Shown: in pieces, positions 1 to 64,000 of the stretch
How the letters are laid out: each line of letters begins with the position of its first letter
Position numbering within the stretch: position 1 is the stretch's first letter
Source: a virus
Lineage: Duplodnaviria; Caudoviricetes
Virus record (IMG/VR): IMGVR_UViG_3300028888_000057
DNA: 64,000 nucleotides
Direction: 5' to 3' (one strand)
Notes under the pieces: generated by a model
Seen by the model: the letters and a program-made list of their open reading frames with translations, nothing else
Told to the model about the DNA's origin: nothing
Databases searched by the model: none
Program-made: the position numbers and the translations under genes

Positions 1-47
1 GCAGCAATGCGGCTCTTTTTTTGATAAAAAAGAAGGAGGAAACAAAC

Positions 48-341
48 ATGGATTACATCAGTATCATCAAAAAGGAAGCAGCTCCCTACATGGATCGTCT
101 CTCGATCCGTAGAGAAGCAATGCTTAAGCAGGATGAAGAGCTTTACGAGTATAGTTTTTCATCTGCTTTCGATTGTGCCAAACATCATGACCACGACAGG
201 TTAGTATCAGCCGTTAAAAAGATTAACGTACAGTTAATCAAAGACGGTAAAAAGCCTCTTTGTAGCGATGATCGCTACGAGGCAGCAAAGTTTTGCTGCA
301 TTATCAGCGGCAGAAAAGAGTTAGTAGACTATGTTTACTAA
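48..341 (+). CDS. hypothetical early protein
   Basis: ORF with AGGAGG RBS before ATG at 48; followed by a hairpin and U-tract. Confidence 0.7.
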   Translation: MDYISIIKKEAAPYMDRLSIRREAMLKQDEELYEYSFSSAFDCAKHHDHDRLVSAVKKINVQLIKDGKKPLCSDDRYEAAKFCCIISGRKELVDYVY

Positions 342-408
342 CAAAAACCACAAGGAGAGACTGAAAAGCCTCTCCTTTTTTTATTATTATCAAATAAGGA
401 GGAAAATT

Positions 409-573
409 ATGTATAACTCTCCATACAAACTGTATATCGATAATGATTATATTGAGTACAAGTTCATTACCGATGCTGCACAAGCGTGGGCAGACGAACC
501 CAACGCCAAAATATTCGATGCTAATGGCATTGAGGTAGAACAAGAGGACATCGAATCAGTCCTCTGTTGGTAA
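409..573 (+). CDS. small hypothetical protein
   Basis: AAGGAGG RBS before ATG at 409 within ORF 331..573. Confidence 0.55.
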   Translation: MYNSPYKLYIDNDYIEYKFITDAAQAWADEPNAKIFDANGIEVEQEDIESVLCW

Positions 574-659
574 CTTTGACAAACAGGAGATCCAAGCGGT
601 CTCCTGTAGTCAGAGCTACTGTCTCTGAAAAAAATAAAATAAGAAAGGTGGTACCCATC

Positions 660-1058
660 ATGATTAACATTATCGACATTTTTCCTGCTCTTGCAGCCGC
701 ATTGGCAACGTTCCTTATTTGCTTTGTTGTTTACAAAGCGGTAACGGGAAACCAAACAGCAACGATTATTCTTACCGCGATCGTTAGTTTCATAATTCTC
801 ATTGGAGCAGCTGCAGCAGGAACAGCAGAAACACAATACAAATACCAATTAGAAATTTGTATTGTTAATGTCTCCGCAGAAGAAATCAATATTATTCGTT
901 TGTCAGATGGAAATGAATATGCCATCGACTTCGAATATGGTTGGTCTAATGGACTCAACATTGTTATCTTTAACAATAACAATACTACATCGCCTTATGA
1001 TGATATTGTTATTGTAAGAAATGAACTGTTCTATGGTTTTATTAACAGCAACATTTAA
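660..1058 (+). CDS. hypothetical membrane protein
   Basis: AAAGGTGG RBS; two hydrophobic segments. Confidence 0.6.
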   Translation: MINIIDIFPALAAALATFLICFVVYKAVTGNQTATIILTAIVSFIILIGAAAAGTAETQYKYQLEICIVNVSAEEINIIRLSDGNEYAIDFEYGWSNGLNIVIFNNNNTTSPYDDIVIVRNELFYGFINSNI

Positions 1059-1200
1059 ATACTGTTGCTTTTTATACGGCATAAGGTAAGCCTGCTCCAC
1101 GGTGGACGAAACCTTGAAACATGCGGGTGTTTGCCGCAGTAACCTGCAACGGTTACACATTATATGCACCTACTGCATAGTGTAGGAGAAGGAGGATACC

Positions 1201-1656
1201 ATGTCTATCAATACCATCACACCCATAAACTGGTTTGAAGATTTCAACGGAGCGAATTTTGGCTTTATTAGACAAGCAGCTTGTAATAATAATTTACCAT
1301 TCGACGATAAACTGAAAACCATTAGTTTACCAAGATGTATTGAAGCCGTTGATGGGTTCGGGATTCAGGGAAGCTTTGAGAACCATCAAATTGTATTCAC
1401 CGTTGTTGTTGTTAACTATGAAGAATGTGGTGGAGATCCAGATGATCCAAATTGGGAATATCAACTGATCCCAACGCTCTGGCTATACAGTGGGACATGG
1501 GACAAACACAAAATAGAAGGGTTAGCTTCTAGCAGCCAATTGGCAGTTGGCAAAATGCTACAGGGCATTTATAGAAACGCAAATGTTCATAATCCAGAGG
1601 TCGCATCTGCATTAAAGACACATAAGTTTAAATTCAGAACATTCGGCTTTTGTTGA
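1201..1656 (+). CDS. hypothetical protein
   Basis: 151-aa ORF, AAGGAGG RBS. Confidence 0.7.
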   Translation: MSINTITPINWFEDFNGANFGFIRQAACNNNLPFDDKLKTISLPRCIEAVDGFGIQGSFENHQIVFTVVVVNYEECGGDPDDPNWEYQLIPTLWLYSGTWDKHKIEGLASSSQLAVGKMLQGIYRNANVHNPEVASALKTHKFKFRTFGFC

Positions 1657-1931
1657 AGACAAAAGGTAGGTATAAAAGCCTGCTTTTTTATTTCAACATA
1701 CGTGAACAGAAGAGCTCTGAGTAATCAGAGTTCTTTTTTATATATCAACATGCATGAAGTACTCGCTCATGCATTACAACCGCAAAATCCCAGCGGTATG
1801 AGTGTGGCAATTGGGTGCCGTGCTATACGAAACATAGCTCAAGGCCGAGCAGGCGCATCTTAGCTCAAAGATGCAAATGTTTATCAATTCTATTTTGTTG
1901 TCTCTTAAGTGAGACAGAAAGGAAGGAAACC

Positions 1932-4900
1932 ATGTCTAAGATTAATACTTCTATTGCTGTCGTCTCCGCTCTGATCAACGAAGGGAAAATTCCGACGAAG
2001 GTGGCAAATGCTTTAGCGATTTCTCTGTCTGTAACCGAATTAAGACAGATCGTTGCCAACAATGCTCTTGACCGTCTCATGAAGATTGAAGGCATCGGTG
2101 AAAAGAGAGCTGCAACCATTATTAAGGTGCTTACTGGAAAGATCCCTCAGCGGCTTTCCGAGAGCCGCACCGGCAAGAAGATCAGCACTCGGGAACCGAG
2201 CGTAGGGTTCTCCCTTCGTTCGTTCGCTTCCAAGACCGTAATGAAGGAATATGTTCCGTACATCGAAGCGATAAATAATATCGAACTGTACAAAGAAACC
2301 GAAAACGGTCGTATGCTCGATGACGAAGCATTGCTTGATGCCCGTCAGGCATATGCTGAACTCAAGAAGTTTTCGAACGAACTGGACGAAAAGAACTTAC
2401 CGTTCTCTCTGTTCCAGAACGAAGGAACTATCTCACGGATGAGCCGCAGCATCGGCTCTGACATTTTCGGGATCGATTACACCTCAAAGAAACCGACAAC
2501 CGCATGGATTACTGTCGAACATGGAATCCAAGAGCTGATCAATTTCAATTGGCACGTTTTCGGCAACACGAAAACCGAAGCCGAAGCTGAAAAGAATCGC
2601 CTGCAGCAGGAAATCGAACACAGACTCGGTAACGCCGGTGTTCGGATGTATGTTGGCAACACGAGCGTAGAAAGCTCAATGATCCACTACGGTGGATTCG
2701 CAGCTTCAGCATCTCACCAGAAAGACGAGAAGTTGGTTATGGCTGACGCAAAACTTATGAAGCTTCATGAAGAAGCAATCTGGTTCACTATGAAGATGGC
2801 CGAAGTATTTGATCTTGAGATCAACGGAGCGGCAATTTGGAAAATGAGAGCAAACCTTCTTAGACCGATCCGTTGCGGTCTCAAAATCAAAGGTGGTCGC
2901 CAGCTTACGCTGAATGACATCGAAATTAAGGAACCGATCATTGTTAATCGTGTCATCAAGAACGCTCGAAAGATTGGTGAACTGAACGAAGAGACGGGTG
3001 AAATCTTCGAAGACGGCAAAATGGCTGTTGAAAAGACCTTGGCCGACGGCACTCTTATGTCTACCGTGGAACTCGAACAGTGGGGTCAGACCACTTCTTA
3101 TGGCATCAAGGGATGCTCGGGAGACGGAGCCGCTCCGATCAAGTACGCAGCGAAACTGGAAGGGAAAGAAGTTCCTTTGATGAAACCCATCCTTATGGAT
3201 GGGGGATGCTGGAAATTCGATAAAGTCAGATGTTCCTGGGAAGAATTCGTTCGTAGAGCGAACAAGCTCGCCGAACGGTATCCGAGTTTGAATAAACTCT
3301 GGCTGCTCCGCGAAGGAGACGAGCTGGAAGACGACGTTAAAGTTCGTCGACTGACTCGGAGTCTTATTCAGCAGTGGATCCATCTCGACGCTCGCGACAT
3401 CCGTATGATCACTAAGAAGAGCCGCAAGAGCCTGAACAAAATGAAGACCTTAAAGGGTGCTATCAACATGATGGCCGAGACTGGACGGGAAGAAAAGAGC
3501 CAGTTGGGTAAGGTGTTTGAGAAAGCACCGTGGCTGGTACTTAATCCTGAAGTTCAGAGATATCTCGAAACAAGGTTTGTCCGGAAACAGAGGGAAGCTG
3601 CGGCATGTAAGTTTAAGACGACTGGGTTTTATCCTTACATTCAGGAAGACTTTGTTGCCATCGCCCAAATTTGGGTGTTTGGTGCCGATTCCAACCGTAT
3701 GGATCTGGGCGTGTTGAAGGCAGGCGAAATGAGCGTCGCTGATGTGGCACCCAAGCAGAAAATGCTGGCAGTCCGGTTTCCTGCGAACTATCAGACCGCT
3801 GCCGTACGTATCAATGTGCCTTGTCGCGAAGCTTTCAGTTCTTGCAGCAACATCTGCATGATCTCAATCTACGACGATATCCTGATCCGTCAGGATGGTG
3901 ACGTAGATGGTGACGAAATGGCCATCATTCTGGATGAAATCGCAATAGCTGCGACTGAAAGAATGTACGAAGAGTTCAATCCTCCGGTTGTCGTGTTCGC
4001 ACACGGAGGAAAGGCTCCGAAGAAAAAGATCAGCAATCGGGCTGGTCTTATTGAAACTATGTATAATGACTTGTGGAAGGCCAAGAAGTTTGATGGCGTT
4101 GGAAAGTATGCCAATCTGGCAACTCTTTGTTGCCACCTTGCTTCTCTGGCTTATGCCCATGGAGATATGGACGAAGTTAAGATGCGCCTTGTTCAGATGT
4201 CTCTGGCATCGACTGGTGCTATCTTAGCGATTGACCAAGTGAAAGGCAACGCCGTCAGCGACGAGCTGATCGAGCGACTGGAACAGATCAGCAAGTCTGT
4301 CAGGAACCAGTGTCTGAACATGATGCCGTTCACTCAGCAGTTCGTCAAAGGCCTGAAGGCTGATGAAGTTCTGCCTGAAAGTGATGCTTTGTGTGATCAG
4401 ATGGCTGGTCTGATCATTCGCGATACCAACGACAAGGAAACCAACGGTTATAAACTTGAAGTTGGTAACGCGCAGTGGAACGCAAAGGAAGCGAAGCGGG
4501 CTATGCTCGACTTTGGCCTGAGAACGACTTCACTCCGGAACTCTCCTGTTCCGAAGAGCATTCTCGATACACTGGCGGATAACTGGTTCAACGACAAGAA
4601 CAATGCTGATCAGGAGACCTTCCGTCTGATCAAGGCTGGTCAGCCCGTTCAGATGAAGGATCTGGTACTTCTCATGTGGAGAAATGCATGTGCGTTGGAA
4701 TTCCGTATGACCGGGGATAATCTGACCGCCAAGCGGGAAGAGTATCTGAAGATTGTACGTGAAATGCTGTATACACAGGCAACCTCTGCTAAATGGGTTG
4801 GTAATGACGGGCACGTATTCACCGATGCCGAAAAGAAAGCTTCTGTCGTGAACGTTCTGGTGTATGATGCACTTAACATGAGCGGCAAAGGCAATGGTAT

Positions 4901-5180
4901 CGATGATGACAAGAAGGGATCCTATGCAATCTTCGTACTGAAGGTGTTTGCGAAGGAGATCCTCTGGTGTCTCGAACGGAACCATGCAGATGCCAACCTG
5001 TTCAACATCAAGTATGCGACTGCTACCGATCTGGAGATCGAAGAGTCCGCAGAAGCGATTGAGAACATTCTGGCCGACGGGTGGGGCAACATTGACGAAG
5101 ATCAGGAAGTGTGGTTCTCCGATGAGGATAACTACACAGACTATGATCTTGGCGACAATGACTATGTAGAAGAATGTTAA
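1932..5180 (+). CDS. single-subunit RNA polymerase, RdRP/YonO-like (copy 1), with N-terminal helix-hairpin-helix
   Basis: VRFP followed by RQDGDVDGDE (DxDGD metal-binding loop); AIDQVK motif; LMKIEGIGEKRA HhH; AGGAAGGA RBS before ATG 1932. Confidence 0.75.
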   Translation: MSKINTSIAVVSALINEGKIPTKVANALAISLSVTELRQIVANNALDRLMKIEGIGEKRAATIIKVLTGKIPQRLSESRTGKKISTREPSVGFSLRSFASKTVMKEYVPYIEAINNIELYKETENGRMLDDEALLDARQAYAELKKFSNELDEKNLPFSLFQNEGTISRMSRSIGSDIFGIDYTSKKPTTAWITVEHGIQELINFNWHVFGNTKTEAEAEKNRLQQEIEHRLGNAGVRMYVGNTSVESSMIHYGGFAASASHQKDEKLVMADAKLMKLHEEAIWFTMKMAEVFDLEINGAAIWKMRANLLRPIRCGLKIKGGRQLTLNDIEIKEPIIVNRVIKNARKIGELNEETGEIFEDGKMAVEKTLADGTLMSTVELEQWGQTTSYGIKGCSGDGAAPIKYAAKLEGKEVPLMKPILMDGGCWKFDKVRCSWEEFVRRANKLAERYPSLNKLWLLREGDELEDDVKVRRLTRSLIQQWIHLDARDIRMITKKSRKSLNKMKTLKGAINMMAETGREEKSQLGKVFEKAPWLVLNPEVQRYLETRFVRKQREAAACKFKTTGFYPYIQEDFVAIAQIWVFGADSNRMDLGVLKAGEMSVADVAPKQKMLAVRFPANYQTAAVRINVPCREAFSSCSNICMISIYDDILIRQDGDVDGDEMAIILDEIAIAATERMYEEFNPPVVVFAHGGKAPKKKISNRAGLIETMYNDLWKAKKFDGVGKYANLATLCCHLASLAYAHGDMDEVKMRLVQMSLASTGAILAIDQVKGNAVSDELIERLEQISKSVRNQCLNMMPFTQQFVKGLKADEVLPESDALCDQMAGLIIRDTNDKETNGYKLEVGNAQWNAKEAKRAMLDFGLRTTSLRNSPVPKSILDTLADNWFNDKNNADQETFRLIKAGQPVQMKDLVLLMWRNACALEFRMTGDNLTAKREEYLKIVREMLYTQATSAKWVGNDGHVFTDAEKKASVVNVLVYDALNMSGKGNGIDDDKKGSYAIFVLKVFAKEILWCLERNHADANLFNIKYATATDLEIEESAEAIENILADGWGNIDEDQEVWFSDEDNYTDYDLGDNDYVEEC

Positions 5181-5757
5181 ACCATAATACACGGGAGCCG
5201 CACGATCGGCTCTCGTAATTGTGGCTTAACACACCACAATATCACCCCAAAACCCTAACTTCGACACCGACCGATTCTATTAGGGCGGGGGAGTTTTTTG
5301 GGACGCTCTAATTTTACGGGGCCAATATTTTTTCGGGCCCTATATATTTTTCTCGCAATATATATTTTCTCCATTGTTATTATATTATCTCCGTCCCACA
5401 AGTGGGACTACAAATACTTTTGTGAAGAATGTTGTTTTCAAACATTTCTGTGTCACGTTCTTAATTGTCGCGGCGACCGAATATTTTACAGGGCGGGAGA
5501 GATTTTAAACCCTTCGGACTTACAATTTCTTTCCATCCTTATTTTATCAATCTTTCGCCTTTCCTTAACTTGAAATACTCACACGGCCCGCAAGCGGGCC
5601 TGCAAATACATCTGCGAAAGGAAAACCATCTCCTTTCAAGGTTTCTCATTAATCAATTTTCCTACTGTTCGCACACGATCCACCGGATCGCAAGCGATCC
5701 TGCTAAGTACCCTTATGGGAAAATCCCGTATTACATAATTAAATATTTTAGGAGGTA

Positions 5758-6015
5758 TTGGTTATGTTCATGGAAACTCGTAATGCTCTGAAGAAGGCTC
5801 TGGCGGACTGGAAGGAACGGCTCGTTGAGCATGACAGGAAGGTTGCCAAGCTTGAAGCTCTCGTTCGCTCTTTTAACGAAAACACCCCGGAGCATCTGTT
5901 TGTTCCTACCATGCAGGTCTTGAAGAAGGCTGAGCAGGAAGCTGATTTGATTCGGCTGAACTGCCGTGCTTTGGAGACTGAACTGAAGAAATACAGTCTT
6001 AAGCCTGCAGCATAA
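5758..6015 (+). CDS. coiled-coil hypothetical protein
   Basis: AGGAGGT RBS, heptad-like sequence. Confidence 0.65.
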   Translation: MVMFMETRNALKKALADWKERLVEHDRKVAKLEALVRSFNENTPEHLFVPTMQVLKKAEQEADLIRLNCRALETELKKYSLKPAA

Positions 6016-6451
6016 TCTCGTATATCCAGTAAACCGCCCCGGCTACTGCTTAGCGCTGGTTGGGACGGTTAATTGGCTACACGAGGACTTTCAAGCATGT
6101 GACTATGGCAGACTGAAAGTCAATGCTTGAGACATGTCCTACATTTCGCGTCATGTTTTGCGGAAGTTGCCAGTTCTGCTTGACATGAGCGGCATGGGTC
6201 CCGGGGGATTAAGGGTCCCCTGGGATTTCCATTCAATAATGACATTTTCCTACTTCATGGGTTACCTCCTTCCTTTGGAGAGAATGGATTTCTTCCTTGA
6301 GCAAGAAGAATGAAATTCTCTCCTTTCTTTGGTAAAACCAGCCATTGGCTGATTTTATATAACCCGAATTAATCAAAGACTGAGATCTCGAATTCGGGCT
6401 ATTTCTCTCTTGCTTATTAATTATCGATTAATTTTAGGAGGATCAAACAAT

Positions 6452-6889
6452 ATGTTTAACGTTGATATCTACACAGACGGAGCGTGCTCCGGGAATCCCG
6501 GCCCTGGCGGATACGGTGCGATTATTACCTGCAAAGGGCAGGAAAAGATTGTCCGTGGTTTCGTTGAAAATTCTACCAACTGCAGAATGGAACTGATTGC
6601 CATTATTGAAGCAATCAAAGTTCTGAACAAACCATGTCAGATTCAGGTCTACACAGACGCAAAGTACGTCGTTGACGGTGTGACCAACTGCAAGAAATGG
6701 CTGGCCAAGAAAGATCTTGCCAATCGTGACTTGTGGATGGAACTCATCACAGTAGGCAACGAAGGCAAGCACAAGATGAAATTCATTAAAGTCAAAGGTC
6801 ATTCCGGAGATGTGATGAATGAACGCTGTGACAAAATTGCCAAAGAACAGATTCGTAAATACTGGCATGAAAGGACTGGAATGGAATGA
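6452..6889 (+). CDS. rnhA: ribonuclease HI
   Basis: IYTDGACSGNPGPGG, RMELIA, YTD, VKGHSG..NERCD motifs. Confidence 0.95.
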   Translation: MFNVDIYTDGACSGNPGPGGYGAIITCKGQEKIVRGFVENSTNCRMELIAIIEAIKVLNKPCQIQVYTDAKYVVDGVTNCKKWLAKKDLANRDLWMELITVGNEGKHKMKFIKVKGHSGDVMNERCDKIAKEQIRKYWHERTGME

Positions 6890-6966
6890 AAAAGCAGGTG
6901 GCTATCTATCTTTTCGCATTTCTGGTTCCAACGGTTTTATCTCTGATTTTTGTGAGGTGAATAAAT

Positions 6967-7164
6967 ATGCATGAGTATCAATGTATTGATACCGAGTATG
7001 GAGTGAAAGGATTCATGCCCAGCGGGGAACAGCGTGAGTTTGCAACAGAGTCGGAATATCGGGATGCATATACCGATGAGGAAAACGAAATCTACGATGA
7101 GATGTACAGACTGAACAATGGTTTTCAGTATGAAATCGAAGAAGATTTCGTGCTTGGCGCATGA
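6967..7164 (+). CDS. small acidic hypothetical protein
   Basis: GAGGTG RBS. Confidence 0.6.
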   Translation: MHEYQCIDTEYGVKGFMPSGEQREFATESEYRDAYTDEENEIYDEMYRLNNGFQYEIEEDFVLGA

Positions 7165-7412
7165 TCCTGTTATTTACATCTGTCGCAATGATTGCTATCT
7201 CGTTCTGGGCCGGAATGAAGACAGCAGACAGATACCATCGAGAGGCCATGCAGCATGAAGAATATTCCCTGAGATTAGCCCATGCAAGAATAGAATCAGG
7301 AAGTTATCCATCATATGTTGCACCAATTCAACCCATCGGTCAACCATTTATGGACAGACTGAAATCCCAAGGGAAAGCTACCCAACAAATTCGAAAATCC
7401 AAACAAGCATGA
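7161..7412 (+). CDS. hypothetical membrane-anchored protein
   Basis: ATGA overlap with upstream gene; N-terminal hydrophobic helix. Confidence 0.55.
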   Translation: MILLFTSVAMIAISFWAGMKTADRYHREAMQHEEYSLRLAHARIESGSYPSYVAPIQPIGQPFMDRLKSQGKATQQIRKSKQA

Positions 7413-7616
7413 TTCCCCGGGGCGCAAGCGCCCCTACAGGAATACATCTGTGAAGGGTAAACCAATTCCCTTCAAATCCCCATCATGTGGCGTCCGATAC
7501 CCACAATAAATACCGCCGTCGGATAGGACTGTCTCCCGAAAGAGCTGGGCAGATTGCAATGCAGAAATTGCTGAACCCATCGATTAAATTTTATTGATTA
7601 ACGGAGGATTTTGAAA

Positions 7617-8018
7617 ATGACTAACTTCCTTGCTTCTGGACATATTGTCCGTAATGCTGCTACCCGTACCGTGACCGTTGGCAACGTGCCGACTCTGGTG
7701 ACCGACTTCACCGTGGCCGTCAATGACGGATATGATCCCAAGACCAATCAGCCCCGGTATACCAACTACTGGCGCGTGAGCCTGTGGCGTGAGACCGGCG
7801 CAAAGCTGGCTCCGCATCTGGTTCAGGGTCGTGCTGTGAACATCACCGGTATCCCGACTGCCCGTGCGTGGCTGGATCAGAACGGCAAGCCTCAGGCTCA
7901 GCTTGAGGTGAAGGAAGCCCGTGTCGAGCTGATCGGCAAGAAGCCGGGTGATGACATTCCTGAGGAGCCGATTCCTGCGGATGTTATCCCGGAAGAGGAA
8001 CTGCCTTTCAATCAGTAA
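7617..8018 (+). CDS. ssb: single-stranded DNA-binding protein
   Basis: OB-fold pattern (FTVAVND..W..V.LW..L..GR.V.I.G) and acidic EEELPF tail. Confidence 0.85.
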   Translation: MTNFLASGHIVRNAATRTVTVGNVPTLVTDFTVAVNDGYDPKTNQPRYTNYWRVSLWRETGAKLAPHLVQGRAVNITGIPTARAWLDQNGKPQAQLEVKEARVELIGKKPGDDIPEEPIPADVIPEEELPFNQ

Positions 8019-8028
8019 TTGAAACCAT

Positions 8029-8068
8029 AGGGGGAATCAGAGCGATGGGGCTCTGGTTCCCCTTTTTT
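8029..8068 (+). terminator. intrinsic terminator
   Basis: GGGGAATCAGAGC/GCTCTGGTTCCCC stem followed by T6. Confidence 0.8.
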
Positions 8069-8103
8069 CGACTTCTCCATGTTGCATGTTCGATTGCGTT
8101 GCT

Positions 8104-8145
8104 TCGGTACCTAACTTTGAAGCCATGGAAGTGTGACATAAAGGA
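8104..8145 (+). promoter_or_regulatory. repeated motif copy 1 (GGTACC palindrome + GAAGCCATG-N9/10-CATAAAGG)
   Basis: Same motif recurs at 8764-8809, 32759-32785 and 32799-32844. Confidence 0.5.
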
Positions 8146-8323
8146 GAGAGACTAAAAGTTTTTTCTTTTTTTCTTTCCAGAATATTTTATTTCTTCGTAT
8201 CTTACGAGAGATTTTTAATCACGAAGGCGTGTCTTGATGAGGGGATGACTATTTGTCCATCTGAAAACGACAGCGGCCTATTTGATTATTTTTTCTCGGT
8301 AAATACGTTGAAAGAAGGAAAGG

Positions 8324-8593
8324 GTGATATTTTTGGAAACTTGTTTTAACTACTGTGATCCAAAGACTGCATTCTTCAGCTCGGACGAACGAAAGTGGAT
8401 CAATAAAATTCACAAGCTGAAAGAAAAGTACCCTTACGAGATCACGATCATTGCTGAGCCAAAGGATAACGACGGGTGTATCTATTGCAGACTTCCGGTT
8501 GCGTGGCTCAGAGTCCAGCCCAAGATCAAGCGAGAGATGTCCGAAGAACAAAAGGCGGCTTTTGTAGAGCGAATGGGCAATCTTCATAAATAA
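8324..8593 (+). CDS. hypothetical phage protein
   Basis: 89-aa ORF with purine-rich RBS. Confidence 0.6.
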   Translation: MIFLETCFNYCDPKTAFFSSDERKWINKIHKLKEKYPYEITIIAEPKDNDGCIYCRLPVAWLRVQPKIKREMSEEQKAAFVERMGNLHK

Positions 8594-8763
8594 CGAGAGA
8601 TTTTTAGTCAAATTCGTTTTGTTTGTGGCAGGATGAGAATTTCTCCACCTAAATATTCAAACAAGCTAATTGGTTTCAATTTCATCGTATATTACGAGGG
8701 TTCTGAACAAACGTGACTGAATATTACTCTGCAGATTGCAGAATGACTGTCGTATGGCAAATT

Positions 8764-8809
8764 AGTTCGGTACCGAAATTTGAAGCCATGCGAAACGAGC
8801 CATAAAGGA
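8764..8809 (+). promoter_or_regulatory. repeated motif copy 2, upstream of tRNA cluster
   Basis: AGTTCGGTACCGAA..GAAGCCATG-N10-CATAAAGGA. Confidence 0.5.
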
Positions 8810-9025
8810 AGAGGATGTATGAAAGGTGGGTTCGCTCCCCGCTGATCCTTCTTCCAGGCTGTCGGTGTGCGCTATACGCTTAATCGCAAACCAGCCTTTT
8901 GCGGCCGACAGTAATTTAATAAACAGGCTGCTTATCCCGTACCGATGCAAAGAAGAAGAGCAGCCGCTTACCCGATGCTTATACAGAATGATATTAGCTA
9001 ACTGGGTATAGTGTCGGGTTTGTAT

Positions 9026-9100
9026 GGGGCATTAACGCAACGGTAGCGTATCTGCTTTGCAAGCAGAAGGTTGCAGGTTCAAGTCCTGTATGCTCCACCA
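9026..9100 (+). tRNA. tRNA-Ala(UGC)
   Basis: GGGGCAT/ATGCTCC acceptor, TCTGC-TT TGC AA-GCAGA anticodon arm, GTTCAAG T-loop, encoded CCA. Confidence 0.9.
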
Positions 9101-9198
9101 CGACTGAGGGCGACGTTAGGGCGGTCGTAAAATAAAACTCTGAACAAGTCACTGTCAAAAGCCGGCAAATGTTTGACATACTTGACGTCGTATCTATC

Positions 9199-9267
9199 GA
9201 AGGTGTGGTGTAACGGTAACACGCGTCACCAGGAATGACGAGTCGCAGTTCGAATCTGACATCTTCG
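9199..9267 (+). tRNA. degenerate tRNA-like RNA, anticodon AGG (Pro?)
   Basis: GAAGGTG/CATCTTC acceptor, CGTCA-CCAGGAA-TGACG arm, TTCGAAT loop; C33 and imperfect T stem. Confidence 0.45.
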
Positions 9268-9401
9268 ACGTGTCGCGACTGATGTGTGGAGTTTTGATTT
9301 CTTTCGGCCATACAGAGAATGACAATCCAATGAAAGAAATAGCGGCATGGTGACAGCCGGTTGAAAAAGAAGGGCTCGCTACCCAGTCACCTTATCATTA
9401 T

Positions 9402-9488
9402 GGCTCGTTGGCGCAAATGGAAGATTCGCAAGTGATTTAAAATCACTCGGGGCATATCCCCATATCGGTTCGAGTCCGATACGAGCCA
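9402..9488 (+). tRNA. tRNA-Leu(UAA)
   Basis: GGCTCGT/ACGAGCC acceptor, AGTGA-TT TAA AA-TCACT, long variable arm, TTCGAGT T-loop. Confidence 0.85.
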
Positions 9489-9558
9489 CTGCTTCCTTTA
9501 TGGAAGCCCAACACCTCCTTTCATCATAAGGCCGCATGTCAAAGTGCGGCCGACTTAT

Positions 9559-9652
9559 CTCAGCTTAGTGTAACGGAGAGCACGACGGTCAACTGCATGC
9601 CACAGTAAACACTGTGTGACTGGATGAGACAGTTCGAATCTGTCAGCTGGGA
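9559..9652 (+). ncRNA. tRNA-like RNA with enlarged anticodon arm
   Basis: CTCAGCT/AGCTGGG acceptor, D arm, GACAG-TTCGAAT-CTGTC T arm; no 7-nt anticodon loop. Confidence 0.5.
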
Positions 9653-9697
9653 CTTGCCCATTTTCTGAATAGTGGGCATTCATTAACTAACTCTCCT

Positions 9698-9785
9698 TGA
9701 CGGTGTCTGTTTCTCAGCAAAGTCACATCGAAAGATGAAGCACTACTGGACTTAATCAGCCGTTCGATTCGGCTGGCCGTCACCA
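9698..9785 (+). ncRNA. tRNA-like RNA with acceptor, T arm and CCA but no canonical D/anticodon arms
   Basis: TGACGG../..CCGTCA-CCA, AGCCG-TTCGATT-CGGCT. Confidence 0.5.
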
Positions 9786-9786
9786 A

Positions 9787-9861
9787 TGGGGATTCGTATA
9801 TTGGCTATTACGCTCGGCTTTGACCCGAGAAAGGGCGGATCGTAACCGTCATCCCCAGCCA
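9787..9861 (+). tRNA. tRNA-Gln(UUG)
   Basis: TGGGGAT/ATCCCCA-GCCA, CTCGG-CT TTG AC-CCGAG; atypical T-loop ATCGTAA. Confidence 0.8.
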
Positions 9862-10129
9862 TATTACGACAGGACTTCTTTAAACACGAATAAAAATAAT
9901 ATTTTTAATCCGTGCCTGTAAGAATCAAAAAAACACCCTGTCGTAAAAAAATCCACTCGGGGAAATCGACAAATCCGAGTGAGTTCGGTGTACGCTATAT
10001 ACTCAATTGAGAACCAGCCTTTCTCAGCCGGACAATTTATATAATCGCTTCGTGGCCGCACAATCATTCTTATAGGCCGTCAGAATCAATTTGCTGCTGT
10101 CGCCCTTCGTGCGAAGCAGTTCTACGCGT

Positions 10130-10762
10130 ATTATATATATTAACCATATTAAGTATCTCTTAGTATACCTAAGGTATAACGTTATTAGTAACATATACGT
10201 ATCGTTACTTAGATTGTTTTATTATTATTTATTATTATAGGCTTATTTGGTTATATTTTCTTTTGGGAGAAAATATAACCAATAAGCCATTATATATATT
10301 ATTAATATTACTATCCTTCTATAAAATCTACATAAAGCATTTAACTCTACGAAGCTATATTATTCTCTTAAAGAGATTACTTACTTAAATTAAGAGAATC
10401 TTAAAGAGAATAAATAACGTAACAGTCTAATACAAGTAACGTATTTATAATCAAGTAATGAAGAATGAATGATATTCTCTTAATTAATAAATAAAAAACA
10501 TTCTCTCTTAGAATAGTAATAATATACGTAACACTATATTCAATAAACTTATATCTTATTACTAACGGACTATAACTAATTATTTAGATATATATGTCTT
10601 AGGATAATATAATGCAGTATTAAATAAGATTATAGACTTTATACTTTGCAAGTATAAAGGATATAAGATTATTTAATACGGTTATAGATATTTTTATTTC
10701 TTTATTATAATAATATATATAATAATATTAAAGAAAGAATATTATTCTTTTAGATAATAATA
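10130..10762. other. extremely AT-rich non-coding tract (candidate origin/unwinding element)
   Basis: About 630 bp without an ORF, many TATA palindromes, inverted repeat 10240-10288. Confidence 0.45.
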
Positions 10763-10796
10763 CTAAGGCGGTCTCAGCCGCCGGAAAGGAGTATCA

Positions 10797-11147
10797 ATGA
10801 CGGATCTTGAAAAACACCTGCTTGCTGACTTAACCTGCCAAGGAAAAGACTGTGATGACTGCTTCAGAGAATTCAACACCACAAGATGCCCAGCCGTCAA
10901 TAGAGTCCAGCTCGACAATGAAGGACTGAATAAAGACTCTATAATGTATAAATATGCAGAAGTATTAGACGGCTGCTTAGACGTTAACGGCGCCTGCGGA
11001 AGTTGCAAAGCAATAGAACGAGTTGATGAATGTCCAAGACGCAAATACAGAGAGTTAGCACGGGCTGAATACGAACAATCCGGCTTTAATACTCTGTATA
11101 TCAATCTTATAAACGATAACGACCTATATGACATTCTAGGAGAATAA
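10797..11147 (+). CDS. Cys-rich hypothetical protein
   Basis: Two CxxC..CP repeats; AAGGAG RBS. Confidence 0.7.
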   Translation: MTDLEKHLLADLTCQGKDCDDCFREFNTTRCPAVNRVQLDNEGLNKDSIMYKYAEVLDGCLDVNGACGSCKAIERVDECPRRKYRELARAEYEQSGFNTLYINLINDNDLYDILGE

Positions 11148-11149
11148 CA

Positions 11150-11521
11150 ATGACTGATATATTTTATAACCTCGCTGATGCTATGTCCGGCTGTAATACA
11201 CGTCTCTGTGATGACTGCTATAAGCATTTTGGTTTAGATCACGTGTGTCCAACAGACAAGTATTATGAAAAAGCAAAAAGAGAATATACAAACAGAACTA
11301 ATGACTGGATTGAATTTAAGGATAATTATCCAGTTGCGGCTATGTACTTGCACGGTAAATTCTATTGCACTGGCCATACCTGTGTGATTTGTAGACGACT
11401 GGCCGGTATAGATAACTTAGGACCATGTCCTGGCATGCTAGAAAAAGAAACTCAGCAAGAATTAAAGATTAAAACTTATAATATATCAGTGACTGACTTA
11501 GAGAATATCCTAGGAGAATAA
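11150..11521 (+). CDS. Cys-rich hypothetical protein (paralog of 11524..11886)
   Basis: DxxSGCxxRxCxDCYK..VCP..HGKxYCTGHxCxxC shared with the next gene. Confidence 0.75.
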   Translation: MTDIFYNLADAMSGCNTRLCDDCYKHFGLDHVCPTDKYYEKAKREYTNRTNDWIEFKDNYPVAAMYLHGKFYCTGHTCVICRRLAGIDNLGPCPGMLEKETQQELKIKTYNISVTDLENILGE

Positions 11522-11523
11522 AA

Positions 11524-11886
11524 ATGATTGATATTTTATATAATTTCGCTGATGCATGTTCCGGCTGTGGTAGCCGCACATGTCGCGACTGTTACAAGTA
11601 TTTTCATACGAATGACGTATGTCCTATTGACAGTTATTATCATAAAGCAAAGAAAGAATATGAAAATCAGACAAGTAACTGGTATGAGTTCAAGAGAGAG
11701 TATCCAATCTCGGCTGCTTATGTACATGGCAAGCTTTACTGCACCGGCCATGACTGTACGAGCTGTAAAGCCTTGATTGGGACAGAATCTTGTCCGGCTG
11801 ATATGGCTGCGGAAACACAGGAAGAATTAAAGATCATAGGTTATAAGATATCAGTGACTGATTTGGAGGAGATACTGTGCCAGTAA
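11524..11886 (+). CDS. Cys-rich hypothetical protein (paralog of 11150..11521)
   Basis: Co-linear similarity to the upstream ORF. Confidence 0.75.
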   Translation: MIDILYNFADACSGCGSRTCRDCYKYFHTNDVCPIDSYYHKAKKEYENQTSNWYEFKREYPISAAYVHGKLYCTGHDCTSCKALIGTESCPADMAAETQEELKIIGYKISVTDLEEILCQ

Positions 11887-12110
11887 ATTTGAAGTTTCCA
11901 AATATAGATATGCCGGTCAAGCTTACTTATCCGGATAATATTTATTTTGCTCCTCAGCTTGGTAACACTGTTCATGTGATTGATTCGGCTAGAAACCTTC
12001 TGGGTGATTATGTCGTGGCTGAGTTATCGAATGGCGGCTATACTCTACGGAAGGTCAGTGACTGCAAGGTGGATGAAAAAGAAATTTTAGAGATTCTGCA
12101 GGAGAATTAA
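11877..12110 (+). CDS. hypothetical protein
   Basis: Overlapping start, GGAGG RBS. Confidence 0.55.
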   Translation: MPVNLKFPNIDMPVKLTYPDNIYFAPQLGNTVHVIDSARNLLGDYVVAELSNGGYTLRKVSDCKVDEKEILEILQEN

Positions 12111-12650
12111 TATCTATATAATATATATTATTATAATAATAAGAAATAATATTATTAATAATCTATAATAATAAATAATCTGAATAAATATAATTAAATA
12201 AATTAAGATTATTATTCTTATTAATGAATATTATTACTCTTATAGATTATACATTATTTAGATATTACTCTCTTAAGATAATTATATTCCTTTAAATTAA
12301 TTATATTATCTTTAAGATGTATCTCTTTAAGATTATTAATATCTCTTAGAGATTATACTTTCTTTAGAGATTATTATCTTAAGGATAAATGAATCCTTTA
12401 TAGGGATTATTCTTATTTAGAGATAGATACTATTAGAAGAGAATAATTCTTTAGATTAAAACTACACATCTTTTTACTAATTCTTAATATATTTTTACTA
12501 CACACATATTCTTTAGATATTATACACATTACTATTTATATTAATAATACTAACCATATTAATAACAATATCTCTAAAAGATAATATAATCCTTTATTAA
12601 TATAATATAAAGAATAATATTTATAATATAAAGATAAATACTACACTTTG
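12111..12650. other. second extremely AT-rich non-coding tract
   Basis: No ORF; begins with an imperfect inverted copy of 10682-10727. Confidence 0.45.
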
Positions 12651-12688
12651 ATAACTGGCGGGGAGAGAACTGGCCGGGGAGAATTGAA

Positions 12689-13042
12689 ATGATTAAACAG
12701 TACGCCGAGAATATGATTGAAAATTGCGAAGGATGCTCTAAATGTAAGTATAAAGGCAATTGTTTTGTTAGAGCAAATAGAGAACAGGTAGCAAAAGAAG
12801 TAAAAGAGAATTCTGAAGAATGGCAGGAATTCCTTGAAGAAATGCCGGCCGTGGCTATATACGCTGGATCACACGCTATTTGCAATTGGTTCAGCTGTGA
12901 ACAGTGCAAAAGCTTCTTCAAATGGGACAAAATTCGTGGGTTTCCTTGCGACAAAACCACTGAAGTAATTGAACAATGGGATAATAACAAGGTAAAAATT
13001 GATTCTGAAGAACTCTTGGATCTTTTAGGAGACAAAATATGA
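12689..13042 (+). CDS. Cys-rich hypothetical protein
   Basis: CxxCxxC repeats. Confidence 0.65.
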   Translation: MIKQYAENMIENCEGCSKCKYKGNCFVRANREQVAKEVKENSEEWQEFLEEMPAVAIYAGSHAICNWFSCEQCKSFFKWDKIRGFPCDKTTEVIEQWDNNKVKIDSEELLDLLGDKI

Positions 13043-13308
13043 ATATAGGCGATAAGGTATTAGTGACTGGCCCGGAAGGTTGGACAGGCGAAAGACAAGA
13101 GTATTACATTAACAACAACGAGTACACAGTGGCTCCTAGTATGTATCAATATAAAGGCAAAGAAACAACAATCTGTGCAAAGTATCATCGTAAACCTGAC
13201 ACTTGGCTACTTCATGGCATACCGGGTTTTTATTGGCACGAATCATGGTTGCAGCCGGTAGAAACAATTCAACTGTCAGATGAAATCTTCGATATTCTGG
13301 AGGAGTAA
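13039..13308 (+). CDS. small SH3/KOW-like paralog family protein
   Basis: MNIGDKV..GPEGW..YWHESWLQP, shared with 13310 and the 20945-22612 family. Confidence 0.65.
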   Translation: MNIGDKVLVTGPEGWTGERQEYYINNNEYTVAPSMYQYKGKETTICAKYHRKPDTWLLHGIPGFYWHESWLQPVETIQLSDEIFDILEE

Positions 13309-13309
13309 T

Positions 13310-13576
13310 ATGCTTGAGAAAGGAACTCCGGTTGTGATTGTCGGCCCTGAGGGTTGGGACGGGCAAGACCGTGATTATGAAATCAATGGTGAAATATATC
13401 ACATCAACAATATCATGAAAGATTATCTTGGTCAGAAAACACGTATTCTTGCTGGAAATGATCAGCTGGATGATTGGTATAGCGTTGAGTCTAATTACTG
13501 GTGGTGGCATGAAAATTGGTTAAAGTACGATAAGATAAATATCGATGATAATGAGTTAGAAGAGATGCTCTTGTGA
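13310..13576 (+). CDS. small SH3/KOW-like paralog family protein
   Basis: GPEGW..WWHENWL; GGAGGAG RBS. Confidence 0.65.
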   Translation: MLEKGTPVVIVGPEGWDGQDRDYEINGEIYHINNIMKDYLGQKTRILAGNDQLDDWYSVESNYWWWHENWLKYDKINIDDNELEEMLL

Positions 13577-14214
13577 AAACTTTGTATTCTGTCTGGAATA
13601 ACACACCGGATAACGATTCAATCATTGCGGCCGGATTAACAGTTGATGAATGTGCTAAACTTCTTGGAATCAAAAAGAATACTGTCTACGAACAAGTCAG
13701 CCGAAGAAAACATGGTAAGAATTGCAGTATTTTGATTATTTCAGAAATGGTAAAGGATGATGAGGAGGAGGATAACATGGTAGTAATTAAACCCGGAAAT
13801 ATTCTTGATGCTAAAGAGAACCTGATCTTTCAGCAGGTTAATTGCCAGAATGTAATGGGCTCAGGTTTGGCTAAGGCCATCTATACCAAATGGCCTGTTG
13901 TGAAAGAAAAGTATCATAAATTTTGTGACGGAAAGAAACCTGAGGATCTTCTTGGACACTTTCAGACTGTACAGGTGACTGATAATCAGTATGTCGTTAA
14001 TATCTTTGGTCAGCTGAGCTATGGCCGTGAAAGGATTCATTATACCGACTATAATGCTTTAGACAAAGCTTTTAAAGCAATCTCCAGAACAAGAGGATCA
14101 ATTGCTGTCCCATATGGTATGGGAGCAGGATTGGCTAATGGAGACTGGAGCACCGTCCTTCTTTTGATTAAGAAACATTTCTATGATCATAATGTGACAA
14201 TTTATAAATTGTAA
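13573..14214 (+). CDS. HTH-like N-terminus fused to a macro domain (ADP-ribose hydrolase-like)
   Basis: GNILDA..QQVNCQNVMGSGLAKAI..VPYGMGAGLANGDW; internal RBS and ATG at 13777. Confidence 0.85.
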   Translation: MKTLYSVWNNTPDNDSIIAAGLTVDECAKLLGIKKNTVYEQVSRRKHGKNCSILIISEMVKDDEEEDNMVVIKPGNILDAKENLIFQQVNCQNVMGSGLAKAIYTKWPVVKEKYHKFCDGKKPEDLLGHFQTVQVTDNQYVVNIFGQLSYGRERIHYTDYNALDKAFKAISRTRGSIAVPYGMGAGLANGDWSTVLLLIKKHFYDHNVTIYKL

Positions 14215-14254
14215 TGTTTTAGAGCGGATTGGATTTTTGATCCGAACCGCATAA

Positions 14255-14341
14255 GCGAGGGTGGCAGAGTTGGCTGATCGCTCCGGTCTTGAAAACCGGT
14301 GAGCCTACTGGGCTCCGAGGGTTCGAATCCCTCCTCTCGCG
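14255..14341 (+). tRNA. tRNA-Ser(UGA)
   Basis: CCGGT-CT TGA AA-ACCGG, long variable arm, GTTCGAATCC. Confidence 0.9.
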
Positions 14342-14348
14342 CTATTAT

Positions 14349-14425
14349 GCACCCTTAGCTAAGTTGGTCGTAGCTGCGGCCTTGTAAGCCGTGTAATCAG
14401 CTGGGTTCGAGTCCCAGAGGGTGTA
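14349..14425 (+). tRNA. tRNA-Thr(UGU)
   Basis: GCACCCT/AGGGTGT, GCGGC-CT TGT AA-GCCGT, GTTCGAGTCC. Confidence 0.8.
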
Positions 14426-14510
14426 CAAACCGTCACATCCTTGCGGTATATAAATTTGGGTGTCGGCAAGCAGGGCCAAACTGCTGCAGGTGTGGTAGTC
14501 AGGCACATCG

Positions 14511-14611
14511 AAATACGAGTGCTGGAATAGGTAACAGTACGAAGGTCGGTAAGATTCCGCAAGAGTTAGAGGGGCGGAATAATGTGAGGTGCAAATCCTC
14601 ACCTCGTATTT
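14511..14611 (+). ncRNA. tRNA-like element (GTGAGG-TGCAAAT-CCTCAC family), copy A
   Basis: AAATACGAG/CTCGTATTT stem, Leu-like D arm, shared T arm. Confidence 0.5.
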
Positions 14612-14614
14612 TAT

Positions 14615-14688
14615 GGGAAATTAACTCAGTTGGTAGAGCCACTGTCTTGCAAGTAGGATATCTGCGGTTCGAGTCCCAAAGGGTATAC
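14615..14688 (+). pseudogene. decayed tRNA (TGC, Ala-like)
   Basis: TAACTCAGTTGGTAGAG and GGTTCGAGTCC retained but stems broken. Confidence 0.4.
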
Positions 14689-14751
14689 TACAAAAAAAGA
14701 ACAATTCGATAACATAACACAATCGTAAAAGTTGATTGAGGAGTAGAAAAA

Positions 14752-15219
14752 ATGATTGTCAAGAAAAGAATTATTGCTACAGAAGATATAGTAGTTCCGT
14801 TCTATGGGATTAGATTATTATCAGAACAAGAATATAAAACATACAGTCGTAAAATCAACGAGATTGATTATTGGTGGTGGCTAAGTTCTCCTGACTCAAA
14901 CAAGATATTTGCTGCGTGTGTGTGGATCGATGGTCACAACAGCTACATGTGTGTAAACAGAAAAAATGGTGCTGTTCGTCCTGTTTTAATCGGAAGATTT
15001 TGTAAGCTTAAACAGGGAGATGAGTTCGAACTTGCAGGCTACACATGGACAGTGTTGAATGATGAATTGGCACTTTGCAATGACGTTATAGGCTATACAT
15101 GCTTCAGAAAAGATTTAGTTGCGGATGACGCTAATGAATATGATGCATCTGATGTGAAAAAGTGGCTATATGACTGGGCAGAACAAAATGGAATCGGATT
15201 TACTCTAAGTGCTGTATAA
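14752..15219 (+). CDS. DUF6273-like protein
   Basis: RLLS..EY..WWWLSSP..GAVRPVL. Confidence 0.6.
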   Translation: MIVKKRIIATEDIVVPFYGIRLLSEQEYKTYSRKINEIDYWWWLSSPDSNKIFAACVWIDGHNSYMCVNRKNGAVRPVLIGRFCKLKQGDEFELAGYTWTVLNDELALCNDVIGYTCFRKDLVADDANEYDASDVKKWLYDWAEQNGIGFTLSAV

Positions 15220-15240
15220 AATAGATGAAGGAGAAGAAGA

Positions 15241-15846
15241 ATGAGCTGGTGGACATACGTTAAAGGTGTCGTCGAGGTTGAAGTTCCTGGTCGAACTCAG
15301 GCAGAAATTCGATACGTACTTGAATCGGTTCTTGATCATCTTCCCCGTGTTACCGGCTCGGAAGGTGATATGAACGTATATATATCACAAAGAGCCGGGC
15401 ATAACTGCTCAAGCTCCTGCGATGAATTCGGACTCAAAACCAATAACCTCAAAGATTATGATGGTTTCAAAACCAGAAAACACGGCTGGCTTGAAACACA
15501 GAGCAGATATATGTTAACCGTTGACGGTGCTCTTCGGGATAGAGAATTTGAAGAAACAAAACGTGAATTTATGAAATGGATCTGTAGACTGGCGAAGCGG
15601 CTGAACATCTATTCCCTTGTAGTTAAGATTAGCGATTACAGTAAGTCAATGATCATTTCTAAGGTGGCACCTTTTGACCAAATGTTCGAATGGAAAGACG
15701 GTGAAAAGAGATGGACTTCTTACCTACTCTGGGAAAGAGATCCGCAAAGTTACTGGCCGCTTGAACTTGCAAACAAGTATTTTGATGAAGAATACATTGA
15801 TAAAGAACTGGAACGCAGAAATAAGTGGCATGAAAGTTTTGATTGA
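15241..15846 (+). CDS. hypothetical phage protein
   Basis: 201-aa ORF, AAGGAG RBS. Confidence 0.7.
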   Translation: MSWWTYVKGVVEVEVPGRTQAEIRYVLESVLDHLPRVTGSEGDMNVYISQRAGHNCSSSCDEFGLKTNNLKDYDGFKTRKHGWLETQSRYMLTVDGALRDREFEETKREFMKWICRLAKRLNIYSLVVKISDYSKSMIISKVAPFDQMFEWKDGEKRWTSYLLWERDPQSYWPLELANKYFDEEYIDKELERRNKWHESFD

Positions 15847-15864
15847 AGTTTGAGGAAACATAAT

Positions 15865-16086
15865 ATGGCTAAATTTGTAGTTCCGTCCAGAAAGGACACA
15901 ATAGTTTGCTGTCATAGATGTAAAACGTTATATGTTCCAGAAAAGATGGATTTTCCAGGAAGTTCATTTTTTGAAGAATGCCCATTGTGTCATTCCAGTA
16001 GTAATGATTGGAGTGATACGATTCCATTATGGAAGTATAATTTGATTAAACTGTTCAGAGTGGGCCCAAAAGAAATGCTGAAATAA
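15865..16086 (+). CDS. small zinc-ribbon protein
   Basis: CxxC..CPxC; GAGG RBS. Confidence 0.55.
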   Translation: MAKFVVPSRKDTIVCCHRCKTLYVPEKMDFPGSSFFEECPLCHSSSNDWSDTIPLWKYNLIKLFRVGPKEMLK

Positions 16087-16099
16087 AAGAAAGGTTTCT

Positions 16100-16348
16100 A
16101 TGACTATTAAAGAGTTGGTATATGACTATTTCTTCCCGGAAGGCAATATAAAATCCAGAAAAAGAGATATTCTTTTTAAGCTGGCTAAGCGCGGTACTGA
16201 TATATCGAAAAAAGAAAATGTCGAATTATTGTATCGTGGCTGTATCGTGCAACCAGATTATTTATATAACAAACAAGTGGTTAAATTCTGGATTGAGACA
16301 CAATCTCGTACAAACGATTATATCATCTGGGTGCTATATGATGAATAA
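16100..16348 (+). CDS. hypothetical protein
   Basis: AAAGG RBS, in operon. Confidence 0.55.
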   Translation: MTIKELVYDYFFPEGNIKSRKRDILFKLAKRGTDISKKENVELLYRGCIVQPDYLYNKQVVKFWIETQSRTNDYIIWVLYDE

Positions 16349-16375
16349 TGCAACGCACTAAGGAGTTGATTCCTA

Positions 16376-16594
16376 ATGAACAATCTAACACTAAAAGAAA
16401 TATATAGACTTGCAGAATCAAATCTTACAGATACATATAATTATCAGAGAAAACGAGTTCGTGAAATGAAAAGAAAAGCAAATGCGGATATCGAACGCGC
16501 AAGACAATGGAATATTCTGGCTTCTAGATTTGATGAGTTATCAAAAGAAACTTTTGATAAAATAATGCAGTTAATAGAATTACAAAAAGAATAA
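16376..16594 (+). CDS. hypothetical protein
   Basis: AAGGAG RBS. Confidence 0.55.
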   Translation: MNNLTLKEIYRLAESNLTDTYNYQRKRVREMKRKANADIERARQWNILASRFDELSKETFDKIMQLIELQKE

Positions 16595-16638
16595 TTTTTT
16601 TTAGAGTGGGACCAAAAGAAATGTTGAAATGAGGTGAA

Positions 16639-16833
16639 GTGGTAATGAGTGAAGCTCCTACACAAAAACAAGAAGAATACGCTAAATATTTAGCTCAGCG
16701 GGTGTGTAAAGACCTTCCGAAAGAATATACAAAAACTGCTTATTCCGATTTTATCAGTCGTTGGAAACCTGTTGTTAAAGCTGAAGATGATGCTATGAAT
16801 GAACCGAGTGCATGGCAATTGCAATATTATTAA
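16639..16833 (+). CDS. hypothetical protein
   Basis: GAGGTG RBS; PTxKQ..YA..L motif. Confidence 0.55.
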   Translation: MVMSEAPTQKQEEYAKYLAQRVCKDLPKEYTKTAYSDFISRWKPVVKAEDDAMNEPSAWQLQYY

Positions 16834-16885
16834 AAGGCCGGTAAAGTGGAAATAAACTACAACTGTAAAAAATTAGGAGGACAAT

Positions 16886-17092
16886 ATGAGTATCCGGTGG
16901 TATCTGGAAGATAAATCATGGTCGTATGAAATGGATCTCGCATATCCATTACGTCCATATAGGCTATACGACCCCAACGGAAAACTTCATAAAGAATTTG
17001 GGAGCTTAGATGATTTGAATCATTATGTGAAAATCATAAAAGAAGTAACTCCTGTGATCGAGAAAAACATTAAAAATAAGGTGAAAAAATGA
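16886..17092 (+). CDS. hypothetical protein
   Basis: AGGAGG RBS. Confidence 0.55.
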   Translation: MSIRWYLEDKSWSYEMDLAYPLRPYRLYDPNGKLHKEFGSLDDLNHYVKIIKEVTPVIEKNIKNKVKK

Positions 17093-17213
17093 GATTATAC
17101 GGAGCTAAAGTTTCTCAAGATTATATTCAACTTCCTAAAGGGCGGAAAAGACTGAAGCGCAGGTATCCGGCGAGCATTGTCTATCCATATTCGTGCCATA
17201 GGAGAAAATAAAA

Positions 17214-17570
17214 ATGTTTATTGATCAGTTTACACCGGAACAGATTGAACTAATTAAGAAAGAATTACAAGAAAAACAAAAGAGTCAGAAACAGGCCGTC
17301 CTTGGACTTGACGAAGAGTTGCGGAAGATGTTTCCAATTGATTATCAGAAAGCTTCAGAAGAAGAAAAAGAATTATGGCTCAATCGCAGAAGTCTCGATA
17401 AACTTTTGTATGAAATTATTGATTTGACACTTCAAAATAATTTGACATATCAACGTGCATATCGAGGAATAAAACTTCGGAGAGGTTCTCAAATTGATCC
17501 TGAGTTGAAAGAGGAATACATAGAGATGGCAAATGAGTTGATGACAATCATCAACAAACATAAGAAATAA
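17214..17570 (+). CDS. hypothetical protein
   Basis: AGGAG RBS. Confidence 0.6.
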   Translation: MFIDQFTPEQIELIKKELQEKQKSQKQAVLGLDEELRKMFPIDYQKASEEEKELWLNRRSLDKLLYEIIDLTLQNNLTYQRAYRGIKLRRGSQIDPELKEEYIEMANELMTIINKHKK

Positions 17571-17579
17571 GGAGCTATT

Positions 17580-17936
17580 ATGGGCTGGATCGTAGATCGT
17601 AATCCAACAGTTAAAGGACAATACTTGTGTACTGTTTATGAAGAAGATGAATATTATATTTGTATATGTAATTGGAATGATAAGTGGACTTGCGCATGTG
17701 ATGATGTAAATGTCATTGCTTGGCAAGCACTTCCCGAAACCTATAAAGTAACCAATAAGAAGTATATAGAAAACACAATCGATAAACTTGAAAGAGATCT
17801 AAAGAACGTCAAAAAGATTATTAGAGAAACTGATAAAAAGGGCTTACTTGATACGATTAACAAAATTGTAATTAATGCCCATATTGATTTAAGTACATGT
17901 ACAAATTTTAGCGGAGTCAAACTCTCCAAGGAGTGA
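17580..17936 (+). CDS. hypothetical protein (DUF551-like N-half)
   Basis: MGWI..P..G.YLCT..VIAWQALP. Confidence 0.55.
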   Translation: MGWIVDRNPTVKGQYLCTVYEEDEYYICICNWNDKWTCACDDVNVIAWQALPETYKVTNKKYIENTIDKLERDLKNVKKIIRETDKKGLLDTINKIVINAHIDLSTCTNFSGVKLSKE

Positions 17937-18256
17937 ACATGATTGAAGAGTATTTGAAACAACTTTATTTCTGTCATGGTCACCATTGCGACGAATGTCG
18001 AAAGCATTCCGGAGCAAATCATTGTCTTGTTTCAAGAGATTTTGATTGTCCACACGAAGCTCCGGCGTGGTTAAAAGATATTACCAATATAAATAAAACA
18101 TGCAAAATAATTCCCGAATCAGCCAATTGTAAAACATGTAAACACTATACAACATGTCCTGTGATAACCCATAAACAGTTAGCATTAGATTATGCATATA
18201 ATCGAAATCAGCCTGTTGTGGACGATAGTTTGTTACTTGAAATATTAACAAAATAA
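17933..18256 (+). CDS. Cys-rich hypothetical protein
   Basis: CxxC repeats. Confidence 0.6.
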   Translation: MNMIEEYLKQLYFCHGHHCDECRKHSGANHCLVSRDFDCPHEAPAWLKDITNINKTCKIIPESANCKTCKHYTTCPVITHKQLALDYAYNRNQPVVDDSLLLEILTK

Positions 18257-18267
18257 GGAGTGATTAT

Positions 18268-18717
18268 ATGGATCAGGAAGCCAAAGCTGATAATGGTAAA
18301 GCACGACTGACATTGGTTCCGAGAAAGATTCTTTATGACGTTGCAAGAATCAGAGAGTTCGGAACAAAGAAGTATAAAGATCCTGATAACTGGAAAAAAG
18401 TAGAAGCTTGGAGATATAAGGACGCGCTGATGCGTCATCTCTGTGCCTATCTTGATGATCCGAAGAGTGTCGATGAAGAGAGCGGCTTGCCTCATTTGTG
18501 GCATGCGGCTTGTAATATGGCTTTCCTTTGTGAGATGGAAGACTGGGAAGAAAAGAAAGAAGAAGTTGTTGAAAAACCGAAGTGTAAAGATTGCAAGTAT
18601 TGTTGCGAAGTGAATAGAGGAAATAAAGTTTATATTTGTAAAGAAGTAAGTAAATTTGGCAAGACAATCTTCAATATTGAAGCGCCGATTTGCGAAAAAG
18701 GAACAAGAAAAGAATAA
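18268..18717 (+). CDS. dATP/dGTP diphosphohydrolase domain (DUF5664) protein
   Basis: KADNGKARLTLVP..FGTKKY..NWKK..ALMRHL..DEESGLPHLWHAACN. Confidence 0.85.
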   Translation: MDQEAKADNGKARLTLVPRKILYDVARIREFGTKKYKDPDNWKKVEAWRYKDALMRHLCAYLDDPKSVDEESGLPHLWHAACNMAFLCEMEDWEEKKEEVVEKPKCKDCKYCCEVNRGNKVYICKEVSKFGKTIFNIEAPICEKGTRKE

Positions 18718-18738
18718 GCCGGAAAGGAGGGAAAAATA

Positions 18739-19278
18739 ATGGCTTTAACAAAGATTGATCTGGAAACGATGGATAATCGTAACTTTCACTACAAGGCTCA
18801 ATGGAAACCTGATGTGGAAGAGTACTACAAGAAAGCGGATGCCCAACTTGTAGCCGGAGAAATCTATTCACTGGGAGACAACCCTTCGACGAAGGAAGTT
18901 CTCGAAATGGCCCGAAGTGAAGATAGAGAAATCCATAAGCTGATTGAGTGGGATGACAGTATCGCAGCCGAAAAGCATCGGATGTATCAGGTCAGAAAGA
19001 TTATGGGTAATATCCAGATCACTGAGATCAAGCTGAAAAAAAAAGCGCCTCAGAAGATTAAGGTTCCGCTGAGAATGTTCTACCATCTGAAAGGCGAAGA
19101 AGGATATCACGCCACTCCGACTATCATCGAAAACAAAGACTTAAATGACAAACTTCTGGCAACAGCCAAGGCAGAACTGGCTGCGTTTGTCACTAAGTAT
19201 TCGATCCTCACAGAGCTTCAGCCTGTTTTCGATGCCATCAGGAGCCTGGATAATCCGCCTGATAATCCGGCGGCCTAA
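18739..19278 (+). CDS. putative partner of the RAMP-like protein
   Basis: AAGGAGG RBS; IHKLIEWDDSIAAEKHR..QVR.I motif; directly precedes the pentamer/hairpin array. Confidence 0.7.
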   Translation: MALTKIDLETMDNRNFHYKAQWKPDVEEYYKKADAQLVAGEIYSLGDNPSTKEVLEMARSEDREIHKLIEWDDSIAAEKHRMYQVRKIMGNIQITEIKLKKKAPQKIKVPLRMFYHLKGEEGYHATPTIIENKDLNDKLLATAKAELAAFVTKYSILTELQPVFDAIRSLDNPPDNPAA

Positions 19279-19284
19279 ATCAGA

Positions 19285-19700
19285 GTGCGGTTAGTACAAT
19301 AAGGGACTTGTGAGTCCCTACAACAAGAGTACACATCATATTTCAACACATCATAATGCAGGACATCACATTACAAGTCTCTTGTTGTGCTAATCGCACA
19401 AAAACAGCTTACGATATTATATAAAAGCATTAATAATAACAGTTTATTAAACTTTAATATATCATAACATATCAAAACTCAAGACATTACAATATACAAC
19501 TTCGTTGACTCTCATAAGGGCATGTATTATGTCCTACTACAATATAGAGCAATATAGGAAAAACAAGGACAAAACAACACAGTACAACACATGCTCTTAT
19601 TAGAGTCAACGGAGCATTATTCAACAGTTCTGTTGACAATAACAGAACAAATCAATAAAACACTAAAAATTACACAATCAAACAGTAAAGAACATCATTT
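19285..19700 (+). repeat. pentamer (ACA-like + NN) array with hairpin units 1 (19285-19399) and 2 (19500-19614)
   Basis: 26-27-nt arms pairing with G.U wobbles; 5-nt periodicity in loops and between units. Confidence 0.85.
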
Positions 19701-19735
19701 ATTTTTTGAAAATTATTTTTAAAGGAGAAAATATT

Positions 19736-20404
19736 ATGAAGAAGAACAATAACGAATTTGAACTGCTGAATATCGACGCCAAGGTTAAACATATGGAAGT
19801 CTACATTGAAGGAGACGGAGATCTCGTTCTGAACAAGATGAACGCCCGTACTTTCCGTGAACTGATGAATCCAGATCGTAAAGCAGCGAAAGAACAGCCG
19901 AACGTATGGGAAGACATCATCACTTCCATCCATTGGCGTGATCCTCTGGGAGTAAAGGACACTTATCAGTGTTGTGATGAAAACTTTATGAATAAGCTCC
20001 TGAAGGAAAATGCTCCGTGTATTACCCAGTTCGGTCTCATGCAGAGTCTGAAGCAGGCCGTTGTACGCAATGAGATCGATACCTATAGCACCAAGTTTGA
20101 CAATGCGGTGAATATCATCGCGGTTAATGGACTTATTCCGGTCGAAATCAGCGGCTGGTCTTTGGACAGTCGTCTGATGAGTCCGAAGCGTGGAGCCCCG
20201 ATTTCCGTGCATATCAACCATTTCCATAACTGGAAAGCACATTTTCATGTAGCTTATATGGATAACGTGTACAGTCGGGATCAGATTCTGAACGTGATTA
20301 ACCTGGCTGGATTTGGTCTGGGCATTGGCTCCGGCCGGACTTCTGGTTATGGTCGTTATCATATCACGGCTGTTGAATCCTATACGGATACTGAAGCCGC
20401 TTAA
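19736..20404 (+). CDS. RAMP/Cas7-like RNA-binding protein
   Basis: N-terminal strand VYIEGDGDLVLN; C-terminal glycine-rich loop LAGFGLGIGSGRTSGYGRY; AAGGAG RBS. Confidence 0.7.
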   Translation: MKKNNNEFELLNIDAKVKHMEVYIEGDGDLVLNKMNARTFRELMNPDRKAAKEQPNVWEDIITSIHWRDPLGVKDTYQCCDENFMNKLLKENAPCITQFGLMQSLKQAVVRNEIDTYSTKFDNAVNIIAVNGLIPVEISGWSLDSRLMSPKRGAPISVHINHFHNWKAHFHVAYMDNVYSRDQILNVINLAGFGLGIGSGRTSGYGRYHITAVESYTDTEAA

Positions 20405-20422
20405 TTCTCTGTGTACCAATCC

Positions 20423-20930
20423 GATGTGGTTGGTACCATAGAGAGCTTGTAAGCTCTTAGATCAAGATAGAGTAAATTAGAGCACGATAGAATAGGACAT
20501 AAAAGAACAGCACATAACAAGCTTTCTATGGTGCTAATCACATCAACATATCAGTGCGGTTGGCATTGTTGGAGACTTGTTCTCCGTAATACAAAACTCT
20601 GTATAACAGAAGAATCAACAACAGAACAGCACAGTACAAGTCTTCAATAGTGCCAACGGCACAAGCACACTATAAGTAAGCATAATACAGGACAGCGAAA
20701 CTACAGAACAATGCAGGAGTTTACAAAACAGAAAGTGCCAACGTTGCAGTTGGCACGTTAGAGAGCTTGTTTGGCTCTTAATGCAAAATAGCTTAGAGCA
20801 GAATAAGGTACGATACTACAAAATAGATAACGACACAACAGAACAAGCTTTCTAATGTGCTAATTGCACAAAATACAGAACATCAAACTAAAGGACAAAA
20901 GAAAACAGATAAGTACAGCACAGCATAATA
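20423..20930 (+). repeat. pentamer array with hairpin units 3 (20423-20544), 4 (20554-20662) and 5 (20745-20868)
   Basis: 26-28-bp stems with G.U pairs, shared CTTGT/ACAAG inner ends, 11-13 in-register pentamers per loop. Confidence 0.88.
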
Positions 20931-20944
20931 TTTCTGGAGGAAAT

Positions 20945-21235
20945 ATGTTTAAAGTTGGAGATATTGTTCAGCTTAAAACACAGTCAGAACTTAATGCTGA
21001 ACACATAAGATGTGATACAGGTTCAGCTTCGCATAAGTACGGTGGATCCATTTGTGAAATTATAGAGATAAAAGGCAATGGTTATAAATTAAGTCCAATA
21101 GAAAACGTTGACAATTGCCCCGATAGAGAAGTTCACGATATTTCATATTGGTACTGGTCAAATAAGAACTTGAAACCATACAATACTATTAAAGTTAATG
21201 AAATGGAAATGTTGACAATATTATCGGAGGCATAA
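20945..21235 (+). CDS. small SH3/KOW-like paralog
   Basis: MFKVGDIVQLKT..GSA.HKYGGS.C; GGAGG RBS. Confidence 0.7.
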   Translation: MFKVGDIVQLKTQSELNAEHIRCDTGSASHKYGGSICEIIEIKGNGYKLSPIENVDNCPDREVHDISYWYWSNKNLKPYNTIKVNEMEMLTILSEA

Positions 21236-21519
21236 TGTTTAATCCGGGAGACTTAGTTCAGATTAAAACAAGAGAAGAAGTATTAGAAGAAGGACGGCTG
21301 TGTTCCAAAGGTAGCGCGCTTCATAAATATGGCGGATCAATATGTAAGGTTAGAGATGGAGAAATATTTTATCGACTAGAAAGTGTTGATGTTGTTGATA
21401 ATTTACCAGATATACATCTCTCAACTATAGAAGATTGGGACTGGAGCAATCGCAACCTGAAACTGGCTTATAATCCCGAAATAAACACTAATGAGCTCAT
21501 GAATTTACTGGAGGCATAA
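21235..21519 (+). CDS. small SH3/KOW-like paralog
   Basis: GDLVQIKT..GSALHKYGGSIC; TAATG coupling. Confidence 0.7.
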   Translation: MFNPGDLVQIKTREEVLEEGRLCSKGSALHKYGGSICKVRDGEIFYRLESVDVVDNLPDIHLSTIEDWDWSNRNLKLAYNPEINTNELMNLLEA

Positions 21520-21815
21520 TGGAATACAAAGTTGGTGAACTTGTTCAGATTAAAACAAGAGACGAAATGATAGCTGAAGGATATTTTTGTAGCGAAGGAA
21601 GCGCATTACATAAATATGGAGGATCCACTTGCAGAGTTCAGCGTATCGACGGTATGGTTTGCACACTTAACCCTGTTAACATTATAGATAACTTGCCTCA
21701 TCAATACGAAAAGCCGATTGAAAAATGGAAATGGCATAGTTCAAGTCTTAAATATCCGGAAAACGAAATAAAGATTGATATAGATACAATGGTTGATATT
21801 TTATCGGAGGCATAA
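21519..21815 (+). CDS. small SH3/KOW-like paralog
   Basis: VGELVQIKT..GSALHKYGGS; TAATG coupling. Confidence 0.7.
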   Translation: MEYKVGELVQIKTRDEMIAEGYFCSEGSALHKYGGSTCRVQRIDGMVCTLNPVNIIDNLPHQYEKPIEKWKWHSSSLKYPENEIKIDIDTMVDILSEA

Positions 21816-22099
21816 TGAAATACGCAATTGGAGACAAAGTAGAAGTAATCGGCCCACCAAATTGGGACGGTAAAGACGATTATCGAATTTATTGTAATAA
21901 TAATCGAGAAGATTACGCTTTTGGAATTCATATGAGAGATAGAATCGGATTTGTTAGCGAAATAGAATCTTTATATGCCTATAAAGATAATTGTTATCAT
22001 TTGCGTAATGATACAGATGCTTATTACTATCATGCAGATTGGCTGGCTCCTGTTGAAACAATTAATGTTGAAGGACTTGAAGATCTTTTGGAGGACTAA
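21815..22099 (+). CDS. small SH3/KOW-like paralog
   Basis: IGDKV..GPPNW..YYHADWLAP. Confidence 0.7.
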   Translation: MKYAIGDKVEVIGPPNWDGKDDYRIYCNNNREDYAFGIHMRDRIGFVSEIESLYAYKDNCYHLRNDTDAYYYHADWLAPVETINVEGLEDLLED

Positions 22100-22329
22100 T
22101 GTTTTACGTAGGGGATCAGGTTAGGCTAGTTGGTTATCAAGATAACATCGACCTGATGGAGCAAAATCTTGGAAGGGTATTCACAATCACAGACAAATAC
22201 GAAAAGAATCGTGATAAGCCAGCATACTATCTGAATGATGGTTATAGATTTATTTATCGGGAAGATTGGCTTGAACCTGTTGAACAAACAATTAATACCG
22301 ATGAATTAGAGGACTTGTTAGGAGAATAG
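22099..22329 (+). CDS. small SH3/KOW-like paralog
   Basis: VGDQV..YREDWLEP. Confidence 0.7.
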   Translation: MFYVGDQVRLVGYQDNIDLMEQNLGRVFTITDKYEKNRDKPAYYLNDGYRFIYREDWLEPVEQTINTDELEDLLGE

Positions 22330-22330
22330 T

Positions 22331-22612
22331 ATGTATAAAATTGGAGATGAAGTACTCCTCAAGAAACCTGATTGGTTTCCAGAAAATAAAGTATGTATAG
22401 AGCAAGGTACATCCGGAGAAGAAACTGTATGTTTTATTGATTTAATGCTTTATGCTGTAGGACAACAAACAAGAATTAAACAAGTATATTTCGATAAAAA
22501 AGATTGTTACCTTCTTGAAAACATCGGTAACTATTGGCACGAAAACTGGCTGGAACCTGTTAATCAAGTTAATGTTGATGAAGATACATTAACAGAGCTA
22601 CTTGAGGTGTAA
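22331..22612 (+). CDS. small SH3/KOW-like paralog
   Basis: IGDEV..YWHENWLEP. Confidence 0.7.
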   Translation: MYKIGDEVLLKKPDWFPENKVCIEQGTSGEETVCFIDLMLYAVGQQTRIKQVYFDKKDCYLLENIGNYWHENWLEPVNQVNVDEDTLTELLEV

Positions 22613-22819
22613 TAATATGACTCAGGAAAAATATCGTAAGGTAAACGGTCTTGAATATGTCGGCAAACATGTCAAAAAATGGTACAAAGTAACAAGAGTA
22701 GTGGGTCCGGCTGGGCCAACAATCACGGACAGAGTCCTTGGCTTTGAAGACGCTAAGAGGATGTGTCAAGGCATGTGGGACTGGGAAGTTATCCGGGAAG
22801 AAGACGGAGCTGTGGTATA

Positions 22820-23113
22820 TTGATTCAATATTTAACCCATCAAACATATAAAACGGCAAAAACAAAGAATCCTGACATGGTTGACTTTCAGATCGTGAGT
22901 CGCCGCCAGGTTGAATTTGCAATCTGTATTCGTTTATATAGACAGAAACACGAACTGTCCTTACAACAGTTCGCAAATATCGCCAGTAAGTATGGCGTAA
23001 AGATTTCAAATGCGGATATATCATGTTATGAACGATATGTTCGTGTCCCATCGAAAAAGAAAATGGAAACAATACTGAAAGCTATGCACTTGGAACTGAA
23101 TGATTTGGATTAA
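22820..23113 (+). CDS. XRE-family HTH protein
   Basis: IRLYRQKHELSLQQFA..ISCYER..P; start codon uncertain. Confidence 0.6.
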   Translation: MIQYLTHQTYKTAKTKNPDMVDFQIVSRRQVEFAICIRLYRQKHELSLQQFANIASKYGVKISNADISCYERYVRVPSKKKMETILKAMHLELNDLD

Positions 23114-23127
23114 GGAGAGAAAAATCG

Positions 23128-23664
23128 ATGACGTTGGAAGAAAAGATTGCCAAGAAAGAAGCTATGGCCGCAGCTCAGCTGATTAAAGATCAGATGACGG
23201 TTGAGCAGAAGATTCAGTTTTTGAATACACCTTATAAAGATATGCCAGACGAACTGAAAGTTGGAATGGTTAAGAATCCACAGAAGTTTATGTTTGTAAA
23301 GATGAAGAACCACCGCATTGGAGATCAGAGAGAAACATTCGGTGCGAGGTTGATTCGTTATCGTGATAAATACAGCCTGTCTCAGAAAGATTTCTGTGAA
23401 CTGGCCGAAGAATATGGCAAGAATTATAAAGTTCATATTACGCTTCGCGATATGAATAACTATGAAAACTATAACGTAAGCCCGAAAATCGATAAGATGA
23501 CCCTGATCGAAGAAGTCATGGGAATGAAAATTGATTACTTTGCCGGATATGGCGCTGAAGACCGTACATGCCGCAACGAGAAAGTAGAATCTCGTTATCG
23601 TGCTAAGAGAGGTAAGAAGGATGCTCCAAGAATTTCTGGACGAGAACATTTGGCTACTGATTGA
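23128..23664 (+). CDS. XRE-family HTH regulator
   Basis: FGARLIRYRDKYSLSQKDF..NNYEN..SPKID. Confidence 0.7.
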   Translation: MTLEEKIAKKEAMAAAQLIKDQMTVEQKIQFLNTPYKDMPDELKVGMVKNPQKFMFVKMKNHRIGDQRETFGARLIRYRDKYSLSQKDFCELAEEYGKNYKVHITLRDMNNYENYNVSPKIDKMTLIEEVMGMKIDYFAGYGAEDRTCRNEKVESRYRAKRGKKDAPRISGREHLATD

Positions 23665-23929
23665 CAAGAATAGGAAAGAAGAAATTTCAGATTTCTGCGA
23701 TATTATACAAAATTACATACAGACATGGGCTTATCAAGCTGTAGGGGACTCTTTGTATGAATACTTATGTCATACACGGTCCGGTCCCTATCATTTTGTG
23801 AAAAATAAAAATCACATAACTGGTAATTCTTATCATTATAATCACACAATTGTTTCTTTACGTGATTTTCTCAATAATTTAGATGAACCTGACATACAAG
23901 AAGATGAAATGATGGAGATGTTAAAATGA
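23621..23929 (+). CDS. hypothetical protein
   Basis: ORF ending in the shared acidic C-terminal helix motif. Confidence 0.55.
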   Translation: MLQEFLDENIWLLIDKNRKEEISDFCDIIQNYIQTWAYQAVGDSLYEYLCHTRSGPYHFVKNKNHITGNSYHYNHTIVSLRDFLNNLDEPDIQEDEMMEMLK

Positions 23930-24062
23930 AACTTGTAGCCACTTTAAAAGTAAAGATTGATGTTGAAGACGATGAGATGCCTAACCTTTCCAAGGATCGG
24001 TTGATTTCAATTCTTCGAGATCTTGGACTTGATTATGAGATTCTTCAGACAGAGGTGGAAGA

Positions 24063-24386
24063 ATGAGCTTAGTATTTGATCAAATTCTAAGTCAATTTAC
24101 AGACTATCGGTCAATCACATCGTTTTGGGATGACTTTACAATCGCAGATGCGTTCGGAGACAGTGCGATTCTTGACACTTACAGGCGAGCCTTTGCGGAA
24201 TGGAAAACTGATTACAAATATCTGACAGAATTGGTGATGGTGCTGAACCACAAGATCTGGCAATGGAACGAAAAGAACGAAGAGAGAGCCAAGTTATACG
24301 ATAGCTTGTATTGTCAGGCTAATGATTATGCTCTTAGCAACCTCAAAGACGAAGAGTTGTCATATTTCTGGACTGTTACCGATTAA
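24063..24386 (+). CDS. hypothetical phage protein
   Basis: GAGGTGG RBS; FWDDFTIAD..YLTELVMVLNHKIW. Confidence 0.65.
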   Translation: MSLVFDQILSQFTDYRSITSFWDDFTIADAFGDSAILDTYRRAFAEWKTDYKYLTELVMVLNHKIWQWNEKNEERAKLYDSLYCQANDYALSNLKDEELSYFWTVTD

Positions 24387-24857
24387 GGGGAATTGTATAT
24401 CATAGTTTCTATAGGAATAAGAACACTCCTTTTTCGTACAATCACCGCTTCCAATCTTGTCGCTTTGACCCGGCGCAAGCGCCTGTCAACACACACTTAC
24501 GAAATCCGCAATCCCTTATAACATAACGTTTTCCATGCTATTGGACTATGCGGATTGGTCGGATTAATGAATATTATTCATGCCATGCATATATTATGCA
24601 GCAAATATTCATAATACAAAATTTGAAAGATGTAATTAAACACACAAACAAAACAAAACAAAGCAAACAGGTAAGAAACAAACATAAAAAATAAGTCTTA
24701 ATTTCCGAAATCATTTTAATTTTTTCGTGCTTTTTATTTTATGTTTTTTGCCTTTTTCATGCTTGTTTTGTTCCGGCCCATCGCTTCGCTGCGCTCGCTC
24801 CGGGCTGGTAGGATGAACGTTTTCATACGTTCGAAAAAGAATTTAAGGAGATAATTT

Positions 24858-25205
24858 GTGAACAATTTAACTATCTATGGTCGAGTGACCAATGATCCTC
24901 AGATGACAGAGAAAGAGATTGGAGGAGTCATTAATCATATTTGTGAGTTTTCCGTCACGGTTGACAACGAAATGTTTAAAGTTAGGACTATGCGGGAAAT
25001 TGCAGAGACATGTGCCGCCGAACTGAAGAAGAATGATCGTGTGATCGTAAAAGGAACCGTCGGGCTGAGAAGCTTTGTTCAGGGCAATATCGTGTATACG
25101 AATATGGTTGTCCGAGCAGAGGAAGTTCAGTTTGTAGACCGTGAACATTCAACAGAAAAGAAAGAATATATTATTCAGGAAGACATCGATGAGATGCCTT
25201 TCTAA
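24858..25205 (+). CDS. ssb: SSB-like protein
   Basis: MNNLTIYGRVTNDP..L.K..RV.V.G..V.AEEVQF, DEMPF tail. Confidence 0.75.
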   Translation: MNNLTIYGRVTNDPQMTEKEIGGVINHICEFSVTVDNEMFKVRTMREIAETCAAELKKNDRVIVKGTVGLRSFVQGNIVYTNMVVRAEEVQFVDREHSTEKKEYIIQEDIDEMPF

Positions 25206-25217
25206 AGAAAGGAAAAA

Positions 25218-25589
25218 ATGAATAAAGTATTTATCGAAGGCAATCTGATTAAAGATCCCAGTACTCAGGATTGCGAATTTATTGATAACAGTACCGGTGA
25301 AGTTACTAAAGTTAAAGTTTGTAACTTCACCATGGCTGTGAATGATGGATTTGGTGAAAACAAAACCACCACGCTGTTCAATGTACATGCATGGCGGTGG
25401 CTTGCAGATAAGTGCAGCAAGTTTCTGACAAAGGGTCGCGGTGTCATCGTCCTCGGCACGATCTACGCCGGAAAACCGTTCAAAGCTCCTGATGGAACAA
25501 TGACTTCTGTTCTTGATGTGAGAGCCGAAGAAGTAAAGTTTCTCGGAACGGTAAAGAAGGACGATCCTGAAGATGACTTTCCCTGTTGA
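25218..25589 (+). CDS. ssb: single-stranded DNA-binding protein
   Basis: MNKVFIEGNLIKDP..FTMAVND..AW..LA..L.KGR.V, DDFPC tail. Confidence 0.85.
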   Translation: MNKVFIEGNLIKDPSTQDCEFIDNSTGEVTKVKVCNFTMAVNDGFGENKTTTLFNVHAWRWLADKCSKFLTKGRGVIVLGTIYAGKPFKAPDGTMTSVLDVRAEEVKFLGTVKKDDPEDDFPC

Positions 25590-25615
25590 TCTCTAAGATC
25601 AACACCTGCCGCTAT

Positions 25616-25655
25616 GGGGCCGGTGTTTGATGGGGGCACCGGCTCCTTTTTCTTT
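25616..25655 (+). terminator. intrinsic terminator
   Basis: GGGGCCGGTG/CACCGGCTCC stem followed by a T-tract. Confidence 0.75.
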
Positions 25656-25669
25656 TGAAAGGAAAACTT

Positions 25670-26140
25670 ATGATATATAGAGTAAATGATTATGACTGGA
25701 CTATGGATACGATTGACGAAGTAATCGATTGGTGTATTACATCTGATTATCATGAAGATGAAGATGAGTTCAAAGAATATGTCAATGAAATTTATTGTGA
25801 TCAGCAAATCGAAATCGCCGGAAATACTTATTATGCGTTCGATGCATTAAAGAGTAACCAGCATGAATACGACAGATTGATGCGAGAATACTGTGAAGAG
25901 CAGAACAACTATGATGCAGAAGAAGCTCGTTACGAACTCGAAAGAGCAGACAACGGAGAAGTTGTCTATATTCAGGGCTATAGAGTAACTTGCATTGACG
26001 AGTCCGGCGCCTATGATGGTAATGAAGATGTCCAGTGCGAAGAAAAGATTGACCCTGTCAAAGTTGTAAAAGAAGCTTTGGAAACGCAAAAGATCAAAGA
26101 AGAACAAAACTTCTCTGACTTGGTGCAGATTCTAAGGTAA
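25670..26140 (+). CDS. acidic hypothetical protein
   Basis: AAAGGA RBS before ATG 25670. Confidence 0.65.
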   Translation: MIYRVNDYDWTMDTIDEVIDWCITSDYHEDEDEFKEYVNEIYCDQQIEIAGNTYYAFDALKSNQHEYDRLMREYCEEQNNYDAEEARYELERADNGEVVYIQGYRVTCIDESGAYDGNEDVQCEEKIDPVKVVKEALETQKIKEEQNFSDLVQILR

Positions 26141-26154
26141 ATCAACGAGATGTT

Positions 26155-26265
26155 TTGAGTGGTGGTGCAATAGGTAGACACAACCCGGTTGGATATTTGT
26201 CTGGATTGGACGAGGAGAAAGCCGGAATAACAATCCATGTGAGGTGCAAATCCTCACCCGCTTAA
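26155..26265 (+). ncRNA. tRNA-like element, copy B
   Basis: TTGAGTGG/CCGCTTAA, GTGCAATAGGTAGACAC D arm, GTGAGG-TGCAAAT-CCTCAC. Confidence 0.55.
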
Positions 26266-26395
26266 CATACAGTCATGAAGAGGAAGAAAAGAACGATGGA
26301 TTGACTGGAATGACAAGCGGTTTGAACTCGGGTTTATCCCGGTTCAGCCGAACTTGTCGAATTATTAAAGATTAAAATTTAAGGAGATTAAAACC

Positions 26396-27043
26396 ATGAA
26401 GGAAACAATGACGATCCACAAGGCTTTGAGTGAACTGAAGGTTCTGGATGCACGTATTGAAAGTGAAATTACTGTCACAACATTCGTTGTAGCCAACAAG
26501 CACAGCAACAAGAAGATCAATGGTGTTGATGTTACTGAGTATGCGGCTACCGTCAAGGATGAATACAAGTCTATCCGGTCTCTGATTAACCGTCGCAATG
26601 CGATTAAGCGTGCTGTTACGCTGTCCAACGCTGTGACGAAGGTTAAGATCGGTGACAAGGAATATACTGTCGCTGAAGCAATTGACATGAAGAATGCCGG
26701 AATGAATAACTATCAGCGGCTGCTGGATCAGATTGGGAATAATCTCAAGTATGCCCAGCGGAAATGTGAAGGCGAGAACGGTGAAAAGCTGGATCAGCGA
26801 GCTGAATCTTACCTGAAGACTATGTTTGATTCTGCCGATCCCAAGAATCTTTCTGAGGAGATCGAAAAGCAGAGGAAGGCCTTCATCGAGTCTCAGTCAT
26901 TCGAGCTGGTAGATCCGATCAATGCTTCTGATGTCCTGAAGGAACTGAAGGACATGACGGATACGTTTATGAGCGATGTTGATTCGGCTCTGTCCGTGTC
27001 TAATGCTCTGACTTCGATTGAAGTAGAGTACGAAACCCTGTAA
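26396..27043 (+). CDS. coiled-coil protein (possibly DIP1984/septicolysin-like)
   Basis: MTIHKALSELKVLD..IKRAV..SNA.T.V..TVAEAI..VDSALSVSNA. Confidence 0.6.
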   Translation: MKETMTIHKALSELKVLDARIESEITVTTFVVANKHSNKKINGVDVTEYAATVKDEYKSIRSLINRRNAIKRAVTLSNAVTKVKIGDKEYTVAEAIDMKNAGMNNYQRLLDQIGNNLKYAQRKCEGENGEKLDQRAESYLKTMFDSADPKNLSEEIEKQRKAFIESQSFELVDPINASDVLKELKDMTDTFMSDVDSALSVSNALTSIEVEYETL

Positions 27044-27049
27044 ATAAAG

Positions 27050-27390
27050 ATTGCCTGGACACGAAAATTCTAAACGATATTCTCTGTGAGTTTCGCGAAG
27101 TCTCTCAGGTCAAATAAATAAAACTTCGCTCCATGGTTTGTAGCGAAAGACTGTAAATCTTTCGAACAAAAGATTGCAACTGTTAACTGCAATTTGATGT
27201 TTAATAAACATATTTTCTCTGTAAAGCTCAAACCTGAAAGCTGAAAGCTGAAACTTTATCGTTAAAAGTTTAATTCGTGTAAAGATAAAGGATTATACAC
27301 TAAAGAGAAAAGTTAGATCAAATCCTGTGTAAAGGTTTGTCGGATGAATATCCTGCCGCTGAAGGCTCCGTCAGGCTGTGTTCAGGCAAT
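27050..27390 (+). ncRNA. candidate structured ncRNA of about 340 nt
   Basis: 13-bp terminal stem ATTGCCTGGACAC/GTGTTCAGGCAAT (one G.U), internal GCGAAGT/ACTTCGC stem, AAAGCTG repeats. Confidence 0.6.
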
Positions 27391-27523
27391 TATATTTTTA
27401 TAAATACCTTTCCGTTTTGTTTATATGCTTCAGGCGTTGTGCATTAAACAGCGCTTACCAGTCCCATCTGGGATGATATACCATACACATATCGAAAAAT
27501 TAGGAAAGAGAGGGATTAAAAGT

Positions 27524-28135
27524 ATGGTTAAGGTTACTGTTATTACTGCTGGAGGACGGAAGACTGACAATTTTGATGAGGCGATGACTCCGAAGGAAAT
27601 TTTGGAAGCGCTGGACGTGGATTATTCTGCGGCTACGAACTCTCTGGATGGCGCTCGTCTGGACACTCGGGGCATGAACACTTCGCTGCGTGAACTTGGC
27701 GTTGGTGAGACCGCTCGTATGACTTCCATTGTGAAGATCGACAATGCGGCTAACATCACGCTGGCTGGTTCTGCGGCCGTGGTGACCTCCGCCGTTTCTC
27801 TGGAAGATCTGAAGCGTGTGGAGAAGTTTGCTCCCGAAGCGCTGAAGATCGTGGACGAGGATGGAGAGACCGTATTCAAGGTCTGCACTCGGGAGAACTC
27901 TGCTGGTTCTATCAACAAGTACGGCGTTGTCTTCGGTTCTGTTGTGAATCATGAAGGCAAGGCGACCGTTACCGTCGTGATCGATCCTGATATCGAGGAC
28001 AAGCGGGAAGCGGTGAAGGACATGATGGGTGCTGCCATTCTGGACCTGAACTCGATCGAGAAGGAACTGCCTGAAGTCCTGAAGGATATCGCAGAAAAGG
28101 AGAAGGAGATCGAAGGCTGCATCGAGCAGAAGTGA
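27524..28135 (+). CDS. ubiquitin-like (beta-grasp) domain plus C-terminal extension
   Basis: MVKVTV..TPKEILE..LDG..L..SLRELGV..IVKIDNA; located upstream of E2-like, JAB and E1 genes. Confidence 0.65.
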   Translation: MVKVTVITAGGRKTDNFDEAMTPKEILEALDVDYSAATNSLDGARLDTRGMNTSLRELGVGETARMTSIVKIDNAANITLAGSAAVVTSAVSLEDLKRVEKFAPEALKIVDEDGETVFKVCTRENSAGSINKYGVVFGSVVNHEGKATVTVVIDPDIEDKREAVKDMMGAAILDLNSIEKELPEVLKDIAEKEKEIEGCIEQK

Positions 28136-28143
28136 TCTTCTTT

Positions 28144-28179
28144 GGAGGGCGGCTTGCGATAGTCGCCCTCCTTTTTTTT
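28144..28179 (+). terminator. intrinsic terminator/attenuator after the Ubl gene
   Basis: GGAGGGCGGCT/AGTCGCCCTCC stem followed by T-tract. Confidence 0.75.
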
Positions 28180-28205
28180 AGAAAAATTCAAGGAGATTAC
28201 GAAAA

Positions 28206-29627
28206 ATGTTTAGAAATAACGTTGAAGTATTTGACCCCATCCCAAAGGAATATCTTGATCAGTTCAAGAGACCGCTTAATTCGTTTGACTATGCGTTGGA
28301 TGTTCTTGGCCTTGCACTGCTGAAGCCAAGGATTGAAAATTATAATGGTATTGAAGGTGTCTTCTGTAGTTATGAATCTCTGCAGACAGCCGTTGAAGAT
28401 TGCAAACCTGAACTCAGAACGCAAAATCCACAGTTCTACTTTATAACATTCGAAAACAATAGCGAAGATGTTGATTTCTCCGCTTTCAAAGACTTCACTC
28501 GTTTCACAAGGTTTGAAGAATATCTTAAGAAGAATGCTGACCGCAACGCAGTAATCTTCTATCATGAAACTGAAAACATTGTTTATATCTTTATTGACAG
28601 CAGGCAGCTGAACATTTATCATCTATGTCTGTTCATGCTGTCCAAGTATTATCCGGCTCTGTTTAAAGCACATCCGTTAACTGAGAAGGAACTGATTCTG
28701 ACCAAGACGTTATCAAAAACGGATCGTGAGGCATTCCAGAATGAAATCATGAACAACCTTGGCGATCTGACTGAAGTGTTCAAGAAGATCCGAATCGCTT
28801 CTTTGATTCGTCAGTTCCACCAGAACAAGATCGATGTCGCAAAGAAGGATCTGGCACAGATCGAATCTATGCTTCGCGATGTTATGGAACAGTACGCAAA
28901 TTACTCCAAACAGCGGAAAGAAAAACTTGTGTGGCTGACAGGACTGAATGAAACGGAAAACGAAACTGAGGAAGAAAAGGAAATCGTTGAGTATCTGTCG
29001 ACCAACAGCAAGATTCACGACGTTAAGATTCAGGACGGGCGGATCAAGTTCAGCGTTGCAACAGAAATGATGCAGTATAATCCTGATGCATATGAAATCT
29101 ATGCAAAGAAAGGATATATCTTTGATGGCCACTATAACGAGTGGTGGGCAGACATGTCTACTTTGACAGGAGTGTTCGCAGAACGTGACAACAGAAAACT
29201 TCTGCTTGATCATATCTTCAATGAAGATCCTGATTATCGTATCAAGCTGTGTGGTAACTACGATCTGGATATGAACGATAATGAAGTCAGAACCAATTCG
29301 GATTATCGATACGTTGGATCTGCATTTGAAGACTGTTTGCCGAATCCGCATCTGAGAATTCATCGTTGCCTGGGTGGATATGAAGAAAAGATCATGAATG
29401 CTCTGTACAACAACGAACTGATGAGCGCACTGGAACTGTGCGTATATAGTGCTGGATCTGTCGATCTGGACGAAACTGAACAGACCTTCCGGCCACTGAT
29501 TGGCTGGCTTTGTACTACTCAGAAGAAATGCCTGTTGGATCGAGACGGAAACAGTTTAACGCCGGAAGAAGCGATTGTTCAGATCAAAGACAAGGAGAAA
29601 GAAAATGAAGCCGATTGTGCTGACTGA
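28206..29627 (+). CDS. coiled-coil protein with putative prokaryotic E2-like C-terminal domain
   Basis: PNPHLRIHRCLGGY resembles the E2 active-site His..Cys region; operon context. Confidence 0.55.
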   Translation: MFRNNVEVFDPIPKEYLDQFKRPLNSFDYALDVLGLALLKPRIENYNGIEGVFCSYESLQTAVEDCKPELRTQNPQFYFITFENNSEDVDFSAFKDFTRFTRFEEYLKKNADRNAVIFYHETENIVYIFIDSRQLNIYHLCLFMLSKYYPALFKAHPLTEKELILTKTLSKTDREAFQNEIMNNLGDLTEVFKKIRIASLIRQFHQNKIDVAKKDLAQIESMLRDVMEQYANYSKQRKEKLVWLTGLNETENETEEEKEIVEYLSTNSKIHDVKIQDGRIKFSVATEMMQYNPDAYEIYAKKGYIFDGHYNEWWADMSTLTGVFAERDNRKLLLDHIFNEDPDYRIKLCGNYDLDMNDNEVRTNSDYRYVGSAFEDCLPNPHLRIHRCLGGYEEKIMNALYNNELMSALELCVYSAGSVDLDETEQTFRPLIGWLCTTQKKCLLDRDGNSLTPEEAIVQIKDKEKENEADCAD

Positions 29628-30444
29628 TAAAGCAAAAGAAGTAATGATGAAGCACTTCATGGAGAAATTCAACAAAGCTCTCGATGAATATGCGTTCAAT
29701 ATTGACAAGAAAAAGTTTTCCTTTGAAGCTGAGATAAATCAAGTTGCCAAAGAAAAGGTTCATATTGTTTATAGCCCGACAGCATATCTGAGAATGCTGA
29801 AGCTTGTTAATTATTATGAGTCTGAAGTAACTTGGTATGGTTTGGTTAAGAGGCTCGACGAAAAGACGTATCATGTCTATGATGTGATCGTTTGTCCGCA
29901 GTACGTATCTGGTGCCAAAGTCGATACGGATGATGATGAAACGATGGAGTTCTTCGGTAATCTGACGGATGAGCAGGCTGAAAATATGTATTATCAGGCG
30001 CATAGTCATGTGAACTTCTCGACCGAAGCTTCTGGTGTTGACTTGCAGAATCAGATTGATATTCTGGGTAATATGCTGAATAAAGATGGATTCTTCCTGT
30101 TCCAGATTTGGAACAAGAAAGGAGAAGTCAGCACTTATCTGTATGATCTCGGAGCCAACATCTTCTACGATTCCAAAGATGTAGTCATGGAGATCGAAGA
30201 TCCGGATTATGAATCTCTGGATGCGTTTGTCGAAGCCAATAAATCCTTGGTGAAAAAAAGAGAAGTAAAACCAGTCGCAAACATCGGAAGAAACGATGGA
30301 TGGTACGGTGATTGGCCGAAAGGCGCAGCCGGATACGGATCTGGTTACGGTTCCGGTTATTATGGTGGATACAACAGAAATGATGATGCATATTATGTAA
30401 ATGGATACAATTATCAGAATGGGAGGTTCTTTGACGAAGAATGA
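29605..30444 (+). CDS. JAB/JAMM metallopeptidase
   Basis: ESEVTWYG..HSHVNFSTEASGVD (E..HxH..S..D); Gly/Tyr-rich tail. Confidence 0.8.
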   Translation: MKPIVLTDKAKEVMMKHFMEKFNKALDEYAFNIDKKKFSFEAEINQVAKEKVHIVYSPTAYLRMLKLVNYYESEVTWYGLVKRLDEKTYHVYDVIVCPQYVSGAKVDTDDDETMEFFGNLTDEQAENMYYQAHSHVNFSTEASGVDLQNQIDILGNMLNKDGFFLFQIWNKKGEVSTYLYDLGANIFYDSKDVVMEIEDPDYESLDAFVEANKSLVKKREVKPVANIGRNDGWYGDWPKGAAGYGSGYGSGYYGGYNRNDDAYYVNGYNYQNGRFFDEE

Positions 30445-31127
30445 ACTTAGCAAAGAGTTTTGAATTCTTTAATCCTGAAAAGGTAAAGGATCGTATTCAT
30501 ATTATCGGATGTGGTTCTGTCGGATCAACGGTTGCAGAACTGTTAATTCGGGATGGTCTGAAGAACTTCAGCCTGTACGATTTTGATACAGTAGAAGAAC
30601 ATAATCTTGTAAACCAGATGTTCACCGGGGACGATCTGTATAAGCCTAAAGCACACTGTGTAAAGAATCGGATGATCCATGTGGTTCCTGAGTCTGATCG
30701 AAAAGAACTCAGCGAAACGATCAAGGTGTATGATAAAGGCTGGACGGGTCAGAGGCTGTCTGGTTACATTTTCCTCTGTGTGGATAATATCGAACTTCGA
30801 AAGAAGATCGTGGAAGACAACATGTATAATAACTCTGTCAAAGCGATGTTTGATTTCAGAACGGCACTGACAAGTGGTCAGCACTATGCAGCTGACTGGT
30901 CTGACGCAAAACAGATTGCAGATTTGTTGGACACAATGGATTTTACACATGCAGAGGCTGAAAAGAACACACCGCTGTCTGCCTGTAAGGTATCGATGTG
31001 TGTCGCTCCGACGGTCTGGGCTGTAGCGATGGCCGGGGTTGTAAACTTTATGAACTTTGTAAAGGACGGAATCATTCGGAATCAAGTTATTGTAAACCCG
31101 TTTGATTTCAATATCATTGAACTTTAA
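30441..31127 (+). CDS. ThiF/E1-like adenylyltransferase
   Basis: IHIIGCGSVGS..LYDFDTVEEHNLVNQ..K..LCVDN..R; candidate catalytic Cys in SAC. Confidence 0.9.
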   Translation: MNLAKSFEFFNPEKVKDRIHIIGCGSVGSTVAELLIRDGLKNFSLYDFDTVEEHNLVNQMFTGDDLYKPKAHCVKNRMIHVVPESDRKELSETIKVYDKGWTGQRLSGYIFLCVDNIELRKKIVEDNMYNNSVKAMFDFRTALTSGQHYAADWSDAKQIADLLDTMDFTHAEAEKNTPLSACKVSMCVAPTVWAVAMAGVVNFMNFVKDGIIRNQVIVNPFDFNIIEL

Positions 31128-31131
31128 TGAA

Positions 31132-31412
31132 TTATCATAATGAAAACGTAGAAATACTCTTTAGATGTTATTTAAAGGAACGATTGGCTGGATGAGTAGG
31201 TCGCTGCGGGCAGGTCCTGAAGGCGCCCAGTGGAGTGTCGATCCGCTGGCAGAGAGGCTGGACGGAGGTGGCAGGTCAGCGCGATCCGACTGAAAACCGG
31301 GAAAGTGGAGATTCAAATCCGGAGAAGACGACCAATTGGATCTCGAACGCGTCCAGCGGGCCCTGGAGGAGCACCTCGTGCGGCAGCGGATTTTCCTTTT
31401 AGATTATGATAA
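31132..31412 (+). ncRNA. retron-like (msr-msd-like) ncRNA
   Basis: Terminal inverted repeat TTATCATAAT/ATTATGATAA plus four nested stems; GC-rich island directly upstream of the RT. Confidence 0.6.
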
Positions 31413-31422
31413 GGATAATAAT

Positions 31423-32547
31423 ATGATTTACATAACAAGAAAAAGAATTGCAATACCCAAACAAGTGACTTTGGAAGACATCTTGTTGGACCGAGAAATT
31501 CCGGAGTTAAAAGATATAGGAACAAGCACACTGACAAGAGTTTATCCTGAAACTCCAGATGAGCTTAAACATTGTTTCAATATTGATTTATTAATCAAAT
31601 GGTTGAATGACTTCAATGAACGACATGCTGAGCTATTCCAAAGAGATAGAAACAGTATGTATTATCAGTTCAAAATACCAAAGAAAACAGGAGGATTCAG
31701 AGAAATTGATGCTCCTGTCAAAGAGTTGCAGAGCGCGCTAACAGAAGTGGTTAATTTTCTAAAGAATCAATGCAATATTCTGTATCATACGGCGGCATTT
31801 GCCTATATCGAAGAGAGAAGCACGGTAGATTGTGTCAGAAGACATCAGAAAAACAATAGCAATTGGTTCCTGAAACTGGATATTAAGAGCTTCTTTCCAA
31901 GCACTACGCTGAAGTATCTGATGCACATCAGCAGCATGACGTATCCACTGTCGGAAATCTGCAAGGTTCCAGAGGGAAAGTCAGCGTTGGAGAGGACATT
32001 CAGTCTTGCTTTTAAAGATGGCAAATTGCCACAGGGAACAACATTAAGTCCGTTGATTTCGAACATTGTAATGTTGCCAATAGACTTTAAGGTCTTCAAT
32101 ACATTGGCAGCAAGAAAGATTGTATATACTCGTTACTGCGATGATATGATTATCTCGGCTCAGGAGAAGTTTCCGTGGCAGGAAGTTGTAAAGATTGTCA
32201 AAGATGCTTTTACAGAAATGGGAGCACCATATCGGATCAATGACGAAAAGACAAGGTTTGGATCAAAGAAAGGAAGTAACTTTAATCTCGGATTAATGCT
32301 GAATGGAAACAATGATATCACTGTAGGTTATAAGGCGAAGAAACGCTATAAAGCTGCGCTGTGTTCATTTATCCAGGATACAATCCATGGAAATCGTTGG
32401 CCGCTGGAAGATGTAACGCATCTGAACGGGCTGACAAGTTACTATCGCTATCTGGAGAAAGAATATTTTGATCAGATATGGAAAAGAGCAAGCGAAAAGT
32501 GGAACGTAGATATTGGTGCTTTGTTTAAATCATATCTATCAACGTAA
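31423..32547 (+). CDS. reverse transcriptase, retron-like
   Basis: IPKKTGGFREIDAP, AFAY..CVRRH, KLDIKSFFPS, LPQG..LSPLISN, YTRYCDD; AAGGA RBS before ATG 31423. Confidence 0.92.
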   Translation: MIYITRKRIAIPKQVTLEDILLDREIPELKDIGTSTLTRVYPETPDELKHCFNIDLLIKWLNDFNERHAELFQRDRNSMYYQFKIPKKTGGFREIDAPVKELQSALTEVVNFLKNQCNILYHTAAFAYIEERSTVDCVRRHQKNNSNWFLKLDIKSFFPSTTLKYLMHISSMTYPLSEICKVPEGKSALERTFSLAFKDGKLPQGTTLSPLISNIVMLPIDFKVFNTLAARKIVYTRYCDDMIISAQEKFPWQEVVKIVKDAFTEMGAPYRINDEKTRFGSKKGSNFNLGLMLNGNNDITVGYKAKKRYKAALCSFIQDTIHGNRWPLEDVTHLNGLTSYYRYLEKEYFDQIWKRASEKWNVDIGALFKSYLST

Positions 32548-32691
32548 ACAATGAAGAGGCAGTTACATGCACTTTTGATGTGATTAGAAGAGAAGAAATG
32601 GTATTTAGTCTGATGATACTATCGGTATTTTCAGGGATAAATTCCTGAAAATACAGCTATTATCATAACTAAAGTTTAGATTGTTTACTTT

Positions 32692-32726
32692 TAGTGCGGA
32701 TGCCTCGGGTGTCCGCACTATTTTTT
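32692..32726 (+). terminator. intrinsic terminator ending the Ubl-RT unit
   Basis: TAGTGCGGAT/GTCCGCACTA stem followed by T6. Confidence 0.8.
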
Positions 32727-32758
32727 CATGTTATGCAATTATATTTGATAAAATCTTT

Positions 32759-32844
32759 GAAGCCATGCGAAACGAGCCTTAAAGGTAAAACACAAAATAG
32801 TTAGGTACCGAACTATGAAGCCATGCGGAACACAACATAAAGGA
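32759..32844 (+). promoter_or_regulatory. tandem copies 3 and 4 of the GAAGCCATG..TAAAGG motif upstream of RNAP 2
   Basis: Two direct copies with the AGTTAGGTACCGAACT palindrome between them. Confidence 0.55.
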
Positions 32845-32906
32845 AGAGAAAATTATTCCGTATCGGAATTCACATAAATAAAAGATGATGGAAGGGGGCT
32901 CAACAT

Positions 32907-34475
32907 GTGTCTTCGGTGAAGACATACCTGCAAGATCAGGTAAGGTTGGTAACGCTGAGCAGTAACGATTTATTTACAGATGATGAATATAGTCAATATG
33001 TAAAGATCGTGCAGCTAGGCAACACGTACAACGAAAGGATCGGAAAAGGAGAAGACAAGGATACTCTGAAGCCAATTCTCCGGGAAAAAGAAAAGCTCAA
33101 AGAAAAATTGTCAACAACTATTCAGAAAAGAGGGGAGAATCCTCGGGTTGTTAATCTGAACATGGTTGTTCATCATTCCAAAGACTCTCCATTTCCATTT
33201 CCGAAAGGTATTACGTGGAAAAATCTCAAAATCACACGCAGGATTGCAGAATTTTCATGTGAACTGACAAGAGCAATGGGTCTCAATAATCTGGACTGTA
33301 CGCTTGATCTGATCGTGATTAAATGGAAAGACTTGAATCTTCTGAAGCAGCTGGTACTGTATGGATTCTATATGCCGATTCTCCATGGAGACGAAGTTGA
33401 AATGAGACACTATCAGTTTCTGACTGCATCAGCCGGACAGTTGAGACGCGACAAAACAATCTTCATTTCGGATGAGATGTGGAACAAGATTCACAGACGC
33501 ATCGAGTGTGGAATGAACTGGGAAAGAATCAATGTTCATGGAGGTATCGTCGCAAATAAACTGCTGGCTTATATTGCGTTGGCTAACAGTGCTACGGATG
33601 TCTGGACGGACTTTGATATTGACCGGTGTATTGTCATAGACGATTTCGAGGCTGAAGTAACTGATCGAATGATGTATATTAAGGAAGATTATACATATGA
33701 GATCGGTAAACGAACGGTAATGATCAACCACACTGATGGATGTGGAATGATGCTGCCAACAGTCTCGAAACTGAATTTTATGACAAGACTGCCATTCATC
33801 AAAGGATTGCTTGTGAGCTTTGATTATATTAAATTCTGCAAAGTCAATAATGTTCCTCCGATTATCAAGGATATTTATGGCAAAGAACATGACCTGATTA
33901 AAGAAAATATACAGATAATCTTTACGAAGAGTATGTTCAAAGCCTATAAGTATTTTGAAAGCTTCGAAGAGTACAAAGCAGAATTTAAAGCATGTGGCGC
34001 ACAGGCCGGAATTACCAATTATGAAGAAGAGTATATTCCGGATGCGACATTGAATTATCAATTCATTCAAACACTAGTAAATTTTACTGATGAGGAGATA
34101 CAACAATTCATCAAAAATGATCATGATAAGATTGAAAAGCTTGGAACCAACAAAGATTCAATGTTGAACACGTTGGGAGCCAGAAAGGAATCTGACAATC
34201 CTTATAAAGCGGCGCTGGCATACTATCCGGAACTGTTGAGAGAAGCGTATAGCAAAGAAACGATTCGAGCGATCAGGAAGAGTATGATGCTGGATGCAAA
34301 GTCTGGAAAGATTCACTGCGAAAACAAGAGATTGTTTGCAGTACCTGATCTCTACGCCGCCTGTGAGCGGTGGTTTATGGGGATCGAAGAACCAGAAGGA
34401 TTGTTAAGGGGAAATGAAATAGCTTGTCTGCCGTATAGAAGGCATGATAAAGCAGATGTTCTAAGAAGTCCGCAT
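32907..34475 (+). CDS. YonO-like single-subunit RNA polymerase (copy 2), exon 1
   Basis: TASAGQLR, HTDGCGM, RLPFIKG, LNYQFIQTL; ends ..LRSPH at the intron. Confidence 0.85.
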
Positions 34476-35512
34476 TAACATAGGTGCCTTTACACAGTAA
34501 TGTGTATCGAAAAATGTGGTTAACCTGTAAATACAGGGTGTCGCTGAAAAGCGGCTAACGGAGAACGAACTAAACGATAGAGTTTGGAGGTGAGAAAATG
34601 AGCAAGCTTAAAGATTTAACTGGACGGATGTTTGGATTTCTTTACGTTCAAAGAAGAATGCCTAATTATGTTCAAGAAAACGGAAGAACAAGAACGAGAT
34701 GGCTAACAACGTGTCTCTTGTGTGGAAAAGCTTATGTTGCAGATGGTAGTCATTTGCTGCACGGTGATATTATTAGTTGTGGCTGTTTTAAGAACATGAA
34801 AAGCGCATTAAGAGGTCAAGAATATACAGGCGTCCAGAAACCAATTCGAGATTTGACCGGCATGAAATTTGGATATCTTAGAGTAATTGAAAGATGCGAA
34901 AATTTTGGGCCAAAAACAGCATGGTTATGTTTGTGTGAGAATTGTGGCAGTTATACAAAGGTTCGCTCGAATCATCTCCTTCGAGGATTAGTATCCAGTG
35001 ATGGCTGTATAAAGTCTGTAAGAGAAGAGCAAATGGCAAAATGGTTTAATGAACACAAAATTCCATTTGAAAGAGAATATACTTTTCCAGACTTATTAGG
35101 CGAAGGTGGAAGTAATCTAAGATTCGATTTTGGTTTAATAGACAAGAAAAATAATTTAATTTGTTTAGTTGAATATCAAGGAGAACAACATGGTTTAGAT
35201 AAAACTGGAGAGTTTGGCAGACAACAAAGAGAACAAACTGACAAACAAAAAATTGATTATTGTTTAATAAACCATCTTGCTTTTCAAAGTGTTTGGTACA
35301 ATAGAGATTTTGAAGAGCAAATGCAAGAAATCGAAAAGTTCTATCGCAAGTCAACTGCCGTGCCAAACCGGAAAACCGGAAGGTGTATCGACTATCCCGA
35401 GAGGGAGTAGGGTTCAAGTGAAACTCTTGAATTCGAAACGCCACACAACCCGTAAGGGCTGATGACATAGTCAACTCCGCTACGAAATATCGGGAAACCG
35501 ACGGTACGAAGG
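34476..35512 (+). mobile_element. group I intron in RNAP 2
   Basis: Exon ends in U with P1 GCAT/GTGC (U.G); P7 elements CGACTA..CATAGTC; terminal G at 35512; splicing restores RSPH-LA-MEH in frame. Confidence 0.85.
34598..35410 (+). CDS. intron-encoded homing endonuclease (DLTG..FG.L.V Zn repeats plus a PD-(D/E)xK/Vsr-like nuclease domain)
   Basis: Two DLTGxxFGxLxV..CxxCG repeats; LRFDF..VEYQGEQH. Confidence 0.75.
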   Translation: MSKLKDLTGRMFGFLYVQRRMPNYVQENGRTRTRWLTTCLLCGKAYVADGSHLLHGDIISCGCFKNMKSALRGQEYTGVQKPIRDLTGMKFGYLRVIERCENFGPKTAWLCLCENCGSYTKVRSNHLLRGLVSSDGCIKSVREEQMAKWFNEHKIPFEREYTFPDLLGEGGSNLRFDFGLIDKKNNLICLVEYQGEQHGLDKTGEFGRQQREQTDKQKIDYCLINHLAFQSVWYNRDFEEQMQEIEKFYRKSTAVPNRKTGRCIDYPERE

Positions 35513-36760
35513 TTAGCAATGGAACATTTTATCTGCCCAATTGTTCATGATCAGAAAATATATGATTGGTTTTATACAAACGGAGTCGTAACTTCTTGTC
35601 ACAGCATGGTATCGAGGGTGCTCCAGTTCGATGTCGATGGAGATCAACTTAACGTAATTGTTGATCCGTTATTCATTAAGGTTGCTGAAAAGAATATCAA
35701 AGAGTTTGACGTGGTTCCATTATTCTATGACGCAGAGAAAGGTGATGCTACTCTGATGTCAAAGGAGGCACAGTTTGAAGGTCTGAAGATTGCCCATGAA
35801 TATTCAGGTATCGGAGAAATATCAAACATGCTGACAAGACTATGGAATCGAAATACTCAGGACAGGATTGCTGCCGCATTTCTTTGCAGATTTAACAACG
35901 CTGTGATCGATGCAGCAAAGATTGCCAAGATCAATCACTATAATCAGTATCCTGAAATTGAAAAACGTATCAACAAAGCTATAGGAGGCAAGAACTCACG
36001 TATGCCTGCTTGGTTCAAGTACTCTAAGAATCAGAGGAAAAATGGCAATGAACACAAGCAGTATGCAAAACCCAATAACTCAACAATGAACCGAATATCT
36101 TCTTACTTTGATGATATTGGAAAGATCAACATGAATTTTGCTGGGGTGCCGTCATTCAACTGGCAAATGCTTCTCAGCGGGCCGTGTACAAATACATGGC
36201 CGGAAATTCCAATGCTGTTCTGTGAGATGGATAATGTTAATATTTCTAACGTAATCGAATCTCATGACATTCCTTATGCATCTGAGAAACAGAAGATCAA
36301 TGGTTATTCCATGATGGCAGAAATGATCAAGGATGAAATCATTGATCAGTTTGGTTCGTTAGAAACTGCATATCCGTATGTAGTAAAACATCTGTTTGCA
36401 GGAGAAGGTATGAATAAAGCCGCTCACAAACAGATGTTCTGGCGCGTGTTTGGCAATATTGCGCTGGAAAACTTAAAGAAAAATGTTAACAACTGTGATG
36501 TTTGTCCGGATTGTAAGATGAGAATCCCATCGTGGGTGAAGGATCATTATTGTGTGAAGAATACATCCGGCTTCTATGAATGTATAGATTGCCATAAGAT
36601 GTGTGAAAGAACTTCTTCATCGCAATATCGATGCGCAGATTGTCAAAATAAATATCGACTAACACAAAGAAAACTGGCTCAGAGAAACCGTCGAAACCAA
36701 TTGAAAGAGGATGAAGAGAAACGTATTGTTTCCTGGCTATCGTCCTTCAGGGAGATATAA
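35513..36760 (+). CDS. YonO-like RNA polymerase, exon 2
   Basis: LQFDVDGDQ catalytic loop, N..IDAAK, C-terminal Zn ribbons. Confidence 0.85.
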   Translation, partial: LAMEHFICPIVHDQKIYDWFYTNGVVTSCHSMVSRVLQFDVDGDQLNVIVDPLFIKVAEKNIKEFDVVPLFYDAEKGDATLMSKEAQFEGLKIAHEYSGIGEISNMLTRLWNRNTQDRIAAAFLCRFNNAVIDAAKIAKINHYNQYPEIEKRINKAIGGKNSRMPAWFKYSKNQRKNGNEHKQYAKPNNSTMNRISSYFDDIGKINMNFAGVPSFNWQMLLSGPCTNTWPEIPMLFCEMDNVNISNVIESHDIPYASEKQKINGYSMMAEMIKDEIIDQFGSLETAYPYVVKHLFAGEGMNKAAHKQMFWRVFGNIALENLKKNVNNCDVCPDCKMRIPSWVKDHYCVKNTSGFYECIDCHKMCERTSSSQYRCADCQNKYRLTQRKLAQRNRRNQLKEDEEKRIVSWLSSFREI

Positions 36761-37246
36761 AAAACGGTTCTTTCTGGCCGTCGTATATTCTTTGTAAAGC
36801 GCGAACTGAATCAAGTAAGCGTTCTGGATTCAGAGTCGTAAGTCAGGTCGATGGACAAACAAAGTTTTCGCTGCCGAAGGTTCTGGTGACAGAGTTATAC
36901 GGTCATCAGGATTTGATCAATTATCTCTCAATATACTGTACGAGAGATAAGGCTGGCGGAAGAAAATACTTTCCCCGTGGTGCGTTGTGCTGGTTTGAAT
37001 GTAACCGGTACGGTGAACCATTGGGTTCAGTATATTACATTAAAAGGGTACCGGATACATCCATGTATTTTGTGACAAAGACAGGTCATGTTTTCGCTCA
37101 GAACACTTATCGGAAATTCGTAGAAGCTAAAGCACGTAAAAAAAGCATAAATGAAATTCTGTCAGGTGACATCAAGCTTGAAAAATATTATCTGTCTCAC
37201 AAAAAACCGATCCTGTATCAACCAACTGGAAGAAGGAGAAAAAGAA

Positions 37247-37966
37247 ATGCCGGCAAAGAAAACGGTAGAACAAGAAGTTCCTGAAGTTATCCATCATAAC
37301 ATGAGGTTTTATGGACAAGTTCAGGATACGCCGCAAGAAGCGAGAAAAGAAATCGCAGCTGGAAGACTTAAGGGCTATACGGATATTAATCCGATGTGGC
37401 GAATCAAGAAGCTTACAGAGATCTTTGGCCCCGTAGGATACGGATGGTGGACTCAAAATGAAAAGTATGACCTCCATACCTGTTCCAACGGAGAAGTCGC
37501 AGTATTCTGTACGCTCGAATTGATCATAGTCGACCCTGAAACGAATGAGCAATCACATCCGATTACAGGTATTGGTGGCAACAAAGTCGTATCCAATGAA
37601 AGAAACGGTGTATATTGCAATGATGAAGCGTATAAGATGGCTTATACGGACGCTCTGTCAATTGCTTGTAAGGCACTGGGCTTCAGTCATGATATTTATT
37701 ATCAGAAAGATAGAACCAAATATACGGCTCTGTCTTCTGATGATGCTCCTGCTGCTGAAGTCAACACAACAGAAATCGTATCTCGGATTCAGAAGGGAAT
37801 CAACTTCCTGACAAAAGACATGAACAATGAACAGAAAGACAAATTCGTGATGGATGTTGTTGTTCCCAAGATTGGTAATCCAAACTATATGGCGTGTAAA
37901 GATGTGGTCAAGTTACAGGCTCTTCTCGATACGCTGCTGACTATGTCCAAGGCCAAAGCAGCTTAA
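37247..37966 (+). CDS. Sak/Rad52-like single-strand annealing protein
   Basis: DINPMWRI..L.EIFGP.G.GW..DEAYKMA.TDAL..A...LG...DIY. Confidence 0.75.
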   Translation: MPAKKTVEQEVPEVIHHNMRFYGQVQDTPQEARKEIAAGRLKGYTDINPMWRIKKLTEIFGPVGYGWWTQNEKYDLHTCSNGEVAVFCTLELIIVDPETNEQSHPITGIGGNKVVSNERNGVYCNDEAYKMAYTDALSIACKALGFSHDIYYQKDRTKYTALSSDDAPAAEVNTTEIVSRIQKGINFLTKDMNNEQKDKFVMDVVVPKIGNPNYMACKDVVKLQALLDTLLTMSKAKAA

Positions 37967-38113
37967 AGCTGTTTAGCACTCCCGGGAGTACGTGCGCTCC
38001 CGGGAGATATTGTCTCATTAAACAGAAAAATTCAAGTGCGCACTTATAGATAGAAAATTCCCGAGACCAGTAATAGCACGAATAAAAAACTATTAACTGG
38101 AGAGAAAATTATT

Positions 38114-38494
38114 ATGGCAAATGATGCAAAAGTATGTATTGTTGGAAATCTGATCAAGGATCCTATGCAGAACAATTATAACAACTCAACTGTTGTCTCT
38201 TTCATCGTGGCCGTTAAGACCACCAAAAAGGATGCGGAGAATAAACCTGTTTCTGACCTGTACAGCGTAAGCGTATGGGGAAAGTTCGGAGAAGTTCTTT
38301 ATCCCATGATGCAAAAGGGAACGATGGTTCAGGTAGTTGGCGACCTGATCCTTCAGGAATATACCGATAAAAAGACCGGAGAAAAGAGAGAAGGTCTCGC
38401 AGTGCGAGCTTCTGACGTAAAACTGCTGGCAAAATTAAAGAGCGCCCCGAAGAATAATAATGATGATGATTATTCTGGGCCAGACCCATTCTAA
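38114..38494 (+). CDS. ssb: single-stranded DNA-binding protein
   Basis: VGNLIKDP..F.VAV..SVWGK..KG..V.V.G.L; DDDYSGPDPF tail. Confidence 0.85.
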   Translation: MANDAKVCIVGNLIKDPMQNNYNNSTVVSFIVAVKTTKKDAENKPVSDLYSVSVWGKFGEVLYPMMQKGTMVQVVGDLILQEYTDKKTGEKREGLAVRASDVKLLAKLKSAPKNNNDDDYSGPDPF

Positions 38495-38687
38495 TAAGTA
38501 AATAATAATCTGCAATGAGCTACCGAGTGAGAACTTGGTTCTGTTGATGTAATTAGCAGATTCGAAAAGGTAAATAATCGAGTTTCCTGGCTGCCAAACT
38601 AGGGCAGCCAGGAAACTCATAACAAAATAAATCTTAAGATTGCAGAAAAATATAAAAAAAGGGAAAAAGAAAGGAACAGAAAATATT

Positions 38688-39842
38688 ATGAACGCGATGA
38701 CGAGTGCCGTTATTGATCTCGCCAACAAACACAACTTTGACGAATGGCGGATTATCGGAGACGAATTGAAGGTTAAGGGAAAATGTCCTTTGTGCTTCGG
38801 CGGCCCGCATGGCGACCGTGACACATTCTCTATCAACACAATTACCGGAGCTTGGAACTGCAAGCGCGGCAACTGTGAAGGAATTGATGGAGCCGGAAAA
38901 ACAAGTGGAACTTTCAAAGAACTCTGTCGTTATTTCGGGGAAGAAGCTCCGGAAGGATTTGCGATGCCCCGTCAGTCTGTAGCGAAGAAAAAGAGCTATG
39001 ATAAACCTGATCCTAACAACATTAAGCCCATCACGGAAGAAATCATTCGCTATTTTGCGACCAGAAAGATTAGTGAAGAAACTCTTCAGGATTGGAAGAT
39101 TGGTTCCGACAAGGAAGGAAACATTGTGTTTCCGTTCTATCGTGACAACATCTTGACGTATGTCAAGTATCGGGTTCCAAAGAAGTTTGAAACGCTTAAG
39201 AAGGAATATGAAGAAAAGATTGCCAATCTGTTCCCTGATGAGGCGGCTAAGATCAAGAAGCCGATGAAGGAATGGCAGATGGCTAATACAGAGCCGATTC
39301 TTTATGGCATGGACAATGTGACGTTTAACAAGCCTCTTGTGATTGTCGAAGGTCAGATTGATGCGCTTTCCATGTATGAAGCAGGCGTGTCCAATGTCGT
39401 GTCCGTTCCGGCCGGATGCAATAATCTGGAATGGATTAATCTCTGCTGGGACTGGCTGGAAAAGTTTAATCAGATCATTCTCTTTGGAGATTCTGATGAA
39501 CCTGGAATGGAAATGATGTCTGTTGTTTCCAAGCGGCTGGGAGAGGATCGGTGCATGATCCCCAAAGAGTATCCTGAAGTTATCTGGAATGGGCAAGATC
39601 TTAACAGGATCTGCAAGGATGCTAATGAAATCCTCGTATGTTATGGGCCTGATTATCTTAAAGAACTGGTTGATTCATGTGAACCTGCTCCGATTAAGGG
39701 TGTATTGGAACTGTCGAAAATTCCGTTTATTGATCCGACAACTGTGCCGAGAATCATGACCAAGATTCCGCAGCTGGACAATATGATTGGCGGGCTGGGA
39801 GAAGGCGGAGTAACGATTATTAGCGGAAAAAGGGGCGAGGGT
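38688..39842 (+). CDS. primase-helicase (T7 gp4/Twinkle-like), exon 1
   Basis: CPLC..WNCKRGNC Zn finger, IVEGQIDALS, SVPAG, GDSDEPG TOPRIM, KDANE; first half of Walker A (SGKRGEG). Confidence 0.9.
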
Positions 39843-40697
39843 GGACGATTCGCCCTCGTAAAACATGGTGAACCTATAAATATAGGGTGTGCCGTAAGGT
39901 GCTAACGGGGAAGCCTAAAGCAATGCCATGGTAATCCCGTGCCAAGACTGCTGCACTAATATTCTAACAGGATGGTGATGTGCATTGAATATTAAGCATG
40001 AATTGGATATTGTTGGAAAACATTTTTTTGACAATTCTGGTTTAGAATTTGTTGTACTATGTGAAGCTGGTAGATCAGAATGCGGCAATATGTTGTATGA
40101 TATCAAATATGTAAAGTCAGGATATATAAATAAAAAAAGAAGACGGATAGAAATTAGAAGAGGAGAAGTTAAAGATAAACTAGCTCCTGTTGTATCCGGT
40201 GTGGGTTGCATTGGTGATGTAATTATTCCGAATTCAAAATGTATCAACAGAAAACTATATGAAACATGGAAAAACATGATTTATAGATGTTATAACCCAA
40301 AATGTCACTCATATAAATATTATGGTGCGCGAGGAGTTAAAGTCTGTAAAGAATGGTTATGTTTTGAATGTTTTCTGAGAGATGTAAAAGAATTAAATGG
40401 ATACAATGAAGAATTAATTATGAATAAAATGATTGAGTTAGACAAAGATATCATAAATAGATCCGCCAAAGAATATAACCAGCAAACATGTCAATGGGTT
40501 CTTGTTTCTGACAATAGAAGTGAATCTGCTAAACACAGATGGGATCAGTATAGAATGCAGCAGTAAGGTGTAACGACTATCCCGTAAGGGAGTAACGTAT
40601 TGGTGAAACTCCAATATGTGAAGTGCCATGCCTAGGACTGAACATCCTAGCGAAGATATAGTCTGATCTACATGGAAACATGTAGCTAACATAAATG
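39843..40697 (+). mobile_element. group I intron within the helicase Walker A
   Basis: P1 CGAGGGT/GCCCTCG with U.G; core CGACTA..GATATAGTC; terminal G at 40697; splicing yields GKRGEG-KST. Confidence 0.9.
39985..40566 (+). CDS. intron-encoded HNH-type homing endonuclease
   Basis: YETWKNMIYRCY..YGARGVKVCKEW..F..F..D..LDKD..TCQWV. Confidence 0.75.
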   Translation: MNIKHELDIVGKHFFDNSGLEFVVLCEAGRSECGNMLYDIKYVKSGYINKKRRRIEIRRGEVKDKLAPVVSGVGCIGDVIIPNSKCINRKLYETWKNMIYRCYNPKCHSYKYYGARGVKVCKEWLCFECFLRDVKELNGYNEELIMNKMIELDKDIINRSAKEYNQQTCQWVLVSDNRSESAKHRWDQYRMQQ

Positions 40698-41495
40698 AAA
40701 TCTACCATTGCTGGACCGATTGCTCTTAGTGCTATTCAGCAGGGTTATAAAGTATGCTCTTATTCTGGAGAACTTTCTGCTTACAAATATCTGGAGTGGA
40801 TTATGCTTCAGGCAACTGAAAGAAAGTATATTGCCTATAAGACTGATGAAAGATCCGGAAAGAATATTTGTTATGTGCAGGAAGATATTCAGACCAGAAT
40901 AAAGAGATGGCTGGATGGAAAATTCTTCCTGTATGACAACTCTATTATTTCGGACGAAAAGCAGACAGATTCCATTCTGAAAGCCTTTGAAGCATGTGCC
41001 AGAAGATATGGATGCAAAGTTTTTATCTGTGACAATTTGATGTCCGCACTGGTATCTTCAGACGAAGAAAACAAGGCGCAGGCAAAGTTCACTGCGCAGC
41101 TGAAGTCTTTCGCCGTAAAGTATAAGGCGCATGTATTGGTAGTCGCCCATCCAAGAAAGACAGCCTCTGGAAGTACGTTCCAGAATGATGACGTGAGTGG
41201 GAGTAGTGCGATTACAAACCTCGCTGACACTGTAATTAATGTTGAGAAGTCTCCTAAGTTAATTCGAGTAACAAAGAACAGAGACTTCGGTGTTACCGGA
41301 ACCATTCCGATGATGTACGATCCTGCAAACCGTAGACTGTTTCAGGCCTCAACTGCGGACAGGACGATCTATGGCTGGGATCATACAGGAATCAAAGTTC
41401 CGGAAGATGCCGCTGAAAGTCTTGAAGAGTTTGCAATTGATGACGGTGTAGACCATTCATCTGATGTTATGAAAGAACTGTTTGAAAGAGGGTGA
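40698..41495 (+). CDS. primase-helicase exon 2 (SF4 helicase)
   Basis: KST, YSGEL, FICDNLM, LVVAHPRK, SGSSAITNLAD, KNR. Confidence 0.9.
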   Translation, partial: KSTIAGPIALSAIQQGYKVCSYSGELSAYKYLEWIMLQATERKYIAYKTDERSGKNICYVQEDIQTRIKRWLDGKFFLYDNSIISDEKQTDSILKAFEACARRYGCKVFICDNLMSALVSSDEENKAQAKFTAQLKSFAVKYKAHVLVVAHPRKTASGSTFQNDDVSGSSAITNLADTVINVEKSPKLIRVTKNRDFGVTGTIPMMYDPANRRLFQASTADRTIYGWDHTGIKVPEDAAESLEEFAIDDGVDHSSDVMKELFERG

Positions 41496-43051
41496 TGAAC
41501 ATGACTTTTGTTCAGGTTAAATTTAAAACGGTATACGGTGAACCGGACGCTGTGATGGGCGGAATTGCTGTCTACAAGTATGATCATTTGATTGGTGTAA
41601 TATGCGGATGCTGTGGCCATTACCATCCTGCAAAAGAAGTGTTCATCGTCAAAGAGTATGAAGAATGGTTAAATTTGGGCGATGCAATCGTTGAGATTAA
41701 CGATGCTGCGGAGGACTGGGATGACGAATTTGAAGACGAATAAACTTAGATTGTACGATATCGAAGTAACAGAAACCTGTAAATCCTTTTATACTGTTCA
41801 AGCACATAACGCCAAAGAAGCTAATGAACTATTTGAAAAGTGGGTTAACGAAGAAGGAGCTGATACTGTAGCCCGAGATCTAAGTAAGAATTGCTTGGGT
41901 TGGGACTACAGTACAGCGAAACCTGCTAATCCTTCTTCGTGGATCGATGTCCCCTATAAAGAGTAATGTATACGGCTTACAAAACTACGTATCAACTTAG
42001 AGAATTAAAATTTGATACGGAAAGAGAAGCTTTGGATTATGTGCATTCATTAAAGAAAAGTGTTCAGAAGTATTATAAGGTTGTCTGTGCTTTAGATTTA
42101 ACATGGAACGTCTTTGCTATTTTACCGTCTGATGAAATATTGTCTTCAGAAACGTTCCAGGCTGCTGAAAAGTGGTGCGAAGATGCTCCGTGTGATTCTT
42201 ATATTCTTAACGGCAAAGGGAATATATGCTGCCGAATTGATGGCTGCATAAAGGAGTTGAACAGCATTGAATCTGTTCGATTCTTTAAAAACAAAATTTT
42301 GTGTATCGAAAGAGATACATCAAATCAAATTAACAACGTTATCGCTGTAAAAAGAATTGAAAATATAAACAAACACATTGAACACATATTAGAAAGTGAG
42401 GGGATTTCAGATGAACGTATTTGTATTAGTTGAAGAAACTGAACAGCCGGAATTCGTATATGATGGAGAAGCAGCGGAACCGACCAGTCGGATCATGGGG
42501 ATTTATCAGGATTCCGAACGAGCCAATAAAGAAATGGAAAAGTTCAATGAAATGGCTAAGAAAGATGAAGAGGAATACGAAACCGATCCTGTAACTTATT
42601 ATGTAGAAGAGAGACCTCTGCTGTGATATATAGAGCAAGCGTTCTGACAAGAATGGGAAACTATTCAAAAGAATTCGCTACAATTCAACAGGCCGCCGAA
42701 TGGCTGGATTCTGAAAACAATAATGGTGAATACACAACCATGATTGAAACTTTTGATGAGAAAGGAAGAAAAGAAGATGGGTTCTTTTATACTACCTCGG
42801 CAAAATAAAAGAATCAGAATCCCATTCGGTAATGGATATGAATTAATAGCTGAATCGTCTGAAAATCATGAGTGTCAGATTGCGATTGAAATATATAAGA
42901 ATGGCAGTTTTGTACAGGATTTGGCTGTTATCGAAGCTACATGCGACGACAACGGAGAAGTTATTGGAAATCTGTTCGATGTGTTTTTATATGAAGACGA
43001 GAAAAAGGAAAGTTATACATCAAAGCATCATATTAAAGTAAACCGAGGTGA

Positions 43052-43900
43052 TTGATCTTGAGCTTAATAGAACCAGGTCACCAATACTCGTATAGCCAAC
43101 TAAGTTCATTTGATGAATGCAAATATGGTTTTTATCTTCTAAGAATTGAGAGAATTAAAGATCAGGCCAGCAATGCATTCGCTCAAAGAGGAAGTCTTGT
43201 TCATGAACTGTTGGATATGTGGGCAAAAGGAATTCTTTCCAAAGCAGATATGTTGACTGAGTATGAAAATAAATATTCAGAATATGTTCAGGATCAATTT
43301 CCTCGTATGATGAAGGGCTATACGACAAAAGCTTACGAACAGGGAATAGAGTTCCTGAAGAACTTTGATGAGTTCAAGGGATATGAAGTTCTGCTGGCTG
43401 AAGAAAAGTATACTTCAGAGATTCCGTTGAAAGACGGAACAACAAGACCGTTTGTTGGCGTTGTAGACTTAGTACTTCGTGATTTATCTAATGGCGATTT
43501 GATTGTCTGTGACCATAAGTCTAAATCTGAAAGATCGTTTCAGAAGGATGCGGACAAAATGTATATGCAACAGTATATGTATTCTCAATTCGTCAAAGAT
43601 AAGTACGGAGAATATCCTAAAAGGCTAATGTTCCATTTGTTCAATGCTGATGGGATCAAGCCAGAAAGACCGTTTGATCTGGACACATATAACAAGACAA
43701 TGGAATGGGCGGCTGATACAATCGAGAAGATTGAAGCGTGTTCTATTCTCGATTGGTTTGTCTGTAAAGAAGTAGACGAAGAAAAGAATGATTTCTTCTG
43801 TACACAGCTTTGCAGCGCACGCAATGTATGTCCAAATGGTCAGATCAAACCTACAAAGAAACGTCAGGAAAATGATTTTTATTACGAAGGACAACAATAA
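43052..43900 (+). CDS. PD-(D/E)xK exonuclease (RecB/Cas4-like)
   Basis: YSYSQL..F..C..G..VH..E..GVVDLV..DHKS..Q..MY; C-terminal Cys cluster. Confidence 0.8.
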   Translation: MILSLIEPGHQYSYSQLSSFDECKYGFYLLRIERIKDQASNAFAQRGSLVHELLDMWAKGILSKADMLTEYENKYSEYVQDQFPRMMKGYTTKAYEQGIEFLKNFDEFKGYEVLLAEEKYTSEIPLKDGTTRPFVGVVDLVLRDLSNGDLIVCDHKSKSERSFQKDADKMYMQQYMYSQFVKDKYGEYPKRLMFHLFNADGIKPERPFDLDTYNKTMEWAADTIEKIEACSILDWFVCKEVDEEKNDFFCTQLCSARNVCPNGQIKPTKKRQENDFYYEGQQ

Positions 43901-44120
43901 TGAGAGCATATAGAAATAACACGATGGACGAGGCAGTCGGAGCTGCTGATAAAGAATGGCGTCAAATGGCTCGCCTTGCCGTTGTTATCAGAGAAAGAAA
44001 TAATAATCCCAAGTGGGAAGAAGAGAAAAGAAAGCTGTTTAAAGGTATCTATAAACGTCTTTTGGAAGATCCAATAGACGAAGTAAAGCGAGAAGCCCGC
44101 TGAGAAAGAGTTGATGTTAC

Positions 44121-47100
44121 TTGCTCTGTTTTGAGCCGTATCATGTTCATACAGCATATAGTAACTGTTTGACACAGCCTGACTCCACAATGAGTATTAT
44201 GGACTATGCGAAAGAATATCGAAACAGAGGCCATAAAGTGTTGTGTATATCCGAACACGGAAACAGATCCAATGTTTGGGAACAGTTTGATATATGCGAA
44301 GCTTTCAAAAAAGACAAAGACCCAAAAGGTAAGCTTCAGACTCCCTACGAAATGACGCCGATAGCCGCGGCTGAAACCTATTTCGTTCCAGACCGTACAC
44401 AGAAAGATAATAGAAACTTTCACTTAATTCTGATCGCAAAGAATCAGGAAGGCTTTTATCAATTAAACGAAATATTGTCAGAAGCCAATCTGACAGGATT
44501 CTATTATCATGCCAGAGTAGATTTTGATTTATTATCGCGGCTAGATTATCGAAACTTTCTGTGTACTTCGGCCTGCGTCGCTGGACCCGCCAGAGACCCG
44601 GACGGGGAGTCTTACTTAAATCAATTACATAATATTTTCAGAGAAAACTTTTATCTCGAAGTACAACATCATCCACAGAAAATACAGGTTGAAACAAATA
44701 AAAGACTATTGGAATTCTCAAAGAAATATAAATGGCCATTGATTTACGGAACGGACAGCCATTATGTATTTAAAGAAGAAAAAGAATTAAGAAAAGAATT
44801 GCTTCTATCAGCTCATATAACTTATGGTTCAGAAGACGAATTCCTACTTTATCTTCCAACGGCCGAAGAAGCTTATGAAATGTTCAGGGAACAGGGTGTA
44901 TTAAACAAAGCTCAGATAGAAGAAGCAATGGAAAATACACTTCAGCTCAGAGAGTTTGAAGGTGTTCATTTTACAAATGAAAAGAAAATTCCTAATGCGT
45001 ATCCAGATCTTCCGTTAGACAGACGCAATTATCTTTATAAGAAAATGGTCTGTGACGAATATATTAAAAAAGCTGGAATGCCTACAAAAGAAGAAGCCGC
45101 TGAATTGCATGCTGAAATGGACACAATGACGAATACCAAGACTGCAGATTATCCGTTAATTATGAAAAAGGTAATTGACAAAGGAATAGAATATGGCGGA
45201 TTACTTACTAAAACAGGCAGAGGATCCGGTGCGTCGTTTGCTACCAATTTTGCTTGCGGTTTCTCGTCAATCAACAGGCTTCACAGCCCTGTAAAAATGT
45301 TGCCGGAGCGATTTATATCAGAAGACAGATTAGCTAATGGGCTACCAGATTTGGATTGTAACATGGCCAACGTTGAAGCTTTCGAAAAAGCAGGCAAAGA
45401 AATTCTCGGAGAATGGGGTTGTCTGCCAATGATCGCTTATGGTACAACAAAGACATTGTCTGCTTTTAAACTTCTTGCGAGAGCAAGAGATGCGGCTGCT
45501 CAGAAATGGGCAGAAACAGACGATGAAGCTATCGAACTCAAAAATCAGATCGATGAGTTTGTCAAATATTACGGTCAAATAGATGATTCGCAATCTTGCT
45601 ATCGTAAATATATGGAACTGCTGGAAGAGCATGGAGCGATTCCGTTTGCTAAATCAAATGAAATAGCAAAACAGATCCAGAACTATGAACTTGATGTGAA
45701 ACATGCATTGGAAAACAACTCTGATGATCCTGATTATGATGTGAATGATGATATCCAGATTGAATCTTACGTTGAAGAAAAATACCTTGATATAATTGAA
45801 GAGTCTAAGAAATACAAAAACATTGTTACGAGTTGGTTGCCACATCCTTGCGCACACATTCTGCTTGATAAAGACCTTCGCCGTGAAACTGGGGTTGTAA
45901 GGCTTAAGTCGAAGAGTGGAAGCAAAGGAGAAGTTTATGCAGCTTACATCGATGGAAAGACTGCTGATGCTTATAACTATCTAAAAGCAGACTTTTTGCG
46001 TGTTGACGTAGTCAAATTAATTTATGAAGCTTTTAATCTTGCCGGATTAGAGGTTATGTCTGTTGATGAGTTGCTTAATGATGTTAAAGATGATGAAGCT
46101 ATTTGGAAACTATATTCCAATGGTTATACTCAAGGGCTTAATCAGTGCGAGCGTGATGCTTCAACAAAAAAAGTTATGAGGTATAAACCGCATAACGTTG
46201 AGGAGTTAACTGCGTTCATCGCTGGCATAAGGCCTGGTTTTAGATCAATGCTAGAAACATTCCTGAACAGACAGCATTTCGAATACGGTATTCCATCATT
46301 AGATAATCTATTAAGAACAAAAGCAATTCCAGAAAGCTTTCTAATATATGATGAACAAATTCTTAGAGTATTGAAAGCAGCTGGATTGCCAGGACCAAAA
46401 GCATATGCAACAACAAAAGCAATAAAAAAGAAAAAGACTGAAAAGGTTTTGGCAGCAAAAGAAGAATTTAAAACAGGTTTTACGAAATATCTGAAAGAAA
46501 CTGAAGGAGCTTCAGAAGAAAAAGCTCATGAGGTAGTTGATCAGGTATGGACAATCATTGAGAATGCAGCAAATTATATGTTTTGTGCTGCTCATGCATT
46601 CTCAATGGCCTGTGATAGTCTGTATGTCGCATGGTTAAAAGTTCATTATCCATACGAGCTTTATCTTACAATGCTGAAACTTTATGACAGTAAGAAAAAT
46701 CTTGATAAGATAGCAAAGATTATTTCCGAAATGAAACGATACAAAGGAATAAATATGACCGTTGGGCAGTTCGGTCAAGACAACAGAGATTGGGTAGTTG
46801 ACAAAGAAAGCAAAACAATCAGTCAATCTTTGTCTTCTATTCGGTTCATGAACAAGAAAATAGCTAATCAGCTATATGATCTTGGCCGCCAAAGTAAAGC
46901 CTATATGGGAACTGTTTATTCTAAAGTAAAGAACGCTGAAACCAAACGTATTTCCGTCGAAGAGGCTCTAGTCGAGGCTCAGGCAACAATGAGCACAGAA
47001 GAATACGAAGCTTATAAAGCCTCAGTCGAAGGGAAAAAGTTTATTACAAAAGAAATCACTCCGGCTGAATATAGTTCTGTTGATATCGAAGAGCCGCTGG

Positions 47101-47684
47101 ATTGCTTCACAAACTTATTGAGAGCAATTCAGATGAGCACAGCGCTCGATGCGAGACAGATTGTTATTCTCATAGAGCTGGGATATTTCAAACAGTTCGG
47201 CGGGTCTGGAAAACTGATGAAGGTCTACAATGAGTTCTTCGGTGGCGAGAACAAGCTGACAAAATCAATCAAGTCATTTGCTGAGAGACTTGAGAAATGC
47301 AGAGAATATGAGAAATCATTACCTGACGAAGAACTTTCGTACTCTACGAGACTTTATTCAGAAATGAGCAACGTTGGGATGTGCCTGACAGTTGATCCAT
47401 CCGCACCTGGAAACCTCTATTTTGTTGTCGAAGTTGACGCAAAATATGGAGTTAAATGCAAAATGTATTCTGTTCATCGTGGAAGCTCTGGCATAATACG
47501 TTTCCGCAAGGATGATTTTGCAAATAAACTTTTTAAGGCAGGAGACTGCATAGAATTACTCGAATTTAATAAGAGTCCCAAATATATTTATAAGGGTGGC
47601 GAGAAGACTCGCGTCCCGAATGAATATGATATTTGGGCGAAAAACTACAAAGTTGTTTACTCCCTCGAAAATAAAGGAGATTGA
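44121..47684 (+). CDS. dnaE: DNA polymerase III alpha-like (family C)
   Basis: PHP motifs HVHT..SEHG..HL.L.AKN..TDSHY, GRGSGA, PDLD, HPCA, KADFL, Y.F..AHA. Confidence 0.93.
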   Translation: MLCFEPYHVHTAYSNCLTQPDSTMSIMDYAKEYRNRGHKVLCISEHGNRSNVWEQFDICEAFKKDKDPKGKLQTPYEMTPIAAAETYFVPDRTQKDNRNFHLILIAKNQEGFYQLNEILSEANLTGFYYHARVDFDLLSRLDYRNFLCTSACVAGPARDPDGESYLNQLHNIFRENFYLEVQHHPQKIQVETNKRLLEFSKKYKWPLIYGTDSHYVFKEEKELRKELLLSAHITYGSEDEFLLYLPTAEEAYEMFREQGVLNKAQIEEAMENTLQLREFEGVHFTNEKKIPNAYPDLPLDRRNYLYKKMVCDEYIKKAGMPTKEEAAELHAEMDTMTNTKTADYPLIMKKVIDKGIEYGGLLTKTGRGSGASFATNFACGFSSINRLHSPVKMLPERFISEDRLANGLPDLDCNMANVEAFEKAGKEILGEWGCLPMIAYGTTKTLSAFKLLARARDAAAQKWAETDDEAIELKNQIDEFVKYYGQIDDSQSCYRKYMELLEEHGAIPFAKSNEIAKQIQNYELDVKHALENNSDDPDYDVNDDIQIESYVEEKYLDIIEESKKYKNIVTSWLPHPCAHILLDKDLRRETGVVRLKSKSGSKGEVYAAYIDGKTADAYNYLKADFLRVDVVKLIYEAFNLAGLEVMSVDELLNDVKDDEAIWKLYSNGYTQGLNQCERDASTKKVMRYKPHNVEELTAFIAGIRPGFRSMLETFLNRQHFEYGIPSLDNLLRTKAIPESFLIYDEQILRVLKAAGLPGPKAYATTKAIKKKKTEKVLAAKEEFKTGFTKYLKETEGASEEKAHEVVDQVWTIIENAANYMFCAAHAFSMACDSLYVAWLKVHYPYELYLTMLKLYDSKKNLDKIAKIISEMKRYKGINMTVGQFGQDNRDWVVDKESKTISQSLSSIRFMNKKIANQLYDLGRQSKAYMGTVYSKVKNAETKRISVEEALVEAQATMSTEEYEAYKASVEGKKFITKEITPAEYSSVDIEEPLDCFTNLLRAIQMSTALDARQIVILIELGYFKQFGGSGKLMKVYNEFFGGENKLTKSIKSFAERLEKCREYEKSLPDEELSYSTRLYSEMSNVGMCLTVDPSAPGNLYFVVEVDAKYGVKCKMYSVHRGSSGIIRFRKDDFANKLFKAGDCIELLEFNKSPKYIYKGGEKTRVPNEYDIWAKNYKVVYSLENKGD

Positions 47685-47685
47685 A

Positions 47686-48009
47686 ATGAAAAGATATTAT
47701 TCGACAGAAAGCTTATTTGGTGGCCACAACTTCTATGACGAAGACGGGAAACAGATTGGTTACTCGACCGAGAGTCTGTTCGGCGGGGAAAACTATTATG
47801 ATTCCAATGGCCAAAACATGGGCTTTTCTACGGATGGATTGTTTGGAGAAAACTATTACGACAAAGATGGTGACTTTGCTGCTTACAGCACGCAAAGTTT
47901 GCTTGGAGGCAAGAATGTTTATGGATCTGATGGTGATACGATGGGATTCACAACAGACAGCCTCTTTGGAGGAGAAAACGGATTCTTCTTCGACGATGTA
48001 TTTGACTGA
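47686..48009 (+). CDS. acidic tandem-repeat protein
   Basis: Five approximately 21-aa (Y/F)STxSLFGGxNxYDxDG repeats; AAGGAG RBS. Confidence 0.7.
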   Translation: MKRYYSTESLFGGHNFYDEDGKQIGYSTESLFGGENYYDSNGQNMGFSTDGLFGENYYDKDGDFAAYSTQSLLGGKNVYGSDGDTMGFTTDSLFGGENGFFFDDVFD

Positions 48010-48088
48010 TAATTAAGGGAGTAACAACTTTATTATACGGAGAGCGATTTGTTCGCTCTCCGTTTTATAGTAAAGGAGTTGATCCCAT

Positions 48089-48484
48089 ATGGGTTATTTA
48101 GTCCCTCTGAAGTTCGTAAAAGTAAGTAATAAGCGAAGCGACAATCGACAATTCGATGTTGCGATTTGTGCAACACGTATCGTTGCAATCATGTCCACCG
48201 AAATCAGTCAGGCAAGAAAGACGATATCCAACGAAAGACAAGCCGGAACTTTAATCAATGCGTCCGGCGGCGCAAAAGCGAAATCTGCGATCTTTTTGGA
48301 TAATGGTTCTGTTATTGCGTCACCTCTGACGGTGCAGAGGATCATGAGCATAATCGAGAAGACAGACACTCCTGATGCTTACAAAAGACAGAATGTCAGG
48401 GTATACGATACAGAAGTTGCTGAACCAACTGAAGAGGATGAAGAATATATTGAAGATGATGAATATGACGATTTGGATTTTTAA
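48089..48484 (+). CDS. RemA/DUF370-like regulator
   Basis: RIVAIMS..ARK.I..R..G.LINA.GG.K.KS.IFLDNG.VI.S matches the RemA pattern. Confidence 0.65.
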   Translation: MGYLVPLKFVKVSNKRSDNRQFDVAICATRIVAIMSTEISQARKTISNERQAGTLINASGGAKAKSAIFLDNGSVIASPLTVQRIMSIIEKTDTPDAYKRQNVRVYDTEVAEPTEEDEEYIEDDEYDDLDF

Positions 48485-48494
48485 GGAGTAAATA

Positions 48495-49535
48495 ATGAGA
48501 AAGCTTGCAAGCATTCAACGAATATGGAACCTTGAACCGATTCCAGATGCAGATCGCTTGGAGTTGGCTTCAGTTGAAGGATGGAAAGTTGTTGTAAACA
48601 AAGGACAGTTTCATCCTGGAGAACTGGCCGTATACTTTGAGATCGATAGTTTCCTTCCCATTGATGATCGTTTTGAATTCTTGAGAAAAACAAGCTATAA
48701 GAAAACGGATATCATGGGAGAAGGATTCAAGCTTCGGACGCTTAAACTTCGTGGTGTGTTTAGTCAGGGATTGTTGCTGCCCGTATCTGAATTCCCGGAA
48801 ATTAAAGATGTTGAGCTGGGAAAAGACGTGACAGATATCCTTAAGGTAAAGAAATGGGAGATCGAAGAGATGGCAACAACCGGAGGAACAGCTATTGGAA
48901 CATTACCGAAAGACGTTCCTCATACAGATGAAATTCGTGTGCAAAATTACCCTGAATTCACGGAAGAATTTAAAGGACTGGAATACTATATCTCAACCAA
49001 GATGGATGGATCTTCCCATTCTCTTTCTGTAGATAAGAATGGATTCCATGTATGTGGCCACAACTACGAATATAAGGACGACGGTACAAGCAGCTTCTAT
49101 GAATTCGTGAAGAAGAAAGGATTCCAACCTTTAATTGAAAAGTATTATAAAGATTGGAATCTTGACACGTTTACGATTCAGGGAGAGTTCTGTGCTCCGG
49201 GTATCCAGAAGAATAGACTGAGATTATCACAGCCGGAATGGTATGTGTTTACAATCCGAGAGAACAGTAAGAGGGTCGGATTGGATCGTATGCTGTTTAT
49301 TTGTCATGAACTTGGGCTGGAACACGTACCGATTGAAGAACGAGGAATCGATCTTCCGTCGAAATATCCAACGATTGAAGCAATGTTGGAAAGAGCTGAT
49401 GGAGAATATCCGAAAGGCGGTCGAAAAGAAGGCGTTGTTGTTCGACCGATAGAGCCAGTATATAGTCCGATTATTGGCGGTTCGTTGTCAATGAAAGTAG
49501 TCAGCAATAAGTATCTGCTCAAGAATGAAGATTGA
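48495..49535 (+). CDS. RNA ligase (DRB0094/Rnl2-like)
   Basis: MRKLASIQ..LRG..SQGL..TDE.RVQN..KMDGSS..QGE..GIQKN..EGVV..KVVSNKYLLK. Confidence 0.88.
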   Translation: MRKLASIQRIWNLEPIPDADRLELASVEGWKVVVNKGQFHPGELAVYFEIDSFLPIDDRFEFLRKTSYKKTDIMGEGFKLRTLKLRGVFSQGLLLPVSEFPEIKDVELGKDVTDILKVKKWEIEEMATTGGTAIGTLPKDVPHTDEIRVQNYPEFTEEFKGLEYYISTKMDGSSHSLSVDKNGFHVCGHNYEYKDDGTSSFYEFVKKKGFQPLIEKYYKDWNLDTFTIQGEFCAPGIQKNRLRLSQPEWYVFTIRENSKRVGLDRMLFICHELGLEHVPIEERGIDLPSKYPTIEAMLERADGEYPKGGRKEGVVVRPIEPVYSPIIGGSLSMKVVSNKYLLKNED

Positions 49536-49822
49536 TGGTGCTTGAGTGTTAAATGTCCAGGAGGAAACAGCCATCTGATTAACTTATAGCGATTAAAACA
49601 AGGAAAGGATGGATGCTATTTGATTGTGTGTTTAGTGGCAACCTTCAAAAATATAAATTAATAGGAGGAAGTTACCATGGAAAGAACTCACATTCAAGAA
49701 CTCTTAGAAGAAGTTGAGGTCTACAAGCAGGCCGTACAGGATGCTAAAGACGCACTTGCTTCCGCAGAACAGGAACTGGATGCTGCTCTGGACGCAGAAT
49801 ATGTAGCAGAGTAACTCTGGTT

Positions 49823-49860
49823 GGGGCGGGAGATTAGATTCTCTCGCCCCTTTCTTTTTT
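49823..49860 (+). terminator. intrinsic terminator
   Basis: GGGGCGGGAG/CTCTCGCCCC stem followed by T-tract. Confidence 0.75.
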
Positions 49861-50512
49861 AGGAGACAATATGAACTACTTTATTCATTATGATCACGTA
49901 AGGGATGAATATTACTTATTTCCATTAATTAACACAACTGTATCATATAACATGTATACCACAGGTGAAATTAGTGGATCTTTCGACCCTCAATTACTGA
50001 AAATAATCAAGAATATAAAGTTAGATAATATAGATTATGAAGATCTTGTAAAGATCTTAGGAGAAGAGCGATGAAAATTCAGAGAACGATTAACAACACT
50101 ATGTATTCAATCGCTTTATTGCCTCATGAATTACTTCAGGCTTATCATGAGCAACAGCTCGAATTAGATTTGAAAGTAATCACCGAGGAACTCAACAATA
50201 ACTTTGAAGAAAAATATGGAATTCAACCCGCGGAATTCCAGAAATACAGTCAGGAAGCTGCACGCAGAATGCGTGAGTATATTGAAAAATATAGCCTTGA
50301 TAACGACGAAGCAAAAACTGAGGCCATAAGCGATTTAATTATCGAAAAGAAGGGAGCTTAATCGAATATGCCTCAATGGATCTGGCTGAACAAAGAAGAA
50401 GTTTTCTGTTCAGCGTGTCACAAGAAATGCGAACGCAGTTGGTTGCCCGTAGTTTGCCCTGAGTGTGGAGCGAGAATGAAGAACGGTGACCGTTTTAAAT
50501 GGGAGAAATCCG

Positions 50513-50974
50513 ATGAGTGAAAGAAAAAGACTTGTAAGAAGCGAAATGGATTTACTCAAAAGGCTTGGCGCTGTATGTAGTGAGCTGATTTACGTTCAGG
50601 AAGATATGAAAGATCGGCTGAAGATGATTAACAATGGAGAAGAGCGGGTTCAGCAAGTAATCGAAATTACTGGCCAACTTCTTCATGATCTTATTAGAAC
50701 CGGAACAGAAGAACAGGTTCGCGTATATTCAAACATCGTAAGCGATCTGAAACTGGAACTGGTTCCAATGCTGAAACAAGGATCAACAAATGTAATCTTT
50801 ACAAAAGACCAAGCCGAGAAATTAACCCAGATGGCACAGGCAAGATGTCGGGAATGTGTGTTGACAGATGATGAAGCCAAGAACTGTGAATTATATAAGA
50901 TTCTGGAAGGTCACGCTGTTGTTGACAAGTATGATACCGAGCTGTGTCCGTTTGGTTTGGCAGAATGGAAGTGA
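50513..50974 (+). CDS. hypothetical protein
   Basis: GGGAG RBS; C-terminal CxxC..C..C. Confidence 0.6.
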   Translation: MSERKRLVRSEMDLLKRLGAVCSELIYVQEDMKDRLKMINNGEERVQQVIEITGQLLHDLIRTGTEEQVRVYSNIVSDLKLELVPMLKQGSTNVIFTKDQAEKLTQMAQARCRECVLTDDEAKNCELYKILEGHAVVDKYDTELCPFGLAEWK

Positions 50975-51140
50975 TCATATGTTCTTTATCGTGGATGAAT
51001 ATGGAAAGATCATAGCTGAACTTTCTCCGAGAGCAACATATGAGATACTTCAGATGGTTCGTCAGGTTTGTCCTGAAGCAATACATTCTGGCGAAGAAAT
51101 TATGATACCTAAAAGCAGTAACTTAATTCAGTAAGGAGAC

Positions 51141-51713
51141 TTGCGTATGCCTAAGAAGAAAGAGGCTGCGCCAGTAGTGATTAGCTTTCCGGAGAGATAT
51201 CAGGTGCTTGGAGCCGATCTGTCTCTGAGAAGACCGGGATTTGCTCTTCTGGATATTGAAGATAAAGATGGCAAAGCTACAATATTGAATGTAAAGTTAA
51301 TGTCTGTTGATACTAAAACCAAAAAGAATCTTACCCACGGACAGATATTAACTCAAATATATCATGCCTTTATTGATTTCCTTGGAAAAGACTATATGTA
51401 TCAATATATTTTCTATGTTCGTGAGAAAATGGTCATGAGCAAAAAAGTTCCTTCAGAACGAGACGTTGCCAAAGTTGTCGGATTGATGGATTTTCTTTTG
51501 GATACAAAAGCATGGAATGAAATTTACCCGAGTACAATTAAGAAGCATATTACCGGAAGCGGCAATGCAGAAAAGAGTTTAGTGGCTGAGTGTCTGAAGG
51601 AATACGTTGGAGTGTTGGATTATAAAAATGATGATGAATCCGACGCAACAGCAGTAGCGATTTCATGGCTGATCGAACATGGAAAGATAAGGAGTGCTTT
51701 CGATGGCAAGTAA
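51141..51713 (+). CDS. ruvC: RuvC-like Holliday junction resolvase
   Basis: VLGADLS..PG, REK, P.TIKK..TG.GNAEK, DESDA.AVA. Confidence 0.8.
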   Translation: MRMPKKKEAAPVVISFPERYQVLGADLSLRRPGFALLDIEDKDGKATILNVKLMSVDTKTKKNLTHGQILTQIYHAFIDFLGKDYMYQYIFYVREKMVMSKKVPSERDVAKVVGLMDFLLDTKAWNEIYPSTIKKHITGSGNAEKSLVAECLKEYVGVLDYKNDDESDATAVAISWLIEHGKIRSAFDGK

Positions 51714-52025
51714 GAGAACGTTTATTTATCGTGTTCATTATGGTTATGCGGATGGAGATAAACATATTGTTTTTTGCTATGCCCGTAATGCGATCTGTGC
51801 AATAAAATATTATAAGGATAAGTTCAAAGAACAAAATTATAACTATTTTAAAGCGACAATGATCGGAGAAGCCAATTCTTCACATAAAGGAAAGTTTGAA
51901 GAAATGGCTGACGATGAACAGGAGTGTCTGCGAAGAATTCGCGGAGAAGCAAACGAAAAATATTCATTCAAAAACGACTTGATTCCAGCGGGAGCTGAGT
52001 ATATTGCTATAGAGGACATGAATAT

Positions 52026-52397
52026 ATGAAAGTGATTTTTTTTAAAGTCGAGAACGTATTAAACTTCCCTGAATCCGATGCTATTGCACCGTCCGGTCGT
52101 AGAGGTGTAGCCGAATCAAAGGCAAAAGAATTGAAAAAGCTGGTGTCTGAATCAGGAGCCAGAATTGTTCTGATTGGTGAATGGAAGTCTGATTGGAATT
52201 TTGATGACTCAAAGTGTACTAAAGACGGTGTTTATTTAAATAAAAAGCTTGAAAGACGAGGCCTTCATATTCTCGATAAAACGCGTGATGATCTTTCTGA
52301 TGAAGAAGGCGTTTCTGATTGGATTCATAGACATCCGAACGTTACTGAATCATGCATATTGAATTCCTTCAACAATGTTTCGTGGAAGGAGTGGTAG
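52026..52397 (+). CDS. degenerate HAD domain (Swiss-army-knife RNA-repair type)
   Basis: MKVIFFKVENVLN..L..LV..SGARIVL..W; catalytic DxD absent. Confidence 0.55.
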   Translation: MKVIFFKVENVLNFPESDAIAPSGRRGVAESKAKELKKLVSESGARIVLIGEWKSDWNFDDSKCTKDGVYLNKKLERRGLHILDKTRDDLSDEEGVSDWIHRHPNVTESCILNSFNNVSWKEW

Positions 52398-52971
52398 TAT
52401 GAACGATGCTGAATACAACAAATGGTTAGAAGAAGCTGAAGAGATCGCTGAACAATTAAAGAGCTGGAGTTCCAGCAGTGTTCCTTATGCTCTTATAGGA
52501 AGAGCAGCTGGATATATTAAAGCGCTTGTTCGTCTCGTAAAGAATAACGATGATACTATCGTTCGATTCATCAAAGAACAACAGGAAAGCCGAGAAGCAA
52601 TGACAAAACTTATGTTTAAACATATGCTTGAAAGCTATGTTGTAGGCGGAACTGTGTCGAAAGAGATTGATGATTTTGTTACCAAGCTTTTTGATCTTCG
52701 AGAAAACAATCTGAAGAAAGAAGGTGATGCCAAATGACTCCACATGAATTAATCACGAAACTGATTAATATTGAAGGGCCATGTTAGAGCGGTCGTTGGT
52801 GTGCTTATTGTGACGAACAGTTTGAAACGGCTGAAGTTAAGGAATGCGTAGAGAAAATGTATAAACAGATCTACGAACTTCAGGCTGATAAAGACAAATT
52901 GCTTGAATCACTTATTAAAGTCAGAGCCGCATATCGCAACAAGACAGGTGAAGACTATCAGGAGGAAGAAG

Positions 52972-53691
52972 ATGGCTGAGCAAAAGACACTTCATGTTGA
53001 GCTGATCCGACATTCATTATCTCCGGAAGAACTGATTTCTCTTGGAGCTAAACTCTGCTATTCCAAGAGTACAATAGATGACTTGTCTCAGAAGATTCAG
53101 TCAAAGGATCAATCTGAATTTATTAAAAAGCTTGTATCAATGGGACATGAGTCAGTATTGGAACATGCGTCATTTACATTTGGCGTTGAAGGAGTCAGCC
53201 GGACATTGTTGGCACAGATTACCCGTCATCGACTGGCAAGTTTTTCAGTGCAAAGTCAACGATATGTTTCGTATGAGAATGGATTTGGTTATATTATTCC
53301 TCCTGCGATCGAAGCTCTTGGCCATGATGCCATTCAGGAATATGGTATTCAAATGAATATCATGGAAGAATGGTACAAGGAATGGCAAAACAAACTTGGC
53401 AAAGGCGAGCATTCGAATGAAGATGCTCGTTTTGTTTTGCCGAACGCTTGCGAAACAAGGTTCCTCGTTACGATGAATGTCAGAGAGCTTAGACATTTCT
53501 TCGAACTGAGAATGTGCAACAGAGCACAGTGGGAAATTCGCAGATTGGCAAATGCGATGTTCGAAGAGTGTTATAAAGTTGCACCATTGTTATTTGAAAA
53601 TGCTGGGCCTGGATGTGTAAGAGGTAAATGTCCTGAAGGAGAAAAGTCTTGCGGAAATCCAGTTAAAAGAAATATAGAAAAGAGTGAATGA
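52972..53691 (+). CDS. thyX: FAD-dependent thymidylate synthase
   Basis: GHESVLEH, RHRLASFSVQSQRY, EDARFVLPNA, R.C.RAQWEIR. Confidence 0.95.
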   Translation: MAEQKTLHVELIRHSLSPEELISLGAKLCYSKSTIDDLSQKIQSKDQSEFIKKLVSMGHESVLEHASFTFGVEGVSRTLLAQITRHRLASFSVQSQRYVSYENGFGYIIPPAIEALGHDAIQEYGIQMNIMEEWYKEWQNKLGKGEHSNEDARFVLPNACETRFLVTMNVRELRHFFELRMCNRAQWEIRRLANAMFEECYKVAPLLFENAGPGCVRGKCPEGEKSCGNPVKRNIEKSE

Positions 53692-53694
53692 GTT

Positions 53695-54453
53695 TTGAGA
53701 AAAGATGGAATACCATATGTTCCCAATGGAGTATATAATCCACCTGTTACAAAACCTTTGGAAGAAATGGATTTACAGGACCTTGTAAAAGGTCATCTTC
53801 GCACATGTGCCAAAAGTAATGGTGCTTTATCTGTTTGTAGAACATGTTCGTCGAAATGTATCTACGGACAGAGAGCGCTGGATTTGTATGAAGGTCGTGT
53901 CAGCGTTGGCAGCGAAACGATCAGACCGGAAGAAACGATATTATACAGAATGAGAAAAGCACAAGAAGAAGCAATGAAAACAAAGGGAACTATCTTTATT
54001 AAGCCCGGTAAGGTTATTATTGATGATTGGTACGAGAAAGCAACTCAGTCCGAAGATCCTGTAAAGTGGGTTATGGATACGTTTAACATTTCAAAGACCA
54101 AGGCGAAAAATAAGATTTATCAGTATAAATACCGGATGAAAAAGAAAAATTCAGAAGAAAAGAATGAAGAAATAAAAGAAGAAAAGCCCGAAGAAGTTAA
54201 TACGATTGTTGAAGAAAAGAAAGAAGAAGTTAAGAATGCTCCAGTAAGTGAAGAAAGAACGGAAGAAAAGAAAGAAGAAAAGAAAGAAAGTAATGATATC
54301 GTTTATAAGACGATGGAGGAAAAGATTGATCGAATGATGAAACGTCAGGCAGAATATAAAGAGCTCATGGATAAATACGCTGGATTGTATAAAGAAGTGA
54401 GTGAACAGATTGACGTTTTATGTAAAGCGTTGGATGTATTTGATCGTTGTTAA
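53695..54453 (+). CDS. hypothetical protein with Glu/Lys-rich linker
   Basis: 252-aa ORF in operon. Confidence 0.6.
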   Translation: MRKDGIPYVPNGVYNPPVTKPLEEMDLQDLVKGHLRTCAKSNGALSVCRTCSSKCIYGQRALDLYEGRVSVGSETIRPEETILYRMRKAQEEAMKTKGTIFIKPGKVIIDDWYEKATQSEDPVKWVMDTFNISKTKAKNKIYQYKYRMKKKNSEEKNEEIKEEKPEEVNTIVEEKKEEVKNAPVSEERTEEKKEEKKESNDIVYKTMEEKIDRMMKRQAEYKELMDKYAGLYKEVSEQIDVLCKALDVFDRC

Positions 54454-54746
54454 GCGAAGGCGGCGGCCTTAAAAGGCCAGCCGCCTTCGCCATATGAAGG
54501 AGAAAATATGAATTATATTATTATTGATGGTACCACTGGCGTAAAAAGATATATTAAGCTGGATGAAGTAAATCAGTTTTATTATGACGAAAAATCAAAC
54601 GAAACATGTGTTGTCGTCAATAAATATTGTGTTTATGCAAAAGGCGATATTACAGATAAGCTTGTTCATAAACTGAGAGCTGTTGGAGCTGTCATGTCTC
54701 GCATTGAAAGTCCACAAAAAAATGCTGATTGGCCGGAAGTGATACC

Positions 54747-55313
54747 ATGATCGGACAGTTGAAAGATCTCACAATGAATCGTGATGAAACTCAAAATCTT
54801 ACTATTCTGCTTCATGCAGACTTCAGAGAAGTCTATGACGAGCTGAACGGAAAAGATATCGATATCACAATCAAAAAAGCGTCCAAGCATAGAAGTCTTG
54901 ATGCAAATGCTTTCTTCTGGAATTTATGTTCTGAAATCGCAAAGAAATCGTCTAAGTATTCTACAGACGGAAAGAACGAAGTCTACAGAGAGGCAATCAG
55001 AGCCAAAGGAGAATTTGAGCCTTTGCTAATCAGAAAGGATGCTCTTGAACGGTTTATTTATCGTTGGGGAGACAAAGGGATCGGCTGGTTTGTGGATGTG
55101 GTTGATGATCACGGCGAAGATTACAAAATAGTTCATGCCTATTATGGCAGTTCCACGTATGATTCTTTATCTATGAGCAGGATTATCGATTATGTAGTCA
55201 ATATTGCTAACGATCTTGGCATACCGACCATTACAGAAAAGGAAATGGAACGTCTTCTTGGAAACTGGGCAAAGAAGGTGGAAAAGCATGAGCAAAAGCA
55301 TAATGCAAAATAA
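54747..55313 (+). CDS. NinB/Orf-like recombination protein
   Basis: RSLDANA.FW..C..IA..GSSTYD..MS..ID..LGI.T. Confidence 0.55.
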   Translation: MIGQLKDLTMNRDETQNLTILLHADFREVYDELNGKDIDITIKKASKHRSLDANAFFWNLCSEIAKKSSKYSTDGKNEVYREAIRAKGEFEPLLIRKDALERFIYRWGDKGIGWFVDVVDDHGEDYKIVHAYYGSSTYDSLSMSRIIDYVVNIANDLGIPTITEKEMERLLGNWAKKVEKHEQKHNAK

Positions 55314-55566
55314 GAAGCAGTGCTACTTATGCGGCCGTCAATCCTATCTTGAGAAGCACCATATTATCTCAGGCACTGCAAACAGAAAGCTATCAGAAAG
55401 ATATGGGCTCTGGGTTTATCTTTGTCACAGTTGCCATACCGGAGACGGCGGAGCACAGTACGAAAAGGAACTGAATCTTCGCTTGAGACAAGAAGCTCAG
55501 AAGATTTTTGAAGAAAAGTATTCTCATGATCTCTGGATGGAAACATTCAGAAAAAATTATCTCTAA
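55288..55566 (+). CDS. small HNH/Ref-like nuclease
   Basis: CYLCG..EKHHI..LCHSCH. Confidence 0.65.
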   Translation: MSKSIMQNKKQCYLCGRQSYLEKHHIISGTANRKLSERYGLWVYLCHSCHTGDGGAQYEKELNLRLRQEAQKIFEEKYSHDLWMETFRKNYL

Positions 55567-56011
55567 GAGGCATACAATGGGTTCATATGAACAAAAAATA
55601 ACCTTATGTTGGGACTGTGCAAACGCAATTGGAAAATGTCCATGGTCTAAGAAATTAGTTCCTGTAAAGAACTGGGTAGCTAAACGCGTCCCGTTCAAAG
55701 AACAAGGCGTGAAAGATAGTTTCACATACGCAATCGAACAGTGTCCGCTTTTCGTCAGAGACGGAGTTTATAACGGAGCACGGCGTTTTATTGAAAGAAA
55801 AGAAATATAAGGAGAAGAAAAAATGACTTACTGGGTAACATACAAGATTGACGCGCGATACACGATTCCTGTCGAAGCAGAATCCATTGACGAAGCGTTA
55901 AAGGAAGCCAACGATGTGTACTTCGACGCTAACTTTGGAGAAGCACATGACATTGAAGGGTATGCCATCAACATGTCAGACGAACAAGACAATATTGTTT
56001 GGGAGAAGTAA

Positions 56012-56280
56012 GTCAATTACCCACGACTAAAGTCGCGGGCTTGTGGAAATGAGCCTGGAGTTGACTAGCCTAAGGTTTTCGGAACCTACGTTGAGAGAGT
56101 CAGAACACCCATGGACGTATCACCTAATCTGTGGCTCTGTTGATCTTCATTAAAAGTTCTGCTGGGTAGAAACGGTGTGACGGTCACGACAAGCTCTTTC
56201 AACATTGGCGAAGGTGACATAACGGCTTCATACGCGCCGGTTTACAGCTTAAAGCGTATAAGTATTAAAGAAAGGACGTG
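56012..56280 (+). ncRNA. omegaRNA scaffold of IscB
   Basis: GTCAAT..GTTGAC closing stem, CTACGTT and CATTGGCGAAGG motifs upstream of iscB. Confidence 0.75.
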
Positions 56281-56285
56281 CCGTA

Positions 56286-57590
56286 ATGGTATATGTAAAG
56301 AGTATCACCGGGCAACCGCTCATGCCAACAAAACGGCACGGCTTCGTCCGGAGACTGCTGAAGTCCGGTAGGGCAAAGGTAATACAGCGCTGCCCGTTTA
56401 CGATACAGTTGCTTTATGAAAGCGGAAGCGAAATACAGCTCGTTGTGCTGGGCGTAGACGCTGGAAGCAAGCATGTAGGCTTCTCTGCCTGTACAGAGAA
56501 GGAAGAACTGTATGTCGAGGAAATGCCGCCTCGTAACGATGTGGTGAATCTTCTTTCCGACAGGAGACAGTATCGCAGAGCGAGACGGAACCGCAAGATC
56601 AGGTACAGAAAGCCAAGATTTGAAAACCGTGTACACAGCAAAAATAAGGGCTGGCTTGCACCTTCGGTAGAAGTCAAGATTCAGGAGCATATTACACGCA
56701 TAAAACGGATCTGCTCCTTTGTTCCGGTATCGAAGGTAATTGTGGAAACGGCCGAGTTTGATCTTCAGCGTCTGAAGGCTATGGAAGAAGACAAACCGCT
56801 TCCAGTCGGAACAGACTATCAGCTGGGAGAGATGTACGATGAATACAACGTTCGCCAGTATGTCCTGAAACGAGACAACTATACCTGTCAGTGCTGCGGA
56901 AAACACTCGACGGAGAAAAATGGGGTCAGACTCCATGTACATCACAAGGAGAGCAGAAAGACCGGTGGAAATGCGCCCAACAACCTGATCACGCTTTGCA
57001 AGGACTGTCATAAGGCACTGCACGAAGGAAAGATTTCTCTGCCCGAAAGTAAGCGTAGAGGAAAACCAAACCGAGACGCGGCGTTCATGGGGATCATGCG
57101 CAAAACTCTGATTAGAAGACTGCGCGAAGAACTCCGGCTTCCAATATGGGAAACGCACGGATACATAACAAAATACAGACGGGAGAAACATGGGATTTGT
57201 AAGACCCATACTAGCGATGCCAGATGCATTACTGGAATGATGGAAGCAATTCCTTCTGACGATATTTACCTGATTAAGCCTGTAAGATGCCATAATCGGC
57301 AGATCCACAAAGCGAAAATCTTGAGGGGCGGAATCCGAAAGCGCAATCAAGCGCCGTACACAGTATTCGGTTTTAGACTTTGGGATAAGGTAAAGATCAA
57401 CGGCAAGGAGTGCTTCGTAAAAGGCAGGCGTACTTCGGGGTATTTCGCTCTGACCACGCTGGACGGATCAAAAGTCACGGATTCGGTTTCCTACAAGAAA
57501 CTCAAACTGCTGGAAGCAGCAAATCATCACCCGACAGAAAGGAGAAAAGGCTCTCCTCCCACGACCGAAGTCACGGATATCCGAGCCTAA
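56286..57590 (+). CDS. iscB: RNA-guided endonuclease IscB
   Basis: PLMP domain, LGVDAGSK RuvC-I, RRxRR bridge helix, VE.A.FD RuvC-II, HNH (LHVHH..NLITLC..CH), H..DA RuvC-III. Confidence 0.95.
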   Translation: MVYVKSITGQPLMPTKRHGFVRRLLKSGRAKVIQRCPFTIQLLYESGSEIQLVVLGVDAGSKHVGFSACTEKEELYVEEMPPRNDVVNLLSDRRQYRRARRNRKIRYRKPRFENRVHSKNKGWLAPSVEVKIQEHITRIKRICSFVPVSKVIVETAEFDLQRLKAMEEDKPLPVGTDYQLGEMYDEYNVRQYVLKRDNYTCQCCGKHSTEKNGVRLHVHHKESRKTGGNAPNNLITLCKDCHKALHEGKISLPESKRRGKPNRDAAFMGIMRKTLIRRLREELRLPIWETHGYITKYRREKHGICKTHTSDARCITGMMEAIPSDDIYLIKPVRCHNRQIHKAKILRGGIRKRNQAPYTVFGFRLWDKVKINGKECFVKGRRTSGYFALTTLDGSKVTDSVSYKKLKLLEAANHHPTERRKGSPPTTEVTDIRA

Positions 57591-57605
57591 ATATCATGAG
57601 ACACT

Positions 57606-58172
57606 ATGACAACTGAAGAAAGAATAAAGATCTACAATGACGAGATTACAAAATATCCGAATCCTGAATCTTTTATTGAGACAGATCATCTGATTGATAT
57701 GGGATACTTTACGGCTCCGGCAAGCACAAAATATCACGGAGCTTATGAAGGTGGATTATTCGATCATTCCTGGGCTGTATATCAGCGGCTGAAAGAGTTA
57801 ACGGAAAACAATCATCTTGACTGGGGAGCTTTGGAAAGTCCTTTCATTATTGGAATGTACCACGATCTTTGCAAGTGCGACCAATATATCAAAGTGTACA
57901 ATCCTGTAGAGGACAAAACATTGTCATTGCCTGGTACATTTCATTATGAATATAACAATAATATGCTGCTTAAAGGCCATGGAGATAAATCTATTATGTT
58001 GATTTCTCAGTTTATCTCTCTAACTGAAGTGGAAATGCTTTGTATTCGATACCATATGGGTGCATACATGACTGATGATTGGGATGGTTTTGATCGAGCA
58101 ATTAGGAAGTCTGAATTGGTATTATGGACACATCACGCTGATCAACTTGCCAGCAAAATAGATAACATCTAA
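57606..58172 (+). CDS. HD-domain phosphohydrolase
   Basis: APAS.KYH..GGL..HS..HDLCK..GHG..IRYHMG..HHAD. Confidence 0.85.
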   Translation: MTTEERIKIYNDEITKYPNPESFIETDHLIDMGYFTAPASTKYHGAYEGGLFDHSWAVYQRLKELTENNHLDWGALESPFIIGMYHDLCKCDQYIKVYNPVEDKTLSLPGTFHYEYNNNMLLKGHGDKSIMLISQFISLTEVEMLCIRYHMGAYMTDDWDGFDRAIRKSELVLWTHHADQLASKIDNI

Positions 58173-58182
58173 AGGAAACAAT

Positions 58183-58491
58183 ATGAACATCCAAATGAAC
58201 ATGTTTGACTATCTGGAAGAAGAAACACTATTTACAAAAGTTGTCAAAAGAGGATCAGGATTTGCTGGCGGAAAAGAGCGTATCAGAAACTTCCTTAAGA
58301 CGTGTAGGAATATTACTCAATTAGCTATCTTCTTAAAGAATGAATATGGCACAGGCGGATATATGAGAACAGGCTTATGGTGCAATTATAGCCCGAAAGG
58401 AATGGAAGTCGGAACCGGACCAAGAGATTTGAAAAAGTATTCTTGGAAAGATGTCGCGAAAAAGATTATTGAGTTAGGAGAAAATTATTAA
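58183..58491 (+). CDS. hypothetical protein
   Basis: RGSGF.GGK.RI..FLKNEYG.GG. Confidence 0.6.
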   Translation: MNIQMNMFDYLEEETLFTKVVKRGSGFAGGKERIRNFLKTCRNITQLAIFLKNEYGTGGYMRTGLWCNYSPKGMEVGTGPRDLKKYSWKDVAKKIIELGENY

Positions 58492-58506
58492 AAGGTAGGG
58501 ATTAAA

Positions 58507-59019
58507 ATGCTTCCCAAAAGAATTCCTCTGTGGAAATTGTTTGTGATCTTATCTGTTGTGTTTGTCATTACAATTTGTGCAATAACGCTAATAAATAATG
58601 CTCATGCAGAACAGGAAGAAGTGTGGGTATTGTGTAATCCAGATTCGTTTGTAAACGTCAGAACAAAACCGTCAACGAGAAGTATGATTCTCGGCAGCGC
58701 ATATTGCGGAGACAGAATCGTTATAGATGGAAAGACGAAGAACGGATATATTCATTGCATCGATCTTTCTCTTGAGATGAGTGAAGGCTGGATACACAGC
58801 GGCTATATCGTATATGACAAGCCGGATTGTTCAAAGATCCTGCAATGTTCAATACAGAGCGACGGACGCGTAGCGGCAAGAAAAACAATCGACGGGAAAA
58901 GAAACAAATGGGTAAAGAAAAACAGCACTGTTACGGTGTATGCTGTGTCTGCCGAATGGTGCGTTACAAACAAAGGATTCATTAAGACAGAATATATTAA
59001 TTTAGGAGAAGAAAAATGA
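58507..59019 (+). CDS. secreted/membrane tandem SH3b-domain protein
   Basis: Signal/TM segment ending AHA; VNVRTKPST..GWIH; second SH3-like repeat. Confidence 0.7.
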   Translation: MLPKRIPLWKLFVILSVVFVITICAITLINNAHAEQEEVWVLCNPDSFVNVRTKPSTRSMILGSAYCGDRIVIDGKTKNGYIHCIDLSLEMSEGWIHSGYIVYDKPDCSKILQCSIQSDGRVAARKTIDGKRNKWVKKNSTVTVYAVSAEWCVTNKGFIKTEYINLGEEK

Positions 59020-59129
59020 ACGGAATAGTAAAAGATGTTTTGAAAAGATCTATCATACCGATGTGCGCTGCGTTGATTCCTATGCTTATTGTTGCATTCT
59101 TCTGGCTCTCTGCGTATTGAGGTGTTCGT

Positions 59130-59639
59130 ATGAATATGGATGTAAAGAAAGGTTATCCAAACGTTCTGAGAGATTTTTCGTTTGGTTGGAGATACTATCT
59201 TACTCATCCACATAAGTGGATCAAAGAAATCATTATCAATATCAAGAACGGATGGCAAAGAGCAACAAGAGGATATTGCGATTCTGACTGGTTCAACATG
59301 GATCATTGGATGACCACCGTCTGGCCAAAGATGTTTCGGTCAATGGCTAAAGAAGGAATGGCTTACCCAGGAGCTGAACCATTTGAGACTGAAGAAAAGT
59401 GGCACGACTGGTTATTGCATGTTGCCGATGAACTTGAGAAGTGTACCGAAGAATATTGTGATTCTCAAAATGAGTATTATGATGCTTTTCTTAATCAAAG
59501 TTTCAAAGACGACAAAAGAGATAAGATACTCGATAAAAACTATATGAAGCGGGCCGAAGAATTGCAAACTGAAGCTCAGAAAAGAATCATTAAGATAATG
59601 TCAGAGATTGGAGAGAACTTCTATAGTCTCTGGGATTAA
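59130..59639 (+). CDS. hypothetical phage protein
   Basis: GAGGTG RBS; WQRA.RGY.D.D..F.SLWD. Confidence 0.65.
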   Translation: MNMDVKKGYPNVLRDFSFGWRYYLTHPHKWIKEIIINIKNGWQRATRGYCDSDWFNMDHWMTTVWPKMFRSMAKEGMAYPGAEPFETEEKWHDWLLHVADELEKCTEEYCDSQNEYYDAFLNQSFKDDKRDKILDKNYMKRAEELQTEAQKRIIKIMSEIGENFYSLWD

Positions 59640-59785
59640 GGAGTTGCATATGTTGTTTATTTCTATTTTATTGTCTGTATGGTTTGTCTGCTGGCTTTAT
59701 TTTGCAGTGAGAAATCTGAAAGCAAATGAAATCAGTATGATGGCCATAACGGACTTTGTGACTGCATTTTTCGAGGATGATAATA

Positions 59786-60328
59786 ATGAAGAAGATTCTC
59801 AAGAAGAAGAAAGTGAGGAATAAGACTGTGAACGCGGAAAAGGAATATATCGCTAAAGAAGGAGTAAGGCTGTCTTCTCCTTGGGTCGAATATTATAACC
59901 AACTGGAAGCTCTATTTGGACAAGATCCTGACATCAAGCTGGAGTATAACGAAGACGACTACAAAATCAAGATATTTGTTCATGGACACGACAAGGCTGA
60001 AGCTCTGCAGAAGTTAATCCCTGCTGAAAAGAGTTGGGGAGGCGTAAAACTCACTATCATTATCGTGCCAGACAACGAATCTTGCACTTCTGCCGATATC
60101 GTCCGTAAGGCTTTCGAAGGCAATCCTTTGTACGATCAGACGATTGTGATTCGTCCTGATGGAACTCTGAATCCATTCGGTTACGTATGCTTTAAGAAGG
60201 AAGTTCTTCAGTATTGGAATGACAATCTGGCAGATCCTCACGGAAACGTCAGCACGCTGGCCGAAAATGTTGCCAGAGAAATTCTGAATGTACAGGATGG
60301 TATTTTCTACTGCACCAGTCCTGATTAA
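59786..60328 (+). CDS. hypothetical phage protein
   Basis: LSSPW..LFG.DP..AF.GNP..V.F.KEV.QY..DNL.D; start uncertain. Confidence 0.6.
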   Translation: MKKILKKKKVRNKTVNAEKEYIAKEGVRLSSPWVEYYNQLEALFGQDPDIKLEYNEDDYKIKIFVHGHDKAEALQKLIPAEKSWGGVKLTIIIVPDNESCTSADIVRKAFEGNPLYDQTIVIRPDGTLNPFGYVCFKKEVLQYWNDNLADPHGNVSTLAENVAREILNVQDGIFYCTSPD

Positions 60329-60763
60329 TGAAATATGAAAAGAACACCTCAAAACTGTACGATTGCAGATAAGCTTTATGATCGTAACGACAAAGAAAGA
60401 TACATTGGAGATAAATGCGCCGGCATTAGACATTGGGATGATCAAGAGCCAATCGAAGTCTGTAAATCATGCAAACATTTTTGTCTATATGATGAAGATG
60501 AAGAACATCTATAATGCATAAATAGGAAAATAGTATATGGGACGCTTTGCCGTGATAAAGCCGTGGTACGAGGCTGTAAATATCGTATGGTGCAAAGCAC
60601 GGTATAGCTGTTGGCAGAAGGCTTGGTTATACCAAAGTGAGCAATGGCGGAATACCGATCGGAGGATTTCAAGAAACATCAGTATTCATTCGCATGATTG
60701 AGCAGATTAAAGCAGAGGCACTAACTTAAAACTGACAATAACTAAATCAGGAGGAAAAATATT

Positions 60764-60970
60764 ATGAAAGACACTATCGAAGCGAAGATCCGGGATCTTG
60801 TCAATCATATTATCAACAAACCAATAACCGAGGTGACGCTGGATGACTACACTATCCTCACGAATGAGCTGCGAGAGATTCACAATCAGGAATCTCAGGC
60901 AGCCAATGGACAGCGGATGGCTGAACTTATGGGTTTACTTGCTTCTAATTCTGTTGCAGCACCCAGATAA
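60764..60970 (+). CDS. hypothetical protein
   Basis: AGGAGG RBS. Confidence 0.55.
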   Translation: MKDTIEAKIRDLVNHIINKPITEVTLDDYTILTNELREIHNQESQAANGQRMAELMGLLASNSVAAPR

Positions 60971-61397
60971 TCTAGATGGTGGGCAACAAAGTAACTTAAG
61001 GATAAGAAGGATCTAAAATGTCTGTAATCATAACGCAGGAAAGGAAATCAAATATGAGTCGAGTTGTTATTATTGAAAAGAACAAAGATGGCAAAATTGA
61101 ACTTACAAAGGAAGAACTACAGAAGATGCTGGACGATGCTTATAATCAAGGATATGCTGATGGGAACAAAAGGTATGACACGATAACCTATCCGAGTCAG
61201 AGCTGGTTTACAACTGTAACGAGCAGCAATACGGTTCCGAAAAATAAATGTGATATCACTATGTAATGATCTCTTTAATCTGCTGGTATATGCTGGATGT
61301 CATTGGGCGGCATAGTGGTGACTTTCGGTGGCTCGGTTCGACTCCGGGGCTGTCCGTGACGCTAACATATATCGGTAAACCGTAATCTAAATAAAAC

Positions 61398-61648
61398 ATT
61401 GAGCGGTGGCGGAATAGACAGCCATCACTCCTGCGGAGAGTAAATAAGGACGTGGCTCTCAAACAAGTACACCTGATAACAGGGGCGCAGGTCACGGCAA
61501 AAGTAGACGCGTTACTCTTGGAAACACAGAAGGCTGGATATGCTCCGTAGTTTAACTTGAAAACACCTGAAATATGGATGAATTCCGGTTCGAATCCGGG
61601 CGGAGTAGAGTTCAGCGATTGTGAGGTGCAAATCCTCACCCGCTCAAT
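61398..61648 (+). ncRNA. expanded tRNA-like element, copy C (contains nested tRNA-like 61541-61607)
   Basis: ATTGAGCGG/CCGCTCAAT stem; shared T arm. Confidence 0.5.
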
Positions 61649-62040
61649 CTTAAAGTGGACGTTATAATGTAAAGGACACCATGAGTAAATTAACGAAGAT
61701 TGTCGGTTATCTTTTCTTTGGCGGGTGGGCGTTGATTGAAACAATACTCTATATTAAAGCCGTCATTGATTTTATAGCTGGACTTTAAATTCTTGTATAG
61801 CAAAGATGTGAACCAACATTAAATTTCGGCTGTTTTTTAACCTAATGTATATAGCGAAACAAACCAATATAAAATTTTGGCTAATTTTTAACGTAATGTA
61901 TTGCTGGTTAATAACCTTGGAGTACAGAAATGTCGTTAGGATACTGTATTGTAACAAATTTGATTTTTGAATTTATTTTTCTTATACAAATGTTGAAAGC
62001 AAAAAGCATAATGGAAAATTTTGCTTTATACACGTATTAA

Positions 62041-62236
62041 ATAATAGCGGTGGCGGAATAGGTAGACGTAAATACAAATTCACAGGGATGCAGCAGCAGA
62101 CGGTTGGCGGGCATGCGAGGGTTGAGACTACGCGCCGAAAAGCGGTACCAGTCGTAGAGGACGTAAAAACTCGGAACTGTGAAGAATAAAGCCCGTATGT
62201 GAGGTGATAGAAATTCAAATCCTCACCCGCTATTAT
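62041..62236 (+). ncRNA. expanded tRNA-like element, copy D
   Basis: ATAATAGCGG/CCGCTATTAT, GGCGGAATAGGTAGACG D arm, GTGAGG..CCTCAC. Confidence 0.5.
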
Positions 62237-62911
62237 GTTGTTTTTCATAACATTTTACACAAGCAAATAATAACCGACAATAAGCATAAATTACAAACAA
62301 TAAAGACTGTTGAAGATAGCATAAAGGAGATTATAAATGAATAAGGTCCTAATTGTAATAGATGCTCAAGAAGATTTTACGCGAGGTGGTAATATGATAC
62401 GATCATATAACAGATGTGAAGAATTGACAGACGATGCATATCTCATTACTGTTTGTCCAGTGTCTACAAATGGAGTCATTGAAAATTATTATGTATGTAA
62501 CGATTGTGCAGATAAAATTCGTACTTTTATAAAAATGGACGATCCTGATCAATGCGAATATAGTAGGCATCTTATAAGAAGACTTTCAGAATGTGAACGT
62601 AGAATTACTACTCTTGAAGCCAGATGCGTACTAAACAAGGAATAATGTATCAGAGCGTGGATAGGAAATGGCACAAAAAGGACTGGTGAAGTGGAAATGA
62701 CGGAATTTACAAGAGAATACAGGTTTGATGATCCTTTTATGCCTCCGATTATGTGTAGGCCTAATTGTTGTCTCTTTTGCGATAATTGTACTGATATTTA
62801 TTATGATTCAAAAGGGCCGTATGCAGTAATATGTTTAAAAGAAGGAAGCTTTAAAACGGGTATGTTTGGAAAATGTAGCATGTTTAGAGAGGAGGCTACA
62901 AAGAATTAGAA

Positions 62912-63280
62912 ATGAAAATATTGATTCTCTTTGCAATGATATTTGCTCATATTGTGGATGATTATTATCTGCAAGGTATTCTTGCCAAAATGAAGCAGAA
63001 GAAATGGTGGGAGGAAAATGCTCCGGACAAATTATATAGGCATGATTATATTACAGCACTAATCGCACATGCTTTTTCATGGAGCTTTATGATCACTGTC
63101 CCAACATTGTTTATCAGCACAAATTACATAACCATGTCGCTTTTCATAATAGTGAACACATTTATACATGCATATACAGATAATGCAAAGGCGAACAAGT
63201 ATTCTATCAATTTGATTGTTGATCAGATTTGTCACCTTGTTCAAATCATAGGAACATGGATTGCAATTGCACTGATTTAA
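62912..63280 (+). CDS. DUF3307-like membrane protein
   Basis: H..DDY.LQ..K..H..D..K..DQ..H. Confidence 0.75.
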   Translation: MKILILFAMIFAHIVDDYYLQGILAKMKQKKWWEENAPDKLYRHDYITALIAHAFSWSFMITVPTLFISTNYITMSLFIIVNTFIHAYTDNAKANKYSINLIVDQICHLVQIIGTWIAIALI

Positions 63281-63289
63281 TCTAAATCA

Positions 63290-63499
63290 TTACAATTCCC
63301 TGCGGGGATATTTCATGAATACATTATCCGCAAAATAATCATCTATACTATCTGCATGAATCAGTTCCATGTATACATTCATAGGCACATGGAAGAAGAT
63401 ATTTTCTTTTCCTGAAACAAATATTACATGGAGATTATAATCTTTTAGATCATATCCGACAGATAATATATTCTCTGCTTTAACTGAAATCATCTTCAT
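63290..63499 (-). CDS. KTSC-domain protein
   Basis: I.SVGYD..L.V.F.SG..VP..VY.EL..A.S..YF; AGGAG RBS; the only convincing minus-strand gene. Confidence 0.75.
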   Translation of the reverse strand: MKMISVKAENILSVGYDLKDYNLHVIFVSGKENIFFHVPMNVYMELIHADSIDDYFADNVFMKYPRREL

Positions 63500-63563
63500 A
63501 ACATCACTCCTGCTATAAGATTCGGCGGGAGTTTTCTTATGTCCTTCTGAAAGGAGAAATAAA

Positions 63564-63995
63564 ATGTTTGACGTTGACAATAAGAATCCCGTTACTTATA
63601 CTGCTGAACAGATGGCTGACATTGTCCGGCTTGCCACCCAGCAAGCCGTGTCAGCTGTCGTGAACCTTGATAATCGAATAGACGTTTCTTCAGAAAGAGA
63701 AGAAGAAATGAGCAGAATGAAACAACAAGTAACGGTTAATGGTGTTTCACGGTGGATAACTGGTGCTTCGATTCAAGATATGATGAATTCATATCTTGAG
63801 CTGTGTTTACAGCAAGGAATTGTTGCGCCAGCTATTGCATCTAAGAACAACTGTGCTAATAACACTCCATTGCTTGGTCGTTACATTGTGAACTTTAACA
63901 GGATCTACAAATCAAAACAGGAATCGCTAACGAAGGCATCAAGAAAAGGTATCACAGACAACCACATTATTCCGAAATGGGTGAAGTACCGCTAG
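63564..63995 (+). CDS. probable N-terminus of a tyrosine integrase (frameshifted or truncated at window end)
   Basis: Ends in a SAM-like segment ..DNHIIPKW; alternative frame continues GEVPLDN. Confidence 0.45.
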   Translation: MFDVDNKNPVTYTAEQMADIVRLATQQAVSAVVNLDNRIDVSSEREEEMSRMKQQVTVNGVSRWITGASIQDMMNSYLELCLQQGIVAPAIASKNNCANNTPLLGRYIVNFNRIYKSKQESLTKASRKGITDNHIIPKWVKYR

Positions 63996-64000
63996 ACAAT

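What the first reader, a model, noticed from the sequence alone, without database searches (positions are those of the whole stretch)
18739..20930. Stand-alone RAMP/Cas7-like protein embedded in a pentamer-repeat RNA array: candidate non-CRISPR RNA-guided system
Seen: gene 19736-20404 ends in LAGFGLGIGSGRTSGYGRY. It is flanked on both sides by non-coding DNA with strict 5-nt periodicity, a near-constant triplet (mostly ACA/ATA/GCA/TTA, with A almost invariant at position 3) followed by a variable dinucleotide. Example from unit 3: TTA GA|TCA AG|ATA GA|GTA AA|TTA GA|GCA CG|ATA GA|ATA GG|ACA TA|AAA GA|ACA GC|ACA TA|ACA AG. A 19-pentamer run at 19404-19498 stays in register throughout. There is no cas1, cas3 or CRISPR array. 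Established: a C-terminal glycine-rich loop characterises RAMP proteins (Cas5/6/7), and Cas7 polymerises on RNA with a fixed nucleotide step. Inference: the protein coats the RNA at one subunit per pentamer, binding the constant triplet and displaying NN as a discontinuous guide, with the 179-aa upstream protein as partner. As I recall (unverified), this resembles recently reported viral VIPR systems with GGY/NN repeats; here the constant motif is ACA-like and hairpin-enclosed, so it may be a distinct subtype.
Basis: partly seen in the sequence, partly recalled or inferred. Interest (0 to 1): 0.95.

Follow-up and report, generated by a model that had tools for sequence, protein, structure and literature searches.

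The report
Phage VIPR system with AYA/NN guides
This phage carries a divergent relative of the recently described VIPR RNA-guided silencing systems, in which a small Cas7-like protein is flanked by nine guide RNAs built from AYA+NN five-base repeats instead of GGY+NN, and one guide matches a rival phage's DNA polymerase gene perfectly while skipping every third base.

Summary
The two non-coding stretches around gene 19736-20404 hold the strongest 5-nt periodicity in the 64-kb window. They resolve into nine tracts of 7-19 pentamers with consensus A-Y-A-N-N. Five tracts sit inside long 27-30 bp stems and four lie between the stems.

The protein folds as a Cas7-type RAMP. Its only PHROG match is the SUSP1 Vipr family, and profile searches link it to Vipr through intermediate proteins. 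A conserved module of 179-aa partner gene, array and vipr-like gene recurs in 80 of 81 related viral loci.

The variable NN dinucleotides have the composition of codon positions 1-2 in sense orientation (r = 0.89). Guide 20875-20929 matches 22 of 22 NN positions, with the wobble base skipped, in a family-A DNA polymerase gene. That match occurs in 27 IMG/VR contigs, and its first 10 units match 34 genome contigs, nearly all Clostridia.

So this is a VIPR-type system that most likely silences competing phages. It differs from published VIPR in three ways: the constant triplet is AYA rather than GGY, the G-loop reads S-G where SUSP1 Vipr has D-W, and the array is bracketed by hairpins. A preprint of October 2026 reports non-canonical VIPR motifs, so I rate this a new variant of a known kind. 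Other readers of this scan noted the same stretch.

The parts
18739..19278 (+). 179-aa accessory (vap-like) gene. It is unrelated in sequence to SUSP1 vap1.
   Evidence: A homolog lies on the same strand upstream of the array in 80 of 81 related loci, whereas the other neighbouring genes are not conserved. It matches phrog_15946 at E 1.9e-14. The AlphaFold2 model has pLDDT 80, and its fold matches are uninformative. BLASTP against SUSP1 vap1 gives no similarity.
19285..19399 (+). Hairpin unit 1: a 27-bp stem that encloses AYA/NN tract 19333-19372 (8 units).
   Evidence: MFE -46.6 kcal/mol
19404..19498 (+). Free (inter-hairpin) AYA/NN tract of 19 units.
19500..19614 (+). Hairpin unit 2: a 29-bp stem that encloses tract 19539-19588 (10 units). 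The NN series reads as an SNF2 motif-I-like peptide.
   Evidence: A 17/20 in-frame, sense match to LDMGLGKTVT lies in two of the polymerase-bearing phage contigs. This is only suggestive, because shuffled guides reach 18/20.
19642..19696 (+). Free AYA/NN tract of 11 units.
   Evidence: The first 10 units give one exact in-frame hit in a 340-aa ORF of an IMG/VR contig. This hit is tentative.
19736..20404 (+). Vipr-like RAMP protein of 222 aa with G-loop GFGLGIGSGRTSGYGRY.
20423..20544 (+). Hairpin unit 3: a 28-bp stem that encloses tract 20462-20516 (11 units).
20554..20662 (+). Hairpin unit 4: a 30-bp stem that encloses tract 20591-20635 (9 units).
20667..20733 (+). Free AYA/NN tract of about 13 units with one register slip at 20697.
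20745..20868 (+). Hairpin unit 5: a 27-bp stem that encloses tract 20783-20842 (12 units).
20875..20929 (+). Free AYA/NN tract of 11 units. This guide is directed at the family-A DNA polymerase gene of other phages or prophages.
   Evidence: It matches 22/22 NN positions, in frame and in sense, at the motif ESLGKKDVAAM in 27 IMG/VR contigs, as 20 distinct DNA strings that differ only at the skipped bases. Its first 10 units match 34 genome contigs, nearly all Clostridia.

Best explanation
This is a phage-encoded VIPR-type RNA-guided DNA-recognition module. It has three parts: an accessory gene (18739-19278), a Vipr-family RAMP protein (19736-20404), and nine guide tracts transcribed from the gene-sense strand. 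Each guide is a run of about 8-19 pentamers, A-Y-A-N-N.

By analogy with SUSP1 Vipr, one protomer binds each pentamer. It sequesters the constant AYA triplet and presents the NN pair. The concatenated NN pairs base-pair with a DNA strand while every third target base is skipped. A guide therefore reads codon positions 1-2 and tolerates synonymous change.

The guides have the sequence of the coding strand, so they would pair with the template strand of genes in competing phages. The expected outcome is transcriptional silencing of rivals in a Clostridia host.

The long stems that bracket every second guide most likely set guide boundaries. They could do this as substrates for a double-strand RNase such as host RNase III, or as caps for the protein filament.

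Shown here: the periodicity, the RAMP fold, the homology link to Vipr, the conserved module, the RNA strand, the codon-like NN composition, and exact natural targets under the 1-nt skip rule. Inferred: RNA binding, filament formation, silencing, and the role of the stems.
For: Periodicity and the nine tracts.

Family-wide motif from 72 distinct arrays: A 80%, Y 82%, A 93%, N, N.

RAMP fold: AlphaFold2 pLDDT 83. The top Foldseek hits are Cmr4/Csm3, and VIA-align gives Z up to 9.5, with about 45 of the top 50 hits being Cas5/6/7-type proteins.

Link to Vipr:
- The only PHROG hit is phrog_4652 at E 1e-6. SUSP1 Vipr matches that family at E 1.4e-96.
- The only PDB sequence hit is the SUSP1 Vipr chain 36pp_D.
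- The family profile retrieves 581 cluster representatives, and many of the distant ones are also hit by SUSP1 Vipr at 21-42 bits.

Conserved module: a period-5 tract lies just upstream of the gene in 80 of 81 loci, and the partner gene is present in 80 of 81.

RNA strand: the stems are more stable as plus-strand RNA in 163 of 198 units (p 2e-25), with 12% G-U pairs.

Stem covariation: -40 kcal/mol for true partners against -17.6 for mismatched partners, while the arms are only 28% identical between loci.

NN composition: it matches codon positions 1-2 in sense at r = 0.89. All other frames and strands give r <= 0.31.

Skip rule:
- In a local test only skip 1 exceeds shuffled guides. Skip 3 was confounded by unmasked duplicate arrays.
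- The guide at L078:1349 matches L072 at 22/22 positions in an ATPase gene, while the carrying phage's own allele matches only 16/22.
- Window guide 20875-20929 matches a family-A DNA polymerase at 22/22 positions in 27 viral contigs, where about 0.01 hits would be expected by chance (my own rough estimate from 22 fixed bases and an assumed collection size). The hits differ only at the skipped bases.

Published mechanism: bioRxiv 10.64898/2026.04.26.720920 and 10.64898/2026.04.26.720927.
Against: There is no expression, binding or silencing data for this family.

Direct sequence similarity to SUSP1 Vipr is confined to the C-terminal 50 residues, with hhalign probability 28%.

The constant triplet is not GGY or any of the alternatives named in the first paper (NNNGG, YNNNG, NNNNG).

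Only one of the nine window guides has a statistically secure target. Exact searches for three other guides found nothing in viral contigs. The hits for tract 20783-20842 look like chance.

The accessory protein has no recognisable fold or similarity to vap1.

The role of the stems is untested.
Confidence: 0.85

Rival explanations
1. It is an RNA-targeting RAMP system of the type III Cas7 kind. The pentamer RNAs would guide binding or cleavage of phage transcripts rather than DNA.
For: The closest solved folds are type III Csm3/Cmr4 subunits, which bind RNA targets.
Against: The NN series has coding-sense polarity: r = 0.89 for sense against -0.12 for the reverse complement. The secure targets are all in sense. 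The plus strand is the folded RNA strand. A guide with the same sequence as the mRNA cannot pair with that mRNA. Characterised VIPR binds double-stranded DNA.
Confidence: 0.05
2. The tracts are DNA-level elements, such as protein-binding iterons, bent DNA or recombination sites, and the RAMP-like gene merely sits among them. No guide RNA exists.
For: The tracts are A-rich and periodic. A preprint notes A-tract periodicity elsewhere, but at a 10-nt period. No transcription data exist for this locus.
Against: G-U asymmetry shows selection on one RNA strand. The stems covary. The NN positions carry codon-like information and match foreign genes exactly under a 1-nt skip. The protein belongs to an RNA-binding family whose members use just such repeats.
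Confidence: 0.03
3. It is an ordinary member of a VIPR type that is already catalogued. That could be one of the seven types with a 'related consensus', or one of the 21 non-canonical clusters of the October 2026 preprint. In that case nothing about it is new.
For: The first paper says the types use GGY/NN 'or a related consensus'. The later preprint reports GAC, CAC, WGT and TGH /NN arrays beside Vipr-like folds. TGH is the reverse complement of the DCA/NN motif I saw in the relative L093. One partner homolog is in UniProt from a GenBank gut phage, so the family may have been reachable from NCBI NR.
Against: AYA/NN, or TRT/NN on the other strand, is not named in any text I could read. Stems that enclose guides, or RNase III, are not mentioned. 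None of the top 120 homologs lists NCBI as a source, and none occurs in the 50,697 GenBank phage records. The figures that list all motifs are not held.
Confidence: 0.35

Closest known systems
Type II VIPR of Escherichia phage SUSP1 (Vipr, vap1 and GGY/NN vrRNAs; bioRxiv 10.64898/2026.04.26.720920, 10.64898/2026.04.26.720927 and 10.64898/2026.10.15.759431)
   Same: Both are phage-borne and lack cas genes and a CRISPR array. Both have a small single-RRM RAMP protein of about 200 aa with a G-loop before the last strand, and both match phrog_4652. Guides lie on both sides of the gene on the sense strand and consist of about 9-16 pentamers of three constant and two variable bases. Targets are read as NN plus one skipped base that falls on the wobble position. 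The targets are genes of competing mobile elements, including other vipr genes.
   Different: The constant triplet is AYA, not GGY. At the G-loop positions where SUSP1 has D177 and W178, which contact the two guanines, this family has invariant S199 and G200. R179 is kept as R201. The accessory gene lies upstream of the array and is unrelated to vap1. Instead of a 3' pseudoknot tail, every second guide is closed by a stem of 23-34 bp. Guide polarity is strongly coding-sense, whereas SUSP1 targets lie on both strands.
Non-canonical VIPR-like arrays (GAC, CAC, WGT, TGH /NN) from the Evo-PIN survey (bioRxiv 10.64898/2026.10.21.760802)
   Same: Both have 5-nt period arrays with a constant triplet other than GGY, of about 10 units, next to a protein with a Vipr-like fold.
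   Different: AYA/NN is not among the motifs named in the text. That survey, as far as I could read it, gives no strand, target rule, natural targets or stem architecture. Whether one of its 21 clusters is this family could not be checked.
Cas7 backbone subunits of Class 1 CRISPR effectors (Csm3, Cmr4, Cas7)
   Same: They share the RRM core, glycine-rich loop and thumb hairpin. The best structural matches reach Z 7-9.5. Both polymerise along a guide at a fixed nucleotide step and flip bases out periodically.
   Different: The step is 5 nt with three guide bases withdrawn, not 6 nt with one. There is no CRISPR repeat-spacer array, no Cas6, Cas5, large or small subunit, and no adaptation genes. 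The Pfam RAMPs match is below threshold (17.9 bits against 22.1).

Membership tests
VIPR (Viral Interference Programmable Repeat) systems | A Vipr protein: a minimal RAMP with RRM core, G-loop and thumb. | tested here: met
   The AlphaFold2 model has pLDDT 83 with beta1, a helical insert, alpha1, a beta-hairpin, alpha2, the G-loop and beta4. The top fold hits are Cas7-type RAMPs, Z up to 9.5.
VIPR (Viral Interference Programmable Repeat) systems | Sequence homology to described Vipr proteins. | tested here: met
   phrog_4652 matches at E 1e-6 and is the family of SUSP1 Vipr (E 1.4e-96). Intermediates found by the family profile at E 1e-8 to 1e-12 are also hit by SUSP1 Vipr. The direct pairwise signal is weak and C-terminal only.
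VIPR (Viral Interference Programmable Repeat) systems | Flanking non-coding arrays of tandem pentamers with three constant and two hypervariable positions, 9-16 units per guide. | tested here: met
   The position weights are 80/82/93% constant followed by near-uniform N N. The median is 11 units over 293 guides.
VIPR (Viral Interference Programmable Repeat) systems | The constant motif is GGY, or one of the published alternatives NNNGG, YNNNG or NNNNG. | tested here: not met
   The constant motif is A-Y-A on the transcribed strand, with G at 7%, 2% and 2% at the three positions.
VIPR (Viral Interference Programmable Repeat) systems | Targets are recognised as NN plus one skipped base, with the skip on the codon wobble position. 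| tested here: met
   This is computational evidence only. NN composition matches codon positions 1-2 at r = 0.89. There are 22/22 matches for L078 against L072 and for window guide 20875-20929 against family-A DNA polymerase genes.
VIPR (Viral Interference Programmable Repeat) systems | A minimal viral locus with an accessory vap gene and no cas genes or CRISPR array. | tested here: met
   The partner gene is conserved in 80 of 81 loci. The window is a phage replication region. No Cas families or CRISPR-like repeats were found. The partner is not vap1. Identity with vap2-6 could not be tested.
VIPR (Viral Interference Programmable Repeat) systems | vrRNAs are expressed, co-purify with Vipr, and the complex binds DNA and represses transcription. 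| not testable with these tools
   This needs small-RNA sequencing, pull-down and reporter assays.
VIPR (Viral Interference Programmable Repeat) systems | A conserved structured 3' tail (a pseudoknot in the SUSP1 clade) caps each guide. | tested here: inconclusive
   No shared tail sequence was seen. Instead, covarying 23-34 bp stems bracket alternate guides, and a short hairpin precedes the enclosed tracts. Whether these act as tails is unknown.
CRISPR-Cas Class 1 (type III or type I effector) | A repeat-spacer CRISPR array together with other cas genes (Cas10 or Cas8, Cas5, Cas6, Cas1/2). | tested here: not met
   No such array or genes are present in the window or in the related loci. The neighbouring genes are not conserved.

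The most novel reading that the evidence does not exclude
The AYA/NN family would be an undescribed VIPR type with its own repeat code. The code would be set by a G-loop swap from D/E-W to S-G. It would also have a new array-maturation scheme, in which long stems, probably cut by host RNase III, release 'loop' and 'linker' guides in alternation. Finally, it would have a strict coding-sense guide polarity, which hints that guides are chosen or acquired with respect to transcription. That would give a second, orthogonal programmable code for gapped DNA recognition.
Probability: 0.35. Interest if true: 0.8.

Novelty: new variant of a known kind. Interest (0 to 1): 0.62.

Why it matters
VIPR was described only in 2026, and its recognition of the GGY triplet has been solved structurally.

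A large natural family uses AYA instead, with matched changes at the two guanine-contacting G-loop residues. It has more than 2,000 protein clusters at 90% identity, and 221 IMG/VR stretches encode a relative. This gives a direct handle on how the protein reads its repeat, and it could yield an orthogonal guide scaffold.

The hairpin-bracketed array suggests a third way of maturing vrRNAs, beside ribozymes and staggered arrays.

The polymerase-directed guide shows how one gapped guide can cover many synonymous variants of a rival phage gene. It also points to Clostridia as the arena of the conflict.

Tried and rejected
Searches and tests that led nowhere:
- The plain period-5 Fourier power did not single out the region. 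The cause is A at unit positions 1 and 3, which moves the power to period 2.5.
- Rfam gave no family, and in particular no hammerhead ribozyme between the guides.
- tblastn of the protein against 50,697 GenBank phage records found nothing.
- No whole genome is held for this window, so self-targets and host targets could not be searched beyond the window.
- Exact 1-nt-skip patterns found nothing in IMG/VR for tracts 19539-19588, 20783-20842 (both 12 and 10 units) and 20462-20516.
- The 10-unit pattern of tract 20783-20842 hit 43 near-identical copies of one chromosomal GFO/IDH/MocA oxidoreductase gene and one Siphovirus Gp157 gene in metagenomes. That amounts to two independent hits in a very large collection, so I treat them as chance.
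- The other window guides have no matches above shuffled controls in about 0.5 Mb around the polymerase genes.
- Fold searches with the partner protein gave only generic helical-hairpin matches, with Z <= 5.2.
- The skip-3 signal is an artefact of unmasked duplicate arrays.

Interpretations considered and rejected: a CRISPR type III remnant, and DNA iterons or bent DNA (see the rival explanations).
Full report
**The observation**

Both non-coding flanks show autocorrelation peaks at lags 5, 10, 15 and 20. A plain period-5 Fourier scan did not pick the region out. The reason is that the unit carries A at positions 1 and 3, which shifts the power to the second harmonic. With that term, or with a lag-5 excess statistic, nearly all of the top 40 windows of the 64 kb fall in 19271-19660 and 20411-20900.

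A cyclic five-state HMM divides the flanks into nine in-register tracts:
- 19333-19372
- 19404-19498
- 19539-19588
- 19642-19696
- 20462-20516
- 20591-20635
- 20667-20733
- 20783-20842
- 20875-20929

The same HMM finds only four short hits in the rest of the window. Five inverted repeats with arms of 27-30 nt enclose every second tract. They fold at -43 to -50 kcal/mol. The window holds no CRISPR-like repeat array, and no Cas family appears among its large ORFs.

**The protein**

Pfam gives only a sub-threshold RAMPs match. An AlphaFold2 model built on 34 homologs has pLDDT 83. Foldseek ranks Cmr4 and Csm3 subunits first. An exhaustive VIA-align search returns almost only Cas5/6/7-type proteins, with Z up to 9.5.

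The single PHROG match is phrog_4652 at E 1e-6 over the C-terminal 53 residues. I located the VIPR locus of phage SUSP1 through its GGY repeats. SUSP1 Vipr matches phrog_4652 at E 1.4e-96. The only PDB sequence reached by the family profile is the SUSP1 Vipr chain 36pp_D. The direct profile comparison is weak, at 28% probability and C-terminal only.

A profile search of 1.8 billion cluster representatives found 581 proteins. Many of the distant full-length hits are also recognised by SUSP1 Vipr at 21-42 bits. The protein is therefore a remote but genuine member of the Vipr superfamily.

In the aligned G-loop, SUSP1 has D177 and W178, which contact the two guanines according to the structure paper. 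This family has invariant S199 and G200 at those positions. R179 is kept as R201.

**The family and its module**

More than 2,270 protein clusters (at 90% identity) from metagenomes resemble the protein. In IMG/VR, 221 stretches encode a relative.

In 80 of 81 fetched loci a period-5 tract lies directly upstream of the gene. In 80 of 81 a homolog of the 179-aa protein lies upstream of that array on the same strand. The other neighbours of the window gene are never conserved.

Across 72 distinct arrays the unit is A 80%, Y 82%, A 93%, N, N. The 293 distinct guides have a median of 11 units.

Long stems with unrelated arm sequences recur in other loci. True partner arms pair at -40 kcal/mol against -17.6 for mismatched partners, although arms of different loci are only 28% identical. 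Enclosed and free tracts alternate in most arrays. The stems are more stable as plus-strand RNA in 163 of 198 cases (p 2e-25) and contain 12% G-U pairs. The RNA is therefore made from the gene-sense strand.

**What the variable bases encode**

Over 3,529 units the NN dinucleotide frequencies correlate with codon positions 1-2 of the window's genes in sense at r = 0.89. No other frame or strand exceeds r = 0.31.

I tested skips of 0 to 3 bases against the loci in hand. Only skip 1 exceeded shuffled guides. Skip 3 was confounded by unmasked sister arrays.

The best case is a guide in locus L078. It matches 22 of 22 positions in a sibling phage, L072, at the PIWIDDSESI motif of an ATPase gene. 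The carrying phage's own allele matches only 16 of 22. Another guide spells the YAGFGLGIG G-loop of foreign vipr genes at 18 of 20 positions.

**Targets of the window's own guides**

The first ten units of tract 20875-20929 hit 34 genome contigs where about one hit is expected by chance (my own rough estimate from 20 fixed bases and 596 billion bases). Thirty-three of them sit at the same in-frame site of a protein of about 665 residues, in Clostridia genomes. The protein is a family-A DNA polymerase, phrog_17 at E 1.9e-138.

The full eleven units hit 27 IMG/VR contigs, all at ESLGKKDVAAM. The hits form 20 distinct DNA strings that differ only at the skipped bases.

Tract 19539-19588 matches SNF2 motif I at 17 of 20 positions in two of these phages. 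This is suggestive only. Tract 19642-19696 has one 20 of 22 in-frame viral hit, which is tentative. The remaining guides have no secure target.

**Mechanism**

Taken with the published work on SUSP1, the most likely reading is as follows. Protomers bind one pentamer each, hold the AYA triplet and expose NN. The gapped guide pairs with the template strand of rival phage genes and silences them.

The stems probably define guide ends, either by double-strand RNase cleavage or by capping the filament. This step is inference.

The coding-sense polarity argues against mRNA targeting.

**Comparison and novelty**

VIPR is known. The first paper allows 'related' consensus motifs that all retain G. A preprint of October 2026 reports non-canonical triplets beside Vipr-like folds.

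Relatives I fetched use ATT/NN, DCA/NN and AGC/NN. DCA is the reverse complement of the published TGH.

AYA/NN, the stem-bracketed array and RNase III are not mentioned in the texts I could read. The decisive figures are not held. I therefore file this as a new variant of a known kind.

Noticed in passing
L092:1880-2000 and 2740-2960; L093:400-826 and 1495-1590; L095:1905-1990: More distant Vipr-like proteins carry other repeat codes. L092 has ATT/NN with G-loop GIHTQRKNGYGRF. L093 has DCA/NN with G-loop GIGTCRP, and DCA is the reverse complement of the published TGH. L095 has AGC/NN with G-loop GVGDWRP. L092 and L093 also have long stems that enclose tracts.
   Followed up: partly
window 19302-19320, 19519-19537, 20443-20459, 20571-20585, 20763-20781: Just before each enclosed tract, the distal end of the 5' arm can instead fold into a short hairpin of 5-8 bp. 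The tract is therefore flanked by two similar short segments. The feature recurs in other loci, at -7.8 against -4.4 kcal/mol for shuffled sequence.
   Followed up: partly
L078:1349-1403 against L072:1370-1401: In some sibling phages an extra guide sits upstream of the partner gene. It targets the C-terminal motif of the ATPase gene (Pfam AAA_23 in the distant relative fetched) that lies at that place in their relatives. Their own allele has diverged at six of the 22 read positions.
   Followed up: yes
window 31336-32547: A 403-aa ORF matches phage 'polymerase' phrog_2825 (E 1.9e-42) and a reverse-transcriptase PHROG (E 1.8e-14). No link to the array was examined.
   Followed up: no
window 20945-22612: A run of seven tandem small paralogous ORFs (about 76-98 aa) lies directly downstream of the array. 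They share a motif like GD.V..K and acidic C-termini.
   Followed up: no
window 1815-5180, 32907-34478, 35519-36760: Three ORFs match different parts of the same unknown-function family phrog_8308. The second and third look like a split or duplicated copy.
   Followed up: no
window 12100-12680: A cluster of AT-rich tandem repeats with periods of 10-39 nt. It may be an origin or a regulatory region.
   Followed up: no
window 18268-18717: The gene just upstream of the module has a dATP/dGTP diphosphohydrolase N-terminal domain (E 1.4e-26) followed by a Cys-rich tail. It is not conserved next to the module in relatives.
   Followed up: partly

What the first reader, a model, noticed from the sequence alone, without database searches (positions are those of the whole stretch)
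19534..19593. Variable dinucleotides read as codon positions 1-2 spell an SNF2-like helicase motif
Seen: the NN series of unit 2 is CT AT GA AT GG AA GG AA AC GT AC. Adding a free third base to each gives L-(M/I)-(D/E)-(M/I)-G-(K/N)-G-(K/N)-T-V-T. Established: this is compatible with motif I of SNF2-type helicases (..D/E-M-G-x-G-K-T), which are common in phages. Other units give plausible but unverifiable strings (unit 5: AT AA GC GA GA AG CG CT AA GA CG CA GA; unit 4: AT AA CT TA GA AT CA GA GC GT). Inference: guides read two bases and skip one, ignoring wobble positions and so resisting synonymous escape, and target conserved genes of competing phages. I saw no SNF2 helicase in this window. 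Caveat: any dinucleotide string translates to something, so a single motif match could be chance.
Basis: inference. Interest (0 to 1): 0.85.

Follow-up and report, generated by a model that had tools for sequence, protein, structure and literature searches.

The report
Phage VIPR-like guide RNA array
The stretch is one guide RNA of a divergent phage VIPR system (a Cas7-like protein plus RNAs made of AYA+NN five-base repeats); published relatives do read two bases and skip one, but I found no evidence that this guide targets an SNF2 helicase.

Summary

It is one of five hairpin-closed RNA cassettes, plus one open tract. These surround a 222-aa Cas7-like RAMP gene and lie next to a conserved 179-aa partner gene, in a large sheep-gut phage. 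The same module recurs in 81 viral contigs.

This matches VIPR, described in 2026 preprints: a Vipr RAMP plus vrRNAs of GGY/NN pentamers whose NN bases read double-stranded DNA with one base skipped, usually the codon wobble position. Here the fixed triplet is AYA, not GGY, and each tract is closed by a long stem.

Family statistics lean the same way: NN usage resembles codon positions 1-2, and P-loop-like strings recur.

The SNF2 reading is not supported:
- There were no matches in 2.9 million viral contigs.
- The 17 exact matches in metagenomes and genomes lie in ABC transporter, permease, AcrB, AIR-synthase-like and PilZ genes, or in two short ORFs of no known family.
- None is in a helicase or a recognisable phage gene.

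No natural target was found for any unit. I rate this a new variant of a known kind.

The parts
18739..19278 (+). Accessory gene, 179 aa (vap-like partner)
   Evidence: Homologs lie upstream of the RAMP gene on the same strand in 79 of 81 related loci, whereas none of the eight other neighbouring genes tested is conserved. The AF2 model has pLDDT 83. It has no significant PDB match; the best weak matches are winged-helix nucleic-acid binders at Z 4.2-5.1.
19285..19399 (+). Unit 1: stem-closed vrRNA-like cassette (tract 19318-19377)
   Evidence: A closing stem of about 27 bp contains four G.U pairs and no A.C. It holds twelve AYA-NN pentamers. A mini-hairpin competes with the inner part of the 5' arm.
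19439..19498 (+). Open (unstemmed) degenerate AYA-NN tract between units 1 and 2
   Evidence: Found by the period-5 scans. Similar unstemmed tracts lie between cassettes in related loci.
19500..19614 (+). Unit 2: stem-closed cassette holding the finding (tract 19534-19593)
   Evidence: The sequence was read directly and its fold predicted. In a second strain, changes at 19508 (A>G, giving G.U) and 19528 (T>C, turning G.U into G-C in the mini-hairpin) keep the pairing.
19736..20404 (+). Vipr-like RAMP gene, 222 aa, Cas7 fold with an invariant glycine-rich loop
   Evidence: Pfam RAMPs gives E 0.0046, below threshold. The AF2 model has pLDDT 80. Foldseek matches Cmr4/Csm3 at E 8e-6 with probability 1.0. 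VIA-align gives Z 9-11 over residues 15-222. More than 2,270 unnamed relatives exist.
20423..20544 (+). Unit 3: stem-closed cassette (tract 20457-20521)
   Evidence: Fold predicted and 13 pentamers called. One sheep-gut strain lacks it precisely: a contig joins 20421 to 20554 with 13 other letters between.
20554..20662 (+). Unit 4: stem-closed cassette
   Evidence: Fold predicted and sequence read. It has 11 pentamers.
20745..20868 (+). Unit 5: stem-closed cassette (tract 20778-20847)
   Evidence: Fold predicted and 14 pentamers called. The three strain differences inside the tract are one Y-to-Y change in the fixed triplet and two changes at NN position 5.

Best explanation
The finding is the variable part of one guide RNA of a VIPR-type system carried by a large sheep-gut phage.

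The module has three parts: an accessory gene (18739-19278), a Cas7-like RAMP gene (19736-20404), and six + strand RNA tracts built of five-base repeats (fixed A-Y-A plus two free bases). Five of the tracts are closed by long stems.

The proposed mechanism is inferred by analogy with the characterised GGY/NN systems:
- One RAMP protomer binds each pentamer and sequesters the AYA triplet.
- The NN bases are presented to pair with double-stranded DNA in which every third base is skipped.
- Binding silences genes of rival mobile elements.
- The long stems probably serve as processing signals that release each cassette from a precursor transcript.

Unit 2's NN series is real and looks like the first two codon positions of a coding sequence. 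Its target is unknown. Reading it as SNF2 motif I is one of several equally good readings and has no database support.
For: Protein:
- It has a RAMP/Cas7 fold (Foldseek E 8e-6; VIA Z 9-11 over nearly the whole model).
- The glycine-rich loop is invariant across the family.
- A weak colinear profile match to the SUSP1 Vipr covers the C-terminal beta-alpha-G-loop-beta region. I identified that protein as Vipr because 8 of its 9 published contact residues match.

RNA:
- There are 289 + strand tracts against 5 on the - strand in 82 loci, all within 1.5 kb upstream or 0.5 kb downstream of the gene. They have 7-25 repeats, median 11.
- NN entropy is 1.97 and 1.98 bits.
- 89% of tracts have a closing stem of 10 bp or more, against 17% in a control.
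- Isolated non-Watson-Crick stem positions are G.U on the + strand 148 times and A.C 27 times, p = 2e-21.

Locus: a two-gene module is conserved in 79 of 81 loci, as published for vipr plus vap.

Code:
- NN usage across 139 guide lineages correlates best with sense codon positions 1-2 (r = 0.87; next best phase 0.42).
- 71 of 161 guides classify as 'sense, skip = wobble', against 54.9 +/- 4.3 after composition shuffling.
- P-loop-like strings occur in 4 guides, all in forward reading, against 0.15 expected. Excluding unit 2 and a duplicate lineage, 2 are observed against 0.149 expected, p = 0.007.

Strain turnover: one cassette is precisely absent in another sheep-gut strain, and two of the three differences in unit 5 fall on NN.
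Against: - No natural target was found. The ten-NN pattern of unit 2 had 0 hits in viral contigs.
- Nine-NN seeds of units 5, 3, 1 and 4 gave 1, 0, 3 and 3 hits, about the number I estimated for chance from an assumed, unmeasured database size. Their flanks did not extend.
- One unit 4 hit lies in an integrase gene but with NN on codon positions 2-3.
- A P-loop-like guide from a related locus had 0 hits.
- A local all-against-all test showed no enrichment for skip 0, 1 or 2.
- The within-guide phase-coherence statistic (-0.23) equals the independent-draw null (-0.21). It lies between coding simulations with skip 1 (about 0) and with skip 0, 2 or 3 (about -0.52).
- Generic + strand dinucleotide usage fits NN about as well by KL divergence.
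- The fixed triplet is AYA, not GGY, and there is no 3' tail like the one in SUSP1.
- Sequence similarity to a characterised Vipr is marginal (hhalign probability 20%; no tblastn match in GenBank phages).
- Expression and processing of the RNAs are not shown. RNA-library contigs cover only parts of the two genes and could derive from DNA.
Confidence: 0.75

Rival explanations
1. Unit 2 is aimed at motif I (Walker A region) of an SNF2-type helicase of a competing phage.
For: The string [DE]-[IM]-G-x-G-[KN]-T fits the loose pattern D/E-M-G-x-G-K-T. It arises by chance in only about 7 in a million simulated windows. P-loop-like strings recur in other guides of the family.
Against: - The x position is K/N, whereas SNF2 motif I normally has L (my knowledge of the DEMGLGKT consensus).
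- K/N ambiguity at two positions allows non-P-loop readings such as IDIGNGNTVT.
- There were no exact matches in 2.9 million viral contigs.
- All 17 exact matches in metagenomes and species genomes lie in ABC transporter, xanthine/uracil permease, AIR-synthase-like, AcrB and PilZ genes, or in short unclassified ORFs; none is a helicase.
- Allowing 3 mismatches gave no match in five related phage records or in the window.
Confidence: 0.05
2. The tracts are not guides. The AYA triplets are binding sites for a protein multimer, as the GAG/UAG triplets are for TRAP, and the NN bases are mere spacers. The RNAs would then act as scaffolds, decoys or regulators.
For: No target was found. NN behave like independent draws in the coherence test. 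The five-base period with a fixed triplet recalls the TRAP binding site (my knowledge).
Against: - The protein has a Cas7/RAMP fold, not a TRAP fold.
- Homologous systems have been shown to use NN as guide positions.
- NN usage is codon-like, and P-loop-like strings are enriched.
- Many different cassettes per locus and cassette turnover between strains fit a repertoire of specificities better than a single scaffold.
Confidence: 0.1
3. It is a VIPR relative with a different reading rule: another skip length, a short footprint, or RNA rather than double-stranded DNA as the target.
For: - The guanine-reading residues of SUSP1 Vipr (D177, W178) align with Ser and Gly here, so the RNA is held differently.
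- The best structural matches are type III Cas7 proteins, which bind RNA targets.
- The skip-1 search found nothing.
- A published natural footprint is only six units long with about 89% of read bases matched. Such a footprint would escape my exact 9-10 NN seeds.
Against: - The five-base period and the protein size are the same as in the characterised systems.
- Pooled NN usage fits a constant codon phase, which only a skip of 1 (or 4) gives, better than any other phase.
- Simulations of skip 0, 2 and 3 fit worse than skip 1.
Confidence: 0.1

Closest known systems
VIPR systems (Vipr RAMP + vrRNA; bioRxiv 10.64898/2026.04.26.720920, 10.64898/2026.04.26.720927, 10.64898/2026.10.15.759431)
   Same: - It is phage-encoded.
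- It has a lone small RAMP-fold protein with a G-loop, and a two-gene module with an accessory gene.
- Long intergenic regions carry several RNAs built of 5-nt repeats (fixed triplet plus hypervariable NN, about 9-16 units).
- There are no cas genes and no CRISPR array.
- I confirmed the published SUSP1 layout myself: GGY-NN tracts flank the 195-aa and 146-aa genes.
   Different: - The fixed triplet is A-Y-A, not G-G-Y.
- Each tract is closed by a 20-28 bp stem with a competing 5' mini-hairpin, rather than followed by a 3' tail or pseudoknot.
- The accessory gene lies upstream, with RNAs between the two genes.
- Sequence similarity to SUSP1 Vipr is marginal.
- On a low-confidence alignment, the G-loop residues that read the two guanines are replaced (D177 aligns with S199, W178 with G200) while R179 aligns with R201.
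- No target, binding or expression has been shown here.
Non-canonical VIPR-like arrays (bioRxiv 10.64898/2026.10.21.760802)
   Same: That survey reports 21 clusters (6,318 sequences) of period-5 arrays with other fixed triplets, next to Vipr-like folds. This locus is of that sort.
   Different: The text names GAC, CAC, WGT and TGH cores as examples. I could not see its figure S10, so I cannot tell whether an AYA core or the stem-closed cassette form is already listed there.
Cas7 backbone subunits of type III/VII CRISPR effectors (Csm3, Cmr4)
   Same: They share the RAMP fold (Z 9-11, 130-164 aligned residues). By homology, one subunit is expected per repeat of a guide RNA.
   Different: CRISPR Cas7 has a six-base period on an arbitrary spacer and sits in multi-protein complexes with CRISPR arrays. 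Here the period is five bases with a fixed triplet, there is no array and no other cas gene, and sequence identity is only 8-15%.
TRAP and its 11 (G/U)AG repeats in the trp leader
   Same: Both have a fixed triplet plus two or three spacer bases repeated about 11 times in an RNA (my knowledge).
   Different: TRAP is a beta-sandwich ring, not a RAMP. Its spacers carry no information. I considered it only as a way the RNA might work.

Membership tests
VIPR system | Small stand-alone RAMP-fold protein (RRM core, glycine-rich loop, thumb) | tested here: met
   Foldseek matches Cmr4/Csm3 at E 8e-6 to 1e-3 with probability 1.0. VIA-align gives Z 9-11 over residues 15-222. The G-rich loop is invariant in the family. 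Pfam RAMPs gives E 0.0046, below threshold.
VIPR system | Detectable homology to an experimentally characterised Vipr (phage SUSP1) | tested here: inconclusive
   hhalign of the family profile against the SUSP1 195-aa Vipr gave 48 colinear C-terminal columns at E 1e-3 and probability 20%. tblastn against GenBank phages found nothing.
VIPR system | RNAs of tandem 5-nt units: fixed trinucleotide alternating with hypervariable NN, roughly 9-16 units | tested here: met
   There are 289 + strand tracts in 82 loci with 7-25 units (median 11). Entropy at positions 4 and 5 is 1.97 and 1.98 bits.
VIPR system | Fixed trinucleotide is GGY, or one of the G-ending variants named in the first paper (NNNGG, YNNNG, NNNNG) | tested here: not met
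   The consensus is A (75%), C/T (92%), A (95%) with no G. A later survey accepts other cores as divergent VIPR.
VIPR system | Minimal locus: vipr plus one accessory gene, flanked by long non-coding stretches, with no cas genes or CRISPR array | tested here: met
   The 179-aa gene is conserved beside the RAMP gene in 79 of 81 loci, and none of the eight other neighbouring genes tested is. No CRISPR-like array appears in 17000-23000. No cas family was found among the ORFs I scanned.
VIPR system | vrRNAs are expressed and co-purify with the protein | not testable with these tools
   Only assembled contigs of a sheep-gut RNA library were available. They cover parts of the two genes and cannot show transcripts or RNA ends.
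VIPR system | NN read double-stranded DNA with one base skipped; natural targets lie in rival mobile elements, with the skip on the wobble position | tested here: inconclusive
   Eight collection scans (six viral, one metagenome, one genome) found no target. Family statistics lean towards sense codon positions 1-2, but the coherence test equals the null.
VIPR system | Conserved structured 3' tail after the repeat tract (SUSP1 clade) | tested here: not met
   Here a long stem closes the tract and a mini-hairpin sits at its 5' side. Published types differ in array architecture.
SNF2 helicase motif I as the target of unit 2 | The NN series with a free third base matches D-E-M-G-L-G-K-T, and real SNF2 genes carry the gapped pattern | tested here: not met
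   The string has K/N where the consensus has L. The pattern had 0 viral hits. All 17 other exact hits are in non-helicase genes. No SNF2 was found among the nine window ORFs of 300 aa or more that I scanned against Pfam.
CRISPR-Cas class 1 effector | Cas7 backbone together with a CRISPR array and other cas genes (Cas5, Cas6, Cas10 or Cas8) | tested here: not met
   It shares only the fold. There is no repeat-spacer array, and only two genes are conserved in the module.

The most novel reading that the evidence does not exclude
This would be an orthogonal VIPR lineage, abundant in ruminant and gut phages (more than 2,270 protein clusters), that uses an A-Y-A scaffold triplet read by a remodelled G-loop. 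It would package each guide as a stem-closed cassette cut out by a double-strand RNase. Its guides would preferentially copy the first two codon positions of highly conserved protein motifs, such as Walker A loops, in rival elements. That would give a second, independent 'alphabet' for noncontiguous RNA-guided DNA recognition.
Probability: 0.3. Interest if true: 0.7.

Novelty: new variant of a known kind. Interest (0 to 1): 0.55.

Why it matters
VIPR was described only in 2026, and its code has been worked out for GGY/NN guides alone.

A large, uncultured family that keeps the five-base period and the RAMP protein but swaps the scaffold triplet would show which parts of the system are essential. 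On a weak alignment, it also swaps the guanine-reading residues.

It could supply a second, non-cross-reacting protein-RNA pair for programmable silencing. It would also extend VIPR from enterobacterial and Pseudomonas phages to rumen and gut viromes.

For the scan itself, the lesson is methodological. A codon-like NN string will find in-frame matches in unrelated genes, so phase bias among hits is not evidence of targeting by itself.

Tried and rejected
- **GenBank phages.** BLAST of the locus and tblastn of the protein found nothing.
- **Rfam.** Nothing was found for the units at gathering thresholds. At E up to 1 there was only a chance microRNA-precursor hit on unit 1, and no hammerhead ribozymes between units.
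- **Exact gapped scans of unit 2.**
  - The ten-NN pattern gave 0 viral hits, 7 metagenome hits and 10 genome hits.
  - The hits are all in frame.
  - They lie in non-helicase genes, the classifiable ones ordinary cellular genes.
  - Flanking NN do not extend beyond chance.
- **Exact gapped scans of the other units.**
  - Nine-NN seeds of units 5, 3, 1 and 4 gave 1, 0, 3 and 3 viral hits.
  - I estimated about 2 per pattern by chance, assuming roughly 6e10 bases in the collection.
  - The unit 5 hit matched 6 of 10 flank bases (p = 0.02) but sits in a 54% GC contig.
  - The unit 4 hits lie in a tyrosine integrase with the wrong codon phase.
- **P-loop-like guide from L026.** It gave 0 hits.
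- **Mismatch-tolerant search of unit 2.** It found nothing in five related phage records or in the window.
- **Local all-against-all test.** 161 guides against 1.1 Mb with skip 0, 1 or 2 showed no enrichment over shuffled guides.
- **Phase-coherence likelihood test.** The result was indistinguishable from independent draws.
- **Plus against minus strand folding energy.** It did not separate the strands. The unbiased count of G.U against A.C did.
- **Promoter and terminator scan.** The counts were not above shuffles.
- **Accessory protein.** It had no significant family or fold match.
- **Whole genome.** None is held for this window, so the host could not be identified and its prophages could not be searched.
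- **RNA-library contigs.** They cover parts of both genes only, which says nothing about vrRNA expression.
- **Earlier working idea.** I first considered a TRAP-like spacer reading. I dropped it as the main reading once the RAMP fold and the VIPR papers were in hand.

Full report
**1. The observation**

Read in steps of five, window 19534-19593 consists of pentamers with a fixed A-Y-A-like triplet followed by two free bases.

The first pentamer (CTA-CT) is not canonical. The translation with a free third base is correct.

A simple scan for Y-A every five bases finds such tracts at five places in the 64-kb window. All are on the + strand and all lie between 19314 and 20853.

**2. What surrounds it**

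The tract is the loop of a hairpin cassette (19500-19614). Four more cassettes lie at 19285-19399, 20423-20544, 20554-20662 and 20745-20868, and an open tract lies at 19439-19498.

Both intergenic blocks fold far better than shuffles (z -12 and -10). Each cassette has a stem of about 26-28 bp. Each also has a short hairpin that competes with the inner part of the 5' arm.

Between the blocks lies a 222-aa gene (19736-20404):
- Its only sequence-level hits are sub-threshold matches to RAMP, Csm4 and Cas6 profiles, confined to its C-terminal part and covering the glycine-rich loop.
- Its AlphaFold model (pLDDT 80) matches Cas7-family subunits of type III and type VII effectors. Foldseek gives E down to 8e-6 at probability 1.0. 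VIA-align gives Z 9-11 with 130-164 aligned residues over nearly the whole chain.

The family is large, with more than 2,270 clusters, and unnamed. Its nearest Atlas clusters are viral.

**3. Comparative evidence**

I fetched 81 viral contigs that encode relatives with 52-66% identity.

- Across these loci and the window, 289 AYA-NN tracts lie on the gene's strand and 5 on the other. Tracts occur in 72 of 82 loci.
- All lie within 1.5 kb upstream or 0.5 kb downstream of the gene. They have 7-25 units, median 11.
- Position 1 is A in 75%, position 2 is C or T in 92% and position 3 is A in 95%. The values for positions 2 and 3 are partly fixed by my detection rule; position 1 and the NN are free.
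- The NN positions carry 1.97 and 1.98 bits of entropy.
- 89% of tracts have a closing stem of at least 10 bp, against 17% when the flanks are mismatched at random.
- In 112 distinct cassettes, isolated non-Watson-Crick stem positions are G.U on the + strand 148 times and A.C 27 times (p = 2e-21). Selection therefore acts on a + strand RNA.
- The upstream 179-aa gene is conserved in 79 of 81 loci, while none of the eight other neighbouring genes tested is. Its model has no significant match, only weak winged-helix-like ones.

**4. Identity**

The literature search turned up VIPR, described in 10.64898/2026.04.26.720920:
- It is phage-encoded, with a lone ancestral RAMP (Vipr) plus an accessory gene.
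- Its vrRNAs have 9-16 pentamers in which GGY alternates with hypervariable NN.
- The NN pair with double-stranded DNA in which one base per unit is skipped, overwhelmingly the codon wobble position.
- Its natural targets are satellites and prophages.

Two further preprints add detail. Cryo-EM shows one protomer per repeat, with named residues holding GGY (10.64898/2026.04.26.720927). A follow-up shows that wobble skipping blocks mutational escape of a satellite recombinase gene. The footprint there is only six units long, with about 89% of read bases matched (10.64898/2026.10.15.759431).

I checked the type example myself. In phage SUSP1, GGY-NN tracts flank a 195-aa and a 146-aa gene. The 195-aa protein carries 8 of the 9 published contact residues at the stated numbers.

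The profile of my family aligns to it only over the last 48 columns (E 1e-3, probability 20%). On that weak alignment:
- the two guanine-reading residues D177 and W178 fall on the invariant S199 and G200;
- R179 falls on the invariant R201.

This would fit a changed scaffold triplet, but it is an inference.

The first paper lists only G-ending variant cores. A later survey reports 21 clusters with other cores (GAC, CAC, WGT and TGH are given as examples) next to Vipr-like folds. I could not see the figures, so I cannot say whether AYA is already listed.

**5.

*Targets of unit 2*

- The ten-NN pattern of unit 2 has no exact match in 2.9 million viral contigs.
- It has 7 matches in metagenome contigs and 10 in species genomes.
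- All 17 are in frame, with NN on codon positions 1-2.
- They lie in an ABC transporter, a xanthine/uracil permease, an AIR-synthase-like gene conserved in Mucilaginibacter, AcrB and a PilZ protein. Two further hits sit in short ORFs with no Pfam match, and the eighth distinct ORF, 40 aa in L085, was not scanned.
- The flanking NN do not extend beyond chance. None of the hits is a helicase or lies in a recognisable phage gene.

The uniform phase shows that the string is codon-like, with a purine at the first base of all ten NN. Phase bias among hits is therefore expected and proves nothing by itself.

*Targets of the other units*

- Nine-NN seeds of the other four cassettes gave 1, 0, 3 and 3 viral hits. 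This is about the number I estimated for chance from an assumed, unmeasured collection size.
- The unit 4 hits fall in a tyrosine integrase, but with NN on codon positions 2-3.
- There is no self-target in the window, and no target in five related phage genomes.

*Family statistics*

- NN usage in 139 guide lineages correlates best with sense codon positions 1-2 (r = 0.87; next best phase 0.42). Generic + strand dinucleotide usage fits about as well by KL divergence.
- 71 of 161 guides classify as 'sense, skip = wobble', against 54.9 +/- 4.3 after shuffling.
- Strings of the form G-x-G-[KN]-[TS] occur in four guides, all in forward reading, against 0.15 expected. Leaving out unit 2 and a duplicate lineage, two are observed against 0.149 expected (p = 0.007).
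- A likelihood test of constant against rotating codon phase gives -0.23. This equals the independent-draw null (-0.21), falls below coding simulations with skip 1 (about 0), and lies above those with skip 0, 2 or 3 (about -0.52).

Taken together, the 'codon positions 1-2' idea is favoured but not shown for this variant. A P-loop-coding target is a fair guess. SNF2 in particular has nothing behind it.

**6. Strain comparison**

The locus occurs in sheep-gut metagenomes.

- One strain lacks unit 3 exactly: a contig joins 20421 to 20554.
- In unit 5 that strain differs at one Y-to-Y position of a fixed triplet and at two NN positions.
- In unit 2 its listed changes keep or improve pairing in the stem and the mini-hairpin. 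Five of the 31 differences on that contig are not listed by the tool, so I cannot say the tracts of units 1 and 2 are identical.

**7. Verdict**

This is a real, strongly supported RNA-protein module of the VIPR kind with a non-canonical AYA/NN repeat and stem-closed cassettes. The SNF2 target is unsupported, and no natural target is known.

Noticed in passing
window 56012-57590: A HEARO RNA (Rfam 128 bits) sits directly upstream of a 434-aa ORF with RRXRR and HNH domains. This is an IscB-type RNA-guided nuclease with its omega RNA, inside the phage.
   Followed up: partly
window 31336-32547: A 403-aa reverse transcriptase (RVT_1, E 9e-22).
   Followed up: no
window 44121-47684 and 38640-39905: The phage encodes its own DNA polymerase III alpha-type replicase (PHP, finger and NTPase domains) and a Toprim primase-like protein.
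   Followed up: no
window 32907-34478: A 523-aa ORF has a weak match to the eukaryote-type RNA-dependent RNA polymerase family (PF05183, E 7e-6, just above the cut-off).
   Followed up: no
window 9026-9861 and 14255-14426: Seven tRNA genes lie in two clusters (Ala, Pro, Leu, two Gln, Ser, Thr). This fits a large lytic phage.
   Followed up: no
L103 13764-13789 and L104 2894-2919: The nine central NN of unit 4 match, with one base skipped, the catalytic C-terminal region of a tyrosine integrase in two related 29-kb viral contigs (20 of 22 read bases match). NN fall on codon positions 2-3, and the number of hits is at the chance level I estimated. I note it because published VIPRs target satellite recombinases.
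   Followed up: partly
window 19285-19297, 20554-20566 and the matching 3' arms: The outer roughly 13 nt of the stem arms are similar between units 1, 3, 4 and 5 and in relatives L006 and L008: a GTGCGGTTGG-like 5' side and a GTGCTAATCGCAC-like 3' side, with conserved G.U pairs. This may be a shared processing or recognition site.
   Followed up: partly
window 18268-18717: The gene just upstream of the module encodes a protein with a dATP/dGTP diphosphohydrolase N-terminal domain (E 1e-26). It is not conserved next to the module in other phages.
   Followed up: no

What the first reader, a model, noticed from the sequence alone, without database searches (positions are those of the whole stretch)
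19285..20868. Five divergent hairpin cassettes, each with a conserved competing mini-hairpin
Seen: units 19285-19399, 19500-19614, 20423-20544, 20554-20662 and 20745-20868 have 26-28-nt arms that pair almost completely (27/27, 28/28, 26/27 and 26/26 for units 1, 3, 4 and 5). Nearly all deviations are G.U on the + strand, which points to selection on + strand RNA, and the arm sequences covary between units. In all five, the inner end of the left arm can alternatively pair with the bases just downstream (AGGGACT/AGTCCCT, AGGGCAT/ATGTCCT, AGAGCTT/AAGCTCT, GGAGA/TCTCC, AGAGC/GCTCT). Inference: the long stems are processing substrates (RNase III-like) that release single guides, and the mini-hairpin then forms a 5' handle or acts as a loading switch.
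Basis: partly seen in the sequence, partly recalled or inferred. Interest (0 to 1): 0.75.

Follow-up and report, generated by a model that had tools for sequence, protein, structure and literature searches.

The report
Hairpin-punctuated VIPR guide-RNA array
The five hairpins are real and belong to a sheep-gut phage's VIPR system, a CRISPR-like RNA-guided DNA-recognition system first described in 2026; this is an unusual variant whose guides appear aimed at a rival phage's DNA polymerase gene and at a tRNA-Val sequence.

Summary
Five + strand RNA hairpins with 25-29 bp stems fold far better than shuffles (z -8 to -10). Compensatory changes occur in all 27 stem pairs across 129 homologous units. 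A mini-hairpin competing for the inner left arm is conserved.

The hairpins belong to a three-part module: a vap-like gene (18739-19278), an RNA array, and a 222-aa solo RAMP (19736-20404). That RAMP is homologous to Vipr of the VIPR systems described in 2026 preprints.

Each hairpin loop, and each linker between hairpins, is a run of about 10-20 A-Y-A-N-N pentamers. Published VIPR RNAs use GGY-NN.

The variable NN pairs follow the published one-base-skip code:
- NN usage matches sense codon positions 1-2 (r 0.90).
- 16 of 141 guides have perfect 18-nt gapped matches in 1.3 Mb of candidate target DNA. Skip-0, skip-2 and shuffled controls gave none.
- Window tract 20870-20919 matches a rival phage's family A DNA polymerase 20/20, in frame.
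- Loop 1 matches tRNA-Val(CAC) 22/22.

RNase III cutting of the stems and the role of the mini-hairpin are plausible but untested.

Verdict: a new variant of a known kind, with a G-less repeat and a stem-punctuated array. Other first readers in this scan had already noted this same stretch.

The parts
18739..19278 (+). vap-like accessory gene (179 aa), function unknown
   Evidence: A homologue lies on the same strand directly upstream of the RNA array in 88 of 92 related loci. The other window neighbours are conserved in 0 loci. It matches phrog_15946, of unknown function.
19285..19399 (+). Hairpin unit 1. Left arm about 19285-19313, mini-hairpin 19302-19307 with 19314-19319, guide tract 19318-19372 (11 pentamers), right arm 19373-19399
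   Evidence: Fold -46.6 kcal/mol, z -8.5. Pentamer tiling. NN pairs with one base skipped match 22/22 to tRNA-Val(CAC) DNA in 26 metagenome contigs.
19404..19503 (+). Linker tract 1, about 20 partly degenerate pentamers
   Evidence: Tract detector. A related strain (run X4) carries 74 different bases here, and the 30 of them that were printed again read as NN-AYA pentamers. No target found.
19500..19614 (+). Hairpin unit 2, guide tract 19534-19588
   Evidence: Fold -42.6 kcal/mol, z -10.0. The NN string reads like a Walker-A peptide. Only matches with 2-3 mismatches were found.
19619..19700 (+). Linker tract 2, pentamers upstream of vipr
   Evidence: Pentamer tiling. No target found.
19736..20404 (+). 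vipr: 222-aa solo RAMP of the Vipr family
   Evidence: Weak RAMP, Csm4 and Cas6 profile hits at the glycine-rich loop. The AF2 model's best PDB matches are Cmr4, Csm3 and Cas7. hhalign to the SUSP1 Vipr family gives 91% probability. Full-length bridging homologues link the two families.
20423..20544 (+). Hairpin unit 3, guide tract 20457-20516
   Evidence: Fold -48.8 kcal/mol, z -8.9. The whole unit is missing from a related strain's contig in run X3. No target found.
20554..20662 (+). Hairpin unit 4, guide tract 20586-20635
   Evidence: Fold -46.7 kcal/mol, z -8.1. No target found.
20667..20744 (+). Linker tract between units 4 and 5
   Evidence: Pentamer tiling. No target found.
20745..20868 (+). 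Hairpin unit 5, guide tract 20778-20842
   Evidence: Fold -50.4 kcal/mol, z -8.5. Two strain differences fall on NN position 5. No target found.
20870..20919 (+). Terminal linker guide, 10 pentamers
   Evidence: NN pairs with one base skipped match 20/20 to codons MDSLGKKEVA of a 689-aa family A DNA polymerase frame in IMG/VR locus L168, in frame on the sense strand. Five perfect 18-nt gapped sites in the target set, none under any control rule.

Best explanation
This is a VIPR locus (Viral Interference Programmable Repeat; bioRxiv 10.64898/2026.04.26.720920) of a divergent kind, carried by a sheep-gut phage. Its order is: vap-like gene, two hairpins, vipr, three hairpins.

Shown here:
- Every hairpin loop and every linker between hairpins is a tract of A-Y-A-N-N pentamers.
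- The adjacent 222-aa protein is a Vipr-family RAMP.
- The NN pairs of this family match natural DNA when one target base is skipped between pairs, mostly in frame with codon positions 1-2 of the sense strand.
- For this window, tract 20870-20919 matches a family A DNA polymerase gene of a rival phage family, and loop 1 matches a 32-nt stretch of tRNA-Val(CAC).

Inferred by analogy with the solved SUSP1 complex (10.64898/2026.04.26.720927): one Vipr protomer binds each pentamer, buries the fixed A-Y-A and presents NN. The filament then binds double-stranded target DNA and silences or blocks it.

Inferred from anatomy only: the 25-29 bp stems punctuate the array. They are probably cut by a double-strand-specific RNase such as host RNase III, so that loop tracts and linker tracts become separate RNAs of about 100 nt. 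The mini-hairpin would then hold the freed inner left arm as a 5' handle, or would keep the first right-arm pentamer (ACAAG, in register with the loop) open for Vipr.
For: Pentamer code:
- Identity autocorrelation at lags 5, 10, 15 and 20 gives z 21-29 over 111 loops.
- The pentamer profile is A .71, C/T .82, A .88, then two variable positions.
- There are 177 tracts on the + strand and 1 on the - strand in 643 kb. In the window they occur only at 19318-20934.

Protein:
- Foldseek's best PDB hits are Cmr4 and Csm3 (E 4e-5 to 1e-3).
- hhalign to the SUSP1 Vipr family gives 91% probability, E 1e-6.
- Bridging proteins align over their full length to both profiles (P0269: 2e-33 and 1e-12).

Module: vap-like gene, array and vipr co-occur in 88 of 92 loci.

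Code use:
- NN frequencies correlate with sense codon positions 1-2 at r 0.90, against 0.52 or less for other frames. After removing base composition the correlation is still 0.87.
- Guides with 2 or fewer mismatches in the 1.3 Mb target set: 9 under skip-1, against 0, 1, 0 and 0 under the controls.
- Perfect 18-nt gapped matches: 16 guides under skip-1, against 0, 0, 0 and 1.
- 12 of 14 top hits lie in frame in ORFs of 374-771 aa, including polymerase motifs A and B.
- Loop 1 matches 22/22 in 26 contigs.

Strain data: point changes inside tracts fall on the Y position (C/T swaps) or on NN. Whole units or linkers are swapped between strains.
Against: - No RNA ends, RNP or DNA binding were observed for this family.
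- Four of the five loop guides and three linker tracts have no target yet.
- The tRNA-Val match is effectively a single independent match. My rough expectation by chance is about 0.05, which assumes about 1e12 searched positions. A tRNA is not a coding target.
- The fixed trinucleotide (AYA) and the long closing stem differ from every VIPR RNA described in the text of the papers I could read, so details of binding may differ.
- The vap-like protein shows no similarity to SUSP1 Vap1.
- The target set was reached through loop 1's own hits, so loop 1 must be left out of the skip-rule statistics. 15 other guides remain.
Confidence: 0.8

Rival explanations
1. The stems are not cut. Each mature RNA is a stem-closed lollipop in which the long helix is the structural cap (the counterpart of the SUSP1 3' pseudoknot tail), and only the loop tracts act as guides.
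For: SUSP1 vrRNAs carry a structured 3' tail that caps the filament (10.64898/2026.04.26.720927). The stems covary very strongly, as expected of a retained structure. The right arm starts in pentamer register.
Against: Linker tracts outside the stems also have specific in-frame targets: window 20870-20919 at 20/20, plus L060, L061 and L018. They must therefore be released or used as well. The conserved mini-hairpin competes with the inner stem.
Confidence: 0.25
2. The hairpins are ordinary RNase III or stability elements that shape the mRNA of a highly expressed early gene, as between phage T7 early genes, and have no guide function.
For: They are long perfect dsRNA stems in intergenic positions on the coding strand.
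Against: This does not explain the strict 5-nt A-Y-A-N-N periodicity, the exclusive linkage to a Vipr-family RAMP across 92 loci and 5 genomes, the codon-like NN usage or the skip-1 target matches.
Confidence: 0.04
3. The RAMP and RNAs act as an anti-CRISPR decoy: a Cas7 mimic plus pseudo-crRNAs that poison the host's type III complexes.
For: The best solved structural matches are Csm3 and Cmr4. Phage RNA anti-CRISPRs are known (my own knowledge, not checked here).
Against: The protein groups with Vipr rather than with Csm3 at sequence level. The RNAs have a 5-nt period, not 6-nt, and no CRISPR repeat. The NN pairs match rival-phage genes, not host features.
Confidence: 0.03

Closest known systems
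VIPR type II of Escherichia phage SUSP1 (bioRxiv 10.64898/2026.04.26.720920 and 10.64898/2026.04.26.720927)
   Same: Phage-borne. A small solo RAMP with a glycine-rich loop, an accessory gene beside it and intergenic RNAs of about 100 nt made of 9-16 pentamers (three fixed and two variable bases). The NN pairs read DNA with one base skipped, mostly the codon wobble base. The targets are rival mobile elements.
   Different: - The fixed bases are A-Y-A, not G-G-Y.
- SUSP1 loop residues D177 and W178, which hold the two guanines, align to invariant S199 and G200 here. R179 is kept as R201.
- The tracts are enclosed by, or alternate with, 25-29 bp long-range stems instead of ending in a 3' pseudoknot tail.
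- The accessory protein is unrelated.
- The hosts are probably gut Bacillota (MAG bins, so uncertain).
Non-canonical VIPR arrays found by a genomic language model (bioRxiv 10.64898/2026.10.21.760802)
   Same: That paper reports 21 clusters of 5-nt-period arrays beside Vipr-like folds with fixed trinucleotides other than GGY.
   Different: The text names GAC, CAC, WGT and TGH. A-Y-A is not named. I could not see its figure S10, so this family may or may not be among them. No stems, targets or skip-rule test are described for those clusters.
Hammerhead-interspersed and staggered VIPR arrays (10.64898/2026.04.26.720920, figs S18-S19)
   Same: Arrays in which a structured element between guides provides the cut that separates them.
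   Different: Here the separator is a plain long dsRNA helix with no ribozyme match in Rfam, so a host nuclease would be needed. One helix would separate two kinds of guide, loop and linker.
Class 1 CRISPR Cas7 backbones (Csm3, Cmr4), and RNase III maturation of type II pre-crRNA:tracrRNA
   Same: The RAMP fold binds a guide periodically. A long RNA duplex serving as an RNase III substrate is an established route to guide maturation.
   Different: There are no cas genes and no CRISPR repeats. The period is 5 nt rather than 6 nt, and pairing is gapped in 2-nt steps. The duplex forms within one transcript.

Membership tests
VIPR system | Solo RAMP (Vipr) with RRM core and glycine-rich loop, outside a CRISPR-cas context | tested here: met
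   Foldseek gives Cas7-family matches. HMM and hhalign links to SUSP1 Vipr, with full-length bridging proteins. None of the non-module neighbours tested is conserved across 92 loci. I did not scan the whole window for cas genes.
VIPR system | Guide RNA made of about 9-16 tandem pentamers, three fixed bases and two hypervariable bases | tested here: met
   Strong 5-nt periodicity and a pentamer profile with three fixed and two variable positions.
VIPR system | Canonical fixed trinucleotide GGY (or the published NNNGG, YNNNG, NNNNG variants) | tested here: not met
   The fixed bases are A, C/T, A, with G at 12%, 4% and 4% of those three positions. This defines a variant and does not exclude membership, because non-GGY arrays are reported (10.64898/2026.10.21.760802).
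VIPR system | Targets specified by NN pairs with one target base skipped, usually the codon wobble base | tested here: met
   Tested in silico only. Skip-1 gave 16 guides with perfect 18-nt gapped matches, against 0 for skip-0, skip-2 and shuffled guides.
VIPR system | Conserved structured 3' tail (a pseudoknot in the SUSP1 clade) | tested here: inconclusive
   No common 3' tail was seen. Loop tracts end in the right arm of a long stem, linker tracts end in the next left arm, and the last tract has no arm. Pseudoknots were not searched for.
VIPR system | Adjacent accessory (vap) gene | tested here: met
   A conserved co-oriented neighbour is present in 88 of 92 loci. It has no similarity to SUSP1 Vap1, so it cannot be assigned to vap1-6.
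VIPR system | Vipr-RNA complex binds dsDNA and silences it | not testable with these tools
   This needs pull-down, binding and reporter assays.
Type III CRISPR-Cas | CRISPR repeat-spacer array, with Cas10 and Cas5 partners for the Cas7 subunit | tested here: not met
   Repeat search and Rfam show no CRISPR array at the locus. Apart from the vap-like gene, none of the neighbours tested is conserved. The period is 5 nt.
RNase III processing site | Roughly 20 bp or more of near-perfect dsRNA, cleaved in vivo by RNase III | tested here: inconclusive
   The duplex requirement is met, at 25-29 bp. Cleavage could not be tested, because the RNA run is kept as contigs.

The most novel reading that the evidence does not exclude
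A new route of VIPR guide biogenesis and use. One long helix per cassette would be cut by a host dsRNA nuclease to release two guides, one from the loop and one from the linker. A conserved mini-hairpin would act as a conformational switch that hands the inner stem over to the growing Vipr filament. The A-Y-A-reading Vipr (S199/G200 in place of D177/W178) would show that the fixed part of the code can be re-specified. At least one guide would be aimed at a non-coding tRNA-Val segment that also occurs as partial copies beside variable gene islands. That would mean VIPR can block integration or excision, or silence a host tRNA gene, and not only repress protein genes.
Probability: 0.3. Interest if true: 0.75.

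Novelty: new variant of a known kind. Interest (0 to 1): 0.62.

Why it matters
VIPR was described only in 2026, and almost everything known about it comes from GGY-NN systems of Proteobacteria phages. This family has more than 2,000 protein relatives in gut and rumen metagenomes.

- It shows in silico that the one-base-skip code holds when the fixed trinucleotide is completely different and contains no G.
- It points to the glycine-loop residues that may set that specificity.
- It shows a new way of laying out and probably maturing guide arrays.
- It gives concrete natural targets: catalytic motifs of a rival phage's DNA polymerase, and a tRNA-Val segment.

A second, orthogonal repeat and protein pair would also be useful for running two programmable VIPR tools side by side.

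Tried and rejected
- Rfam at gathering threshold gave nothing at the locus.
- blastn of the locus against isolated phages found no match. tblastn of Vipr found only weak C-terminal hits in Gordonia phages.
- Exact one-base-skip patterns in IMG/VR gave 0 hits each for loops 1, 2, 3 and 4, the loop 5 core, and the L084 guide.
- Loop 5 with up to 3 mismatches in 151 genomes of G001's order gave 0 hits.
- Loop 2 with up to 3 mismatches in 121 genomes gave 12 hits, against 4 for the reversed control. The best hits are Walker-A-like coding stretches. This is too weak to call a target.
- Guides searched against the VIPR loci themselves (0.64 Mb) showed no excess under any skip rule, so there is no sign of self-targeting or targeting of sister loci.
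- The loop 1 site is not within 10 kb of the polymerase gene in the 80 IMG/VR loci. ORFs next to the partial tRNA-Val copies are varied (histidine kinase, Schlafen/AlbA_2, permease, resolvase) and none is a tyrosine integrase, so the idea that this is an attachment site is unproven.
- The vap-like protein has no convincing structural match: Foldseek PDB best E 0.8, VIA wide search best Z 4.0.
- The metatranscriptome run X11 holds two identical short contigs (19200-19332 and 19828-20029) at low depth. This proves neither transcription nor RNA ends.
- No whole genome is held for this window.
- I did not use complex prediction: a filament of copies was judged not worth the job.
- I considered and dropped retron ncRNA, type III toxin-antitoxin repeats, TIGR-Tas arrays and CsrB-like sponges. 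None fits a 5-nt period beside a RAMP.

Full report
**1. The observation**

The region lies in a stretch of co-oriented small phage genes.

- All five units fold as + strand RNA into long hairpins of -42.6 to -50.4 kcal/mol, with z -8.1 to -10.0 against dinucleotide shuffles. Stems are 25-29 bp and loops 55-68 nt.
- The reverse strand folds far worse, because many pairs are G.U on the + strand.
- Among the five paralogues, 17 of 27 pairs keep pairing through double changes.
- A covariance model built from the five units (R1) finds nothing else of note in the window. The only other hit is weak, at 40194-40319, E 0.012.

**2. Context**

The hairpins flank a single ORF, 19736-20404. It gives weak RAMP, Csm4 and Cas6 profile hits at a C-terminal glycine-rich loop.

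- The protein has more than 2,270 unnamed metagenomic relatives.
- An AlphaFold model (pLDDT 72) has Cmr4, Csm3 and other Cas7 proteins as its best solved matches (E 4e-5 to 1e-3, TM about 0.45).
- In 80 IMG/VR loci that carry a homologue, R1 finds 226 units. Nearly all are on the gene's strand and within 1-2 kb upstream of it, in arrays of 2 to about 10 units.
- In five whole MAG genomes, R1 hits occur only at these loci.
- Over 129 units the stem shows compensatory change at all 27 pairs. 93.3% of cells pair, against 55% shuffled and about 40% slid (the alignment was fitted to the model).
- The 179-aa gene upstream (18739-19278) accompanies the array in 88 of 92 loci. None of the other neighbours tested is conserved.

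**3. The loops are a code**

- Identity autocorrelation peaks at lags 5, 10, 15 and 20, with z 21-29.
- The unit is A (.71), C/T (.82), A (.88), N, N.
- Tracts of 8 or more units occur 177 times on the + strand and once on the - strand in 643 kb. In the window they occur only between 19318 and 20934.
- The linkers between hairpins are pentamer tracts too.
- The right arm begins in register, with ACAAG.

**4. Literature**

A full-text search found the VIPR preprints.

- In 10.64898/2026.04.26.720920, a phage-borne ancestral RAMP (Vipr) with an accessory vap gene uses RNAs of about 100 nt. Each is built of 9-16 GGY-NN pentamers followed by a 3' tail. The NN pairs read dsDNA with one base skipped, usually the wobble base, and the targets are rival phages and satellites.
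- Cryo-EM (10.64898/2026.04.26.720927) shows one protomer per repeat. D177 and W178 hold the two guanines and R179 holds the pyrimidine.
- Seven types are described, with staggered, hammerhead-interspersed or single arrays and the alternative consensus forms NNNGG, YNNNG and NNNNG.
- A later preprint (10.64898/2026.10.21.760802) lists 21 clusters with other fixed trinucleotides and names GAC, CAC, WGT and TGH. A-Y-A is not named, and the word 'stem' does not occur in the first VIPR preprint.
- I could not see any figures.

**5. Is the protein a Vipr?**

I located the SUSP1 locus by its YNNGG tracts in KT454805.2. The vipr gene is at 28474-29061 on the minus strand.

- Profile against profile gives 91% probability, E 1e-6, over the C-terminal 49 columns.
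- An exhaustive profile search from the window's family returns 534 representatives.
- Many of these are full-length hits of the SUSP1-family HMM: P0372 at 3e-24, P0307 at 2e-16, P0269 at 1e-12. The window's own protein scores 6e-6.
- Membership of the Vipr family is therefore well supported.
- In the alignment, SUSP1 D177, W178 and R179 correspond to S199, G200 and R201, all invariant in the window's family. Loss of the two guanine-binding residues fits a G-less repeat. That link is my inference.

**6. Does it use the same code?**

- NN usage over 151 guides (2,058 pairs) correlates with sense codon positions 1-2 of phage ORFs at r 0.90 (KL 0.03 bits). The five other frames give 0.52 or less. 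The correlation survives removal of base composition (r 0.87).
- Exact skip-1 patterns for the loops found nothing in IMG/VR.
- Loop 1's pattern (22 specified bases, all 11 loop pentamers) hit 26 metagenome contigs. All 26 carry the same stretch of tRNA-Val(CAC), from the 3' side of the D stem to the T stem. Some lie in intact tRNA genes and many in partial 3' copies.
- One such contig, L112, carries a family A DNA polymerase gene, DUF3800, Hachiman HamA and HamB, and then the partial tRNA.
- Guides of other VIPR phages hit that polymerase gene in frame, for example L084 at 21/24.
- I fetched 80 IMG/VR phage loci with this polymerase and scanned 141 guides against 1.3 Mb. Results are below.

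| Rule | Guides with 2 or fewer mismatches | Guides with a perfect 18-nt gapped match |
|---|---|---|
| skip-1 | 9 | 16 |
| skip-0 | 0 | 0 |
| skip-2 | 1 | 0 |
| shuffled NN order | 0 | 0 |
| swapped dinucleotide | 0 | 1 |

- Loop 1 must be discounted from these counts, because its own hits seeded part of the target set.
- Twelve of the 14 best hits lie in frame on the sense strand of ORFs of 374-771 aa. They include polymerase motif A (DFSAIEARVIAFLA, 27/30), motif B (QKGKIAELALGY) and a helicase P-loop. One 18-pentamer guide matches 34/36.
- The window's terminal linker tract 20870-20919 matches 20/20 to codons MDSLGKKEVA of the polymerase.
- Both stem-enclosed and inter-stem tracts have targets (my loop-or-linker call is approximate).

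**7. Strain variation**

The window comes from a sheep gut metagenome. Contigs of related strains show three things:

- Unit 3 is absent in one strain.
- Linker 1 is replaced in another strain by 74 different bases. The 30 of them that were printed again read as pentamers.
- Of the five point differences I mapped onto guide tracts, three are C/T swaps at the Y position and two fall on NN position 5.

**8. The mini-hairpin and the stems**

The mini-hairpin is conserved and its sequence varies between units. It competes with the innermost 5-9 bp of the long stem.

Both sides of each stem carry guides, so the stems most simply serve to separate them. Their length fits RNase III substrates, and no ribozyme is detected. 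SUSP1 tracts are not enclosed by long-range stems. Each is preceded by a local hairpin.

Processing and the switch role remain inferences.

**9. Verdict**

The finding is real and its guide-cassette reading is largely right. It is a member of the newly described VIPR kind, so it is not categorically new. The A-Y-A repeat, the stem-punctuated double-guide array, the altered loop residues and the identified natural targets make it a new variant worth experimental follow-up.

Noticed in passing
window 56012-56223 (+): Full-length HEARO RNA (RF02033, 128 bits), the RNA partner of IscB-type HNH nucleases, in the same phage window.
   Followed up: no
window 18268-18717 (+): A 149-aa protein with the dATP/dGTP diphosphohydrolase N-terminal domain (PF18909, E 1e-26), just upstream of the VIPR module. 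Enzymes of this kind occur in phages that replace adenine. Not conserved next to vipr in other loci.
   Followed up: partly
window 9026-9861 and 14255-14426 (+): Seven phage tRNA genes (Ala, Pro, Leu, Gln x2, Ser, Thr). The 95-nt tRNA-Gln(CTG) at 9559-9653 is called by ARAGORN but not by Rfam. No tRNA-Val is present, although loop 1 matches tRNA-Val(CAC).
   Followed up: no
window 40194-40319 (+): Weak match to the hairpin model (18.8 bits, E 0.012), far from the VIPR locus. The tract detector finds no pentamer tract there. Possibly chance, or a decayed solo unit.
   Followed up: partly
window 19534-19588 (loop of unit 2): Read as codon positions 1-2, the NN pairs spell L-[IM]-[DE]-[IM]-G-[KN]-G-[KN]-T-V-T, which looks like a Walker A / helicase motif I. 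The closest DNA matches in Oscillospirales-type genomes encode LMEMGTGKTIT, with 2 mismatches.
   Followed up: partly
L112 1-8701 (rumen metagenome contig): A family A DNA polymerase gene targeted by several VIPR guides lies beside DUF3800, a Hachiman pair (HamA plus helicase) and a partial tRNA-Val(CAC) copy at the contig end. This looks like the edge of an integrated element carrying a defence system.
   Followed up: partly
L082 29130-29275 and 27865-28010 (- strand; phage SUSP1): Two of the SUSP1 GGY-NN tracts (the upstream one and the first downstream one) are each preceded by a strong local hairpin of about 20 bp. I did not see this mentioned in the parts of the VIPR papers I read. It may be a terminator or a processing signal.
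   Followed up: no
window 20421-20554 and 19402-19499: In related strains from other sheep-gut and gut runs, whole cassettes are gained, lost or replaced while the flanks stay about 95-100% identical. This suggests fast turnover of guides by recombination between the similar arms.
   Followed up: partly

What the first reader, a model, noticed from the sequence alone, without database searches (positions are those of the whole stretch)
27524..32726. Phage ubiquitin-like conjugation operon running into a retron-like RT and ncRNA
Seen: co-oriented and tightly packed genes for a Ubl-domain protein, an E2-like protein (PNPH..CLG), a JAB peptidase (HSH..S..D) and a ThiF/E1. Within 5 nt of the E1 stop a structured GC-rich RNA begins, followed by an intact RT (YCDD) and a terminator. 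Established: E1-E2-JAB-Ubl sets form prokaryotic conjugation systems (Bil defence, CBASS Cap2/Cap3), and retrons are RT + ncRNA + effector sensors. Inference: a phage-borne system in which RT-DNA controls, or is the substrate of, Ubl conjugation, for anti-defence or phage-phage exclusion. I do not know a described retron type with a full Ub-like effector set.
Basis: partly seen in the sequence, partly recalled or inferred. Interest (0 to 1): 0.88.

Follow-up and report, generated by a model that had tools for sequence, protein, structure and literature searches.

The report
Phage retron coupled to ubiquitin-like kit
A large uncultured phage carries one conserved gene block that joins a complete ubiquitin-like protein-tagging kit to a retron-type reverse transcriptase with three template RNAs; I found this pairing in no paper I could search, and its purpose is unknown.

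Summary

**Protein kit (27524-31127)**
- A ubiquitin/SUMO-fold protein is fused to a second domain (D2).
- A 473-aa protein has a UBC/RWD-like C-terminal domain with invariant N..H..C.G.
- A JAMM/JAB peptidase has the complete E..HSH..S..D motif.
- The E1 is a minimal ThiF-type enzyme of 228 aa.

**Retron part**
- Five bases after the E1 stop, an RNA with retron anatomy begins: a covarying a1/a2 helix, an invariant G after a1, and a covarying hairpin.
- An intact retron-class RT follows. Its best profiles are St85/type II-A, below cutoff.
- A second RNA unit and a terminator come next. A third unit lies about 6 kb downstream.

**Conservation**
- The block was collinear in nearly all ~95 phage or MAG loci examined. 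RT identity falls to 33% and the flanks vary.
- RT-first sampling leads back to the same cassette.

**Reading**
- Most likely this is a new phage-borne retron type with a Bil-like Ubl conjugation set in the effector position.
- The Ubl ends in Asn-Ala, not Gly.
- Function and the coupling mechanism are inferred.
- Earlier notes of this scan report the same cassette on other DNA (at least 16 genomes).

The parts
27524..27748 (+). Ubl domain (75 aa) of the Ubl-D2 fusion gene; ends ...K-I-D-N-A
   Evidence: AF2 pLDDT 94. SUMO/ubiquitin/ISG15 matches: Foldseek prob 1.0, TM 0.58-0.70; VIA Z 8-9.4, including 8tyz_B. In distant loci it is a separate 75-aa ORF that stops right after ...NA.
27749..28135 (+). 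D2 domain (128 aa, beta-sheet plus long C-terminal helix) fused to the Ubl; coordinates include the stop codon
   Evidence: In most distant loci it is a separate ~131-aa gene placed upstream of the Ubl gene. Both Ubl and D2 were detected in 62 of 73 loci with enough upstream DNA. There is only a weak START/AHSA1-like resemblance (TM about 0.5).
28144..28181 (+). Terminator-like hairpin (11 bp, 8 G-C) plus T-run after the Ubl-D2 gene
28206..29627 (+). E2-like protein: N-terminal alpha/beta domain, 65-residue coiled-coil helix (186-250), UBC/RWD-like C-terminal domain with N380-P-H382...C388-L-G390
   Evidence: AF2 pLDDT 90. RWD matches: 4nf9_A Z 7.2 (92 aa), 8q5h_K 6.8, Ltn1 9gy4_F 6.5, 8aaf_e 6.3, RNF25 RWD 2day 5.9. 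Invariant H382, C388 and G390. No Pfam, NCBIfam or PDB sequence hit.
29644..30444 (+). JAB/JAMM metallopeptidase (266 aa)
   Evidence: Invariant E61, H120-S-H122, S130, D133. Profile hit to Rpn11, E 6.8e-5. PADLOC JAB E 0.01. Its stop overlaps the E1 start (ATGA).
30441..31127 (+). Minimal E1 (ThiF-type adenylation domain, 228 aa)
   Evidence: Pfam ThiF 1.3e-20. Closest solved structures are UBA5, MoeB, MccB, Cap2 and ThiF. Invariant GxGxxG and C182.
31132..31412 (+). ncRNA unit A. a1 31132-31141; candidate branch G 31142; hairpin 31158-31178 (loop ATGTTAT); GC- and purine-rich variable cargo 31185-31397; TTTAG 31398-31402; a2 31403-31412
   Evidence: Anchored a1/a2 test: 11 of 16 units pair 8/8, mean WC 7.3 against 4.7 for swapped partners. 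Hairpin: 94% of cells paired against 34-47% when slid, 5 of 7 pairs changed on both sides. CM R1 scores 47 bits.
31423..32547 (+). Retron-class reverse transcriptase (374 aa, YCDD)
   Evidence: NCBIfam retron St85 RT 186 bits, cutoff 235. PADLOC RT_II-A 1e-51. Invariant Y238, D240, D241, H141, G290.
32544..32688 (+). ncRNA unit B. a1' 32544-32552 (overlaps the RT stop); G 32553; hairpin with loop ATGTGAT 32578-32584; TTTAG 32675-32679; a2' 32680-32688
   Evidence: Perfect 9-bp a1'/a2' helix read. The same layout, with different covarying helices, occurs in L005, L008, L010, L013, L016 and L019. The CM hits the hairpin.
32692..32726 (+). Intrinsic terminator (13-bp stem plus T-run) closing the operon
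38509..38646 (+). ncRNA unit C, just upstream of the primase gene. a1'' 38509-38516; G 38517; hairpin 38540-38560 (loop ATGTAAT); perfect 16-bp cargo hairpin 38580-38618; TTAAG 38634-38638; a2'' 38639-38646
   Evidence: CM R1 21.6 bits, E 7e-4 with filters off. Helices read. A relative (L087) has a comparable distal hit.

Best explanation
This is a phage-borne retron of a new type. A retron-class RT and at least three msr/msd-like ncRNAs are operonically coupled to a Bil-like ubiquitin-like conjugation set, which sits where retrons keep their effector.

**Proposed working**
1. The Ubl-D2 gene has its own terminator and is probably expressed in excess. The JAB peptidase cuts the fusion at or next to the invariant Asn-Ala and frees the Ubl C-terminus.
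2. The minimal E1 adenylates that C-terminus. The Ubl then passes as a thioester to Cys388 of the E2-like protein and on to lysines of target proteins.
3. The RT primes on the 2'-OH of the G that follows each a1 arm and copies the variable cargo into RT-DNA.
4. The RT/RT-DNA complexes bind the conjugation machinery and gate or direct it, so that tagging happens only in a particular infection state. A likely docking site is the N-terminal domain and coiled coil of the E2-like protein.

**Shown here**
- The folds and motifs of the proteins.
- The conservation of the RNA architecture.
- The strict gene linkage.

**Inferred**
- The order of the enzymatic steps.
- Production of RT-DNA.
- The gating step.
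- The biological purpose (phage-phage exclusion or counter-defence).
For: **Components**
- Ubl fold.
- Complete JAMM motif and Rpn11 hit.
- ThiF/E1.
- UBC/RWD-like domain with invariant Cys, spaced 8 residues from an Asn as in the E2 HPN...C motif.
- Retron-class RT in all 21 family members scanned.

**RNA**
- Covarying a1/a2 helix anchored on an invariant G and a conserved TTTAG.
- Covarying hairpin.
- Units repeated on both sides of the RT and distally.

**Linkage**
- All four core proteins are present in 67 of 67 non-identical viral loci, while each flanking position holds 24-36 different protein families.
- The cassette persists down to 37% E1 identity in MAGs of Clostridia and a Lishizhenia MAG.
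- RT-first sampling returns the cassette.
- There is no terminator between the E2-like gene and the end of ncRNA B, and JAB and E1 overlap by ATGA.

**Processing**
- Ubl and D2 are fused here but are separate genes elsewhere, and the separate Ubl ORFs stop exactly after ...NA.
- In type II Bil the JAB pre-processes the Ubl one residue before its end (bioRxiv 10.1101/2023.09.26.559546).
Against: - No experiment exists: RT-DNA, thioesters and conjugates are all unobserved.
- The E2 assignment rests on modest structural scores (Z about 6-7, to RWD domains rather than catalytic E2s). Foldseek found nothing.
- The retron motifs NAxxH and VTG are kept only in their most conserved residue, H141 and G290. 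The St85 profile score is below NCBI's cutoff.
- The cargo regions do not fold better than shuffles on average; z ranges from -3.4 to +1.0.
- One relative (L042) has lost the RT and ncRNA A by a 1.5-kb deletion yet keeps the Ubl genes at 97% identity.
- Two relatives (L068, L035) have almost no E1-RT spacer.
- All loci belong to related phages, so part of the linkage could be shared ancestry.
Confidence: 0.68

Rival explanations
1. Two independent systems, a Bil-like Ubl operon and a stand-alone retron, merely sit side by side. They were inherited together in one phage lineage and have no functional coupling.
For: - All loci come from related large phages of gut or rumen Clostridia-type hosts.
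- L042 keeps the Ubl genes after losing the RT.
- Stand-alone retron cassettes exist in bacteria (PMC7736814).
Against: - The flanks turn over (24-36 families per position), yet the block stays intact in 67 of 67 non-identical loci, down to 33% RT and 20% E2-like identity.
- Extra genes or extra RNA units inserted between E1 and RT did not separate them.
- No terminator lies between E1 and the RNA, which starts 5 nt after the E1 stop.
- RT-first sampling found no member of this RT clade without the cassette.
Confidence: 0.1
2. The RT or its RT-DNA is the substrate rather than the regulator. The Ubl would be attached to the RT, or to the nucleic acid itself, giving a protein-DNA conjugate.
For: - The Ubl ends in invariant Asn-Ala instead of Gly.
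- MccB, an E1-like enzyme that joins a C-terminal Asn to a nucleotide, is among the closest solved relatives of the E1.
- The RT has a family-specific conserved N-terminal extension of about 75 aa.
- CBASS Cap2 conjugates its partner enzyme. This point is established knowledge, not tested here.
Against: - An E2-like protein with an invariant Cys argues for an ordinary thioester relay to lysines.
- UBA5, MoeB, Cap2 and ThiF score similarly to MccB.
- Nothing here indicates a nucleic-acid acceptor.
Confidence: 0.1
3. The block serves the phage's own replication or transcription programme rather than conflict. For example, RT-DNA could act as a primer or decoy and Ubl tagging could remodel host or phage replication proteins.
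For: - The block lies in the early/replication region: next to the split YonO-like RNA polymerase, with primase, helicase-like ATPase, PD-(D/E)XK nuclease and DNA polymerase downstream.
- ncRNA unit C sits directly upstream of the primase gene.
- The cassette is very widespread in this phage group: 3800 E1 homologues at E <= 1e-20.
Against: - The RNA cargo is hypervariable and the a1/a2 arms turn over quickly. That pattern is typical of conflict systems.
- A natural RT deletion exists.
- All characterised retrons and Bil systems act in phage-host conflict (PMC7736814; 10.1101/2023.09.04.556158).
Confidence: 0.1

Closest known systems
Retrons (RT + msr/msd ncRNA + effector; 13 types in Mestre et al. 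2020, PMC7736814); nearest RT profiles are type II-A / St85 (Sen2)
   Same: - The RT scores best against retron profiles.
- The ncRNA abuts the RT, has covarying a1/a2 arms and an invariant G right after a1, and carries a conserved stem-loop and variable cargo.
- Accessory genes lie in the same operon.
   Different: - The accessory module is a four- or five-protein Ubl conjugation set, absent from all 13 types.
- It is carried by large phages rather than by bacterial defence islands.
- There are several ncRNA units per RT, on both sides of it and distally.
- The NAxxH and VTG motifs are reduced to H and G.
- The RT has a conserved N-terminal extension of about 75 aa.
- The St85 profile score is below its cutoff.
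BilABCD (type I and II bacterial ISG15-like / ubiquitination-like anti-phage operons; bioRxiv 10.1101/2023.09.26.559546 and 10.1101/2023.09.04.556158)
   Same: - The same four activities occur in the same gene order: Ubl, E2, JAB, E1.
- The Ubl resembles the Ubl chain of the solved bacterial E1-E2-Ubl complex (8tyz_B, Z 8.9).
- JAB pre-processing of a C-terminally extended Ubl is implied.
   Different: - No Bil, Prok-E2 or related profile hits the Ubl, E2-like or JAB proteins.
- The E1 is a single 228-aa adenylation domain, not the IAD+AAD+CYS architecture of BilD.
- The Ubl ends in Asn-Ala rather than the universally conserved Gly.
- The E2-like protein carries an extra N-terminal domain and a coiled coil.
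- A D2 protein and a retron are added.
- The system is encoded by the phage, not by the host.
Type II CBASS Cap2/Cap3 and the 6A-MBL cap2_3 system
   Same: The E1 Rossmann region matches Cap2-type 'E1-E2' profiles (PADLOC 1.5e-16; NCBIfam 6A-MBL cap2_3 62.7 bits). A JAB partner is present.
   Different: The matches cover only about 80 residues and lie far below the cutoff (62.7 against 320). E1 and E2 are separate proteins here. There is no CD-NTase, and a dedicated Ubl is present.
PRTRC cassette (ParB-related, ThiF-related; NCBIfam TIGR03735-03742)
   Same: A ThiF-type E1, a JAB protein and a small beta-grasp protein in one mobile-element cassette.
   Different: PRTRC_ThiF scores 29 bits against a cutoff of 144.75. 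No other PRTRC model hits. There is no ParB, and an RT is present.

Membership tests
Retron | RT belongs to the retron/retron-like clade | tested here: met
   The best profiles are all retron RTs: NCBIfam St85 186 bits, against group II intron 77 and Drt2 52. PADLOC RT_II-A 1e-51; all 21 family members match retron models. No tree was built, and the St85 cutoff of 235 is not reached.
Retron | NAxxH motif (region X) and VTG triplet (RT7), as in PMC7736814 | tested here: inconclusive
   Only the residues that paper calls most conserved are kept: H141 (CVRRH here, mostly AVKRH in relatives) and G290 (NLG in place of VTG).
Retron | Adjacent ncRNA with a1/a2 inverted repeats and a conserved branching G at the end of a1 | tested here: met
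   Of 16 units, 11 pair 8/8 when anchored on a G (5' side) and TTTAG (3' side). There are 13 distinct a2 sequences. Swapped partners reach 8/8 in 3.6% of cases. The same holds for units B and C.
Retron | Production of branched msDNA (2'-5' RNA-DNA) | not testable with these tools
   Needs expression and gel or sequencing assays.
Retron | Assignment to one of the 13 described types by its accessory gene | tested here: not met
   The accessory genes are Ubl, D2, E2-like, JAB and E1. Mestre et al. 2020 has no occurrence of ThiF, JAB or ubiquitin.
BilABCD | Beta-grasp Ubl | tested here: met
BilABCD | Universally conserved reactive C-terminal Gly on the Ubl (10.1101/2023.09.26.559546) | tested here: not met
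   The conserved end is (D/S)-N-A. Separate Ubl ORFs stop after NA.
BilABCD | E2 with UBC fold and catalytic Cys | tested here: inconclusive
   RWD (UBC-like) matches at Z 5.9-7.2 over 92-127 residues, and invariant C388. No catalytic E2 appears in the list. The whole-model search was dominated by the coiled coil, and the domain was not folded alone.
BilABCD | JAB deubiquitinase | tested here: met
BilABCD | E1 with inactive and active adenylation domains plus a CYS domain | tested here: not met
   A single ThiF domain fills the 228-aa protein; homologues are 221-230 aa.
BilABCD | Sequence-profile membership | tested here: not met
   At the thresholds used, no PADLOC, NCBIfam or Pfam family hits the Ubl or the E2-like protein, apart from chance-level hits. 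The JAB protein has only a PADLOC JAB hit at E 0.01.
PRTRC cassette | PRTRC_ThiF and partner models above cutoff | tested here: not met
   29 bits against 144.75; no partner model hit.
DRT2-type template-jumping RT (Neo) | Continuous ORF across the template repeat; Drt2-class RT | tested here: not met
   Drt2 profile 52 bits, against 186 for the retron profile. No frame is consistently open in the 16 cargo regions; the open minus-strand frames follow from low T content.

The most novel reading that the evidence does not exclude
The RT-DNAs are part of the tagging chemistry itself rather than mere switches. Either they act as programmable E3-like specificity factors that bring the E2-like enzyme to nucleic-acid-bound targets, or the Ubl, with its unusual Asn-Ala end and an E1 as close to MccB as to ThiF, is joined covalently to the RT/RT-DNA. 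Either case would give a protein-nucleic acid conjugate with several fast-evolving cargo sequences.
Probability: 0.12. Interest if true: 0.95.

Novelty: new variant of a known kind. Interest (0 to 1): 0.8.

Why it matters
Retrons and bacterial ubiquitin-like conjugation (Bil, CBASS Cap2/3) are two recently understood arms of phage-host conflict. Here they appear welded into one operon, on the phage side.

- If the coupling is real, it defines a 14th retron type whose effector is a post-translational modifier rather than a toxin.
- It offers a natural case in which reverse-transcribed DNA may control or direct protein tagging.
- It shows a Ubl that does not use a C-terminal glycine.
- The family is large: about 3800 E1 homologues at E <= 1e-20, and more than 150 RT clusters at 50% identity. 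It is common in gut and rumen viromes, yet no cultured phage in the collection searched carries it.
- The compact RT with several interchangeable ncRNA cargos may also interest retron-based genome engineering.

Tried and rejected
- **Rfam.** No family matches the RNA at 31000-32900.
- **Whole-spacer fold.** Energy is not significant (z -1.6). Cargo regions of 16 units give z from -3.4 to +1.0, so the case for the RNA rests on covariation, not energy.
- **Unconstrained longest-helix search.** Uninformative in AT-rich sequence: matched mean 9.25 bp against mismatched 8.4. It was replaced by the anchored test.
- **Neo-like ORF in the cargo.** Not consistent.
- **Origin of the GC-rich cargo of unit A.** No match in 50,697 phage records, in 400 Clostridia-class genomes, or elsewhere in the window and 117 loci.
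- **E2-like protein.** Foldseek against PDB found nothing. PDB sequence profile gave only coiled-coil noise. The ESM Atlas gave only a weak Prok-E2_D lead (score 0.78, 11% of members).
- **D2 domain.** Only weak START/AHSA1-like similarity. It was not folded alone, so its fold is undecided.
- **Viral-contig scan with the E2-like protein alone.** Found nothing because of pattern limits.
- **DNA-level search of the locus against phages.** Only a 40-nt hit.
- **Extra ORF (216-301 aa) between E1 and RT in one clade.** Only sub-threshold DUF6273 hits.
- **RT tree.** No tree against reference retron, UG or DRT clades was built.

Full report
**Context.** The window is a large low-GC phage contig.
- No host genome is held for it.
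- It encodes a tail-fibre protein (phrog_1491), a YonO-like RNA polymerase split by an HNH gene, and a family-B-like DNA polymerase.
- It also encodes a primase, a PD-(D/E)XK nuclease, an RNA ligase and ThyX, seven tRNAs and a HEARO/IscB element.
- No record in the phage collection resembles the locus at the DNA level.

**Protein genes.**
- *Ubl-D2.* The first gene starts at 27524 and encodes 203 aa. With an alignment of 25 homologues, AlphaFold gives pLDDT 94. Residues 1-75 form a beta-grasp that matches SUMO, ubiquitin and ISG15 (Foldseek prob 1.0, TM by target 0.58-0.70, rmsd about 3 A). VIA gives Z 8-9.4, including the Ubl chain of a solved bacterial E1-E2-Ubl complex (8tyz_B: Z 8.9, rmsd 2.0, 74 aa).
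- *D2.* Residues 76-203 are a beta-sheet with a 40-residue C-terminal helix and have no clear relative.
- *E2-like protein.* The 473-aa protein (28206-29627) has no sequence-level family but folds with pLDDT 90. An N-terminal alpha/beta domain and a 65-residue helix precede a C-terminal domain with the order helix, two strands, insert, two strands, N380-P-H382, C388, three helices. This domain matches RWD domains, members of the UBC-like superfold: Knl1 at Z 7.2 and 6.8, Ltn1 at 6.5 and 6.3, RNF25 at 5.9. H382, C388 and G390 are invariant and N380 nearly so in 23 homologues at 18-36% identity. The Asn-to-Cys spacing of eight equals that of the E2 HPN...C motif (established knowledge). I call it E2-like, with the caveat that no catalytic E2 was among the listed matches.
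- *JAB.* The protein (29644-30444) keeps E61, H120-S-H122, S130 and D133 invariant. Its profile hits Rpn11 (E 7e-5).
- *E1.* The protein (30441-31127) is a single ThiF domain (E 1.3e-20). It is closest to UBA5, MoeB, MccB, Cap2 and ThiF among solved structures. It has an invariant GxGxxG and an invariant Cys182. That Cys182 is the crossover-loop catalytic cysteine is my inference.

**The Ubl C-terminus.**
- In the window's clade the Ubl is fused to D2.
- In more distant clades D2 and Ubl are separate genes in the order D2, Ubl, E2-like. There the 75-aa Ubl ORFs stop directly after ...(D/S)-N-A, once after ...NAA.
- Both parts were detected in 62 of 73 loci with enough upstream sequence.
- The mature end is therefore at the invariant Asn-Ala, and the fused form must be cut, presumably by the JAB. 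In type II Bil the DUB trims the Ubl one residue before its end (10.1101/2023.09.26.559546).
- A non-glycine reactive end separates this family from all characterised Ubl systems.

**The RT.** The coding region is 31423-32547; the longer TTG ORF from 31336 runs through the RNA.
- It scores 186 bits on NCBIfam's retron St85 model (cutoff 235), against 77 bits for group II intron RT and 52 bits for Drt2.
- All 21 family members scanned match retron models, with RT_II-A first.
- Y238, D240 and D241 are invariant. Of the retron signatures NAxxH and VTG, only H141 and G290 are kept (definitions from PMC7736814).

**The RNAs.**
- *Helix a1/a2.* The E1-RT spacers of the window and 14 relatives show a short helix between the first bases after the E1 stop and the bases just before the RT ribosome-binding site. 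It has 13 different sequences, always followed on the 5' side by a G and preceded on the 3' side by TTTAG.
- *Anchored test.* 11 of 16 units pair at 8 of 8 positions, with mean Watson-Crick 7.3 against 4.7 for swapped partners. Only 3.6% of swapped pairs reach 8/8.
- *Hairpin.* A 7-bp hairpin with loop ATGTNAT is paired in 94% of cells, against 34-47% when the partner is slid. Five of its seven pairs change on both sides.
- *Cargo.* The roughly 200-nt cargo between the hairpin and TTTAG is unalignable and purine-rich. It is GC-rich here but not everywhere.
- *Interpretation.* This is the anatomy of a retron msr/msd RNA, with G31142 as candidate branch point.
- *More units.* A covariance model of the hairpin region found two tandem units in L006 and L010, possibly three in L075, an untrained hit in L012, and weak hairpin hits just after the RT stop in about eleven loci.
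- *Unit B.* Following that up, a complete second unit lies at 32544-32688: a 9-bp a1'/a2' helix, G32553 and loop ATGTGAT. The same layout, with different covarying helices, occurs in six relatives.
- *Unit C.* A third unit lies at 38509-38646 with a perfect 16-bp cargo hairpin, directly upstream of the primase gene.
- *Terminators.* They follow the Ubl-D2 gene and unit B; there is none in between.

**Linkage.**
- *E1-first sampling.* An E1 profile fetched 80 IMG/VR loci. Ubl/D2, E2-like, JAB, E1 and RT are collinear in all loci that extend far enough, with one exception. L012 ends too early to tell.
- *The exception.* L042 has a 1.5-kb deletion that removes ncRNA A and the RT. The deletion lies between repeated sequence, and the rest is 97% identical to L041.
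- *Genome collection.* Seventeen loci, mostly Clostridia MAGs, carry the cassette. One is a prophage-like region in a Clostridiales Family XIII isolate, and one is a Lishizhenia MAG at 37% E1 identity. In the 15 of these whose contig extends past E1, the RT follows E1.
- *Core versus flanks.* Among 67 non-identical viral loci the four core proteins are always present, while the three positions on either side hold 24-36 different protein families each.
- *RT-first sampling.* The best 150 clusters (at 50% identity) of a 1.8-billion-protein library all have E below 1e-59. Of three contexts looked up at the weak end, two informative ones show E2-like-sized, JAB-sized and ThiF genes upstream; the third contig starts at the RT.
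- *Other evidence.* Metagenome contigs of 97-161 kb show the same order. About 3800 E1 homologues reach E <= 1e-20.
- *Cultured phages.* None in the collection carries the RT. The only full-length hit is an uncultured faecal contig.

**Interpretation.**
- The simplest reading is a retron whose effector slot is filled by a Bil-like Ubl conjugation set. The steps are given under Best explanation.
- Shown: the folds and motifs, the RNA architecture and its covariation, and the gene linkage.
- Inferred: RT-DNA synthesis, the E1-to-E2 relay, JAB processing at Asn-Ala, any gating of conjugation by RT/RT-DNA, and the biological role.
- The rivals cannot be excluded computationally: mere adjacency, RT or RT-DNA as substrate, or a role in the phage's own replication programme.

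**Literature.**
- Mestre et al. 2020 lists 13 retron types, none with ThiF, JAB or ubiquitin.
- A 2024 survey notes retron-like RT clades in viruses without describing neighbours (PMC13681634).
- Five full-text searches found no paper on the pairing. Subscription journals are not covered.

**Earlier notes of this scan.** They describe the same cassette in at least 16 other genomes and reach the same reading. I treated them as leads only. My evidence comes from the calls cited above.

Noticed in passing
window 32907-36760: A YonO-like, RdRP-fold RNA polymerase (phrog_8308, 847-aa profile) is split into two ORFs, 32907-34478 and 35519-36760. An HNH homing-endonuclease gene (34598-35410) lies between them. 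Relatives encode it as one ~940-aa protein.
   Followed up: partly
window 56012-57590: A HEARO/omega RNA (Rfam RF02033, 128 bits) is followed by an IscB-type protein (RRXRR + HNH, 434 aa). This is an RNA-guided nuclease element inside the phage.
   Followed up: partly
L042 6754-6799 versus L041 6798-8338: A natural 1.5-kb deletion removes ncRNA A and the RT. It lies between about 45 nt of repeated sequence, as expected for recombination between the two RNA units that flank the RT.
   Followed up: partly
L006 6661-7204; L010 6673-7269; L075 6685-7764: Two (L006, L010) or possibly three (L075) tandem retron-like RNA units with unrelated cargo lie between E1 and RT.
   Followed up: partly
L032 6694-7491, L043 6697-7536, L063 3480-4310, L077 7007-7840, L081 4186-5091: In one clade an extra ORF of 216-301 aa sits between E1 and the RNA/RT. 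It gives only sub-threshold DUF6273 hits and may be an added cassette component.
   Followed up: partly
L068 6675-6685; L035 3536-3722: Two relatives have almost no E1-RT spacer, so their template RNA, if any, must lie elsewhere. GC-rich stretches follow the RT.
   Followed up: no
window 27044-27523: A 480-nt non-coding stretch lies between the tail-fibre gene and the Ubl gene. It contains short 'gctgaaa' repeats. The hairpin model does not hit it, and relatives also have long gaps here.
   Followed up: no
window 1815-5180: A 1121-aa ORF lies in a locally GC-rich (0.47-0.48) part of the contig and has no Pfam family.
   Followed up: no
window 9026-9861 and 14255-14426: Seven tRNA genes lie in two clusters: Ala, Pro, Leu, Gln x2, Ser, Thr. 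Two of them (Gln-CTG, 95 nt, and Pro-AGG) are called only by ARAGORN.
   Followed up: no
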